64,000 bases of DNA, taken from Selaginella moellendorffii. Lineage: Eukaryota > Plantae > Lycopodiophyta. The DNA is taken from positions 387,117 through 451,116 of the forward strand of contig NW_003314268.1 of NCBI RefSeq assembly GCF_000143415.4, given 5' to 3'. Under the pieces are notes generated by a model. The model was given only the letters and a program-made list of their open reading frames with translations, did no database searches and had not been told where the DNA came from. The position numbers and the translations under genes were made by a program. Below are positions 1 to 64,000 of the stretch, piece after piece; positions within the stretch are counted from its first letter, which is position 1, and each line of letters begins with the position of its first letter.

Positions 1-296
1 AAGTGTTGCTACTTGTTCCACAGCCCGCTAAAGAGGTTCCTGGGATGAGCCGAAAACCATTATATTGCAATGAAAGCTGCACTCAAGAAGCAATAGGATG
101 AAAAGTATACCTCTGCCATTAGCAACTGAATAGCACGTTGCCATATCTAAAATGGGACACCATCCAAGGCACACCAGTCAATGCCAGCTTTGTTGTGGTG
201 TGCACTTGAAACTCACAAATGCAAGTCAAGGGTGGCTAAGTAGATAGTTTTGTGGAATCATGGTTATATTTAGAATTGTGCCATGTATTTGTCAGT

Positions 297-3291
297 CTAC
301 TTAAGAATTTCAGCATAGACTGTATTCACAGTGTAAAAGTGTTGATCATGTGGTATAAGATTGCCTTGAAGGGGGGTTGCAAACACTTGAACATGAAGTT
401 GTTTAGGTGATCTACACTTTGACAAAGCAACATAAAGTTGACCATGTGTGAAAACAGGTTGGGGGAGGTAAATGCTAACACGGTCAAAAGTTTGGCCTTG
501 GGCTTTAGAAATAATTAAGGAATAATCTAGACGAACTGGGAATTGTCTTTAGGACATTTTGAAAGGGATTTCAACATTAGAAGGTGTAAGGGTAATACGT
601 GGAATAAAAACTCGCAATCCCTTAAATTGTCCTATAATAATTTCACAATTGAAAACATTTTGAGATGCTTACTTGAGAATGAGGCGAGTGCCATTGCATA
701 AACCAATTTGTGGAGATATGTTCCTAAGAAGAATCAAAATCACATTTTTTTTTAGAATTAATTTGTGTGGTGGTAGTCCCGATGGGGTGATTGAATTTAA
801 GAATTCAATTGGGAACTCTTCAGGGTGATCTGAGTCAACCGTGTCAATGCTCAAATAAACATATGGATCACCTAGTAGTCTTCTAACAATGTTATTATTT
901 ATTCTAAATGTGTCATCATTGAGTGGGGTGAGAATAACCTTTGATGCAGCTGTATAGATATTTATAATATCATCAGTATTTGGGAAAACAAAGTTTACAA
1001 CAGGTGTAGAGATAGATAATGCATGTGGTATTTTGATAATATATTGTGGGAGACATGGCAACTATAAACTACTATCACTATTGCCAAGTTTGAGAAGCCA
1101 TTCAGAAAAACAAAGATTGCTTGAACGCATGTTCTTTGTTAGTGTTAGTGTTGTAAGAAGTGATCGTAGTTTATTCATTTTAACTGAGCTTGAAATAATA
1201 GAGGTTCTATGGCCATGGGGAACAACAAAAAGGTTTTGATGAAAGTCACCACTTGTAATCACTATAACGCCTCCAAATGGTTTAGAATTACATTTGAGAT
1301 GCTTTAAACATTTATTAACCACAGAGAAAGCATGTGTGTGGACCATATTAATTTCATCCCATATGAGAACATTTGCTTGTTTAATGATTTTTCCAACATC
1401 ATTATTAATTGTTAAAGCAGAGACAGAAGTTTCATTTAAAGGAACAAGAAGTTTAAAAGTCGTAGTGCTGTTTGACCATATTTTAACAAAATGCTTGCAA
1501 TTCCAATCCATGCCATACTGATTACTTTTATTTTTTTAAATTGTAATGCTGTAATGATGGTATTAAGTAGAAAAGTTTTTCCAGCACCACTAGGTCCATA
1601 AATAAAGAAACATTGATGCTGATTAGTGTCAATGGCATTTATAATGAGTTAAAAAATATAATGTTGTTCATAACTAAATTGATTTATGTTTGCATTTATT
1701 TGGTCTTGTGATGGGTCAAGGACCTCTGTATTAAGCATGTGTTTGATAATGGGAGTAAGAGTTGAGAGTGGTAAATTAAAATCACAATTAGATTTATTGT
1801 GTATTTGGAATTTTGAATTAATACTGACTAAAGCAATGTCAAAATAGTTTATATCATTTCTAGCATAATCCTCAAATATATCAATTTTGAATTGATCTCA
1901 TAATAGAATTAGATCTTTTGGTGAACAATACAAACAAATAAAAACAAATGACTATTTTAATTGGGATGGCATTTTAAAAGTAAAAGCTTCTTGCATGCAA
2001 TGTTGCCATTCTGAATCATCTGCTAAAAGTCCCATTATGCTTTATTTCGTTAAAGTGGAACTTATTCAGTAAAGTGGGACATTAATTAGCATGTGTCCAC
2101 ATGCCATTTCCTAGTACTTAATTAATATTTATTAATATTTCTATCAGTTTTTTAATTTATTTTTTATATTTCACAATATTATAACACAAAATCATATGAA
2201 AAGTTTTTAATTTATAAATTATAAAGCTAAAACTTCAATTTTTTATTGTTGTTATAAAAATGGCATGTGGCCACACACCATAAGTGGGATAATGAAAAGT
2301 TCCACTTTAACAAAATAAAGCATCATTGCCATAACTGCTTGTTTAAAAGAGGAGAAAATAACACCTTCAGCAATACGTATATCCTCAAATGATATAACAC
2401 CTTTTTTATGGAGTAATATAAGTTGCAAGTGGTACAACTCATTATTAAAAGGAGATATGGAATACATTCTTGGTATGAGTTTAGTTTTTCACTGGCGTAA
2501 TTGCTATTTGTGAGAGGATTTGTTATATGTGTAATATAACAGAATTTGAGCATATGTACATTGCTTTGCATTAGTATCTTGCATGTTTAAATTGAACCAT
2601 TGTGTAAGCATTATTCCATTTTGAGTGGCTCTTTCTAGTGCTTCTTGTTCATGACCTGGTCTGAAATATACGTTTTGAAAATTGGGTAAATGAACTGGAA
2701 GGTGTATAATAGTTAGTGATTTATTATGCATACAAAACTTAAATATACGCCATATGGCTTCATGAGCAAAAATATATTGAGCATCAACAAAACTTGAGAT
2801 TTCATCCCAATTTAAAGTCCCTCATTCTTCAGATGCAGTTAGGAATTCTAATGTTGCACAATCATAACCTTTGTATACATATTGAAATAAATATTTAATA
2901 CTTTTAATAGAAGTGCAGATCTCTACATTAATGTGTGCTTTATATTTTTTACAAAGGTATTTATTATAAGGATATTGTCAATAGTACAACCATTTTTTTA
3001 TGAAAGTGCGTTTGTTATTGGATCGGTAGTAATCAGGATAACCATCAACACAATAAATGGTTTCAACATTAAATTCTTTTGGATAATTCTTAGAGCATTT
3101 GTTATTTTCCATGCAAGGGTTTCTAGGATTTAAATTACCACATGGACCATGTATCATATGATTTATAATTATGTTATGCAATTCTGGTTCTAGCAATAGG
3201 TGTGGCAATTGTGCGGTGACAAATTCATCAACCGAGTCACGATTTCTTAGCTTGTCTTCACTTGATAACATTGCTAAGAAATGACAATGAG
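297..3291 (-). pseudogene. Helitron Rep/PIF1 helicase, C-terminal part (frameshifted, with stops)
   Basis: Minus-strand motifs: MIHGPCG..NPRNPCM, KYLFQYVYKGYD (Rep motif 3), FFIYGPSGAGKTF (Walker A), LIWDE, GDFHQ, GLPPHKLILK, GLCNGTRL, KAQGQTF, HGQLYVALS. Ends TVNTVYAEILK* (stop 297-299). Confidence 0.93.
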
Positions 3292-4437
3292 TGTAGCGCA
3301 CGTGGTTTTGACCCTTTATCCTATGGTGATTTACCATAGGATAACACCACGAAGCGGAACCTAAACCCTCTTTGTGCCACGTGACAGATGCCACGTGTCA
3401 CATGCCACGTGTCCATGCCACGTGTCCACAGGACCCGAGGTTCAAGGCCTTGGGCCACTGAACGAAGGAACGGTGCCAAACTCCCAAGCATGGAGCCGAG
3501 GAGTGACAGAACCGAACCACGGAGCAACTCCCGAGCATGAAGCCCAAGGAGCGAAGGGACGGGAGCCCGGAGCGACTTGGAACAGTCCTAGAGTAACCAG
3601 CATCCCAATGCCAGGACCAGCACGCAAAATGGAGCCAAACGGAGTCTGGCGCTATTTCAGCATACCGGTGGCCTAACGCGAGGATATGGGTACTCCACCA
3701 ACTAGCATGGAATGGAACTTGGGCTTAGACCCAAGCCGGACGCAGAACAAGGACAGGCACGCAAGCGGGAGCTAGACTATGCCTCAGGTTGGTCGGCCAT
3801 GCCCGACCTACCCACTATCCCTACTATACATTTGGAACCCCCCACAGCCCCCCCCCCTTGAGGAACACACGCTTTGGGCTTTCACCCCAAGCCTCCCTTA
3901 GTATTAGGAGTTAGTCTCTGGGACAAGCTCGAAACTTACTAAATATGGAATGTCCTTAGATTGCGAATTTGGACATGGGACGAACACCATTGTGTTCAGG
4001 ACGATCTCTACATTCCGTAGATATGCCAAATGAGCAAATCTGGACACTTTCCACAAATAGCATTTGGGACCGAAATGAGACTAACACAAAGGGCATGATA
4101 GCGAGGGTGTTTGGCAGACACGGTAAGCTATCATGTAGCGATATTGAGGGACCAATCTCAATACGCGAGGGTTCTTGTCAAGCCAGTGCAAGACAGAGCA
4201 AAAGAGAACTAACAAGCCGGGCCAAGTATGCTCAGCTAAATAGACACTTAGGAATTCCTTCCTTATGCTCATCCGGCCAAGTACAGATGCAAAGTCCAGT
4301 TTACTAACACTTGAACAAGAGGGGCCAATAAAGGGAACCAGCAGTACCGACCTCCTGCCATCGTGGCAGTAAGGTAAGAGTGTCCGTAAGGACTAGTCGA
4401 CAGGTAACTTTCGATACCCGAAGTCACGTGCGCGACA
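3292..4437 (-). repeat. 3' LTR of the young LTR element
   Basis: Direct repeat of 9334-10479, adjacent to the PPT. Confidence 0.95.
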
Positions 4438-7400
4438 CTCTCCCCCCCTTGGGAAGATCGACGTCCTCGTCGATGCATACTCGAGTCTAGAATACCGCCA
4501 AGGAAACAACTCCAGAAAAAGTTCACGGTACTCACACTATGTGAGAAATGCACCAACTTAAATGAGTTAGGGGGCAACCTCTTTGTCTAACGCGGATGCG
4601 CTACCAGCTCAGACACCTTCCGGCCGTCGCCGACAAGGAAATGACCAATGGAGTCAGCCACCCTTGCTGCTCTGGGAGTCACCCAGCTTACAAAAGTGTG
4701 ATATGCCCTGCCCGCAGGAACATAGAGAGAGAAGCCAGAGGCCCCAACCCTCCTGAGCAAAGAAACCAAACCCGTCGGTAAGGTTTAGATAGACTACTGG
4801 AAACAGGCAGTTAGAGTTGTTTACACGGTCACGCCCTTTCAACAGAATAAGGAACATCGACAGAGAGGCGGGTTATGTGACCAGTCGACAGTAGCTACCC
4901 CATGACTAGAGATTTCAACATGCACACGAAGTGCCGAAGCCAGTCTGCCTATTACTGGCCCAAACTCAAAGATCATAGATGGACATTATCAAAGTCAGAG
5001 ACAATGATATCTGAGAGACTTAATTATCAGTGAGTATATCTTAGATTAGAACACAAAAGTATTCCAAGTAAGTTATCATCCGATAAACTAGTATCATAGT
5101 ATAGGAACCACCAAGATCATCATAATTGGGAAACATAGGAATCACCATCTAACAAAACTCAATAGCAAGCGCATCATTGAGAAAACTCAATGACAAAACT
5201 TAACTACTGAAGATGGCAGATAGTATGCTAAACAACTTACGAAAGATAACTCAAAGAACACAAAGTATCATTGACTAATAAGCAAAATGCTCGCGAATGT
5301 ATTACCCAAAGGAAATAACATTCAAATCTATCAAAACTAACTCGAGCAACAATCAACAGAAGAGAATGAATGCGGTAAGACCAACAAACACTCATTCCGG
5401 CCAACTATCACAAAAGCCAATCTAAACAGATCCCAGCCAACAATACCAAGGAACTCAAGTTGCCTAAGCAAGTGTCAGCAACATCCTATTGATGTCTCAA
5501 ACCCAAGAGACCAATCCAGAGCAAATCACAAAGAACATGTGATATTGCGAAAAGCCACAAGCCATCAAAGAGAACAACTAACAATCATGAAAGATCATCA
5601 ATCATCCCATCAATAAAGAGATGCATAATCATTGTTAAAGAAAGAATCCACTACCTCAAAGAGCAGCGAATCATTCTATATCAACAACAACCAAGCAAAA
5701 CCCTTGACAAGAATAATCAACTATCTTAGATGATAATTAATCATCACCAATGATTGCCAGATGCAAATACTAACGTCAACATCGAAGCTAATGAGCCAAA
5801 ATGCCTTCCCCAACAACTTCGAACAAATGGAACAACGATCATAAAACTCAAAGAACCAAAAGCTCGAAGAAGTCTATAGCTAAGTCTTGCCTAATAATGA
5901 TCACAAGCTTTGCATAAACTAACTTCAATGCTAAAGAAGAAATCATGGTACAACCCACAATATCCTCCTCAACACATCCATAAGCTAAACTTCATAATGC
6001 AAAGCTAATGAAGAGCATGTCTGCATCAATCCAAAAGCTAAGCATAACAAAGCTATGCTTAACAAGTGATCATCAAACGATCCTCCATGAATCCATCTAT
6101 AGCAAGACGTAACTCACATCATAACAAGCACAAGAAGAATCATCAATGATCGATATATTCCAACTCAAATCCAATAAGGATTCAAACATTCTAATATCAA
6201 TCACTAACTCTTCCGCTTGTAGAGTTAACATAGTTCACGACTGAATCACTTTTCAAGGAAAAGCTCAAAGCTCAACCCCTACTAAATAATCTCATTTAGA
6301 ACACAACTAACTCAAACTTGCCACTCAGTTCATTTGAACGTCAACATAGTTGCTAATTAGCAAATGCACGAATGCTAATAACACAAAGCTATAGCCAAAT
6401 CATCGACACTATCTTCATCAAAACTAATGAAACTCGACATCAATCTTGCGGAGAGACATCTCATTTCACTAAAATCTTAATATCAACAATGTCAACAACA
6501 AGGCATCACTTCAATGCCATCAACACTAGAACAAAGCGAGAAGAAAGCACGAGTGTATCACCACTCAAAACTCTCTAGCAACTAAGCTAACCAAGGTCGA
6601 AGATACTTTACTCGAGTATCCGAGACTAATTCTTCAACAATACTCACTTACAGATAACACTTCATCAAGGAGTGAATCACCACATCCAAGACTCCATGAA
6701 ATCCAACACTATGAACTAAACGCAACCAAATGATATCAACAGAGGTAGAGTCGATATGCCAACATGGAAAACCCATGTAAGTCTAACAACACAATCCTCC
6801 GCAACCCCATTCGGTAAAGCAAGCCCATCACTGCTAAATCATCATCAAGTGAAGCAAGTGTCAATAGTCTTTTGACAAAGTCTACAAGCAATCATTAGTC
6901 GCAAAGCAACTAACAATCACTCTTTCAACTTGCCTTCACAAGACCAAAACACTAAACTCATGTCATCGAGTCATACACTTGTCCAACATGAACGCGATAC
7001 CTCCGGTATGAGATAAAAGTTCATAGACAAGCACAAACCAAATGACCACTCAAATCCAACTCAACCACGATAAGCTCACCAAAGCATTTAGCCATTAGCT
7101 CTGAGCATGCCTTGAAGAGGCTAGCTAAGCATGATCAACACTTAGTCGAAACTAAAGTGAAGACCATGAGATGGACTCATATCGGTACACAACCTCCTTA
7201 TAGACAAAGCTATAGTACGGGTACCAACATCTCAAACTCAAACAACTAAGTTGGACATCACCATTCTCAGCCAAGGCGCAAGGCCACCAAGACTAAGTCA
7301 AGATCAGTGAGAGCTCACTACTCTCATAGAGTCTAACGAAATGCAAAGTGCAACCTACCACCAAGCATAACGCTACAAAAGAAAGGCACAAGGGTCACCT

Positions 7401-9333
7401 TTCTGGAAAAGTGCAACGGCCACTTTTCTACACTAACTCCAGACTCTATCCAACTCAATTGCCTTAGCCCTAAAAGTTAGCATCCCTTTCGGGTCGCATC
7501 ATACAAACTACCTACTAAGATCTAAGCCAACTGAAGTCAACTCCAACCCCTTCACTAGTTTGTATTGGCTTTTTGAAAATGGAATGGTTTTCGAGCAAAG
7601 TGATAACAGATCAGCCATTGGAAAAGTCTAAGAAAATTTGTGGAAAAAAATCTTCCAATCCTAGAAAAAGAATGACTCTCAGTCTAGGAATTTAAATTTT
7701 CAAAACTCAACCAACTTCCTCCTACTTACAACTTCACATAGGTTCACCTCAACACAAATTCTTATGACCTATAGTATGCTTAAGCCTCGAACATCTTTCT
7801 GCCCATTTTTCCAATATCCAACACCGACATCCGTAAAATGCAAAGTGAACATCCAAGGCTTGATCACGAAGACCACATCTTCGGATATCCACATTGCACT
7901 AACACTCTTCTTCAACCACCTTCAAGATCCAATGTGAAGCTAAAACACTAACAAGAAAAATGACATGGAAAATCAAGCTTTAAGGAAAATTCCTCATCAC
8001 TCGAAGTAACAATGCCACTTCCACTAACACAAGTGTTAGTGATGTCAATGCCCCAACTACACATCTTCTCCATCCAACAATCTACTCCAAGTGCTAACGG
8101 ATCAACCAACAAGTTATAGCAAGTAAATGCTATAACCCTTTCCAACACTTTATGGGCAAACCCTCAAGGAAACAAGGAACCAACTTAAGCTTAGCATAAT
8201 GGACTACCATCGAGAATCCAATCAAAGCTACTACAATGCTACTTCGTGCAAGTAGACTAGCTTCACTATCAACCACTTTGGGGTTGATCATCATTTAACC
8301 AAGCAACTTCGTAAACACATTGCTCATTATCACATGGATATGATATAAAATCACAATGACTTGATCATCAATCAAGCAACACTATGAGCAATGTCTATGT
8401 CATTACTTCAAAGGTTTATGTAAGTATCAAGTGCAAACTCAATTCGACAAAATGCAACATAAATGTCACACTCTACCGATAGAGATTTACAACACTCAGC
8501 ACCACTAACTTTTGTTCACAACACAGACAAGCTCATGCCACTCTCTTTCTGACCAAACTCAAAACTAAACCAATACCAAGCTACTCAAGGAGCAATAGCA
8601 AGGTTCCTTGGAAAAGAATTGAGCATTGCAACCCAAGTCTTCCAATAGTAAGCCTAGACAAAATGGTTTAGCGCTTCACCGCTATCCATCCCACAACTCA
8701 CCATTTGTAAGACCATCATCTCCAACATGCATCAAGGTAGGGACTCTTGATTGCATAATGTGAACACGAGCAATGAGTCACACCTCGTTGCAAACCATCT
8801 CTCCAAAAGAGAAGATGATTTACGTGTTTGATCCTTCGTCCCCGACGACTCTCTTTTCGGTCTCATCTTTGACTACACTTCAAGCTTGCGTTCGCACTGC
8901 CTTCAGTCCAATCCAAGAAAAGTTTATAAGAGAGCACGGCAATGATTACTTGAACCAATAGATTAATCTCTACAGTCTTGATTGATCCACTTGTAATCAT
9001 GCCTAGGAAGGATCTACTAGTGCTGTGCTTAACAGCTACAGACCAGCCTATTTGCCACTCATAGCAAACTCAGGGAAGGTTTACTTTCACCCACGGTACA
9101 TGGAACAACTCATGGAACCACTAGAACAACTCAATCCCTTTTGTGAGCCCAAGCTCAAGCTCACAGAATATGGTACAAAAGGTAACCAAAACCATACCCA
9201 AGGAACGAATGTGAACCCTTTGCACCAAACGTGTACCCACTCGGATCATCGTTTTCATCTCTGCGTATGCAACGAGACTAGTTGCCTAATCTCATTGAAT
9301 AGTACTCGCTGAGACTCATCCTCTGATACCAAA

Positions 9334-10479
9334 TGTAGCGCACGTGGTTTTGACCCTTTATCCTATGGTGATTTACCATAGGATAACACCACGAAGCGGA
9401 ACCTAAACCCTCTTTGTGCCACGTGACAGATGCCACGTGTCACATGCCACGTGTCCATGCCACGTGTCCACAGGACCCGAGGTTCAAGGCCTTGGGCCAC
9501 TGAACGAAGGAACGGTGCCAAACTCCCAAGCATGGAGCCGAGGAGTGACAGAACCGAACCACGGAGCAACTCCCGAGCATGAAGCCCAAGGAGCGAAGGG
9601 ACGGGAGCCCGGAGCGACTTGGAACAGTCCTAGAGTAACCAGCATCCCAATGCCAGGACCAGCACGCAAAATGGAGCCAAACGGAGTCTGGCGCTATTTC
9701 AGCATACCGGTGGCCTAACGCGAGGATATGGGTACTCCACCAACTAGCATGGAATGGAACTTGGGCTTAGACCCAAGCCGGACGCAGAACAAGGACAGGC
9801 ACGCAAGCGGGAGCTAGACTATGCCTCAGGTTGGTCGGCCATGCCCGACCTACCCACTATCCCTACTATACATTTGGAACCCCCCACAGCCCCCCCCCCT
9901 TGAGGAACACACGCTTTGGGCTTTCACCCCAAGCCTCCCTTAGTATTAGGAGTTAGTCTCTGGGACAAGCTCGAAACTTACTAAATATGGAATGTCCTTA
10001 GATTGCGAATTTGGACATGGGACGAACACCATTGTGTTCAGGACGATCTCTACATTCCGTAGATATGCCAAATGAGCAAATCTGGACACTTTCCACAAAT
10101 AGCATTTGGGACCGAAATGAGACTAACACAAAGGGCATGATAGCGAGGGTGTTTGGCAGACACGGTAAGCTATCATGTAGCGATATTGAGGGACCAATCT
10201 CAATACGCGAGGGTTCTTGTCAAGCCAGTGCAAGACAGAGCAAAAGAGAACTAACAAGCCGGGCCAAGTATGCTCAGCTAAATAGACACTTAGGAATTCC
10301 TTCCTTATGCTCATCCGGCCAAGTACAGATGCAAAGTCCAGTTTACTAACACTTGAACAAGAGGGGCCAATAAAGGGAACCAGCAGTACCGACCTCCTGC
10401 CATCGTGGCAGTAAGGTAAGAGTGTCCGTAAGGACTAGTCGACAGGTAACTTTCGATACCCGAAGTCACGTGCGCGACA
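9334..10479 (-). repeat. 5' LTR of the young LTR element
   Basis: Direct repeat of 3292-4437, adjacent to the tRNA-Met PBS. Confidence 0.95.
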
Positions 10480-11165
10480 ATGAGGCAAACCTCTTTTCTG
10501 GAATTCAATAACATAAACATATGCTATGCACTTCCCAAAAATTCCTTTGGTACTTATATCATGTAGGAATTCTTTAAGCTTTAAGTTGAAAACTCTTGAA
10601 ATAAGATCAAATCAATCCTCAGGTGATTCATTCAGCTGTAAGTTTTGCACAATTTCAAGCCACTTTAGGTTGCATGTAAATGTAATAAATAAGTCAGGTT
10701 TTCCAAAATGTGTGACAATAGCAATAGCATCTTAATAATGTTGTTGCATTGCTCGTGGGCTACCAGGAAATGTAGAAGGCAAAATTATAACTTTTCCAGG
10801 TTTAGCATTATTAGTAATAGCTCTGTTGCTAACATAGTCCATAAGACCTGTGTAGTAATCCACTTTAAGTGTTTTTGATGAGTAAAAAAAAAATTAAGGT
10901 TGTTAGATTCAACCTTTACATATGTATCAACTATAAATTGTTGAGTGAGTTTCCCAGCATGTAGCAATTGATCATAAAGGAAAGAGTTGCCAATGCTATC
11001 TCGTTGAGATAATCGATATGCATAGTATTGGAGTAGCGTTATATGCAACTCATTGTGATAGATTTTTTCATGCCAACCTTTATCACCAAATGGTAAAAGT
11101 AAAGGATAAACCATAGGATCACAATTTTCATTAAGAATAGAGATTTTTGTTGGCTGTGAATTATA
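10480..11165 (-). pseudogene. Helitron Rep, N-terminal part (Helitron_like_N region)
   Basis: DPMVYPLLLPFGDKGW, YYAYRL, GKLTQQFIVDTY, LPSTFPGSPRAM, GKPDLFITFTCN, YVIEFQKRGLPH. Joins the segment ending at 3291 once the LTR element is removed. Confidence 0.92.
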
Positions 11166-11167
11166 TG

Positions 11168-11455
11168 GCCACTAAGGGCTCTCTTATCAAGTAATTGCCC
11201 CTTTTTCAGTTGGCTTAAGGGGAGAGAGATAAAGTGCGCTACATGTGGTATTGGAGCAAATAGCACAGGTTCGATTCCCATTGATTAGTGGCTACTTAAA
11301 AATATAATATACCCTTGAGCAAAATATATTCCTACCCCTAAATTTGAAATCATACATATTGGACATTCGTGCGTACGTCCTTCCTCTTGTGTGGAGTATC
11401 CACAGACGAAAGTATCCACCGTAGGACTGCGGTATGGGTGGATAAGGTGCACTAT
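11168..11455 (+). mobile_element. Truncated TRIM copy (same family as 17800-18289)
   Basis: LTR end GTGCGCTACA at ~11243, then PBS-like TGGTATTGGAGC. Inverted homolog of ~17930-18205. Confidence 0.8.
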
Positions 11456-11703
11456 AGCTTGGACTCATGAGTGAGGCACATTAGCATGAGTTTGCACATC
11501 CACCGTAGGACTGCGGTACGGGTGGATAAGGTGCGCTATAGCTTGGGCTCATGAGTGAGGCACATTAGCATGAGTTTGCACTTGGGTTCATGAGTGAGAC
11601 ATATTAACAACTCAAGGTTACACCAAGCTCATGAGTGAGGCACATTAGCATGAGTTTGCACTTAGGTTCATGAGTGAGACATATTAACAACTCAAGGTTA
11701 CAC
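11414..11703 (+). repeat. Two overlapping tandem duplications (~84-bp and ~80-bp units)
   Basis: ATCCACCGTAGGACTGCGG...GAGTTTGCAC twice (11414, 11498); CTCATGAGTGAGG...CAAGGTTACAC twice. Confidence 0.85.
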
Positions 11704-14084
11704 TTTGAGTTAATAGGATTAATGTTAGCCTATTGGTGGTTCTATAAGTTGTTCCATATATTGGTGAATAGATTTGCTATGAGTGGCAAATAAACTAGTC
11801 TGTAGCTGTTTAGCACGGCACTATTGGATCCTTCCTAGGTATCATTATAAACAAATCAATCAAGATTATAAGAATTAGTCTATTGGTTCAAGTAGCCATT
11901 GTTGTGCTCTCTCATAAACTTTTCTTGGATTGGATTGAAGGCAGTGTGAAAGCAAGTTTGAGGTTTGGTCAAAGTAGAGTCTAAAAAGAAAGTCATCAAA
12001 GACGAAGGATCAAACATGTAAATCATTTTCTCTTGAAGAGATGATTTGCAACGAGGTGTTAACTCATTGCTTATGTTCACATTAATATCCCTACCTTGAT
12101 GTGTGTTGGAAATAATGGTTTTACAAATGGTGAGTTGCAGGATGGATAGCGGTGAAATGCTATACCATTTTATCTAGGTTTATTATTGAAGACTTGGGTT
12201 GCAATCTTTTCTAGGGAACCTTGTTATTGCTCCTTGAATAGCTTAGTGTTAGATTATTTTTGAGTTTGGTCAAAAGAGAGTGGCATGAGATTGTCCGTGT
12301 TGTGAACAAAAGTTAATGGTATTAAGTGTTATAAATCTTTATTGGTGGGGTGTGGCATTTATGTTACATTTTGTAGAATCGAGTTGGCACTTTAGTCATA
12401 TAAACCTTTGAAGTAATGACATGAGTGTTGCTCATGATGTTGCTCAATTGATGATCAAGTCATTGTGATACTTATATCATATCCATGTGATTGAGCAATA
12501 TGTTTATAAAGTTGCTTGGTTAAATAATAATCAACCCCAAAGTGGTTGATAGTGAAGTTAGTTTACTTACAAATAGTAACATTGAAATAACATTGATTGG
12601 ATTCTTAATGGTGGTCCAATTATGCTAAGCTTATGTTGATACTTTGTTTCCTTGAGGGGTTTGCTCATTTGGTGTTGGGAAATGTTATAACATTCATTTG
12701 CTATAGCTTGTTAGTGAATCTATTAGCACTTGGAGTAAATTGTTGGATGGAGAAGGTGTGTAGTTAAGGCATTGACATTGTTAGCACTTGTGTTAATGGA
12801 AGTGGCATTGTTATTTCAAGTGATATGGAATTTTTTTAAATCTTGATTTTCCATATCATTTTTCTTGTTAGTGTTTTGGCTTCACATTGAATTTTGGTAG
12901 TTGAAAAAGAGTGTTAATGCAATGTGAATATCCAAAGATATGGATGTTAATACCCATATTATAGATTTGTCTAAGTGGAGGTTGTGTACCAATATGAGTT
13001 CATCTCATGATTTACACTTTAGTTTTGATGAAGTGTTGATTATATAAAGCTAGCCTCTTCAAGACATGCTCAGAGCTATTGGCTAAACACATTAAGCTTA
13101 TTACAGTTGAGTTGGATTCGAATGGTCATTTAGTTCATGCTTGTTCATAAACCTTTATCTCGTACATGAGGTATTACGTTCATATTGGACAAGTATATGA
13201 CTTAATAGCATGAGTTTAGTGTTTGTGTCTTGTGAAGGCAAGTTGAAAAGTGATTGCTGGTTGCTTTGTGACTAATGATTGTTTATAAACTTTGTTAAGG
13301 ATTGTTAACACTTACTTCACTTAATGAATTAGCAGTTATGGGCTTGCTTTACCGGATGGTGTTGTGGAGGATCATGTCATAGGTTTGCATGGTTTTTCTA
13401 TGTTGGCATATCGATTCCACCTTTGTTGATATTATTTAGTTATATTTAATTTATGGTGTTAGATTTTATTGAGTCTTGGATGTGGTGAATCACTCCTTAA
13501 TGATGTGTTATTTGTAACTAAGTTTTATTGAAGGTTTAATCTCGGATACTGAGTAAGGTATTTTTGACTTTGGTTAGCTTGGTTGTTAAAGAATTTTAAG
13601 TGGTGATTCATATTTTGGTGTTGATGGCATTGAAATGATGCCTTATCGTTGACATTATTGATGTTGAGATTTAAGTGAGATGAGATGTCTCTTATAAGGA
13701 TTGATATTGAGTTTCATTAGTCTTGATGAAGATAGTGTTGATGATTAAGTTGTAGCTTTATGTTATTAGCATTCATGCATTTGCTAGTTAGCGATTATGT
13801 TGACATTCAAATGAACTAAGTGGTAAGCTGAGTTAGCTATGTTCTAGACGAGATTGTTTAGTAAGGGTTGAGCTTTAATTTATCCTTGAAAAGTGATTCA
13901 GCCGTGGATTATATTAGTTTTATGAGAAGAAGAGTTAGTGATCAATACTGAAATATATTAATCAGTGATGATTCTTTTTGGGCTTTTTATGAAGTGAGTT
14001 ATGTCTTGCTATAGATAGATTCATGGAAGATCATTTAGTGATCACTTATTAAGTATAACTTTGTTATGCTAAGCTTTTGGATTG

Positions 14085-15653
14085 TGTAAGCGACTAAATT
14101 TTCTATTCTATTTTAGTCACTTAACCACACCTCCACCACTTGGAGGAATCTCACTCACAACTTCTATAAGTCCTATCCAGACTTAGGGTTTGCTATCCCC
14201 GAGAATGGCATCCATGCCACTTAACCTTTGCATTTGGTCTGAGTGTTCCACGTGTCCGATCCCTTAGTTGACACCCCGAAAGTACCACCGACATATCAGC
14301 TCGTTATGCTAAGGCCATGCCTTTTCACCTTGGTCACATCGGTGGTCTAACACCACTTGCATCATAATCCCATCTCTCAAAGTCTGGGCCATCTATCTAT
14401 GAGTGATCATCTTAAATCCACTCCTTAGCACCTTAAGATGCCCACAGACATGGGAAATAGCCTTCCCCAATATCCCTTTTACAGTCCCTATCAAATCCCT
14501 TTTTTATCCATGGCCGTGTTTGCCAACACTGCCACTAGAACAAGGCCCACAGACCTAGCCACCAAGTCCCACTGTCCTCCGAGACTTCCTCACCGTGTGA
14601 CCGTATCCTTGGTCACCACACCAAAGGATTACTCCTCTTCCTTTCCATAGTTCAGAACTTTGGGACAACATTTTAGAACACTGTGGCTCATGGATATTTT
14701 CCCCACCTTCCACCTTTGGCTGCTCTAGTTATAGGCTTAGAATGAGGTTCCATTGAGCCACGCTAGGTATCCAAGTAGGTAGTGCCACCCATGCTTGGAC
14801 TGGGAGCATTGACCATTTGATCTCCTGGGGGAACTAGAGCTAACTTTTGAATACTTTACCAAGCTACCTCGCTTGTCAGTCTGTATCCACTTTAGCCTTG
14901 GACTTCCCAATGGTTATCTTATCACCTAACACCTAAGTACAGTTTTCCTGGGCCAAATTGGCCTTTCCTGGCCAAACTAGCTCCATTGAGGTCCAAGCCT
15001 ACACTCTCCCTACTATACTTTTAGAACCCCCCCGCCCCACCCCCGCCCCTCCCTTGGGGGATGATTGCTTTGGGCTTTCACCTAACAACTTGTATTAGTA
15101 TTCAAACTTGGACTCGAACTTAGACTCGGACTTAAACTCGGTCTCAGGCTCGGACTCAGTCTCGGTCTCAGACTCAGACTTGGTCTCGGTCTCGGTCTTG
15201 GTTCCATCTCGGACTCCATCTCGGGTTTATCTTATGTCCATCTTAGACTCCATCTCGGACTCCATCTCGGGTCCATCTCGGGTTCATCTTGGACTCCATC
15301 TCAGGTCCATTTCGGACTCCATCTCGGATCCATCTCGGACTCCATCTTGGGTCCATCTCAGACTCCATCTCGGGTCCATCTCGGACTCCATCTCAGACTC
15401 CATCTCGGGTCCATCTCAAACTCTATCTCAAACTCCTCCATGTGTAATGTGTTGGTCCTTTTATGCCCCTTTTCTAGAGCCTCACTTACTGTTTTCTTCG
15501 TGCTTGTTCTCGAGCACTTCGTTAGAAGTTGCACTCCCACTCTCGACTATCCAGGTCAGAGCTTTTAGTCCAAACGTGTTACTCCCATTTGGCTTCCTAC
15601 TACGTGGCACCCTTTTAGCTCCACTTTTAGGGCTTTGGGATTTGTGTTTCACA
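14085..15653. mobile_element. Solo LTR of a second family nested in the older element
   Basis: TG...CA ends; GATTG TSD at 14080-14084 and 15654-15658; host sequence is contiguous in the uninterrupted copy (~6020-6035). Confidence 0.9.
15100..15437. repeat. 11-12-bp minisatellite (CTCGGACTCCAT / CTCGGGTCCAT) in the solo LTR
   Basis: Degenerate tandem units are visible directly; they generate the spurious S/D-rich ORF 15108-15659. Confidence 0.9.
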
Positions 15654-17799
15654 GATTGATGTAGATATGTTTTTCATTAGTTTTGCATTATGAAGTTTAG
15701 TTTCTTGATGTGTTGAGAAGGATATTATGGGTGGTACTATGATTTCTTCTTTAGTATTAAAATTAGTCACGCAAAACTTGTGAACATTTTGGACAAGACA
15801 TAACTATAGGCTTCTTTGAGTTTTTTGGTTCTTTGAGTTTTTTATACTCATTATTCCATTTGTTAAAAGTTGTTAGGGAAGGTATTTTGGCACATTACTT
15901 TCGATGTTGAAGTTGGCTTTTGCATTTAGCAATCATTGGTGATGATTGACTATCATCTATAATAGTTGATTATCCTTATCAAAGGTTTTGCTTGATTGTT
16001 ATTGATATCGAATGATTTGCCATTCTTCGGGATGGTAAATTTTTTCTTTGACAATGATTATGCATCTTTTCATTGATGGGATGATTGATGATCTTTCATG
16101 ATGGTTAGTTGTTCGCTTTGATGGCTTATGGCTTTTCACATTATCATATATTCTTTGTGATTTGCTTTGGATTGGTATTTTGGGTTTAAGATATCAGTAG
16201 GATGTTGCTAATTCTTGCTTGAGCAACTTTGGTTCTTTGGTATTATTGATCGGGATCTATTCAGATTGGCTAATGCAATAGTTAACATAAATGAGTGTTT
16301 GTTGGTTTTACGGCATTCACTCTGTTTAGTTGATTGTTACTCTAGTTGGTTCTAATAAATTGAATGTTATTACGTTTGTGATACATTTACAAGCATCTTG
16401 CTTGCTAGTCAATGATACTTTGTGCTTTTTGAGTTATCTTTGGTAAAGCTTTTGGCATACTGTCTACAATCTTTGGTAGTTAAGTTTTCTCATTGAGTTT
16501 ACTTGATAACATACTTGCTATTAAAATTTGTTAGATGGTGAATCCAATAATTTTCCAACTATAGTGATCTTGGTGGTTCCTATACTCTAATACTTGTTTA
16601 TCGGATGATAACTTATTTTGGAATACTTTTGTGTTCTAATTGAAGATTTATTCACTGATAATTCAGTCTTTAAGATATCATTGTCTATGACTTTGATATT
16701 GTCCATCTATTGATCTTTGAATTTCGGCTAATATAGGCAGATTGGCTTTAGCACTTCATGTGCATGGTGAAATCTTTAGTCATAGAGTAGCTGTTGTAGA
16801 CTGGTCACACCACCCGCCTCTCTGTCGATGTTCGTTATTCCCTTGAAAGGGCATGACTGTGTAAACAACTCTAACTGCCTGTTTATAGTAGTTTATCTAA
16901 ACCTTATTGACAAATTTGGTTTCTTTGCTCAGGAGGGTTGGGGCCTCTAGCTTCTCTCTCTATGTCCCTATAGGTAGGGGTGTATCACACTTTTGTAAGT
17001 TGGGTGACACCCAGAGCAATAAGGGTGGCTAACTCCTTTGGTCATTTCCTTGTCGGTGACGGTTGGAAAGTGTCTGAGTTAGTAGCACATCTGTGTTATA
17101 CAAAGAGGTTACCTTAACTCATTTAAGTTGGTACATTTATCACATAGTATGATCACCATGAACTTTTTCTAGGATTGTTTCCTTGGTGGTGGTCTAGACT
17201 CAAGTATGTATTGACAAGGACGTCAATCTTCCCTAAGGGGGGGAGAGTGTTGCAAATGTGACATTGGGTATCAAAAATTATCTATTAACTGTCCTTTTGG
17301 ATATTTTTTCCTTATTGCTATGATGGCAAGAGGTCGGTATTGTTGGACCTGTTATTAATCTCCACCTAAGCTAATTAAGAAATTAATTTTCATGTGTACA
17401 CTTGACCAAATGAGCATAAAGATGGAATTCCTAAATGCTATCAGTCAAGCATACTTAACCTGGCTAGAGAAACTCATTTGTTGACTTGCACTTGCTAGTG
17501 TTGGGAACCCCTGAAATATTAAGTTTGGTCTCTCAATATTTGCTAAATGATAGTTTACCATGTCTGCCAAACACCCTTGTTATCATACCCTTTATATTAG
17601 TCTCATTCTGGTCCCAAATGCTGTTTATGGAAAGTGTTTAAATTTACTAATTTGGCATATCTACGGAATGTAGAGATTGTTTTAAACATAATGGTGTTTG
17701 TTCTGTGACCAAATTCGCAATATAAAGACATTCCATATTTAGTAAGTTTCAAGCTTGTACCAAAGACTAACTCCTGGTACTAAGGGAGGCTTAGGGTGA

Positions 17800-18289
17800 T
17801 GTAGCGCACCTTATCTCTCTCCCCTTAAGCCAACTAAAAAACCAATTATTCCATGTGAGGCAATTAGTTATCCACCCGTACCATAGTCCTAATTGGAAAA
17901 CCAATTATTCCATGTGAGGCAACTGGTCATCCACCCGTACCGTAGTCCCATGGTGGACACCTTCGTCTGTGGATGCTCCACCAAGAGGAAGGACGTATGT
18001 ATGGATGCCCAATACATATGATTTCAAATTTAGGGGTAAGAATATACCTTGCTCAAGGGTATATTATACTTTTAAGTAGCCACTAATCAATGGGAATTGA
18101 ACCTGTGCAATTTGCTCCGATACCAACTGTAGTGCACATTATCTCTCTCCCTTTAAGCCAATTAGAAAAGGGGCAATTGCTTGATGAGAGAGCCCTTAGT
18201 GGCTATTTTATCCCTATTTATCCCCCAAGGTTCCAAAGATCCATGGTGACAATATAGCCAAATCTCATCCCATAATCACATGCGTTACA
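17800..18289 (-). mobile_element. TRIM (~490 bp) inserted in the older element's 3' LTR
   Basis: TG...CA ends; imperfect TSD GGTGA/GATGA. LTR of ~162 bp at 18128-18289; PBS TGGTATCGGAGC (rc ~18114-18125); partial second LTR from 17800. Confidence 0.85.
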
Positions 18290-18841
18290 GATGAAGCCCA
18301 AAGCATGTGTTCCTTAAGGTTGGGGGCAGGGGGTTGTGGGGGGTTTGAAACGTATAGTAGGGATAGTGGGTAAGTCAAGTATGGCCGACCAACCTAAGCC
18401 ATAATTTAGCTCCGCTTGCGTGTCTATCCTTGTTCTGCATTTGGCTTAGGTCTAATCCCAAGTTCCATACCATGTTAGTTGGTGAAGTACCTATATCCTC
18501 GCGTTAAACAATCAGTTTGGTGAAATAGCGCCAAACTTCATTTGGCTCTATGTTGCATGTTAGTTCTAGCATTGGGATGTTGGATACTTTAGGATTGTTC
18601 CAAGTCATTTCGTGCTCCTGTCCCTTCGCTTCTTGGGATATATACTTGGGAGTCGTTCCGTACTCCAGTGCTATTACTCCTTGGCTTCATGCTTCGGAGT
18701 TTGGCTCCGTTCTTTTATTCAGTGGACCAAGGCCCTGAAACTTGGGTTTCATAGCACTAACATGGAAGGTCTAGGTTTTGCTTCATAATTGTCCTGTGGT
18801 AAATCATCATAGAATAAAGGGTAAAAACCATATGTGCTATA

Positions 18842-19177
18842 GTGTGGTACTAGGATGACCACTCATGGATAGATTGCTTAATCTTTTAGAGATAGGACAA
18901 GGGCATGGGTGGTCTTGGATTACCAATGGACAAGGGATGGCTTTAGCGTAACATATTAATATGTCAGTGGTACCTTTAGGGTGTTTGTTATAGAATTAGA
19001 CATATAGAGCACTTGAACCAAGTGCAAAGGCTGAGTGGCATAAATACCATTTATGGGCTAGCATGTCCCCAAGTAAAAAATAAAACTTACAAAGGTTGTG
19101 AGTAAGATTCCTTCAAGTGGTTAAATGTGTGCTTAAATGACTAAAGTAGTTGTTCCACTAAAAGTTTTACACTTACA
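18842..19177. mobile_element. Degenerate LTR fragment of the solo-LTR family, opposite orientation
   Basis: Aligns by eye to the rc of 14085-14420 (GTTGTGAGT.AGATTCCT.CAAGTGGT...CTTACA). Confidence 0.7.
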
Positions 19178-20494
19178 TATCACACTTTGATGGTTTAAGT
19201 TATATTTTGTCTTTTATATCCAAAAAATTTGATTTTTACTGCTTTGTATTGCTAGAGATCTACTTGATAGAGTGATGTTTGAAGATCCTAAGAATTATGT
19301 GAATAGTGTAGAAATGAAAACAAAGATCAAATATTTATAATGATGTAATAAAGTGATGTTTTGTGAATGTCAGTGGATGGAGATGAAAAGGAAGATGTAG
19401 AGAAAGAAGAAAAAAATAATTTGAAAAACCAAAAGAAGGAAAGAATTCATTAAGAGTTGAATTTACTTTCATAATTGCTATGAGCTGTTAATGCTAAGTT
19501 TTGGATTAATATTTGACGAGTATTCTTCCACTAATTCAAGTAAAGTCTGCCAAACACTTGGGCCGTGTATAAGTGGGATAACAATGGCGTTACAACTTCC
19601 ATTATCATCCATCTATAGAGTATAAAATGAATGACTTAATATTAATTTGTTTTCCCAATCTTATAGTATATGGTTTGTTTAAAAAATTTATTGCTCAATG
19701 GAAGGGACCACATCAAATGTTATGGCAAGTTAGACTACAAGTTTATAATGTTCAATAGGCTAATCCTCTAAAAATTATACATGTGCAATGGATAAAACAC
19801 TTCATACAAAGGGATCGACATCACTTACAAATCTAGTGATGCCTCCTCTTTATGATCCTCTAGATCCTGATCTGTCCATTAGAGAACCCTAACTATCTTC
19901 TATAATTCCAAGAGGAGAGGATGATATGAGGTCTAAATGTATAACTACTATATTATATGTTAATATAGTATAGTGGGATTTTGATAATTGCTGAATTATT
20001 TTCAATCCAGACCATTTGCTTTTGTATATAAACTAAGGTTTTTAAATTAATTAATATGCACATTTTTGTAATGCACTCATACTGTTTTATTATTAATCTT
20101 CATTTATATGCTTATTTCACTGACTTGCCAATCCCTGTATATTACCATCATGCTTGCTACTTTATTACAGGAGTTCCTGAAAGATGAGGGAAACTCATAG
20201 GCTCAAAGAGAGTGGCCTTCGTCTTTACACATATCCTGGTCATGATTAGAGGCTTCAAGCTCATTAAAGACTGTCTTTGCTAAGTTGTTTTTGGCAATAG
20301 CATTATTCTTTATTGCCTTTGAGATTTTGTTAAGACATACAAACTAATAAAGATGAATTAAATATTTCTAATCTTAAGGCTTTAAATCTGTTACTCTATA
20401 ATCGGTTGGTTGTGACAAAAAACATTTGCAGCAGTACAAGGAAAATCTGTAACTATATGCATAGGGTTTAAGGTTAAAGCGGGATTTTTGAGCC

Positions 20495-22257
20495 ATGGCA
20501 CTATCGCCATGGCTGCCAGCTGCCCGGATCAAAACAAGGCGGCATGGCTCTTCGATCAGTGCTTGTATCACTGTGACAACACCAACCCAGAAGGTAAGGC
20601 TAGGAAAATCCAGTGTAGAGGTTTCTCCTGTCGGGATTGGGGCTTGGTCGTGGGGCGATACAAGTTACTGGAATGAAGGCACTTGGAATGGTAGTGATTC
20701 TTCTTTCTTCATGCCGAGTTGTGTGGATTATCACTCTTCAATTACAGATAGAAAGTTGAGAGATGCCAAAGAGGCATTCACCGCGAGCGTGGAAAGTGGT
20801 TTGGATTTCTTTGATACTGCAGGTGAGCAATTTTGCTGGTTGATCACAATGGTGTGTTCAATTCTCTTTTTTCGTTTGTCCAGAGGTCTATGGCTCCAAG
20901 GTGGAATTCTCTGTCCCGAGCTAGAACTTTACTGCTAAACCATCTAACTTGTCCAACTCCAGTTTGCATCTGGTGCTGTAAATTCTGAAACACTTCTAGG
21001 AAGGTAAACAAGCTTGTCTTCTATTTTTCAAGTTTTCCTCTTTCTTCCCGCAGGTTTATCAAGGAGATCAAACAAGAAGAGCAATCTAAGATTGTAGTGG
21101 CAACGAAGTTTGCTGCACTGCCATGGAGGTTTGGCCGAGGGAGCGTTGTCAAAGCACTCAAGGATTCTCTGGAGCGTCTCAATCTTTCGTCTGTCGATTT
21201 ATATCAGCTCCACTGGTATGGCACTTTTAACTTGAAAGACGCTCTAAACTTCACGTCTAAATTAAATGGCAGGCCAGGCATATGGGGAAATGAAGGTGGT
21301 GTCTTCTTTCTTTCTTTTTTTCATTTTTACTCGTTTTCTAGTTTCTTTGCTACGTTGTATTTGTAACAGGATATCTCGACGGTCTTGGTGACGCTGTGGA
21401 GCAAGGACTCGTAAAAGCCGTAGGAGTTTCCAATTACAAAGGTGTGGCATTTCTACTTTGGAAACCAATGTAAATCCTTGGTTTGCTTCCAGTGGACAGG
21501 CTTAAGAGGGCTCACGACCAGCTGAAGAGACGAGGAGTTGTCCTGGCATCGAATCAAGTAAACTACAGCCTGATCTATCGAAAACCAGAGGAAAACAGCG
21601 TCAAACAAGCCTGCGACGACCTGGGAATCACACTCATAGCTTATTCTCCGATCGCTCAAGGTAACTTCCAGGCACATGAAATAAAAAGATGAGGATTCTC
21701 AAACATCTCACAGGTATCTTGAGCGGGAAATACACGCCATCAAATCCACCAAAAGGACCCAGGGGAGGAATCTACAATGCGGAGTTCCTGTCAAAGGTAA
21801 TAGCTACTATTCTTTTTCTTGTTTGTAGTTTTGAACTTTTTGAAACTTCCTCAGCTCTCTCCTGTGCTAAACAAGCTCAAGCAACTAGGAGAAAAGTATG
21901 ACAAGACATCCACACAGGTTTTTTTTTTCTGGTGGAGCCTTGAAAGTCACATAACTTACGCAAAGTTTTCTCGATGTTTAACTTTTCCAGGTAGCTCTCA
22001 GTTGGCTGGTCGCACAGAAGAATGTGGTTCCCATTCCAGGTGCCAAGTCGGCACAACAGGTACTAAAAGAAAAAAAAACAGAAAAAAAAATTTCATATTG
22101 TTTTTTCGTGGCTAAGTAAAGAGGCATCTCCACTTATCAGGCGATTGAAATCGCGGGGGCTCTCGGATGGAACTTAACAGCCGACGAAGTTGAGGAACTC
22201 CGGGACATTGCAAAGAGAGTTTCTCCAGTGGTTGGATTTCCCGTCGAGAACCTGTGA
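20495..22257 (+). CDS. Aldo/keto reductase, plastid-type (At1g06690-like), multi-exon
   Basis: [72 protein letters not shown]; GT-AG short introns; stop 22255-22257. Confidence 0.92.
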
Positions 22258-22516
22258 AGGCTTCCTCGTCTAGTTCTTGAGAGAATCTAAAGCTTCTTTC
22301 TCTTGATAGAGTGGACTCAGTACGCTCTAGATATTGAACTTAGAAACGTAACTACGTATGAACAAATCTCGTGACTGTTGCCTAATAAGTTAAAACACAC
22401 AGCTCTTCCTGGAAGTTCCATTGGAATTGGTCAGGTCACTTGACGCGGTGGCGGCCACCATTCTATAAAATCCTGGGAACAAAGATCTCTCCACGTCTGT
22501 TGCTACTACGCAGGCC

Positions 22517-22879
22517 ATGGGAAATTCGCTGGGGTGCTGGAGCAGCGACGAGAGATTAGCGCAAATTCGAGGAGTTACCTTTGTCAACAACACTGGCAGC
22601 ACGATCCAGCTAATGGAGAAGAATCGAGAGGTGTACGGAGGCTTGTTGTGTACTCTGGAGGCGCAGGCCCGTAGCGCGAAGCTAACTTATCCCAAGAACC
22701 AGCTCTACTATGCCATGGCGGTCCTCGCGCGGAGTGAAGATGGCCTGGTAATACCAACAAATCTGGCGGTTAGTTCCAGGGACATGGATTCTTACAGCCA
22801 AATCACAGTCTCTGTGAGAAATGGTGCTTACTTTCTCCAAGGCGTGAAGAGAGATCCTAGACAAGTGCTCGCTTCGTGA
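22517..22879 (+). CDS. Small intronless beta-rich protein (DUF7748-like), copy A, predicted N-myristoyl/S-acyl
   Basis: 120 aa starting MGNSLGCWSS; TATAAA at ~22464. Shares NNT..TI.L..K....YG.L...YY.M.VL with 36733 and 38975. Family name from recall. Confidence 0.8.
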   Translation: MGNSLGCWSSDERLAQIRGVTFVNNTGSTIQLMEKNREVYGGLLCTLEAQARSAKLTYPKNQLYYAMAVLARSEDGLVIPTNLAVSSRDMDSYSQITVSVRNGAYFLQGVKRDPRQVLAS

Positions 22880-24768
22880 TCTTGACGGGATAGTGGTCGG
22901 CGGGCCTTGGGTGTGGGAGATATACGAGCTTGTAGTGTGGATTCAATGGCTCCCAGCTGTGTTGGTGTGTGTGAGCCTCGCAATGCAAAAGATGGAAAAC
23001 GTTGTGCTTACTTGTATTTCGTGATGAGATGGTGGATGATGATGCTGCTCTGGATCTTGGAGAGGTTGCTTCCGGGACACTTTCGATTGCCCAAGCCGAA
23101 GGCAACGTACGTATGAGGCTGAGGCTTCTCGTTCTTGACACGGAAACTTCCGGTTAACGTAGGGAATACGACCAAAGAAACCAAACGCTTACAATCCAGC
23201 GGTCGGGATCAAACTCTCTCGGGTTCTTGTGCACGAGGGGATCCATGTGTACTTGTCGTAGCCACGCCTCTACGAACCATCCTCTCGGGATTGTGTAGCC
23301 TGGTGAATTCGTTGGTCAAGTATATATCCTTTTCAAAAGCTCTCTAGAAGTTTACTCACCGTTTAGCTGCACGTCGCTAAGAACTTTCCGAAAGACAAAC
23401 GGGGAAATGTTAATCAGCCTCAGGGTCTCATCAATCACCTTCACAGAAAGTCAGCGGTCATAAAGAACTCGAAGAAACTTTAGCATACTCTAGACATGTA
23501 AGTCATGCTCCTGATGTCAGCTAGTGTAAGGCTTTCGCCAGGCAATTTCTTGAGCGCGATTTCATCTTGTTCAGCCTGCAAACAGCACTGAGAAAATATT
23601 CATACTGAAAGCTAAATGGATACCTTGAGTCTTTGGTAAACAGCAGGGTGCTCTTTCAGGAGGATGGCCAACCAGGTAACGAGATGTGCCGTGGATTCGT
23701 GCCCTGCGTTCATAAAAGACATGATCAAATCCACGATTTGATCATCTTCTAGAGGTTGACCGCCCTCGTCTGTGGCGTCCAGCAGCATGGACAAAGTATC
23801 TCCTCCTCTCTTCCTGCTTTTCTTTCTTTCGTAGAATATTCGCCAGAAGTCATTTGCCAACGTTGCGCGTGCCTGGTTGAACCAAGCACAAACTTAAGAC
23901 GGAGAAAGAAGAAGAAGAAGAAGAAGAAGAAGAAGAAGAAGAACCTTGACAGCGTTACTGTAAGCAGTGCCTGGAAACTTGAGTGGTAAAGCACGCAGAC
24001 CCTTGTTCATGGTGTGAAACAGTCCAGACACCTGTTTGAAATCAATCCCTGTATCCTCTCCTACTAGAATCTCGTGAATAGTTTTCAACGTAAACTACAG
24101 AAACGACAGAAACAAAAAGCAGGTTAGAATTTTGCGGATTGTTTTGAGGCTCGCTCACCATTCTTGCTTCATCTAGAAAGACGATGTTGCCTCGATCCGC
24201 CCATTCGTCTAGCAATTTCTTCACGTTTTCTTCAATGCAAGGCATTTGATGCTGAATTGCTTTCGGTGAACTTAAAGCCGGCTTGACCAGTTTGCTGAGC
24301 TTCAAATGATCGTCGCCCGTCACTGCCGAGAGAACCTTCAGTCCCAGAAGGTCTTTCACCACTCGCTCTGGCCATCCGATCTCAAAAACATCATGGTTAC
24401 AAAGCACGGTCTTACATACTTCTGCTGATGTGGCCAGAATGGTAGGCTGCCTGAACAAAAACGCTTTATACAGGCCTCCACATCCATACCTGCAAGAAAA
24501 GCAGAGGTTTTAAAAAGAAAAAGGAAATTAACACTTACTTGGAAATGAAACCCGCTACAAAGGACTCCGGATTGCTTGACTTGAAGGCCTGTAAGAAATC
24601 CCCCATGTTTCCGAAAACAGGCCAACCAAGCGAACCTGGTGGCAATGGTGGCGATCCAGGTCTAAGCTTCGGAGCATAAAACCAGCTGTTGAAGTTGAGA
24701 ATGCACGAGATAAGGACGATGATCAAGGCCACTGCCATGGAAGGAAGCCAGAGATCCATTGCCTGCAT
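22857..24768 (-). CDS. KAO: Cytochrome P450 CYP88 family, ent-kaurenoic acid oxidase-like
   Basis: [45 protein letters not shown] heme motif, and the CYP88-type tail YLPHPRPAD. Confidence 0.88.
23908..23943. repeat. (GAA)12 microsatellite starting at the 5' splice site of a CYP88 intron
   Basis: Seen directly. Confidence 0.95.
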
Positions 24769-24953
24769 GGCTGCACACAAGCGTCTTTTCAAACGCTTAA
24801 AAGAGCTAAAAAATTTGGTCGCATTCTCTTATCGTATCAAACTCGAAAACTTTAGATTGCTACCTGTTTGGATTGGCGCGGAATCTAAACTGACGTGTAA
24901 GCTCTTATTCGCAGAAAGGAAAGACCAAAAAGTATAGGTCAGGTGTCAATACA

Positions 24954-27746
24954 TCACAAACGTGAGATTTGAAGCGCTGGAGCATCCATGGAAATTCTTA
25001 TGATAACCTGGAGACAAAGTCATGAAATTAGTGCGCATCATTTCAATCAAATCGCAATACCTTGCCAACACTTTTTCCAGAATGAAGGTACTCCACAGCA
25101 TCACATGCAGAGCTTAGGCCAGTAAAGGGTGTTGGATCAACTGCAATCTGCAGAGAAGTAGGTTGTATTCTCGCTCAAAGAGCAGATAAGCACGATACCT
25201 TTAGCTTCCCCCGACTGTGTAAGCTATGAAGTTTCGCAACGTGTTCTTTCCAAAGCTTATTGTGATGCATTAAGTAGAATCCAACCTGGATAACCTTGTT
25301 AGCAAAGCAGCATTATGGCAGCACTTGCTTACGATGGTTTGCGATTTCCACAGCAACTTCTCGCAAAGTCCAGGATAGTTTCTCGGTTGCCATCCACCTT
25401 CTCCTTGATACTGCAAGAAAGCGTTTTCATATGGCGGCTAAAATACAACATTAACACACCTGTGATATCATTCCTATGACGATCAGACGTCCAAAAGTTG
25501 CAAGAGCATTCAGGCATGTGTCAAACATCGTCCCGCCAACAGATTCGTAGACAAGGTCTACTCCACGTGGATATTCTTTCTTCAAAACCTGTTCATCTGT
25601 TAGATACTCCATAGCACTTCTTACATACCGTTTTTATGTCTTCCGCTTTGTAATCTATAACCCTGTCCACCCCAAGCGACGAAAGCAATGCAGCTTTGTC
25701 ACTTCCACCACAGGTGCCAATCACTTTATTGCCTGCTAGTTTTGCCAACTAAAATAGAAATCAAAGAACTATCACTTGTAAGTACTGATAAAAGCACTAC
25801 CTGTACAGCAAATTGTCCAGTTCCTCCAGCTGCAGCAGTCACAAGAACAGTTTCACCTGATCTCATCTTGCCAGCCTGCAAACGGGATGGCAATCAGTCT
25901 TTATGTGGAAAGCTAGCACCACTACCTCTTGCAAACCAAGAGAAGCCGTCAGTCCAGAGACAAGTATAGCCACAACTTCAGGAGTTGGGGAAGGAACAGG
26001 AATGACAGACTTTGCAGGAACCTGCAAATCTAGTTAGAACAAAAATTTCACTTTTCTTTTGCTAAACCTGTGAGTATTCTGTAAAACCCCCGTAGCTAAA
26101 GGTTGCAACAGCAGATCCTAGCGCAATCTCATCTAGAGCTACGCCAGGTCCAATGCCTGCAACCACTCCAACGGACTGCAAAGCGCACAAAAGAAAAACT
26201 TACATAGAAATCTAATAAAACTTTACCTCAAAGCCAGCAACAAAAGGGAGGCGCGACAATGCTTCTTTCTCATTTGCAAAATAACGTCCAGAGCTATAGT
26301 TCACCTGAAACATAAGCATATGTAAGATAAAAAAAGAGTTGCACGCTTACTTACATCACTTGCATTCACACCAGCATAGTAGTTCTTTATAAGTACGTGG
26401 CCTTCTCTCACAGGAAGTCTTAGTGGTACCGTGACGATTTTCGTGGCCACACGAAAATTGCTGCTCAGCTTATGAACCATCCTGAAAACAGCAATTGTAG
26501 AAACAGGATCATAATATAAAAAATCACTTACAGTTGATCAAAGGACGTAGGCAGATTTGGAGACGGAAGTCCTTTCGATTCTTGAGGGATTCTTTTTCTT
26601 CTACCGTGTACCAGGAACTTGTTTTCCTCTTCTTCTGAAGGCCAATACTCCGGACCACGCCTGTTTGTTATCCAAAGACAAACACCTCCTTTGCTATCAT
26701 CTTCAATGAGCTGAAAGGCCCCTGAGGAATAAAAAAACACGACGTTGCTTCTGAATAGTTAAATATACACCTTACCGTGAATAAGCTTGTCCATTGATAG
26801 ATAACCTCCGGTTATGTCTATTATTTTCCTATCCAGAGACTTCGCCATTGGAGTCTCGATAAACTGGAAGCTAGCATGTATGTCAAAATCGAAAAAAATT
26901 GTAAACGGTGCACTGACCTCGGGACAGAGCGCGTTCACTCGTATTTTTTCTCTGCGAAGTCTTGATAGCGATCTCGTAAACAACACAACACCACCTAGAA
27001 AAATGTAGTGTTTCGACAGTAAAATGAAATGCGACCACCTTTTGAGCTTTTACCTTTACTTCCGGAGTAGATTGGCATCAGGGGAGCCGGATATAATCCC
27101 GCCGCAGATGCCAGGTTTATGATCACTCCCGGTTGTCCCCGAGCTCGCATTGCTTTGACCTGTAAAGCCCAGTAAAAGAGACTTTAAACTCTATAGCCAT
27201 GGATGAGCTCGAGCACAAACACACCGCTTGCCGGGTACACTCCACAATTGCCACAAAATTCACATCGATCACTCGCCTCCACGTTCCTTTGTCATCGTTT
27301 ATAAAATCAGAATTGCCTCCAATCCCAGCAGAGTTGATGCAAACATCGAGTCGTCCAAACGCTGAGTGGTGCTTCGCAAACGCGAGAGAAAGTTCCTCTA
27401 AAAGAGCGAAGTATTAGTACTTGACATAAAAATGAGCAGTGTGTGTGTGTGTGTTTGAGCATACCAGGTTTTGTAACATCGCACTGGACAAAAATGGCCG
27501 CCGTGCCCGAGATGCCGAGCCTGGAATGGACTTCCTTCACTAGATTGAGCGTCTCGAGGCCATTTCCAGAGTCGAAATCGACAATGGAGACACTGGCGCC
27601 CTTCTCAGCGAGCGCAAGCGCTAGCGCTCGTCCTAGACATCGCAAAGAACAAAAGATCGGCCGAAATCCAGGCATGGAACACGAAATTTACCGATTCCAG
27701 AGCCAGCGCCAGTGATGAGCGCAGCGTGTCCAGCTCCGATGATCAT
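24954..27746 (-). CDS. SDR plus zinc-binding-type MDR fusion (NQR/ARP-like quinone oxidoreductase, At1g49670-like), peroxisomal
   Basis: [58 protein letters not shown]; C-terminus ...LQISRL* (PTS1). Confidence 0.88.
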
Positions 27747-27954
27747 CCTTGCGGAAATTTTCGCGATGGCGACACGATCGCGATCGCTACCTAGGGCTTG
27801 CTAGAGAAAGAGAAATTATATATTTGCGGTCATGACAAATAGCAATGTGTTTTAGCTAGAGGAATCTCTTAGCATCAAACGATGCTTCCTGGCGCTTGCT
27901 GCCTAGAAATGCGTTCTTCTTCCCAATCCCTTGGAAGCAGTGGCCAATAGCACG

Positions 27955-28638
27955 ATGAATCACCACGAAGAAATCCCGCTCTCTCATCTCAATCAATCCA
28001 TGGCCAGCAGTAGCAGCAATGGCCAGGATCGCGACGAGGAAGCTCTGCTAGGAGGCGGCGGCGTCGATCCATTCGAGCAGATCGCAGGCAACAAGGCCCT
28101 GAGGCTGCGGCTGGATTTCTGGAAGAAGGAGGAGGAGGTCGTGAATCAACGCATCGAGCGCAAGGAGCAGCGATTGCAGAGCGCCAAGAACGAGATCTAT
28201 CAGCTCCTGGGGATCTACTTCGTGTTCCAAGGTGTGATTCTCACCGCCCTAGCCCAGGCGAACGATCTCTCCGAGAAGTGGCGCTGGATCCCCTTCGTGC
28301 TCTCGACGCTGGCGTCCATGGCCACGATTCTCGCCCTCGTCTATAAGCTGCGGGATTGCTCGGAGCTGGAGCGCCAGATCAAGGGCGAGAAGCTCATGTC
28401 CAAGGCGCTGTTCCAGGCCAGCGACGATCTCAAGAGCATGGGGAGCGCATTCGATCACAAGGATGTCCAGCGCCAGCCCCACATTACGCACAGGCCGCAA
28501 GATCGCCCCAAAAATCTTATCCCCAGGATCTGGGAAGATCACATGAAGGCTTACGGCGCATTGCTAGTAGTGATCTTGCTCATCTTCTCCACGATCATGG
28601 GAATTGCTTGCTGGCAAATCACATCGAGCAAAAATTGA
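27955..28638 (+). CDS. Coiled-coil plus 3-TM protein (PTHR33287/SLATT-like), copy 1, intronless
   Basis: DPFEQIA..LRL..WKKEEE...NEIYQLLGIYFVFQGVILTAL...WIPFVLS plus a C-terminal hydrophobic helix; GC-rich codons; paralogs nearby. Confidence 0.88.
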   Translation: MNHHEEIPLSHLNQSMASSSSNGQDRDEEALLGGGGVDPFEQIAGNKALRLRLDFWKKEEEVVNQRIERKEQRLQSAKNEIYQLLGIYFVFQGVILTALAQANDLSEKWRWIPFVLSTLASMATILALVYKLRDCSELERQIKGEKLMSKALFQASDDLKSMGSAFDHKDVQRQPHITHRPQDRPKNLIPRIWEDHMKAYGALLVVILLIFSTIMGIACWQITSSKN

Positions 28639-28773
28639 AAGAGCGCTGCTATTAAGTTCCGATTTTAGGGTTCTTGAGCACTAAAGCATATTCCTTAACG
28701 CTCAAAGAATATTCTTCGGAGGTCAAAGAAGACGAGTTCGTCTGTGAGGGTTTGATCGCTCGCTTCTAGCACA

Positions 28774-29439
28774 ATGCTGCGCCCCAGTTTCGTTATCCCG
28801 GTCACTCCAAGTGATGAATCGAACGCTCCTCCTCAAAATCTCACCCCTGGCACCGATCCTTACGCGCAAATTGCTGCAAATCCCGCACTTAAGCTGCGTC
28901 TGGAATTGTGGAAGAAGGAGGAAGAAGTCGTGAACCAGCGAATCGAGCGCAAGGAGCAGCGCCTCCAGAACACCAAGAACGAGATCTATCAACTTCTAGG
29001 CATCTACTTCGTCTTCCAAGGTGTGATTCTCACTGCCCTGGCCCAGGCCACAAATTTGCCCCAAAGTCGCGTATGGATCCCTTTCGTTCTCTCGATGCTC
29101 GCCTCGCTCGCCACAATCCTCGCTCTCATCTTCAAATTGGAGGATTGCGCAGAGCTCCAGCGCCAAATCGCAAGCGAGAAGCTGCTATCCAGGGCCCTGT
29201 TCCAGGCCAGTGACACGCTCAAGAGCATGGGCAACGATTACAACCCCACGGATCTCCAGCTCTTGCCCCATCTCCAAAATCCCAAGACCGTGGATCGATC
29301 GCAGCTTTCGAGGATCTGGATCAGCCACATGGAGGGATACGGCGCATTCCTGCTAGTCATTCTGTTCATCTTCTCCGCGATAATGGCCATCTCGTGCTGG
29401 ATCATCCACAACGACGGCTCCTCAGAACCCAAGAACTAG
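28774..29439 (+). CDS. Coiled-coil plus 3-TM protein, copy 2 (tandem paralog)
   Basis: 221 aa; core nearly identical to copy 1. Confidence 0.88.
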   Translation: MLRPSFVIPVTPSDESNAPPQNLTPGTDPYAQIAANPALKLRLELWKKEEEVVNQRIERKEQRLQNTKNEIYQLLGIYFVFQGVILTALAQATNLPQSRVWIPFVLSMLASLATILALIFKLEDCAELQRQIASEKLLSRALFQASDTLKSMGNDYNPTDLQLLPHLQNPKTVDRSQLSRIWISHMEGYGAFLLVILFIFSAIMAISCWIIHNDGSSEPKN

Positions 29440-30226
29440 TAACCGTCCGATAAGAAGGTTTTACGCCGTCCGATCGGATTATAAAAATCATGGACAATAA
29501 TGACCGGGGCTTTTAGTAGGGTTTATAATCCGAGCAATCGGCCATTTTCTATACTCACGGCTTTCTTTAGTATCGCTTCGAAATTTCTACGATGATCCAT
29601 CGGCGCCAGCGATCCGGTAAGAAATCCATGGATTGCGAGTGAGCGAGCGCCATTAGGAGTAGAACTAGCGCCATTGCGAGGGCCAGGGCTCACACAATCA
29701 ATGCGCGAGTCGAAAGGTTTCTATTCTTCCAAGTAAGCTCTTGCCTGGCATGATTGAAGCTTGCACTTTCAGTGGATTGATAGCACCTGCATTGTGCCGT
29801 GAACATAAAGTCGCAAAGTTTTTAAGTGGAGGGGACCAAAAAACCTGGATGAAAGAGGGATATGCGCTTCCATATCCTGCGATCTTCACAGGTGTGCTTC
29901 CGGAGTGACTTTTCTTTTGTTCTCTCTCTCTCACTGTTTAGGAGAAATCTCTGCTTTCTTTGCGGCTAAGTTGTCCTTGTTTTCATTCTATAAGGTGTCG
30001 TATTCCCTTGTGTTGTTGAGTCATCTTTTCTTGTGGAAAAGTCGGCTTGAGCTCGTGGAACATTTAAAGTTTTGTGCTCCCTTGTTTACATTGTAGTTCT
30101 TCCCGACTCGTTTCTAAATCTAAGATTTAGTTTTGCTCCAGGAGTGGCTGCTGGTCTTTGCTCCAAGTTTGCTTGCACCAATCCAAGATCTGAGGAAGAA
30201 CAGGTGGTTTTTTCGGCGCTCGTCTC

Positions 30227-33200
30227 ATGGGAAAGTATCCGACAGGTCCTACGAGCTGTGTTGATGATCCATCCTGCAGTGTTCTCATCACCAGCGTCAC
30301 TCAGACAGGCCCTTTGATCGTCTACGCGTTTTGGGCTTTCGTTATCAGCTGCTGCTCGGCATTTCAGCTCTGGAAGTTCTTGAAGCTGCGAAGGAATCAG
30401 GTGCAACCTTTAGTCCTCCAGAGGAACGGGAAAGGCGAGAATTTTTCCTCATCTGATAGAAAACCGGGAGAAGATCATGTGGTGAATGTGGAAGAGGAGA
30501 AGGAGCTCCGAATCACTGGCTACACTTGGTCTTATTTTGGAGAGTTCTGCTACTTTCTCTGCTGCCTGACATCGCTTCACTGGATCCTGCTCCACTCGCT
30601 CTTACTTTTCGATGCATACAATAAGTGTCAAGTCGGTGGTGTTGATAACTTGTGCTTTTATGGGAATTATTCGGTGTTCGGGAGTTATGACTTCAATGGA
30701 AAGGTTCGCAAAAACTTTTTTGTTCTCGATTGAATCGTGGTACAACTTTGCCCTCTTGTTGCAGATCTTTTTCGTGGTCTGGTGGCTCTCGGCCATTTGG
30801 TTTACAGCTTGGGTAATATTCAAAGGCCGAGTAAGATTTTGGTTTCGAATTCCTTGCGGTCTTGAGTCTGCCGGAGTCGTCTTTATCTGGACCAGAGAAA
30901 GCGAGCAGATTTTGTCGACAAACGACTTGCCGCTCGTGCACTACGTCCGTTACTTTCGAGTAAGCTTGACAACTTCTATAATATAGAGTGATTCACGTAT
31001 GCTAAATTGTTCAATTTTGCAGAATTTCCTATCAACTTTTGAAGAGTTACATGGTCATTCCGAGATTGTCAAAATACTCACTACAAAGGCCGGGCAGCGG
31101 CATTTTTTCTTTCAAGGCCACAGGTTCTTGATCAAAGGCGAAACTGTGACAGACGTGCACTTCAAAGTTGGGGAGAGATACTCAGATTTCCTCAAGGTTT
31201 TAAAACTTTATTTATATTGCACTGTATCGTTGCGTCTAAATTATTTTTCTTTTCCATTGTTTCCGGTAGGAAGCCGAAGGTCTTACTGAAGGGGAAGCTG
31301 AAAAGCGTTTAGAAGAACTTGGTCCAAACGAAATCCCGTTTAAACCAGAGTCCCTCTTCTATTCTATATTCGATGAAACGTTCACGCTCTTTAAAGTGTA
31401 TCAGCTCATTTCCTACATTTTGCAGTTCTGGAGTAGCTACTTATTCGTTGCATCGCTCATGATGTTTATTGTGGCACTGAGCGCTGCGATAACCATTTAC
31501 AATCGACGTCGAGGCCAGTTCATGATAGCCAAGGTAAGCGTTGTGAATCAGTTTCAGATGGTTGGAAAACGTCCTTTTTTGTTTTCAGATCACTGAGTAT
31601 GATACGCAAGTTGAAACTCTGAGAAGCGGTCAATGGATAAACCTTGCTTCGCGAAACTTGGTACCCGGGGATGTTATCAAGCTCAAAAGCGGCTGGGTGC
31701 TTCCATGCGATCTACTGATCATCAAAGGTTTGAAACCGTCTGTTTCTCGATTTTTAACTAGCTTCGAGCAGGCTCCTGTGTTTGTGACGAGAGTGCTTTG
31801 ACTGGTGAGCCCATGCCAGTGCAAAAATACGCTGCTCCCAACACCGACGTGCAGTATAAGGCCGATGGCCTTGGCTCGCGGCATACTTTGTTCTCTGGAA
31901 CTACTCTACTTCAAGCAGGACAGGGCCATGATGATGCTCTCGCAATTGTCACGGAGACAGGTATATGTTTTTGCCATGGTTTTTTCTTTCACTATGGAAC
32001 GCGTTTTTCTGTGACCCAGGTATGTCAACCTCCAAAGGCGAACTGGTCGCGACGATTTTGTACCCTCAAAAGCTCATCTTCAAGTACGATGAGGAGCTCC
32101 AAATCGTTGCCTGTCTTCTTTTTATCTACGCTATCGTATGCTTTGGTGTGTCCATAAAGTTTCAGGTATATATTCATGTTTCACTATATGAAATCATTTT
32201 TGCAAACTGTTTGTCTATTGTGGACCAGAACATGAACGGACAGCAGAGTATTTGGGTGACAAAGTGGATCTACTGTATGTTCATCATAAATCAGATAATG
32301 TCGCCACTATTGCCGGTCGCTCTTGAAGTTGGACAAATTCACGCTCTGGAGAGTTTAAAGGCACGCCTTCTTACCTCCTGTTTCCAGTTCCTTATGTTGT
32401 TCTTTCAGAAGCGTGGGGTGTTTTGCCTCAATCCAAAGCGCATAGCTATCGCTGGGAAGATACGAGTTTTCTGTTTTGACAAAACTGGGACATTGACAAA
32501 AGAGGGACTCGATTTTGTTGGAGTTCAGAGTGTCGTCACTAACTCCTTTGGACCAGTTTTATCACTTGAAGGGGGTCAAAGAATTGATGATATTGTTTTG
32601 CATGGACTTGCCACATGTCATGCTGTTACAAAGTTCGGAAAGGACTTGGTTGGAAACCAGGTTGAGGTAAATTTGTAATTTTCGCAGAAAAGCTTGGATG
32701 ATCTTTTGTGTGATAGGTGAAAATGTTCTCAGCTGTGGGATGGAATTTGATAGAGTCCGCAAACAGTCCCCCAGTCGTTTCAGATGGTTCCGGATCACGG
32801 ACCTTTAGAATCGTGAGACGAAACGAGTTTGATCAATCGAGAGCAACAATGAGTGTTGTTGTGGAGGACAACTCTGGAAACTTTCACATCTACTGCAAGG
32901 TTCTTGCGTCTAGCATTCGTAAACCTTCACTCATCAATATTTCCGTTCAAGCATGGCAGGGTTCTTTCGAAAAGATTAAGGAGCTGAGCAACGCTCAAAG
33001 CCTTCCAGCGGACTACGAGGACAGAGCACGGCTTCAAGCCCTGCAAGGTTGTTATGTTCTTGGTTTAAGCTACAGGTGCACGCTGTTTCCTCAGTCTTTC
33101 ATGTTTTGCAGCTGGCTTTTTATACTGTTTTCTTCCAATGGCTTATTGCTGAACCTTGCAGATATCTTGGCCGAGAACTGGGATTTGAAGACATGTTAGC

Positions 33201-35171
33201 ACTACCAAGGAATGAGTTGGAAAAGGACCTGAATTTTATATCTCTGGTCTTGTTTAGGAACGAGCTCAAGCCGGATAGCTCTGCAGCTATTCAATCTCTC
33301 AAAGCTGGAAAGGTACGTTGTCTATATTGATTCCGCTGGAAAACGAAATGCTCCTGGTCTACAGGTTCGTCCCGTGATGGTTACCGGTGATAATGCTCAA
33401 TGCGGCCACTATATTGCTAAACAATCTGGTATGTTCTCATCTGACTGTAAGATACTACTGGGTGATATAACGAACGACAACAGGTTAGTCTTATTCTTTA
33501 TGAAAGATCTTTCTAACGATAGCTTTGTCTCTGTAGCGTGGTATGGTCTTCATTGAGTAGTGAAGTGACAACGGGTATAAGCCGCATGACCACCGAAGAA
33601 CTTCTTCAAAGTAGAGCGAGCTCACTTGAGGATGGGACCTTGGAACTTGCGGTTACGGGTAAAGCTTTTAATCGCTTACAAGAATCCAAGAGAATGGACG
33701 ACTTACTTCTTTACACACGAATCTTCGCAAGATTCACTCCTTCCGATAAGGTTCATCTTGTTCCCTTTGATAATAGTCTCATGCAGTTGTGGACTTGCAG
33801 GAGAAAGTGGTAACTATGCATAGAAACCATGGCCTAATCGTGGGAATGTGTGGTGACGGTGGAAACGATTGTGGAGCGTTAAGGGCCGCACACGCCGGCA
33901 TCGCTTTAAGTGCTGCAGAAGCATCGGTGGTGTCTCCATTTACTGCCCGAAACAAATCGGTCAGTTCAAGCTTTTTTCTGAAACAATCGCGCAAAGTTGA
34001 TGTTTTCTTTGTAGGTCCAAGCTGTGGTAGATTTACTACGTGAAGCGCGAGGTGCTCTCCATACGTCATTCGCATGCTACAAGTTTCTAATTATTTATGG
34101 CCTCCAGTTCTCAATATTCAAGCTTTGTTGTTATTGGTAAGCTTGGACTTTCGAGATCTTCCCGACGCTTAGCGCTTTCAATCCAGGTTTGGGATTATAG
34201 CCTGCCAAATGGACTACATATTTATTGATGGCGTAGCTGTGCTCAGCCTTGGTTATGCCATGTCTCGGTGCAACGCTGAAAAAATACTCAACAAGGTTCT
34301 TACACTTCTTACCTTGAGTGTATGAAATGTTTAACCGTGGTAATGACAGGTGAGGCCTACTTCCAGTTTGCTTGGACCTTTAAACGTAGCATCGGTGCTG
34401 GGGCTATGGGGAAGCAACGTTGTGTTCCTGGTGGCTGCAATTTGTTTCATGGCAAGCCAGAAGGATTACGTGAGATGGCCGGCACAGTAAGTGATTGGTT
34501 TTGTGAAGTTCGTGCTCAAAATCTCGTTTGTTTCAGATACTCTCGTGGTGCAAGCTGGTGGACGCTGGGTGACAACTGGGAGTCCACAGTGTTGTTCTTC
34601 ACAATGTATTTCCAGTTCATCACGTCCGCATTCGTTTTCTCGTTTGGCTCCAAGTTTCGAAAGACCGTATTCAAAAACTTCTCTTTGATGGTAAATCTTC
34701 TACTTTCAAGTAGTTTCAAGTACTTAAGTCTTTTCCGCGCAGGTTTCGTACTGGTCATTGATCGCTGTGTGCTCTTGTCTATTGCTTCTTCCTCACAACA
34801 AGTTCACGGAAGTATGGCACGTTGCAAGCGAGCAATTCAACCGTGCAAACCCCGCCTCTCCAGTTTGGGCGTCTTACCAGGTAAAAAAACTCTCATTCTT
34901 TCCACAACTAAATCATATCTCTTCGTGTTTTCTTCCAGAAAAATGGTGGACAGCCTTCGCCGGCCATGAGCTTTGATTTCCGTTTCAAGCTATGGTGGAT
35001 CATTCTCGCGAGTCTCGCCATCAATATAGCTTGGCAAAAGGTTTGAAGTTTTCCATTCCAGAAGAGAAGGAAAAAAAATCTCACTTTGCGTTCCAGGTCG
35101 TAGTGGAAGGCCCACTGGCACGGATTTTAGCTGCGAAGTATCCCTCAAAGCGGCCAAAGCTACACATATAG
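30227..35171 (+). CDS. P5-type (P5B/ATP13A-like) P-type ATPase, multi-exon
   Basis: [67 protein letters not shown]; M4 motif SPLLP. Confidence 0.92.
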
Positions 35172-35268
35172 AGTATATTCTTAGAATCGCCAAGAATGTA
35201 CGGTACCAGAAATTTATAAATCTCAAGGGCAAGCGCCATCCTGATTTTAAGATTTAGGGCTTTGTGGA

Positions 35269-36411
35269 ATGGCGCGGGCGATGGCGATTTCGGCTCTACC
35301 GGCTGCGCGTCTCTCGAGAGTAGGCCTCTGGATTCCTCCCACATTTTTCTTTTCTTTCTGCGAATGGGATTGGATTTAGCCAGGCTTGCTCCGCTTCTGA
35401 CAAAGACAAGCTCCAAATTCCCGCTGCTGCTAGTGTCCCCGAGCTCAAGACGACGATCTTACGCTCCGTGTCTAACACAAATCGTGGTAAGGTGAGCTTG
35501 CTCTAGATTTTCTTTCCTGATTTCTCTTCCACGCGACCGCGACTCTTTTCTTTTTGTGGATTTCCTTCTTCTTAGGATGCAACGAGTGAGCAAAAGCAAA
35601 AGATTTTGTCACTGGTGGAGGTAAGAAAACTTTTGTGGTGTGATTATTACGTTCTTATTCTCTTTTGTCTAGGAACTAGAGCGTATGAATCCCACTAAAA
35701 ACCCAGTAAACTCTGATCTTTTGTCTGGAACTTGGGCTTTACTTTACACGGCTCCACTGAATGGTATGCTTTGCAAGCTTTCCAGGCTGCTAATTCTTGT
35801 TCTGCCTTTCCACGCAGAAGAAATTGTGGATAGATATGCTGGCACCGAAGAGGGCCCTTTTCTTTCAAGAATCAAACCACTGGCATTTGGAACTATCAAG
35901 CAAACTCGAAGCTTGCAGGTAGTGTTTCCTCATTTCTTGTTGGCAAGCCTCTTTTTCTTTGCGTGCAGATTATCGATTCCATCAATGGGAGCGTGAAAAA
36001 CATTGCAGACTTTTCCTTTCTTGGGATCAATGGTATAAAGTTCTTCTATTCTTTTGGTTCTTTTCCTTACGATAGCTTTTGATCCTCACAGTTTAAAGCT
36101 GTGCAGGTTCTCTGTGCATAAACGCAGCAGCCGTAAAATCTTTGGAGCCTGACACACAAGGCGTCCGTCTGCTCGTCACGTTTGAGAGCTTTGTGTTGAC
36201 GATCAACAGGATCCGAGTTGCCACCATTTCTCTCGCGTTCATCAAACCAAAGGGGTAAGAAAGCAGCTTAAACCAGGATCTTTCCGTGACTTTCTTCTTG
36301 GCTTGCAGATGGGTTGACACTACGTACCTGGACGACGATATGAGAGTCGGGCGTGGTGACAAAGGATCCATTTTTCTTGCCGTGAGAACGAAAATGGTCC
36401 CATCACTATAA
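35269..36411 (+). CDS. Plastid lipid-associated protein / fibrillin family
   Basis: ELERMNPTKNP...LLSGTWALLYT, WVDTTYLDDDMRVGRGDKGSIF; spliced. Confidence 0.85.
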
Positions 36412-36444
36412 TTTCGATCCAGGTGATGCTCCATTCCATTCTCG

Positions 36445-36690
36445 GTTTTTGCAAAGGATCAACTTACGAGCTGCTGCTATCAGAGACTCGAAGATCACAG
36501 TGACTGCTGCATTTTGCTCTCCGGATCTTCTCACATTGCTGGAGCTTAGAAAATGATATCGCCAGGCTGATCAAAACATTTGTACCATGGAAGATAAGAA
36601 ACAACGCCGGCTGGATAGCTTTTTTAAAGTGAAGCAAGTATATTCCAAGAATCGCCAAAACTGTACGGCACAAGCCGCGTACGGCAGCAC
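36445..36690 (-). pseudogene. Internally deleted copy of the 3-TM gene
   Basis: Near-exact blocks shared with 37909-38649 (TTGCAAAGGATCAACTTAC.AGCTGCTGCTATCAGAG; KLQQCEKIR); no intact ORF. Confidence 0.8.
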
Positions 36691-36732
36691 TCCCGTACTA
36701 TCTTGTACGGAGTGCTCTGTTTTTAGGGTTCT

Positions 36733-37158
36733 TCAAAACTTTCTCTTGAACTTCTTGACGGCGAATTGGCCGTTGCGGTGCGCGGAGACGACGATCCGGT
36801 CGTGCACGGCGAGATCGTCGGTGTCGATGAGGATCTGGGTGTTCCCCTCCTCGCCGCTGGTGTCGGTCTTGGCCAGGAGCCCCATCTGGTAGTACGTCAT
36901 GGTGCCCACGAGGTCGGCGGGGACGATCTGGGCGGAATTGGGGAGGACGGAGTGGCGCAATCGCCCGAATTGGTTCTTGTGCTTGTCGCGGAGCAAAATC
37001 GTGTGGGCGGTGTTGTTCACGATCGATGTCGTGCCCTCCCTTTGATCATCGCTGAAAGAGCTGGAGCTGGAAGAATCGGAGCTGGAGCTGGGACTGGAAT
37101 TGGATGTGGAATGTCTCTCGCAGATCGAGAGTGTCCTGCTGTAGGAGAAGCACCTCAT
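36733..37158 (-). CDS. DUF7748-like protein, copy B (Ser-rich N-terminus, no Gly2)
   Basis: ATG at 37158; TATA (rc TTTATAT at ~37218); IVNNTAHTILLRDK...YYQMGLL...IDTDDL. Confidence 0.8.
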   Translation of the reverse strand: MRCFSYSRTLSICERHSTSNSSPSSSSDSSSSSSFSDDQREGTTSIVNNTAHTILLRDKHKNQFGRLRHSVLPNSAQIVPADLVGTMTYYQMGLLAKTDTSGEEGNTQILIDTDDLAVHDRIVVSAHRNGQFAVKKFKRKF

Positions 37159-37589
37159 GATCCTCCTGGAGATGAAATGGAAGGACACCTGGTTCTCCTT
37201 CGCTTCTTCTTCTTACATTTATATCGTGGGGAAATTCTTTAACGTGTTGCGTGTTGCGTGTTTCTCTCCAACCACGAAGCTACCGATGCGTAGTGTGACA
37301 ATGTCACACGCTTTGACGAATCCATGACCACTGTGACCTTTAGGGCACACGTCATCGAGATTTTCCCGCTACTTTCTTCTAGGGTTCTTCGCGTGGCGGC
37401 ATTCTCCATCTCCGTCGCATTGCTGTCGCGATTGCTACATTCGCAAGCCGGAGAGCGATCGCCATCGCCGCCTCCTCCTCTCAAAGGATTTAGGGCGAAA
37501 GGCAAGTTCCACACTGCCAGTGTCGCCGTGGTGAGCAATTTCTCTTCCTTTGCGGAATCTCTCTCAGGGTGCTTCTTATTTCTAAGATT

Positions 37590-37885
37590 TTCGGTGTGGA
37601 GAACTGCTATTTGGAACAATCGACCAGCTTGCAGGTAATGTTTAATGAATTTCTTTGTCTTTTGGAGAAGTTCTCTTCATGTTTGCTTGCAGATTGTGGA
37701 TGCGGAGCCTGAGAATTATTACAGAGCCTTCCTTGAGGATAAAAGGTATGGAGTTTTTTCTTTCTTTCTCCGTTTAAAAGAGATTCTCTCGCTTTTATCT
37801 TTTATCAAACCAAGGCACAAGCAGAGACATTCACGGTTGATCAACACTACGTATATGGACGAAATATCAATCCAGGTGATGCTCT
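37590..37885 (+). pseudogene. Decayed duplicate of the fibrillin gene
   Basis: Colinear relics: TTTGGAAC.ATC...AGCTTGCAGGTA.TGTTT, TGCAGATT, TT.ATCAAACCAA, ACACTACGTA..TGGACGA (TTYMDE), TCCAGGTGATGCTC. Confidence 0.7.
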
Positions 37886-37908
37886 ATATGCATGGAATTC
37901 CATTCGAT

Positions 37909-38649
37909 CTATTTACGCTTGCAAAGGATCAACTTACAAGCTGCTGCTATCAGAGCCGTGAAAGCTACGGTCGCGGTGACAATGGATATCTTCCATTTCA
38001 CCGTCGTTTTCCTCGCGGGAGGAATCATGACTGGCTGATGCTCCAGATTGTTAGGATCATAGTCTGCTCCAAGTCCAAGAAAGCGCTCCATCGTCCGCGC
38101 TACGGCTCTCGAGTTGGCCTTCTCGAGATTAATCTCGTGCCGAATCTTCTCACATTGCTGGAGCTTATACCAAACAGCAAACGCTACCGCCATGCCCGCG
38201 AAGATGGTCAAAACAAAAGGGATCCACCAGAGTCCACACTCGAGTTTGGAAGACTGGGCCAGAGCAGTGAGAACCACGCCCTCGAAAACCACAAAGATCC
38301 CAAACAACTGGTATGTCTCGTTTTGAGTCTTTGTTAGCGACTGCTCCATTTGCTCGATTCGTTCTCGCAGAAGCTCGTCTTCGTTCTGCCATAGCCGGAG
38401 CTGGAGCAGCAATGCTGGACTGGATTCAATCTCGTGCAAGACATTCCTCGCTCTCGCAGGAGTCGCTGAAGTAGCACCTCCACTCCCAGGTATTTCTTCT
38501 GAACTGAAACTTGACCTTGGACTTAGAAAGGTTTCAGCTTGAGTTCTTTCAGGAAGTTCAGTAACTCGATTACTACCTGGTTCGTCCAAGCTAGGAATTT
38601 CGTGCTCCACTTCGCCAGAAGTACTTACATTCGTGAAATTTTCACTCAT
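37909..38649 (-). CDS. Coiled-coil plus 3-TM protein, copy 3
   Basis: 246 aa; LRLWQNEDE...NETYQLFGIFVVFEGVVLTALAQ...WWIPFVL. Confidence 0.88.
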   Translation of the reverse strand: MSENFTNVSTSGEVEHEIPSLDEPGSNRVTELPERTQAETFLSPRSSFSSEEIPGSGGATSATPARARNVLHEIESSPALLLQLRLWQNEDELLRERIEQMEQSLTKTQNETYQLFGIFVVFEGVVLTALAQSSKLECGLWWIPFVLTIFAGMAVAFAVWYKLQQCEKIRHEINLEKANSRAVARTMERFLGLGADYDPNNLEHQPVMIPPARKTTVKWKISIVTATVAFTALIAAACKLILCKRK

Positions 38650-38974
38650 ATCGTTGCTCTCGAACAGGGAAGAACCAGGATTGATCGCCTGTGGAGGAAA
38701 AGTAAACGGCTTGACGTGCGAGACGGCGATGCGTGCAACGACGCAGCACGTCTCGCGAGTGTAAACAAAGCTCCCAGTGTTTCTTCCGGCTACCGTACAC
38801 GTCTTTTGTTGGTTTCGTCTCTTCCTGCAGAGTAAGCCATCTCTTTTTTTCTTTCATTGTTTTGGTCTTCTCCTTCGTCTTCAAACGCGTGCTCTCATCA
38901 CTAACGTTTGACTGCAGCCTCTAGCGGACGATAGGAACAAAGAAAAGAAAAAGAAAACAGAGGCTCTTTTGGGG

Positions 38975-39430
38975 ATGGGAAATTCTTGGAGCTGCTGCTG
39001 GAGCTCCAGATCGCGCGAGGCAGACGAGGCGAGCGGCGAGGACAAGGTCCCCAGCGTTTTAATCCACAACAATACGGAGAGGACGATTGGCCTGCGCGAC
39101 AAGGAGAGGGAAGTCTATGGCGTGCTGAGGTACAAAATCCCCGCAGGCGCGAGAGAAGAGATTAGCGTCGACTTGAGAGAGGCAGGGACTTACTACCGGA
39201 TGGCCGTGCTCGTCATGGTGGACGAGAAGAACGATAACAAAGTGGAGCCGACGCATCCGCCACTGTTCATCGACACGGAAGATCTCCACACCCAAAAGGT
39301 AATCACGATCTCTCGAAAGGGCAACAGGTATGTGCTCGAGAAGGAGGGCCGAGCTCACTTCAAGAACGGCAGTAAGAGCAACGCCGGAGTGTCCAAGCGG
39401 AACTCCTCGGCAGAAAAGGAGGCCTCTTGA
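38975..39430 (+). CDS. DUF7748-like protein, copy C, predicted N-myristoyl/S-acyl
   Basis: MGNSWSCCWSS; IHNNTERTIGLRDKEREVYG...YYRMAVL...IDTEDL. Divergent from the 3-TM gene at 38649. Confidence 0.82.
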   Translation: MGNSWSCCWSSRSREADEASGEDKVPSVLIHNNTERTIGLRDKEREVYGVLRYKIPAGAREEISVDLREAGTYYRMAVLVMVDEKNDNKVEPTHPPLFIDTEDLHTQKVITISRKGNRYVLEKEGRAHFKNGSKSNAGVSKRNSSAEKEAS

Positions 39431-39690
39431 TGGGAAAAGAAAGTAAAAGCTTCTGATCATCGATCGATCGATTACTCGTTTTGAGAGTGTTTTCAGCGCC
39501 GCGTGTTTTTTTCCTTTCAAGGATCATGTCGATCTCAGTGAAAATGCTATCCAGGCCAAGTTTATAAATAATCATGCTTTCATTCTAAGAATTCACGTTG
39601 ACTTGGCGAGTTTGACTCGTTGACCATTCGTTGGCTAAACGGCGGGAAGATCTTTGATTTCCGCAGGGGAGTTTCTTCGTTTGATCTAGA

Positions 39691-39945
39691 ATGGGAGCGG
39701 ACCAAGTTCACGCAGAGGACCTGGATTCCAAGAAGTTTGGAGCGAGTGGGGAATCGCCAAGCGAGAAGAATGCCTGGAAGTGTTTCCCATTCAAGTGGAG
39801 CGGGAATCGATCGAGCTCGAGCAAGGAGAAGAAGGCCAAAGCTAAGGAAGAGGTGAAATTAGAGAGTAAAACAGCGGTAATTGTTCCTTATTTCACCGCA
39901 GGAACTAAGTTCGAAGAGTTCTTTCTGACAAGCAATAAGTGTTAA
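39691..39945 (+). CDS. Small hypothetical protein (84 aa)
   Basis: ATG-initiated, Lys/Ser-rich, AVIVPYF near the end; no family established. Confidence 0.4.
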   Translation: MGADQVHAEDLDSKKFGASGESPSEKNAWKCFPFKWSGNRSSSSKEKKAKAKEEVKLESKTAVIVPYFTAGTKFEEFFLTSNKC

Positions 39946-40215
39946 TCTCGACTGCTTAACTGTCAACTGAACAATGGCGTGATGGTAGCGCACCTGGCAT
40001 CATATAAGAAGGTTATGTGTTCGAAACTCTCCAAATATTTGTTCTTGCCGAGAAGCCCTAAATAGATTTTTATCCGGACTGGGAGGAAAAATGGAAGCCG
40101 GAAGAAGCACTAGTAAGTCACAGAGCAAGAAGAGCAAGAAGAAAACGGTAAGCAGTGTGATTTCCTACATAGTTACTCAGTCTTATATTTTTTCCTGTCT
40201 CCGTTCAAGGCTGAA

Positions 40216-40675
40216 ATGGAGTTTTGCCCAACATGCTCGAGCTTGCTGCTTGTGGAGCACGCAGCAAGGCTGAGGTATTTCTGTCCAACTTGTGCTTACA
40301 TTTACAACATCGATCACGAGGTTCTTATAACTCTATGAGATCTTCGCTCCTTTTAACGCGTTTTCTCCTCCCATTGATAAAACTCCTTGCTACCTTGTCT
40401 CAGATAACCAAGAGGATTCCACTCAAGAACAAGGAAATGGATGATATTCTTGGAAGCGAGGACGCATGGAAGAATTGTGATCGGACGCCTAGTAAGAACT
40501 AGTCTTTTTTTCCTTCTCATTTCGAAAATTTCATTGCTTTTCAGTCACTTGTGCCAAATGTAACCACGAGCATGCTTATTTCATGCTAGTTCAAATCAGA
40601 TCTGCGGATGAACCAAGCACTGCATTTTACAGATGCTGCAATCCAGATTGCTCCTACCGCTGGAGAGAAGACTAG
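40216..40675 (+). CDS. RPC11: RNA polymerase III subunit C11 (RPC10/RPC11, TFIIS-like)
   Basis: MEFCPTC...FCPTCAY, CAKC..HAYF.LVQIRSADEP...FYRCC..C.YRWRED; 3 exons. Confidence 0.93.
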
Positions 40676-40719
40676 ACCCTTACCTTTGTTTTTCATAGAT
40701 CTATTTTTAGTATTTCGTT

Positions 40720-43330
40720 AATTTTACTTTATTATTATAAACTTTTAAAGTTAAAAACAGTAGTTATGTTTTAGGTAATAATTAGAGAAAAAAAGTGTCT
40801 TATTAGAGAATTTTAAAGAACTGAATTAATAGAGTAATAAAAGAACAATTATATGATAAAACTTTAAGAGCGATTATTAAAGTGTAAACATACTCAAGTA
40901 ATTTCAAATTATTATCTAGAAAATATTTTAAAGCAATGCTATATAATATAATGGATATAAAAACTCTTTGCAAATAGTATAATCTATTTAAACTATAAAA
41001 ATCTGTCTTATTGATAAGTATATGTCAGTAGCATTTTTGGACATGGTCGTATATATAAATACAATTATAAATATATTTTATATTAGTGTGCTTTTGTCAA
41101 GATTTAAATTATAAACCTTCATATATAGAATTTATAAGCAATATGCATATGTATGTCATACTTCTACTTTTACTCCTAACAATTAAAAGGAACAAGACAC
41201 TATATCAACTTAGTATTCTGCCACATCAATAAGAATAATCTTGTTTTGTGCTAATCTTGAATTATGCCATGCTAAGGAGGTGAAAACTAGTTGTAGTGGG
41301 AGTGAACTTTATTTTGATGTGATTGAAGTAAGTATTACAATTGTCTGCCCAAGGAACAGAAAGAACTCAAGAATTCTAAAGCTTTAGAGACTACACCCTA
41401 TCATGCTCTTTAACTTCAAATAAAAATTACCACCTTCACTTCTAAAAGACCCTTCATAAGGATCTCATTGCAAGTAAATAAAGTAAAATTGGACCTCTGT
41501 TATGAAAAAGATTTATATAAAGAGTGGTCATACTAATTAACAATTTTGAAGTCTTGAAAATATATCTAACAAGATTCCTAGAATACTTTCATATTTCAAC
41601 TTAACTTTTAAGTTTTTGATATGCTATCATTTAAAATTAAGTGCATCAAATCACTTGGCCTAGTAATCCAGCCAAGAGAGAGGCATCAAGCATGGTTTTC
41701 AGTGATTATGTAAATTTTCAAATTGTCTTGGGATGGATTGAATACTCAATCTTTTTAAATTACTTTTAAAGTTCTGCACTACCAAGCATTTAAGAATTTC
41801 TAATACACTACTAAAACTATTACTATAAAATGTTAAGGCCATTACCAATATAGCCCTAGAACTTTAATTCTAAGAGTTAATCTAGCTAGAAAGAAGTTTA
41901 CTTGCCAGTGAGAAAAACTTTTAAAGCCAAAGAAAATGAAAATTTTATGGCTTAATGGGCAAGAAATAAAAAAATATTTTATCAGGTAGTATAATAAATG
42001 AGATTTGCAAATCTTGGGAAATATTGTTAATGAAAAGAGCACATTCATTTGTGGGGGAAGGCAAAATTTTAATCCCTTAAACTATAATATCCATTTAGCA
42101 AATTTGTGTTGCTATGGGGATATCTTTTTGCTTCAAATGCATTATGATGTCATAAATACTTCAATTAAATTGATGTCCACAATTCTATAAAAGTTGCTTC
42201 TGTTTTTATTTTCTCTCTAATGCTAGCACTCATATAATTATTTTGAGCTATTTCCTTTGCCATGCTGGGCATTGAGGAAAATATATAACAATTTCAATCC
42301 ATAACTTGAATATTTTAATACCAAAATATGCTAATCCTATACTAGTAAAAGCAAGATATTGATAAGCTAAGTTATATGTGGGAGTAGTGAGTGGAGTAAT
42401 ATGTTAACAAAAATGGAGTAGTATATTATATATGAAGAGTATCTGATGTGATAATTTTTTGAGAGTATTAATTACTCTGGAGGAGGTTTACTTACTCCTT
42501 TCATGTGTTTTAAAATATTTCTCCTTATTTTTCTTTAATGAGTGGAGGGACCATACAACTATAAAATATTTCCAATTGACTATTATGTGCAAAACAAATG
42601 TATTATAGAATGTTATATAAAATTATTCCAAACCATTCTACTCATTGGTATTTGTATGATGAACAAGAGTGAGAGAATTATATGGAAAGACATCAAATTC
42701 CTCAAAATTAAATTAATAATAATAAAAAATGTGTAGGTATAATGAATAAATTTTTACATCCTTAAAAGGCTTAAGGATGGGAACAACATGGCAAATAATT
42801 AACTTTGGAGAATCTTTGTAAAGCACTCCAGTAACAAGGAATCAACTTTTATCAACATCATTACTATTGTAATACCCACGTATATTTCCCTTTTAGCCTA
42901 TGGTCTAGAGATATAATTTATTCAATCTATCTCAGATTGAATGTATCGAAGCAGGTTGTTGCATGAACAAAATTTAGCAGGATTTTCCTTGTAGCCTCAT
43001 ATTTTCAAGGTAAAAGAGTAGAAAAACACAAATTGATAACAACAAAAAAATTACAAGAATAAATCAAAGCATATCCTAATACTAGGATATTCTTAGAATG
43101 TTCACTACTATCATAATTTAAATCTCATTTAGTTTTAACATTTTAAAGTACTTTTATCACTTATATTTCACCTCCATGAAAGGCTTTCTTTAAATTAGTT
43201 TGTAAATGTTTTAACTTGACTATAATATTCTAATATTATTAATATAATAACTTATTTATTATAAAAATAAAGAAATTATTTTATTAGTTAAATTAAATGA
43301 TTATTATTTTAGACATGCAAAAAGTTTTAA
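40720..43330. other. Very AT-rich ORF-less tract, probably an old decayed transposon
   Basis: Abrupt composition shift, CpG-poor; no termini or protein motifs identified. Confidence 0.4.
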
Positions 43331-44504
43331 CCATACCGGTACCATCAAGAGAAAATGTCACGTTAGCATTATTTGAAAGAATTCTAGTTAGAAGAAGCAT
43401 GTTCTCTCACCTTATAATAGATGAATAGTTGACAAAACTCATAAGCTAGTTGTCAAGTTGGAGGTTTTGTGACATCATGTCTTCATACGTCACAAACTGT
43501 TACATTTGGTTGACAGCAATGACGAGCAGCCAACACCACCCGGAAACAAATTTGACAAAATACAAGCTGGAAGATTTTGATTGCATTTGGCAGTTTTTGA
43601 TAGTCCGAGCGGACAACATCCAAACAAAATAAAATAATGCAAACTTTGTGTCGCCACCCGTGATATCCCACCCACATTTTAAAACCATAGCCAACGGTGC
43701 CGATTAACAGAGGGGAATAAAAGATTAGGATACCTTGGAGTCAAAAGAAACAAAAGAGAAGATACCCATCTTGGAGTCAACCACACCACCCATTGCGCCA
43801 GGTGGCCACATCTGCAGCGGGCCACGCCTCCTCTTACGTACATCCCGCGCCGTGTGGGCCCAAAGTTTAAACGCTTACGACAAGCCGTACATCTGTCCAC
43901 ATTGAATGGCGGGAGGCGAGAAGCCCTAATAACGCCTCGGTAAAATTCCAAAATAGAAACCCACTATTTATGAAGCGCGAGTATCGAGGAGGGAATAAGC
44001 CGTCCTTAGCTAATTTTGGTTTTTTACTGAAAGTGAGAGAGACGTCGGTAAAAGCCATGCATGGCATGATCATATGCGCTGTACCTTAAAATGAATGGTG
44101 ACGCTGGCCGTGATGGATGCCCATGCCATGGTCATGGCCATCGCATCCCATAGGGGTATAAATCTTAACGTTTTGCGCTTCACCACAGGAAAGCTTTTTT
44201 TCTCCTTCCCCTTCGTTGGCTTTTCTTTGGCGCTAGCGTTCTTCCAAGATTTCCCTTTCTCTCCGGCGGATCCTTCGATCTCTTCCTCCCGCTGCCAGAT
44301 TTCGATAGCGAGCGGCGCTGCGCGGAGCTCTCCTTCGATTCGCCGCCTTCTTTTCTCTTCTTGTCGGCGGCTCGGTCGGCGGCAGCGCTTCTCCAAGATT
44401 TTCCATCCAAGATTCCACGGCGGTGCTGGATTTCTCTTCTTCGAATCCGTCGGCCACTGCTCCTTGCTGTTTCTTTGCGAATCTTGCTTGCTGTTGCTTC
44501 GATT

Positions 44505-44600
44505 GTCACTGGCGACAGAAGAGAGTGAGCACACGGGGCCCCGTCCATGGATCGCATGGATTGAGCTTCGCGTGCTCACTCTCTGTCTGTCAGCTGTGCC
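44505..44600 (+). ncRNA. MIR156: MIR156 hairpin; mature CGACAGAAGAGAGTGAGCAC (44513-44532)
   Basis: Complementary arm GTGCTCACTCTCTGTCTGTCA at 44572-44592; TATAAAT at ~44157. Confidence 0.93.
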
Positions 44601-45138
44601 TGTTCGCAGTGATACTGAGCTCGCTGTGTGTTTTTCTTGAGCTGCTTGTGAGATTTTTCTTCCTGTGTTCGTGAATTTGCTTCTTTTGCTTCTTTTGCTG
44701 TTTCCATTGTTTCCATTGTGTTCGATCGATTGAAATTGTCTTCGTTGCGTTCCGTTCTTCCGTGGTGTTGGATCGATTTGCGCTCTTGAATTTTACTTCA
44801 ATTATTCTATGGCCTTTTTTTACTTTTTTGTGCTTTGCGGCGATAGCTGGAAGTTGTAACGTTATACGATTTAAGAGATTGATTTCTGTATTAGTATAAA
44901 CATGGGTTAACACGACTTGGTTTTTCAGCAATACAAAAGTCCAAAACGAAGAAAAGTCAGCTTTAAATTTGATGTTTGCGGTAGAAATGTTCTGCTTAGA
45001 TAAATGATCGACCGATCCACGATCGATTTTTGATTGATTGATCGCCAGTCAACAAATACGACGACCCTCTCCAAAAATGATTGGGATTTATTTTCACGTA
45101 AGCCTTGCGCAGCACATGGAGAGAGAGAGATGCTGCCT

Positions 45139-45453
45139 GTACAAGCGAGGACACAAAACAAAAACACCCCCCGCAAACAGAAAGCTGGAAGACAAGTAAC
45201 AGACGCGCCGTACGATTTTGCCCTAAACGAATATGCCGCGGCATTTAGGGCGGGCCCGGTACGGCGGCTCTTCGCAGGGCACGCGATTCACTCGCGCGTT
45301 TGCTAGCGATTTGGACGAGGTAGCTTCTGGGCAGGAGGCATCCAAGTACAGGACCCAAATCTTCCAATCGTAATTGGGTTGGTACTCTTTGGAAGCTTTC
45401 CGAGTACTGAGACTAACGGCCGGGATTTGGCCGAATGGGACCGGATCGTACGG
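45139..45453. promoter_or_regulatory. Cluster of seven GTAC (SBP/SPL core) sites upstream of the second MIR156
   Basis: GTAC at 45139, 45210, 45259, 45346, 45382, 45404 and 45448; three are full CCGTAC/GTACGG. Confidence 0.6.
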
Positions 45454-46099
45454 CGCTGGCCACTCCAGCGCGGCACTGACGGGCTCGCCCGCCATGGTTG
45501 ACGGGCGGTGGATGAATGAAACAAAACGGGTAAAGGTAAGAAAAACAAAAGAGTGAAGAGACTTTGGCACATACCTCATTGGATAAATCCCGTCGAGTCC
45601 GGGGCCTTGAAATGGGAGGGATTGCGATGGAGAAGAAAAGTATCACACCGCTTCTTCTCTTTTCTTTGCTTCTTTTCTTCTTCTCCAGGAGTGTAGAGAT
45701 TCACGATTCAATCGCCCTCTTGCCGAAAGAAGAGATGTCATACTTCTCTCCACAGCAATGGCGTTGGATCTCAAAGATCTGGAGCGAGAAAGAGCGCAAT
45801 CGTGTGTTTCCTGGCGATTTTGGTGTGTCTTTGCTGATTCCTTGTCACGCAGGGAGCCAAAAGCCCGAGATCTCGCACGGGAGACCATACAAATCGCATG
45901 GGACGAGGTCAACTTTTGGTTAAAGCCGGAGAACAAGAGATAAAGCTCATACGGAAACTGTGAAGAGCTTCCCAGATCCGTGGTAAGCTTTGCTTTCAGA
46001 CTTTTGGTTTCCTTGCATAGTTGTGTGTCGACTTCGCTGTTTCGAGCCGTGTGCTCTTGAATGTCTCTTGTGGAGTGTTTTTCGTGCTTGTGGATCCAT

Positions 46100-46205
46100 T
46101 GGACTGCTGCTGACAGAAGATAGAGAGCACAGATGTTTGGCTGCGAGAGCGGAATCTATATCCAGCAGCTCTGCGTTCGTGCTCTCTATTCTTCTGTCAT
46201 CAATC
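46100..46205 (+). ncRNA. MIR156: MIR156/157-type hairpin; mature CTGACAGAAGATAGAGAGCAC (46110-46130)
   Basis: Star arm GTGCTCTCTATTCTTCTGTCATC at 46179-46201. Confidence 0.93.
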
Positions 46206-47615
46206 TTTCGAGAGCTCTGCTTGCTTCAGACATGAACTCAAATGTTGCGTGTTTTGCTTGAGGCCATAGCTGTGCTTTTCTTCCAAAAGCCAACAGGAAA
46301 GAATTTCAAGTGTTTAGTGCTTGCTGCTTTCCACAAACATAAAAACACAAAAGAGAAGCAATGGAAGCCTTTCTTTTCTTATTCTCGTATTTATGTAACT
46401 TGTCTGTGCCGTGAGGAACTTTGTTGTGCACTTTGTAACAAGGAAACGAAAGGAGGGTGTGATTGTTTCCACTCGCTGGAAGATCCAGGCGTAAATCGAA
46501 ATAAGATTTGTGTTTCCCACTTTGGCTGCTGCTGCTGACTTTGCAGGTTCAGTGCATCTCGTTGTTCCGTTTTCTAGCACCAGCAGCATCTTAAAAACGA
46601 AAATGAATGTATGGATCTTTGAAGCGCAAGTGGCTGTACTTCTGAAACCTTGAACTCGGTTGTTTGTGCCCGAGATGGGAGGGAGGTTGGATTTGGATAC
46701 ACAGGTATTCCGCAGAAGCACCATCTGTGTTCCGTTTCCAAGTGTGCATTCCGTTTCCAAGGGCAGAAGATACCAGAAACTCCCTCTGGCAGGTTCACAT
46801 ATCATTCTTGTTGAAAGGATTTTTGAACCTTGGTCACTTCTTGACAAATTGATTCAGATTGAACATTCAACAACAGTTTCTGTTCGGTCCTTAATCTCTG
46901 AAACGCAAGCTGTGTTGTAGTTGGTGAGGCCGAACCTGCATGCTGCTGCTGTGGAGTGTGATGCTTCAACTTGCCTGAAATATCTCTTCTTTATTTCAGA
47001 TTTTTTTCCTGCCGGTTGCTCGAGTACAGATGTATTTCTTGTTCGTGGTCGGCAGGAATGCAGCAGCTGAAGGTGAAGACGAACCTGCATGCAATTTGCA
47101 GGCAAGGGAATGATGATTATGTGTGTGAGGGAGCACAAAGTGCATTGGTTTCACAGTTTCTTCAGACATATGGTGTTGAATGCTCCCAGTGTTGAGGAGA
47201 GTGTTTCGTTTCAGTGCTTGCATAGTACAATTGTTTTTCACCAGACGCACTCAGCCAAATAATGTCAAATTCTTTTCTCCTTTCTGTTTTTGCATAATAT
47301 AGTGCTCTTATGTAGTGCACCAAAAACACTCATTTCCTATCACCTCATCTCCACAACATAGATCATCTCAATATCTATGAAAGCCATGTCAAGGATCTTA
47401 TCTAATGCTTTTGGGCACTGATATTCTTTTCCGTACATTTCTCAATGTTTGATCTTACGAAACAGTCTGCATTTCAAAGAAAAGAGAGGGGAAAAAAAAA
47501 GAAAAAACAGAAAAAACAGAAAAAAGGAAGATTTGGTTGAATGCCGTGAAATCTTCAACTTCAGGACGATACGAAAGAGAGAAAAGATTTGCAAGCGCTG
47601 CAATGTTTTGAACCT

Positions 47616-47670
47616 GAGACGTCATTTGCTAAAGTCTCCACTTTGTAGACACGTGTCCCATACGTGTCGA
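47616..47670. promoter_or_regulatory. ABRE/G-box cluster upstream of the YbhB gene
   Basis: GACGTC, GACACGTGTC and TACGTGTC within ~55 bp. Confidence 0.45.
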
Positions 47671-47776
47671 GCTCCATGCAATCGATGGAATTCTCCTCTC
47701 TGCTCTTCTAGGGCTCTTGCTTCGATCGCTGAGAGAGATTTCTACGCGCAGTGGTCTTGATCAATCATCCATCATT

Positions 47777-48570
47777 ATGGCGGACCAATTCAGGTTAGTT
47801 TCTCCGGGAGGATTCCATCACGAGGGAAAAATCCCGCGCAAGCACACCGGCGATGGCCAGGGCGATCAAAAGGACATCTCGCCGGCGCTCGAGTGGTACA
47901 ATGTTCCTGAAGGAACCGTGAGCTTGGCGCTGGTTGTGGACGATCCCGACGCGCCCGATCCAAAAGATCCAGTCGTGCCATGGGTTCACTGGTAAGAAGA
48001 TTAGATCTCTCCTCCTCTTTCCCTTCCCATTCCCGATTATCTCCTTGCCTTGTGATCCAGGGTCTTGATCAACATTCCTCCAACGCTCAAAGGTCAGTTC
48101 TCTCCTTTCCCTCTAGCGATTTTCGGTGATTTCTCTCGTTCTTCCAGGGATTCCAGCGGGTTTCACCACTAAAGGGCTGGACGAGAAGAGCGAGTTCGCG
48201 GAGATCCAAGAGGGCTACAACGATTGGAAGCTCCCGGGCTACCGCGGCCCAAATCCTCCAGTGGGCACTCACCGCTACGTCTTCAAGCTCTACGCGCTGG
48301 ACACCAAGCTCAAGCTCGGCCACAAGGTACTCACATTTCCCTTTCGATTCATCACTTTCGATTCAATCAGCACAGATTTCTCGGATGATCTCCGCGAGCT
48401 AAGATTTTCCCCCCTTCTTTTTTTGTCTACAGGCAACCAAAGACAAAGTGGAGATAGCCGTACAAGGTCATGTTCTTGGAGAGACGGAGCTCATTGGCCA
48501 CTACACCAAGGAAAATTTTAGCACTGGCCACGACTCTTACGTGCCGCCACCCGGTGGACCGCTGATTTAG
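47777..48570 (+). CDS. YbhB/YbcL-type PEBP protein (At5g01300-like)
   Basis: [25 protein letters not shown]...[23 protein letters not shown]. Confidence 0.92.
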
Positions 48571-48699
48571 AATATATTGACACACGTCAGCTCCCAACGG
48601 TCGTTAAGAGTCGTAGAATATGCCAAAAGTATCTACTGTTTGACCAAACTTTTGACTTGAGCCAATATTTAGGGCTTTAGAACCCTAGGGCGATTGGCG

Positions 48700-50359
48700 A
48701 TGGATGCCGCGTTGATGCGCTCGCGGCATTCTCTAGGCGCTGCTGCGCATCGGAGGCTTACGGCAGCGGCGGGAGTGGCGCCGACGTTCTTGTCTGTGGT
48801 ACGATCGCGAAATCTCTGCGCTGCGGCTGCAATGGCGGTGAAATCTTCAGGCGAGAGCGTGGCGATGGAGCAGTATTTTCGCTGCGTGGAAGAATGCAAC
48901 CGCGGCAGGGTAAGAACGAGAGCTTTGATTGCTTAGTTCTTTGCATTTTCACCAGGAATGAGAGATAAGAATGCTTATTTCTTTGCATTTTCACCAGGAG
49001 AGGGTATGAATGAGAGATTGTTTGCTTATTTCTTTACATTTTCACCAGGAGCGAAGCTCGGAGTTTCTTCGCTTTCTAGTGGAAGGACACACGGTTGGCT
49101 ACATTCATCCCAGGTGAGCTCTATGTGACCCAAAGTTTAGCGGTGTTGATAGGAATAGATTTCCATTGTCAGATTTGCAGCGCTCTTGGAGAAATTTCCA
49201 CAGGTTTTTACAGTTGCTACTACCTCGACAGGTTATGCGTCTGTGGAGATCCATGAACGTCTCGAAACCCCCGAGCAGCGCACAACTGCCGTGGACGATG
49301 CTTTGCGGGTCTTGAGAAGAGATGGATTCGTTCCCGGCTGGCGTGACGAGGTACTTTGCGTTTGCACGACTTTCCTTTACAGCATTTCTTTTATGCGTAT
49401 AATCACAGGCTCTTATACTTCTACGTTTCGCAGCATTATCCGGTCGTTCTACAATTTGGTTCGCCGGCTTTCTTCTCGTTGGAGCGAGCGGCTGTTCCGT
49501 TTTTCGGGACCAAGGTGTGTTGCTTTTCTCGGTCGGTTCCAAAGGAGTGAGTGATTTTTTTTTTTTCCTTTTCTAGGCTTATGGGGTTCACATGAATGGA
49601 TATGTCACCAATTATGATGGCTCCAAGCAGCTCTGGGTGGCCAAGCGGAGCAAAAGCAAACAAACATATCCCGGTTACCTCGATCATCTAGTCGCAGGTG
49701 GTCAGGTAATAAAACATAAAATACCAAGTTCTTTCGTGCGTTACACTCATTGATGTTGGCTTCGTCCTTCCATGATGTGTTTTTCCAGCCAGTGGGACTC
49801 AGCTGCTCGGAGAATATTGTTAAAGAGTGCGAAGAGGAGGCCGGAATTCCAAAACAACTGGCGGAAAAGTGAGCTCCATCAAACTCCTCCATCGCTGCTC
49901 ACTCGACATTTTTGTTTTCTTCTTGTTTTTTGCAGAGCGATTCCAGTTGGAGCAGTCAGCTACGAGACAATCTACGGCGAGCAATGCAAACGAAACGTGC
50001 TCTTCTGCTATGACCTCGAGCTGCCACTCGACTTTGAGCCATCCAACAAAGGTACATGATCTTGATACATTCAATTCCTCCGTGTTCTTGTTCACCTCTT
50101 CCAATGGCTCACGTCACTAGATGGCGAAGTGGAGTGCTTCCGTCTGGATTCTATCCCAAATGTGGTCCAGAGCCTGGGAAACTACAAGCCCAACTGCGCA
50201 CTGGTCGTTGTCGACTTTTTATTTCGCCACGGGTACTGTTCTTCTTCTCTCCTGTTCGTTTGCTCTCTTTTACCAGTGGATTCCCACAGATACATCCGAC
50301 CAGAACAACAGGGCTACCTAAATCTCGTGCAGAAACTCAAAAGCGGGGAATGCTTGTGA
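48700..50359 (+). CDS. Nudix hydrolase, NUDT20/24-like (DUF4743 plus Nudix), with transit peptide
   Basis: GWRDE, LERAAVPFFGTKAYGVHMNGY, LWVAKRS..KQTYPGYLDHLVAGG, KECEEEAGI, DGEVE, YKPNCALV. Confidence 0.92.
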
Positions 50360-50751
50360 GGCAAAAAGGAAAAGCATCGTCCCTTGCCTCTTCAGAGCAC
50401 AAGTGGAGAGACAACGGGGAAGAAGAAAAAAATAATCTTTCTTTTGATAAAGCCCAATGCACGGCTCAGACAGCTTTCCTCCCCATGGGACAGGAGAGAG
50501 AAGAAGCTCAACTTTAGAAAAGAGACCCAAAGGGATAGGAGAGACGATACGTCTCCTCCTCCCTCCTTGCTGTGGATCTCCTCCCAAGGTATTGCGGCCT
50601 TTTCTTATTTACAAATAGAGCTTGGAACTTAATGGTAGTGATGGTGATCGTGTAGAGCTCTCTCGCTGGCAACGGGGTCGAATGGGACTCGCAAGAAGCA
50701 GCTGGAGAGCGCGCGGCGTGTTCTCGTGAGCTCTTCTCGACTTTTCGATGA

Positions 50752-52223
50752 TCAAGTTGCTGCTGGAACCGGGATAGTGGATGCTGATGATTGTGGTGGT
50801 GGCGGTGGTGGTGGAACAGCGGGAGGGAACTGGCCATTCCTGGCTGCTTGCCCGGCTTGTATAAGAATCGCGACTTCGGCCATTGTGGCTTCCTGCGCAG
50901 GGACAAAAGTAAGAAGCTGTTTACTCGGGGAAAAGGAGATTTTACTGACTTGCTGCTGGCGACGTCGTTGTAGGATGCTCAGCGCCCGGAGCATGATGTA
51001 ACAGGGTAAAAGGAATCCCGCTGCTCGCAATAGGAATAGCTGGACCAATTCACATGGAGAGAACATATATATATATGTTAGTACTTCCACACGGAGAGAA
51101 GGATAGGCTCGGACTTACAGTGAACAGCGCCGATGTGTCATCGTCAGCGCCAGAGGATGCCATCGCCAGAGCGTGGCGAAGCAGTAAAAGGGCCATCAAC
51201 TGGGATTAAACAAAGCAGAAAGTTAGCAAAAAGAAAGCGCAATGGTGCTTAGAGAGAGAGAGGGGAGGGAGATATTATTCCGGAGAGAGAGAGAGAGGTT
51301 GCTTACGATGAGGGCGGCCGATCGGCAACAGGCAGCGCTGCTTGCATTGGCGGAGGCGTACTCGTCGTAGTCCGAATCAAGGAAGTGCCTTTCGGCGGCC
51401 ATTGCCAGGATCCTGGGGTCCCGTAGATCGAGCTGATGAGGACCAGTGATACCCCAGTTGCCACTACGAGCCATCAATGCAAGCAGGGGATGGAAAAGAA
51501 GAAAGAGAGAAATTAGAAACGAATACAGTGAGCGCTGCTGCTTGTAGCTTACCTCAAATCAATCGGGGTTCCCTCCGGTTCCACAGGACGAGGAGGAGCT
51601 GTATACCCAGGCTGGTATGGCTGAAAAGCAAAAAAGAAGGAGGAAAAAATTCCAATCGATCAGCTAGCGCTAGAAAGAGTTGGCAAAACATGAGCAAGAG
51701 TAAATCCAACCTTTTGACAAATCTCACATGTTGTATCGCCTTTCTCGTTACACCAGCGCTGGACACACTTTCTGTGCGCGTACTGCAAAGAATCGAATGA
51801 GCAATGAAGAAGGAAAAAAAAAAAAGAAATAACGAAACAAGGCAAGCAAGAAAATGGGAATGGATCAATCAGTACCTTGACACTGCCAGAACACGCGCAT
51901 GGAGCTTCCAGATTTCCCACATCGTCCTCCTCCTGGCAGATTCTACATTCCACAGTCACCCCAGTGGCTCCTCCAAACGATGCGAGGTCGTCGTCAATGG
52001 TTTTGCCCTTCTTGACCACGAAACCCCCGCCGCCCTCGACGTATTCCTCCTCGCTGGCCGGCGAGAAGATGACGACGTGCTCGCTCTGGGGCGATTGCTG
52101 GAGCGCCCTGGCGGATGAGAGCAGCGGCGTGTGTTCTTGAGCAGCGCATGAATCTGGCGACGCGGCGGAAGCTCCCGGGGAGCTGGAAAGCCGATCTACA
52201 TCCAGAACGACATGATCCTCCAT
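50752..52223 (-). CDS. RING-CH (MARCH-type) E3 ligase with DUF3675
   Basis: CRICQEED...LEAPCACSGS, YAHRKCVQRWCNEKGDTTCEIC, CCRSAALI, LRAAGFLLPCYIM. Confidence 0.93.
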
Positions 52224-53608
52224 TCTTTCCCCAATCTCTTCCCGAAATATTTCGTGTTCTCCCGTCCGATACCCCGGCGCTCAGCACAGATCGTCACACA
52301 GACCTAGAAGAAGAGCTCGCATTCCTGGCGCTGACGCGCTTTCTTGCTCCCTAGTGTCGGCTAGAGTGCCGTAGAAATCCCAGGATGCCTCGCCGAATCC
52401 CCCAAAACACGAGATTGCCGCCGGAGAAGCAATCGCAGGGCACGCCGCGCCAACACGCTCGATCGATCAACCGAGTGAATCCCTAGAAAAATCTACGGCA
52501 CTCTCCCTCGCCGATCGCCCTCGCCATCGCCATCGCCCTTGCTTCTTCCTCTTTGCTGCTTTGTGTGTCCATATTTTAACCATGTTTGAATTCCAGCTTG
52601 GCGTCCGGAGACTAGGCTCGGCACCGAGCCTGAGCTGCCAGGCCGGGTCGGAGTGGCCAATGCGTACGTAAGAAACAGCTCCAGTTGTACGGCTCTATCA
52701 TTCATTGTGTGCACGTTCATGGACATTATTCGCACGGACGGGGCGTGGCGCCACACTGACTTTTGGCCCAGCCAAGTGGCCAGCGGGCCATTGGACAAAT
52801 CCTCGACGATGTAAAATTATTATCGATCAAAGCTAAACATTGTGCGTTACTGGACACCTCTACAATAGGGACGTGATAGTATACGCCGTAGAAACACGTA
52901 TGTATCTACTGTGTGAGGGGGCCTCGCAAGCACTAGAAACAGACATCTTATCGGAAGGTCAAAAGTTTCATCATACAAACCAAAGCAAATCTCTTGTGTT
53001 GCCCTGTTGCAAATCTTTGAGGGCTTTGTAACGATATGAATCACATGTGTGATGTGGGATCCCTTGTTTTCCAAGCTAAATCGCCAGTGGAAATGTGGGG
53101 ATCGATCCATCCATTTGGATTCAGATTCAAAGCCATACAAACTCTTTTATACTAAATTTTGTAGGTGGGGGGAAAGGAAACTAATAATTCTTTCGGTAGT
53201 AGCGGCCAGTGAAACAGAGATAGATTGTTTACAATGTTCTTCCTAGGGTAGTTCTTTGATTTTTGTGACAAGGCAAATAAATGTATATTGTATAGATTGA
53301 AATGCTTGGCTGGCCAAAGATCGGTGACATATATCAAATGTTGTGCCTCCAAAATTCTGTCGTGCGCGCGGATAAGGCGGATGGCGGGGCGTTTTCGGTG
53401 GCCCTTTGCCTGCACACGCACACCGAGCCTCAGCCTCGGGTGGCAAATAGCCAAAGCGAGGAATATTCCACGTCGCAGGATCCGACGGCCTGGATTGCAA
53501 AGGAACCTTTTCGAAGTTTGAAAGGTCTGTGCAAAGACAATTCTGGCAGAGGAGGCCCAGTCTAAAAGACAAGCGCGGAGAAAGTTGGGCGTGTTATAGT
53601 TGATGGAG

Positions 53609-53846
53609 TTGACCAGCATTGAGTGAGCTAGTCAACGGCTACTACAAGGGTTTTGACTGGCTTTCACTGTGTGCGCCGTGGGGCAGTTATTTCCGCGAAG
53701 TATTCTACGCGTCTGCTAAGAAACACCGCAATATTCTATGCGACAATTGAACTTTACGCGACTGCATGTAAAAGACGCCATCCGTCAACTTTCTGTCAAC
53801 TTTCGTGGGAAAATGGAAAAAACAAACAAGCACACGACAAAGTCAA
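53609..53846. promoter_or_regulatory. W-box cluster upstream of the UGT
   Basis: TTGACC at 53609, AGTCAA at 53630, TTGACT at 53653, AGTCAA at 53841. Confidence 0.35.
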
Positions 53847-53895
53847 GCTTGCCGGTTGTCTTCAAAAGGAGGACAGAAAGAACGAAGAAACAAAA

Positions 53896-55218
53896 ATGGG
53901 AGGAGATGGTTCTCTTCACGTCCTCGTCTTCGTCTATCCCGTCCATGGCCGCATCATCCCCGCCATGGTTCTCGCCTCGCGCCTCGTGGATTCCGGCGCT
54001 AGGGTAAGCTTCCTCTACCCCGCCCACCACGAATCGCGCCTCTGCGACGCAAGGTCCCGGCCACATTCTCCAGAAATCCGCTTCGTCGCGCTCCACGCCC
54101 GCGATTTCGACTCGGCGCCCAACGATTTCAGCCGGGATTTCTTCCTCATGCCCTCGCTCGCCCAGGAATTCGAGCAGCTCGTCTCATCGCTCCAGCCACC
54201 ACCATCGTGCCTGATTAGCGACGAGGTGTGTGGAACACTCGCCAAATCCGCACGATTGCTGGGCATCCCGCGCTATATCCTCGTCCCAGAATCCGCGTCG
54301 GCATTTGCCGCTACGCTACTCGCGCCATCGCTCGCCAGGGATTCCAAGCTCCCGCTCCAGGTCGCGAGGAACGAGACGGTGGATATTCCGTTTATCGGGA
54401 TGACGGTCGTTGCGAGGGAATATCTTAGCCCGTACCTAGATACCTTCCCGTGGCGTGCGGATTACTTCCTCGAAGGCGCCATTGAGGCACAGGCATCGGA
54501 CGGCATCCTCGTCAACACGTACCGCGAGCTGGAGCCGTCAATCTTATCCGGCATGGTGCGTGACACGTGCCTCAATCCTCACCGTGCGCCCGTCTTTGCG
54601 GTTGGGCCGCTGATCCCCGAGCCATCCTCGACCGTCGGATCCCACCACCAGGAAGAAGAGGCGGAGATTATGGAGTTCCTCGACGCGCAAGCTCCATCCT
54701 CGGTGGTCTTCGTCTCGTTTGGAACGCTCATCCAGCGAAACGAGAAGGACGCTCGCGAGATCTTGAGTGGGCTCGAGCAATCCGGCCATCCTTTCATCTG
54801 GAAATTCAGTGGCGATGGCGATTACGTCCCCACTGGAGCGGGAAAATCTGGATTGATCCTGCGAAACTGGGCGCCGCAGCTACGAATCCTATCACACCCA
54901 TCCACCGGATTGTTCCTGACGCACTGCGGATGGAATTCGTGCCTCGAGAGCTCCAGCCTCGGCGTTCCAATCCTCGGCTTCCCGGCCTTTATGGATCAGC
55001 CCATCAACTGCAAGCTCCTAGTGGAGCTTCGCAAGGCCGGGGTCAAACTGGCCACTCTCGAGAGCTTCCAGATCGCCGAAGCGATCAAGGAGGTGATGGA
55101 GTCGGAGGAGATCCGGAGAAACGCACAGAAGCTCAAGCTCGCTGCCGATCGAGCGCCCAAGAGCTTAGATTTCTTCGTGGACAAGTTAAGAGAAAACTCT
55201 GCTTTACATTACTTGTGA
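53896..55218 (+). CDS. Family-1 UDP-glycosyltransferase, intronless
   Basis: PSPG box WAPQLRILSHPSTGLFLTHCGWNSCLE...PAFMDQ; VVFVSFGT; ATG at 53896. Confidence 0.93.
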   Translation: MGGDGSLHVLVFVYPVHGRIIPAMVLASRLVDSGARVSFLYPAHHESRLCDARSRPHSPEIRFVALHARDFDSAPNDFSRDFFLMPSLAQEFEQLVSSLQPPPSCLISDEVCGTLAKSARLLGIPRYILVPESASAFAATLLAPSLARDSKLPLQVARNETVDIPFIGMTVVAREYLSPYLDTFPWRADYFLEGAIEAQASDGILVNTYRELEPSILSGMVRDTCLNPHRAPVFAVGPLIPEPSSTVGSHHQEEEAEIMEFLDAQAPSSVVFVSFGTLIQRNEKDAREILSGLEQSGHPFIWKFSGDGDYVPTGAGKSGLILRNWAPQLRILSHPSTGLFLTHCGWNSCLESSSLGVPILGFPAFMDQPINCKLLVELRKAGVKLATLESFQIAEAIKEVMESEEIRRNAQKLKLAADRAPKSLDFFVDKLRENSALHYL

Positions 55219-55338
55219 GAAACGCTTACAAGGAAAGCACCTCTTTCTTAAGCTTCCATAGCTATGAAGCACAGACTTTCCTTCACGCTGCGAAAAAGAG
55301 GAGAGGGATGGAAAAACCAAAATTCATAAGAACACACC

Positions 55339-55560
55339 TTAATTGTAGTAGAGCTCCAGCCCCATTCCATCGCGGATCTCGTAATCGGACAGAGTGATGT
55401 TGTCCTTGTAGATCGTGTACCATTTCTGGATCCTGATCTTCTCCGGGCGCGTCCCCGTCTGCGCCGCCACGAGCTTCTTCAAATCGCCGATGGTATCATC
55501 CTCGTTGCACTTGACTCTCACCTTCTTGCCCAGACGATCGTTGAGAATCACCTCGATCAT
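55339..55560 (-). CDS. UBL5: Ubiquitin-like protein 5 (Hub1)
   Basis: [19 protein letters not shown]...GMGLELYYN, 73 aa. Confidence 0.97.
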
Positions 55561-56177
55561 CGCGGAGAACCCTTGGCGGAAAGCGAAGAACCCTAACAAT
55601 TAGGAAAGTGAAAATGATGAAAAAGAGGAACCCTAAATGCCGTACGGACTCTGTTAGGAAATGGCTCTCTAACGGCTCCATTTAACAGAGCCGTCGGTCA
55701 TACCGACAGCCCTGTTTGTTTAACAACATACACAGGAATATGCCAAAAGGTGCCGGCATCTTGCGAATATCCTCCCCTTGCTTTCCGTTAGCGAACAGGG
55801 GAAAGAGAGAATCAATCAGTTTCTCGCGAGCGGGTGGACGATTTGGCCTGGGATCGGCGAGGCGAGATCTCCGCCAAGGACGATTGAGGCGCTGCGCGTA
55901 GCGGTTTGTAGCTCTGCGCCATGTTTAGGGCTCCAATCGACGAAGAGACGAGGTAGGGCAGGCGAGGGCGCCGCGAGCGGCTCTCCCGGCAGTGTAATTC
56001 TGCGGCTTCCCGCGAAATCCGGATTGGCGGCTGCGATCCCTGGAGGAATTTCTCGAGATTTCCATCGGAGAGGACCTGGCATGGGATAATTCATGGTAAT
56101 ATCGGATAAGGTCGTGGTATGAGGTCTAGGGAAGATCGCAGTAGCGGAAGAACTCCAGGAAGGATTAGTCCCTTAGA

Positions 56178-57108
56178 ATGATGGATAGCAGCGAAGCAGC
56201 GGCGATGGATTTTAATCTACTGGCGGAAGAAGATGAGTCGGGCAACGATTGTAAAAGCCGTCAAGAAGACGGTGACGAGGAAGAAGAGGAAGGAGACAAC
56301 GAAGATATCGAGCTGCTAGAAGTTACTAAAACGCTGGAAGAACAGGAAGAACAGGAAGAACACGAAGAACACGAGCAAGAAGAAGGAAACGAAGAAGTCC
56401 ACTGGAGGCGGCCTAGTTCGAAGATACTAACATTCCCGGCCCACGCTCCAATCCAAGCTGACACAACAACATTCTCGTCTAGAGAACCAACTTTGCTGTC
56501 GGTGGACACGGACGTGGAGATGGAAGTCACCACCGAGGAGACTCCATCGCCGAGCACGACTCCAAACCGGAGGAGCGACTCCACTGCCGCTGGAGATCAT
56601 GGCAAATCCCCGTCGGTGGCAACTCCAGGCGGGAGCAGTGACGATCGTCCGTCGTCAAACTCGAGCGAGGAATCGTCGTTGCAAAGCCACCACAAGCGGT
56701 TCCTCGAGCTGCAAGCGTTTCTCAAGCTCTGTGACGAGGCTGACCAGAAAGATCTCCTCGAAGGTGAGTTCCAAAAGTTCGTTTCTGTTTGATCGTAGCT
56801 CTAAGTTTCTCCTCGCAGCGTTGAGATCTCTATCGGCCGCTGCTCGTAGCGGGCATGCGTTTAACTTGGAGTACCGAGCTCTGATGCTTTCCATGGAAGA
56901 AGGTAAGCGAAAGTTTCTCAAGTTTGGCTTGGCTGGATCAAAGTTTTCTCGATGTTTTCTCGCAGGTAGAGAGATGCTGAGATTAAAGATGCTCAACGTT
57001 ATGGGTGGCAAAGGCAGCCCTTCTCAATCGCAGCAAGACAATGGTAGCACACCACTGGGGACTCGATTGCCGGCCCCTGGATCCGTGACAGATTTAAGCG
57101 CATATTGA
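56178..57108 (+). CDS. Acidic low-complexity protein with a conserved plant C-terminal domain of unknown function (3 exons)
   Basis: RFLELQAFLKLCDE.DQ...LRSLS.AARS.HA..LE.RA..LS.EEG.E..R...LNV.G; introns from 56764 and 56903. Confidence 0.8.
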
Positions 57109-57266
57109 CAGACAGCGAAGATTTACACCCGAGACAAAGATTATTTATGGCTATGCTCTTGATCCCCAGCCGTGGAGGACTCGAGAGGCTTGTGCATTAA
57201 ACGAATAAATCAAAGAACTTCCAAAAAATCCCCTGGAACTTTCAACCTTCTAAAGTTCCTCTCTTG

Positions 57267-57342
57267 CAATCCCTCATTGAGAGTTTTCAGCAGGCATTGT
57301 CTCAGATAGAGCTAATACTTTGATTTCTAATCATGGGGATTG
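57267..57342 (-). ncRNA. Box C/D snoRNA guiding 18S Am (U44/snoR18-like)
   Basis: Stem CAATCCC/GGGATTG, C box ATGATTA, guide GTATTAGCTCTA followed by D' CTGA (complementary to 18S UAGAGCUAAUAC), D box ATGA. Confidence 0.8.
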
Positions 57343-57366
57343 TCCAGGAACCACGATCTATATCTC

Positions 57367-57465
57367 TTTCGTTCCCTCATTTGGAGAAAGGTTTGGCATC
57401 ACGCTCTGCTCCACGAGAGCGAGCATCAATCCTATCAACTTCGTTGATAATCATCGGGAACGAAA
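57367..57465 (-). ncRNA. Box C/D snoRNA, candidate 18S/25S guides
   Basis: 10-bp terminal stem TTTCGTTCCC/GGGAACGAAA, C ATGATTA, D' TTGA, C' GTGATG, D ATGA; guide AAGTTGATAGG complementary to 18S CCUAUCAACUU. Confidence 0.7.
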
Positions 57466-57487
57466 CATTGAAATCTAAAACCCAAAA

Positions 57488-57577
57488 GCCTCAGCTGCCT
57501 ATAGTCATCTCCGCACAGAGAGAGGAATCGCACGAATCCTTCCTTGGAGTGGTGCATGACTTTGCTTCATCACGGGC
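57488..57577 (-). ncRNA. Box C/D snoRNA guiding 18S Gm (U32/snR40-like site)
   Basis: Stem GCC/GGC, C GTGATGA, guide GTCATGCACCAC complementary to 18S GUGGUGCAUGGC, D CTGA. Confidence 0.78.
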
Positions 57578-57731
57578 AAAAAAGAATGTAACCTAGAAAC
57601 CCAAAAGCCCTACATCCAACGCTTCATAACAGCTCTAGTCCCTAAATCCAACGGCCCGTCTCGGCTTAAAATCCAACGGCCCATATCGTTCAAATCCGAC
57701 GGCATACAGCTTAAAACGATGGTTTTAAAAG

Positions 57732-57804
57732 CACTCCCGGTGGGACTCGAACCCACAATCCCCTGATTAGAAGTCAGATGCCTTGTCCATTAGGCCACGG
57801 GAGC
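57732..57804 (-). tRNA. tRNA-Arg(UCU)
   Basis: GCTCCCGTGGCCTAATGG...TCTGACT-TCT-AATCAGG...GGTTCGAGTCCC...GGGAGTG, 73 nt, followed by TTTT. Confidence 0.97.
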
Positions 57805-57906
57805 GGCACTTGCAAAAGAAAGTGGTATAAAATCGAGTTGTTAGATTCCATAAACCCTAATTTTCGTCTTCCCCCGAAAGAAATATTTCACCGGGAGTGG
57901 ATTTTC

Positions 57907-58514
57907 ATGGCGATGGCCAAGCGCGCGTTCGATCCAAAGCTGCTCGAGTTCCTGGTGTGCCCGCTCAGCAAGACGGCTCTCAGGTACGATCAATCATCGA
58001 CCTATGGAATCGATAGGCAGCAAAAATTCTTCTCTCTTTCGTCGCGCCTGGCATTGTACTGGATTGGAATTCCCTGCTATTTCATTTGTTTATCATTGCC
58101 GCCAGGAAATCGGCATCGAATCCTCGGAAGAAAATAGAGTAGATGCTGAAAAACACTGGTATGCTCACTGATGATCCATCATTCACAGATATAGTGAGAA
58201 GAGACAGGAGCTCATCAGCGACGAACTGGGCGTCGCATATCCGGTGCGTGTGATGAGAGTGCTCTACACGACTGTGACTTACAAAACTTCGTAGCTTTAT
58301 TGGTTACTTTTTTTTTCTTCTTTTTTTTTATTCTTCTCTCTTTCTTCTTTTTTTCTTCTTTATGCGTGTGTTTCTCTTGGTCATTCCTTCTGACTGCTCG
58401 CTTTTCCCGCAGATCATCGATGGAATTCCTAATCTGATACCCCTGGACGGACGAATTATGGAAGAGACTGAGGATATCTCTCGCTCGGCTCGAGCACCGC
58501 AGGCTTCCGAGTAA
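57907..58514 (+). CDS. Trm112-like / UPF0434 (PreY-like) protein, 3 exons
   Basis: LLEFLVCPLSKTALRY...ELIS...GVAYPIIDGIPNLIP. Confidence 0.88.
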
Positions 58515-58519
58515 AGTTT

Positions 58520-58969
58520 CTAGATTCCTGGCTTGTTAGAATGTCCACCAGGTGAAGGTCCCCGGTGTGGGTTGGGATAGTCAGTATGGAAGACTTGCTC
58601 ATCAAAGCTGCCTTCTTCGGAAATCCAGCGAGACGAGTGATATAGCTGCAAACAGTTGAAATTCAAACGAACTGTCAGGTGATTTCCCTCTTTTCTTCTT
58701 TTTTTCTCTAAAGCTTGCTACTGAAGAAACACGGTTTGAGAAGAAGAGAGTTATCAGACCTTTCCAGGAGGAGCGGGTTCTCCATCATGCAAGACGACTA
58801 GAAGCAGCTTACGCGGTGCTACTGGATTGGATGCTGAAAGTTCAAATCTGTTAGTAGCGGAAAGAACGACCTTCTTTCAGCACAACAAACCTGCAGCAGG
58901 AGAGATTTGGAGCAAGGATAGGAGGAGAAGAACCAGGAAGACTGCTACTGCAACAGGAGCTCTCGCCAT
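58520..58969 (-). CDS. Small secreted peptide precursor (92 aa) with DY sulfation motif, RGF/GLV- or PSY-like
   Basis: Exons 58969-58891, 58833-58760 and 58645-58520 splice in frame. Signal peptide, RKLL, C-terminal FHTDYPNPHRGPSPGGHSN; TATA box at ~59023-59031. Confidence 0.72.
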
Positions 58970-59726
58970 TTATCTCCTTCCGAGGTGACTCGAGGTATGG
59001 CTTGCTAGTTTTTTTCTTTTGATTTATATAGCGATAGCGTATCCTCTCAACAGCTGAAAAGGCTGCTTAGACTAACATAACCTGGTTGTAGCTTTTACTG
59101 GGAACAATGCGATCTTTCACAAGGATCCGGATCAAATGGACAGGTTAAAAAAATGGAGGAAAGAGGGAGGAAAATGGCCAATGGATCCTTTAAAGGTAGA
59201 CCACATATGTTTTTTACTTCTCTATTACTCGTTTGACAGGAAAGAGAATACAAGTAGGCCAACAGTGGGATATTATGGGTGCTAAAGTGTAAGCCTTGCC
59301 CAGCACTGAGGTAACATCTTGGAAGTTGGTCTGCGATTTTACCAGCGCTGTGTTGTTCCAGTGCCAAATAATTCCGACACAGGCTATAGTGGAGTGGAAT
59401 CGCGCGTAGAGGAATATATATAAGCACCGGCTTTGTTGACGGGAGACGATATACATGCCACCTTGGAATCGTCCTGACGAATCGAAAGCTATGGGTCCTG
59501 TTATTTCTGGTTGCACACAATGGTCGCTGATACATTTATGGACAGGCATGAAGGATCGACCAGAATCTGACAACGTTGGCATCTCGAGGTCTTGCGATTC
59601 CGGGAGAAAGTTTTGGATCCCAAGGAAGCGGCTTCCAGCTTTGTTGGTGACGCAAGTGCTTTCTGAGCTCGAGTAAGTAGGCTGTACCAACACCTGTAAT
59701 TATCAGATCTTAGGGCTCTAGCGAGG

Positions 59727-60693
59727 ATGAAGTTTCGGGTTTTCGGTGGAGAAGATGCTCCAGACTGGGTCCTCTCCGGAATTTACACGCTCTCCAAACT
59801 GGTACTTGGTATCCGATTCTCACGACTAGAGTATCTAAGTGAGTGGAGTCTTTTCAGAGCTCTGCAGACTTTCAGCTTTTGACACTCGCAATACTTCGCC
59901 AGATCTTGGGAGAAGCTTTTGATGTGAGTGTCAAGCTTACTGATTAGTGTCGTCCCTGATTCGTTTGTTCTTTTCTTTGCCCAGTATGAGAAAGCGTTGG
60001 AAGTAGCCTCAGCGAGTGCCTCTCTTGGTGAGTTGAAACGAGTGCAATCGAAGCAACTTGATTTCTTTTGCAGATATCAAGGCATGTATCGCAGCACTCC
60101 ATTTTCTTATAACCAGTGCAGCGAGATTTGATGTGGACGACGTCACCGTTTCTAAAGAAGCTCAACAGCTCGGTTTACCAGCGGGTAGGCTCTTTTTCCT
60201 TTCTTTGTTATAAAACGGCGGCCCTGAGCTTAGCTTGCTACAGAGCTTACCGATTCCTTCTGCGTTGTTTACAAGGAAAGCAAAGATAGATTGCTGTCAA
60301 GGCTCTCGGGACAAACTCCACGGAGTAAGGACCAGATGCTTGTTTTGTTTCTATATATATGTGCTTGGCTAAAGCTCTTTCTTGTTTTTCTTTACTTCCT
60401 TGCAGTTCCTCCGATATGTATTACTGGATGGCAAGTGCACAAGGCCAGCAATGATATATTGTTGCGATTAAGTCAGCCCTGTGAGATTAACAACAAGGAC
60501 GAGGACAAGAACACCGATATGAACTTAAGTTACGAAAAGCTCACAGCTCTTTTGACAGGTCTTTCTCTATTGCCTTTTCCTCCTCTCGCTTTCTCGTCTT
60601 CTTCTAAACACAAACCTTGCAGAGCTCAAAAGCGCGAGAACTTTGATGGAAAACCTCTCAAACGCTACGCGGACTTCGACGAGTAGCAAATAA
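59727..60693 (+). CDS. COMMD4: COMM domain-containing protein 4
   Basis: MKFRVFGGEDAPDWVL, DIKACIAALHFLITSAARFDVD...QQLGLP, GWQV (COMM-domain Trp), ELKSARTLME; 7 exons. Confidence 0.85.
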
Positions 60694-61648
60694 AGGCTGA
60701 AAATGAGAGATGGGTCCTTTTTTGGTCGCTGTTAGGTCAATTTTGTAGTGGTCCTTAAACAAGCCCTACAAAACGAATAGCCAAGTGTTTAATCAGAACA
60801 TCTTTAACTTTTTCTTGATTTTTCCAATACTATTTGCCTAGAACACTAAAATAAGTTCAAGAGCAAGTAACAAGTATGACATTTATCATTTGCATCTTGT
60901 TAAATAGCTTTAGATAAAACTCTACATAACTTTAGATTATTGTGACTAATCCTACCAAAGACTGTTCATCACAAAAATATATGTATCACTGCTATTAGCT
61001 ACTGCTTATTCCTAGGACTCTTTCACTGTAAGATCTCTTTTTGCAATTACCTCAAGTTCACAGCTTCTTGCATCTGTAAGAATGATGTAAGTATGTAAAA
61101 GAGTGAGATCAATCATAAAATTTGCTAAAATTTTGGTTTTTCTTTCATTTGCAAAAAGAGTTGGAGGCCAAGATTGCCATTTTGACAAAAATTGATAAGA
61201 AATTCCAAAGAGAAATTGATTTATGTTATACTATTGATTTTTTTATCTCATATGCAATATGCTAGCTTTGATAACAAACATTGCATGATTTCTAAGATTT
61301 ATGAAGGAACAGGTCATACATACATATATGATACAAGATATTTGATTCTAGTTATAAATTTTTTTATTATTCATCAAGATTCTTAATTTTTATTATAAAT
61401 TTAAAACAAGCCAAGCAAATTATTTGAATGCATTTCTAGATATATGCTAAAATATTCTTCAATCCAACGGTTGTAATTTTCTACTCTTATGTGAGTAAAA
61501 GTATTGACCAAGAACAAGTAATGGAACTAGTAATTAGATGATTTTTCGTCAGGGAAGAATTTTAACACAGATTGCTTAAAAGGCCCAGCTATGAAGCCAC
61601 AATTGTGTGGCTTTAGATATCTTCTTCCTTCTTCCTTGTATATCGATC

Positions 61649-62770
61649 ATGGCTACCCAATGGTGGTCCGAGAAAACCGTGGCAGTGGTCACTGGTGCTG
61701 GCAAGGGAATTGGCCTGGAAATCGTGAAAGCCTTGGCAAGCCGAGGTATCTCTGTTGTTCTGACGCTCCGCGACCAAGTTGCGGCGGAAAAGGTTGCTCA
61801 AGATCTGATAAGCGCGGATCCCAAGCTCAAGGTCTACGCCTCCCCTCTGAACATCACACTTCCGGAATCTGTGGAAGCGTTTGGAAAGTGGATCCAAAAC
61901 AAGTTTGGAGGGATTGATATTCTTGTAAGATTGTTGGTCACTGTTCATAGTTGGTCACTGCTCATACCCTTCCTTTCTTCTTGTCAATGTGGAACTAATT
62001 TCCAGGTGAACAATGCGGGGCTGCTGCTGGATCCTGTTCATCACAACCTCGAGGAAGCAAAACCCGTGCTGGAAGTCAATTACTATGGCACCAAACGCTT
62101 CATAAAGGAGATGCTCCCACTCATGAGAGAATCCGACCATGGGCCTCGCATTGTCAACCTTAGCACGCTTGGATCACGCCTAGACGTATGCAAAACTCCT
62201 CCCCAGAGTTCTCTTGTTCCATTTCCCTTTTTCCTTGTTCACGTCTATACGTTCCCAACACAATTGCCTCTCTGGTGATGCTAGATCCTCGGCAACGAAT
62301 GGAAGGACAAGCTCTCCGACGTGGAAAACCTGAGCGAGGAGCTCATCGACGACTTTGTGAGCGCATATCTGCGTGATGTCGAGGAAGGCAAGCAATTCGG
62401 CAAAGGGTGGCCGGAGATGTATGCAAGAACCGATTACTGCGTCGCCAAGATGGCCCTGAATGCGTACACGCGGCTTGTGGCCCGAGAGACGGCAGCCCAG
62501 GGCAGAAAGTTCGGAATCAACTGCACCTCTCCGGGGCACACAAGTTGCGTTATGTCAGGCCACACGGGGCATTCTCCGTCCGAGGGTGCACTCACTGCAG
62601 TGTGGCTGGCACTGGAGCCACCGCCGCCCAGCTCGGGTGGCTACTTTGTGGATCGCAAGAGCGTGGGATTTGTGGAGATTCCACTCCTCTACCACGGCAA
62701 GCTCATCTATGATCCCGAGGGCATCAAGAAGCACCTCCTGGATAACGCAAATTACACGCACCACAAGTGA
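61649..62770 (+). CDS. Short-chain dehydrogenase/reductase, carbonyl reductase / neomenthol dehydrogenase-like
   Basis: VVTGAGKGIG, DILVNNAG, VNYYGTK, IVNLST, YCVAK; 3 exons. Confidence 0.93.
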
Positions 62771-64000
62771 AAGTTCAGCAGAATTCATTGTCTATCTGGA
62801 TGCAAGGTGTGTACAATATGCAAGAAATGTAAATTTGTGGGGTGGTCAATGTTTAGTGTGGTTAATGAAACGAGTTTAAAACATCCCTCGAGAAAGGAAT
62901 GGTTGGTAGCGCGTTGCCTTGAATGACTTACGTACATATGGGACATATGTTGGTGGAAATTTTTTGTGTATGGTGGGTGTCACATTGTACATACGCTGTA
63001 TGTGGTCTTGGGCAAACGAGTACAAGCATTAGAGGATTGGTGATGTTAGTATCGAACTACAGATGGGACCAACAAAAGTTAAGAAAAGCAGCAAACTTCT
63101 TTTGCGCAAAAGAAATAAAGCTCTTACGCTCTTTCAAGAAAAAGATTATATGCTCAAGAAAAACGTGGGAGAAATGGAGGAGAAGCACCGCTGAGCATGG
63201 CTGTGCAAATCGACGCGAACGCATGGCTCATCCGGCGTCTATCTATCAACACTTTGCCTTGTTCCCACGGTGAAGAGAAAAAACAACAGAGAGCGCCTGG
63301 TTTCTAGATTCCCCTCGAAGATCTACTCTGACAACTGGTTTTCCAGATTGATCTACTCTGACACCAACGTATCGGACAGCTTTAACACCTGGTTTCCCAT
63401 CGAATCGATTGCTCAGGCGACGTCTTCATTGGATGGTTTTCATTGGATGGTAACATGTTGTGCGATATTTCGCGGGCGAGAGAGGACACACGGTGCGCGT
63501 TTGGAGGCGACGAACGAATGGAAGAGCTATTGCCGACAAAAAGAGTCTAGGTACTTGGTATAATTTAAATATATACTTAAAATTGATCATTGATTAGAAT
63601 GTAGAATCAAGGACCTTGACTATAACATTGATGTTCAAAGCTACACCCAAAGTATTTGAATGTTTATTTTGTGGGCCTTCTTCTTGTAAACATGCTTCTG
63701 AAAGCATCAGTGGGACGTGATTTAAATGAAGCCACAAATCTAATGCTAAAAAAATCAGTTTTTGATAAGACTATAGGCAAACAAGGCTCAAGTTCCACTA
63801 CACTCCTAAACCATCCCAATGCCAACCTGGCAATCTTCCTCTTGGAGATTACTAAACACTGTATCACTGCACAGATCTATATGCTCCAAAAGATAAATGC
63901 CTTTCATCACTTATCTAAATAGCCACTAGTTTTGGGTTTTAGTAAAAATAAAAGTGTTACAAAAAGAACAAAAATCTTTCTTCTTTCTTCCTCTTTTTTT

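Follow-up and report, generated by a model that had tools for sequence, protein, structure and literature searches.

Two protein families, here called X and Y, are found together in a short part of the window, which is the whole 64-kb stretch of Selaginella DNA that was analyzed. Three X genes, three Y genes and one small Y relic lie inside 17 kb, and no extra X or Y copies were found in the 64-kb window by tblastn and HMM searches. The six X and Y open reading frames (ORFs) lie exactly where the initial annotation had placed them, and the features of the locus are as follows.

22517..22879, + strand: X1, a DUF7748 ORF of 120 aa, intronless (Pfam PF24928, 32 bits)
27955..28638, + strand: Y1, a coiled-coil and 3-TM protein of 227 aa, coding sequence intronless (Y-family HMM, 232 bits)
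28774..29439, + strand: Y2, tandem paralogue of Y1, 221 aa, starting 135 bp past the Y1 stop
36410..36610, - strand: Y relic, short degraded pieces of the 3' part of a Y3-like gene (blastn and tblastn)
36733..37188, - strand: X2, a DUF7748 ORF, intronless (Pfam, 31 bits), with RNA contigs over 36508-37197
37909..38649, - strand: Y3, ORF of an intact, diverged Y paralogue, 246 aa
37954..38831 (exons), + strand: spliced RNA antisense to the whole Y3 ORF, from contig joints in four transcriptome sets
38832..38917, + strand: intron in the 5' leader of X3, GT..AG, from RNA contigs
38975..39430, + strand: X3, a DUF7748 gene of 151 aa (Pfam, 20.3 bits, sub-threshold), with RNA contigs in four runs

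The assignment of X to DUF7748, at first made from recall, is borne out. The PF24928 model spans 92 positions with a gathering cutoff of 25 bits, which X1 and X2 both exceed; X3 scores below it and is tied in by tblastn homology to X1 (4e-11) and X2 (1e-10), pairwise identity among the three proteins being 29-39%. X2 is 151 aa long when counted from a GTG and 141 aa from the first ATG, and its N-terminal part is Ser-rich and has no MG start. The N-termini of X1 (MGNSLGC) and X3 (MGNSWSCC) fit by eye the pattern M-G-x-x-x-[STAGCN] with a nearby Cys, whereas that of X2 does not. As X proteins in mosses start with MGKL, MSKL, MVKL or MTKG, the MG start is unconserved, and the suggestion that X is a membrane-anchored protein is not supported for the family, the lipidation-type MG...C motif being seen only in X1 and X3. 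The structural model of X is poor (pLDDT 54), its best match (VIA, Z 4.0) being to generic, unrelated beta-sandwiches and not to an aegerolysin. No MACPF or aegerolysin Pfam match was found either, and all that remains of the analogy to aegerolysin/MACPF binary pores is the broad notion of pairing a beta-rich small protein with a membrane-acting partner; unlike those systems, Y has no MACPF domain and both X and Y look intracellular, no signal peptide being seen in their sequences. Neither the X nor the Y model significantly matches a solved pore former, and nothing was found behind the comparison with paired immune receptors.

Y had been described as a coiled-coil protein with three TM helices, in agreement with the hydrophobic runs in its sequence and the three long helices in its model. 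In the AF2 model of Y2 (pLDDT 66) these helices span residues 37-94, 101-155 and 175-214; the first enters TM1 and the second extends from TM2, forming a two-TM hairpin flanked by cytosolic helices, and the last is an additional, third TM helix. Y2 is 60% and Y3 33% identical to Y1 (33-37% for Y3 against Y1 and Y2), and Y3 keeps five near-invariant residues of the family: F122, G124, C138, G194 and C243. The relic has the orientation of Y3 and is composed of two DNA pieces detected by blastn: 36410-36485 matches 37863-37955 at 75% identity, and 36521-36548 matches 38140-38167 at 96%. It also gives tblastn fragments at 36442-36501 and 36521-36610. It does exist, though tiny, but it lies ~120-185 bp from the X2 stop and not at the ~40 bp originally given. 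The 325-bp gap between the head-to-head genes Y3 and X3 was measured correctly, and the statement that all members are intronless applies to coding regions but not to the spliced 5' leader of X3.

The resemblance of Y to SLATT (SMODS and SLOG-associating 2TM) proteins, which have been predicted to be pore-forming effectors (PMC7159879, citing Burroughs 2015), is weak. Comparison with Pfam SLATT_1-6, DUF4231 and NCBIfam NF033634 gave the best bit score for Y3 against NCBIfam SLATT_1 (E 0.0016, 18.4 bits, below the cutoff of 41); this profile matches 8 of the 51 Y members with a best E of 3e-4, all sub-threshold. Pfam DUF4231 matches the family weakly (E 0.016-0.34), and the commonest NCBIfam/PADLOC matches, also weak, are to SLATT_1 and to CBASS/Pycsar/CARF-type TM effectors (2TM, PycTM, CARF_TM). 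None of the 51 members matches a Pfam SLATT family at E<=0.01, and some Sphagnum homologues carry the UniRef name SLATT protein, yet even these have no Pfam SLATT match. As TM-rich profiles cross-match easily, the weak SLATT matches carry little weight; the proposed SLATT-like core is weakly supported by the recurrence of these matches, and every SLATT model remains below its cutoff. Searches outside the family returned no Y relative in bacterial and archaeal genomes (pattern scan with the Y alignment), no match of the Y profile to PDB sequences, and no match of the Y model's shape to the ESM Atlas (TM<=0.34) or, at E<=1e-3, to the PDB. A literature search found no paper naming DUF7748 or PTHR33287, and none on plant SLATT proteins.

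In comparing Y with the prokaryotic SLATT effectors of CBASS-type and other conflict systems, the shared traits are the helix-TM-TM-helix core, the weak recurrent matches to SLATT_1, DUF4231 and PADLOC 2TM/PycTM/CARF_TM, the operon-like placement next to the gene of a small partner, and fast evolution with many paralogues. Unlike those effectors, Y is below every SLATT threshold, has a third TM helix, has a land plant as its host, has DUF7748 as its partner, for which no prokaryotic counterpart was found here, and lacks an adjacent nucleotide-signal enzyme: no SMODS, SLOG, TIR or other nucleotide-signal gene is present among called neighbours within 10 kb at the 11 plant loci for which DNA was available, nor is there one in the window.

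RNA evidence for the window is drawn from the contig sets of four Selaginella transcriptomes; the contigs are unstranded, and direction was read from splice sites. RNA contigs are present over both X2 and X3, and the X genes of the window have their own transcripts, while the Y3 ORF is covered in these four transcriptomes only by spliced antisense RNA. The introns of this RNA (38311-38370, 38490-38537 or -38552, and 38621-38667) are all GT..AG on the + strand, and a chain of joints ties it to + strand exons at 37693-37875 upstream and to the X3 exon downstream. No contig of Y3 sense RNA was seen in the four runs, which in unstranded contigs does not demonstrate its absence.

Y homologues in other plants were gathered by exhaustive profile search; a word search with Y matched one Diphasiastrum protein and otherwise just the Y paralogue. 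Neither X3 nor a three-sequence X alignment matched anything in word-index protein searches, not X itself either, and X was therefore reached only via Y loci and a pattern scan. Viewed from Y, 6 of the 10 loci in other plants have a Pfam-confirmed DUF7748 ORF (31.8-106 bits against the cutoff of 25) located 0.2-0.6 kb downstream on the same strand. These are four paralogous loci in Sphagnum, one in Ceratodon and one in Physcomitrium (L005, L008 with two units, L009, L011, L012 with two units, and L013), the Physcomitrium locus being L012, where two Y-X units stand in tandem. Viewed from X, Y is directly upstream in 17 of 17 Sphagnum-type X metagenome contigs, from about six paralogue groups, these being the contigs with enough upstream DNA. 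The initial annotation had made its proposal depend on linkage beyond this locus, and such linkage is present in all three mosses. That two families expanding independently came together by chance, in this window alone, is barely conceivable; tandem duplication alone can heap unrelated families locally, but the neighbours in Sphagnum, Ceratodon and Physcomitrium have fixed order, strand and spacing, and this explanation was rejected.

The association is not obligatory for Y. At four loci (Diphasiastrum, Adiantum, one Physcomitrium and one Sphagnum) no X lies within 10 kb of Y, and in Taxus Y genes are present with no DUF7748 annotated; Y is thus able to exist alone. In the moss arrangement X comes after Y on the same strand, at a distance of 0.2-0.6 kb; in the Selaginella window the genes are head-to-head or X precedes Y, on opposite strands or with kilobases between them.

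Two spliced, cDNA-like Sphagnum contigs carry the Y ORF, stop codons, a spacer of 45-69 nt and the X ORF in a single mRNA. One (L026) equals the genomic contig L023, with L020 also compared, less three GT..AG introns, and the other (L034) equals locus L013 less three such introns; in both, the Y ORF terminates in a stop, more stops follow, and X opens with its own ATG. The Sphagnum unit, which also has an intron within its intercistronic spacer, is dicistronic in the sense of two complete, separate ORFs in one mature spliced mRNA, and this does not apply to the Selaginella window, whose Y3 and X3 genes occupy opposite strands. Several gene models might suggest instead that Y and X are one moss gene spliced into a fusion protein and that the pair is an annotation artefact: P0011 (401 aa), P0135 (239 aa) and the Physcomitrium isoform P0204 are fused Y+X models, and a 450-aa gene call at L008 covers both genes. 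This is very improbable and largely rejected by the stop codons between the two ORFs in both cDNA-like contigs; P0011 and P0135 moreover retain only the C-terminal half of DUF7748, and in Selaginella X and Y are on opposite strands or kilobases apart. A close parallel is CDC26-TTM3, a conserved dicistronic nuclear gene of plants and green algae, which similarly has two non-overlapping ORFs on one capped, spliced mRNA in an arrangement conserved across distant lineages. The X/Y unit differs from it in the intron of its spacer, in having multiplied into many paralogues, and in being split in Selaginella into separate, even antisense-overlapping, transcription units.

Divergence of the partners is correlated (r = 0.88 between Y-Y and X-X identities, Mantel p ~2e-4), and since the two co-vary, the pair duplicates as a unit. 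Taken together, the linkage, the shared mRNA and this co-variation show X and Y to be the paired components of an old, co-inherited land-plant module that is co-transcribed in peat moss, and in the Selaginella window the module has multiplied locally to three X, three Y and one relic and has been rearranged. Between close Sphagnum copies pN/pS is ~0.7-1.6, from small counts; with the many paralogues and the relic, such values could reflect conflict-gene-like evolution, and weak constraint would fit equally well.

X and Y are very probably coupled in function. It is improbable that linkage reflects only the descent of one shared transcription unit from a dicistronic ancestor, with proteins that never touch and serve separate processes. 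Complex prediction gave no support for contact: X3 residues 22-135 with Y3 residues 70-246, run with family alignments unused, returned an ipSAE of 0.00, which is 'no answer' and counts neither way. The rearranged Selaginella pair and the separate X transcripts agree with the reading of a merely shared unit, and therefore the strict Y-then-X unit is not essential. However, even with this rearrangement three members of each family are still found within 17 kb, in a lineage that parted from mosses long ago; the divergences of the partners co-vary, and at least six Sphagnum paralogue groups retain the pair.

As to the form of the coupling, it is tentatively proposed that Y acts as an effector and X as its regulator, a reading that remains somewhat doubtful. 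Y would be an N-in 3-TM protein in which a cytosolic amphipathic helix leads into a polar-faced TM1-TM2 hairpin (motif NE.YQL.G...VFQGV.LTA.AQ), and would oligomerise into a membrane-permeabilising or channel assembly of SLATT type. X, as a small cytosolic beta-rich protein, would bind the cytosolic helices of Y and either gate Y or hold it off. Co-transcription in mosses would fix how much X is made relative to Y; in Selaginella, X1 and X3 may reach the membrane via their N-terminal myristoyl/palmitoyl-type motif, and X would be kept expressed and Y low, with Y3 under antisense RNA only. This scheme would resemble toxin-antitoxin and holin-antiholin pairs, in which a small membrane protein (here Y) and a small soluble partner (X) are co-transcribed, co-duplicating and fast evolving, and the overlap of Y3 by antisense RNA continuous with X3 mRNA adds to the likeness. 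Unlike toxin-antitoxin pairs, X/Y has a eukaryotic host and no sequence relationship to any such family.

It is rather unlikely, though to be weighed seriously, that X and Y belong as two subunits to a membrane complex of an ordinary, non-lethal kind (for example a channel, a transporter accessory or a membrane-organising factor of non-seed plants), in which co-transcription only matches subunit amounts. Known eukaryotic dicistronic genes often encode members of one complex or pathway, the linkage and dicistronic data fit this equally, and no defence-type neighbour is consistently present. The many lineage-specific paralogues, the relic, the fast protein divergence and the pN/pS near 1 would nevertheless be unusual for housekeeping genes, and Y persists without X at several loci. 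The effector-regulator reading can be carried further, to a cell-death or immune module that is ancient in land plants and of the prokaryotic conflict-system type, in which a SLATT-derived pore former Y would be restrained or set off by X, a DUF7748 sensor/regulator that evolves fast. The module would be an operon-like dicistronic unit in bryophytes, and in Selaginella the X3 mRNA leader, antisense to Y3, would help silence the effector; this extended form is unlikely.

Land plants have few conserved gene neighbourhoods, and dicistronic mRNAs encoding two proteins are rarer still. The X/Y pair provides a 'guilt by association' link between two function-unassigned families, from mosses to a lycophyte, and supplies a concrete two-protein hypothesis that is testable in Physcomitrium. 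Whatever their function, the Sphagnum transcripts are a multi-paralogue case of operon-like expression in which the intercistronic spacer contains an intron. Should Y prove to be a membrane effector of SLATT type, a bacterial-style effector/partner module would be operating in plants whose classical NLR receptors are reported to be very few.

The ORF list contains all six genes of the two families where the initial annotation had placed them: three of the DUF7748 family (X) and three encoding coiled-coil proteins with three transmembrane (TM) helices (Y). tblastn and HMM searches of all six frames found no extra X or Y copies in the 64 kb.

669-3394, minus strand: broken helicase-like ORFs, probably Helitron/PIF1-type, at the left end of the window
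3969-4307 and 10011-10349, plus strand: two identical 112-aa ORFs 6 kb apart, probably LTRs of a retrotransposon
22517-22879, plus strand: X1
27955-28638, plus strand: Y1
28774-29439, plus strand: Y2
36410-36485 and 36521-36548, in Y3's orientation: Y relic, two short DNA pieces
36733-37188, minus strand: X2
37909-38649, minus strand: Y3
38975-39430, plus strand: X3

The X proteins share 29-39% pairwise identity, and their Pfam DUF7748 scores are 32 (X1), 31 (X2) and 20.3 bits (X3) against a cutoff of 25; X3 falls below the cutoff alone, yet tblastn links it to X1 (4e-11) and X2 (1e-10). Y2 and Y3 are 60% and 33% identical to Y1, and the alignment of all three runs from a coiled-coil helix through two hydrophobic helices set close together and a polar helical stretch to a third hydrophobic helix; the nearest Y homologue found is a protein of the lycophyte Diphasiastrum. 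Y1 and Y2 form a same-strand tandem with 135 bp (28639-28773) from stop to next ATG, which is scant promoter space, and co-transcription of the kind seen in the moss Y-X units may occur here. The surrounding genes, named from ORF translations (aldo-keto reductase, P450, SDR, P-type ATPase, fibrillin), are of the spliced housekeeping type, with RNA joints confirming splicing for fibrillin only; intron lengths in the window are 48-86 nt, which, like the lycophyte homologue, is consistent with Selaginella moellendorffii.

The co-clustering had been taken to suggest a two-component membrane system, and linkage of X to Y does extend beyond this locus. When the 10 kb flanking Y homologues on either side in other genomes were scanned with an X HMM, with Pfam confirmation of the hits, a DUF7748 ORF closely followed Y in the same orientation at six moss loci, with about 235-550 bp from Y end to X start.

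L005, Sphagnum magellanicum chromosome 4: X downstream of Y, same strand; 65 bits, two tandem DUF7748 domains
L008, S. balticum: X downstream of Y, same strand; two inverted Y-X units
L009/L010, Sphagnum scaffold: DUF7748 gene downstream of Y, same strand
L011, Ceratodon purpureus: X downstream of Y, same strand; 67.5 bits
L012, Physcomitrium patens: X downstream of Y, same strand; two tandem units, 106 and 57.5 bits
L013, S. magellanicum chromosome 19: DUF7748 gene downstream of Y, same strand

X was not found within 10 kb of Y at four loci, one each in Diphasiastrum (L001), Physcomitrium (L002), Adiantum (L004) and Sphagnum (L006). Conversely, a search with Sphagnum-type X recovered 22 loci in metagenome contigs, about six paralogue groups by identity to the query and X N-terminus. 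Y was directly upstream on the same strand in all 17 contigs where about 700 bp or more of DNA precedes X, one of which (L019) is counted on a weak, partial match (E 2.9e-5), and the remaining five were too short upstream to score. Chance cannot explain so constant an order, strand and spacing, though the loci are not phylogenetically independent.

In S. balticum (L008) the whole Y-X unit is present as an inverted duplication, 3104-6254 (minus) and 10001-12869 (plus), with 81% identity in Y exon 1 and 97% in X; in the assembly's gene models Y and X are joined, each model giving one protein, of 450 aa in one case and 401 aa in the other. On the Sphagnum scaffold of L009 (16660-19649) and L010 (10789-13778), the Y-X pair is followed after 5-8 kb by an LRR gene and a COR-A (ROCO-type) gene, a closeness that may be coincidence.

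The two genes are also found on one RNA. The Sphagnum contig L026 matches genomic L023 at 100% identity apart from three absent segments with GT..AG ends: one is the Y intron, one is an intron of 255 nt that separates the Y stop from the X start, and one is an intron at the X end; L034 bears the same spliced relation to genomic L013. In both, the Y ORF is closed by a stop with more stops after it, and X has its own ATG 45-69 nt downstream. L026 and L034 are spliced RNA-derived contigs carrying both cistrons, with the caveat that assembly can merge overlapping transcripts. Three database gene models join Y to part of X (P0011, P0135 and the Physcomitrium isoform P0204), which points to read-through transcripts in several species.

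Across nine pairs, Y-Y and X-X identities are correlated (r = 0.88, Mantel p about 2e-4, a test inflated by shared ancestry), as duplication as a unit predicts. X always diverged faster than Y in the pairs compared. Between the two Sphagnum lineages of the pair, identity is 33-40% for Y and 14-25% for X, and these lineages are old. Close Sphagnum copies give X pN/pS of 0.35-0.43 at dS about 0.37, and at shallow divergence roughly 0.7-1.6 for X and all Y parts, on small counts; this shows fast evolution or weak constraint, with positive selection not proven.

Y reaches the cutoff of no Pfam family. An exhaustive profile search collected 516 representative clusters at E<=1e-3 and 320 at E<=1e-10; the organisms among 30 clusters looked up are the mosses Sphagnum, Physcomitrium and Ceratodon, the lycophyte Diphasiastrum, the fern Adiantum and the gymnosperm Taxus, frequently with tandem arrays, and other clusters are unlabelled transcriptome or peat-metagenome contigs. 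UniRef labels several Sphagnum members 'SMODS and SLOG-associating 2TM effector domain-containing protein' (SLATT). The commonest NCBIfam match is SLATT_1 (8/51 members, best E 3e-4; Y3, E 0.0016), Pfam DUF4231 matches weakly, and the commonest PADLOC matches are TM effectors (CBASS 2TM, PycTM, CARF_TM, SAVED_TM, RT-SLATT); all of these matches are sub-threshold, and TM-rich profiles cross-match easily, which leaves Y a putative SLATT member. In the AF2 model of Y (pLDDT 66) a long helix leads into TM1, which a tight turn connects to TM2; TM2 is prolonged as a helix, and there is a third TM helix. From K/R distribution the topology is predicted to be N-in, C-out, in which case the TM1-TM2 loop would hold a Cys conserved across the family, and the 'SC..ILC' motif at the C terminus would lie on the far side of the membrane. 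Fold searches with Y and X gave nothing usable, nor did a prediction of the X-Y complex. Y may be a SLATT-like oligomeric membrane effector or channel, with X as its putative cytosolic partner.

X1 and X3 of Selaginella have an MG...C motif typical of dual lipidation; moss X proteins start MG, MS, MV or MT, so the membrane anchoring of X that was first proposed is at most lineage-specific. The best conserved DUF7748 features in the X-family alignment are two Asn-x-Ser/Thr motifs, 'VN[NEKD]T' towards the N terminus and '[PK]N[ADQ][ST]Y' mid-protein, which resemble glycosylation sequons, yet X proteins are without a signal peptide. At L005 (11813-12652), a Ser/Thr-rich tail follows the two tandem domains of the Sphagnum X, and that assembly has no gene annotated for this protein.

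Four unstranded transcriptome contig sets were mapped onto 35600-39600 (4,001 letters) of the window. RNA contigs span X2 (36508-37197) and X3 (38918-39557); in run X4 they reach about 4-9 times the word depth of adjacent contigs, though contig depth cannot rank genes.

38832-38917, plus strand: X3 leader intron, GT..AG, from RNA joints

All contigs over the Y3 ORF are spliced with GT..AG on the plus strand (introns 38311-38370, 38490-38537 or -38552, and 38621-38667) and are therefore antisense to Y3, their joints leading from upstream plus-strand exons through the antisense stretch to the X3 exon. This multi-exon RNA spans 37693-38831, through the whole Y3 ORF, and continues at 38918-39552 into the X3 mRNA; it may act as an antisense regulator of Y3 or may form a long X3 leader, and translation of the joined exons gave no convincing ORF upstream of X3. 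Depth in the bin with intron 38311-38370 equals flanking depth scaled for the intron in 4/4 runs, and none of the contigs in the four runs keeps it. The assemblies therefore contain no sense Y3 mRNA, which shows low expression rather than absence, as contigs drop rare variants. The fibrillin gene (CDS about 35685-36411, plus) is spliced in RNA contigs, and its 3' UTR has a spliced GT..AG intron (36423-36483) inside the Y relic, homologous to intron 37876-37953 beside Y3, indicating a plus-strand intron copied by duplication; its 3' end and the convergent X2 transcript are merged in contigs.

DUF7748 is an existing Pfam entry, and the SLATT name is already attached to some Y homologues in UniRef. 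Literature searches found no mention of DUF7748 or PTHR33287 and nothing on plant SLATT proteins or the X-Y gene pair; the conserved pairing and its dicistronic transcript appear undescribed. A plain two-subunit membrane complex is a serious rival to the effector-and-regulator reading. X and Y are a conserved, co-duplicating module that is co-transcribed in peat moss, and a potentially harmful effector with its regulator would fit the many paralogues, the relic, the fast divergence, and RNA-covered X against antisense-covered Y3.
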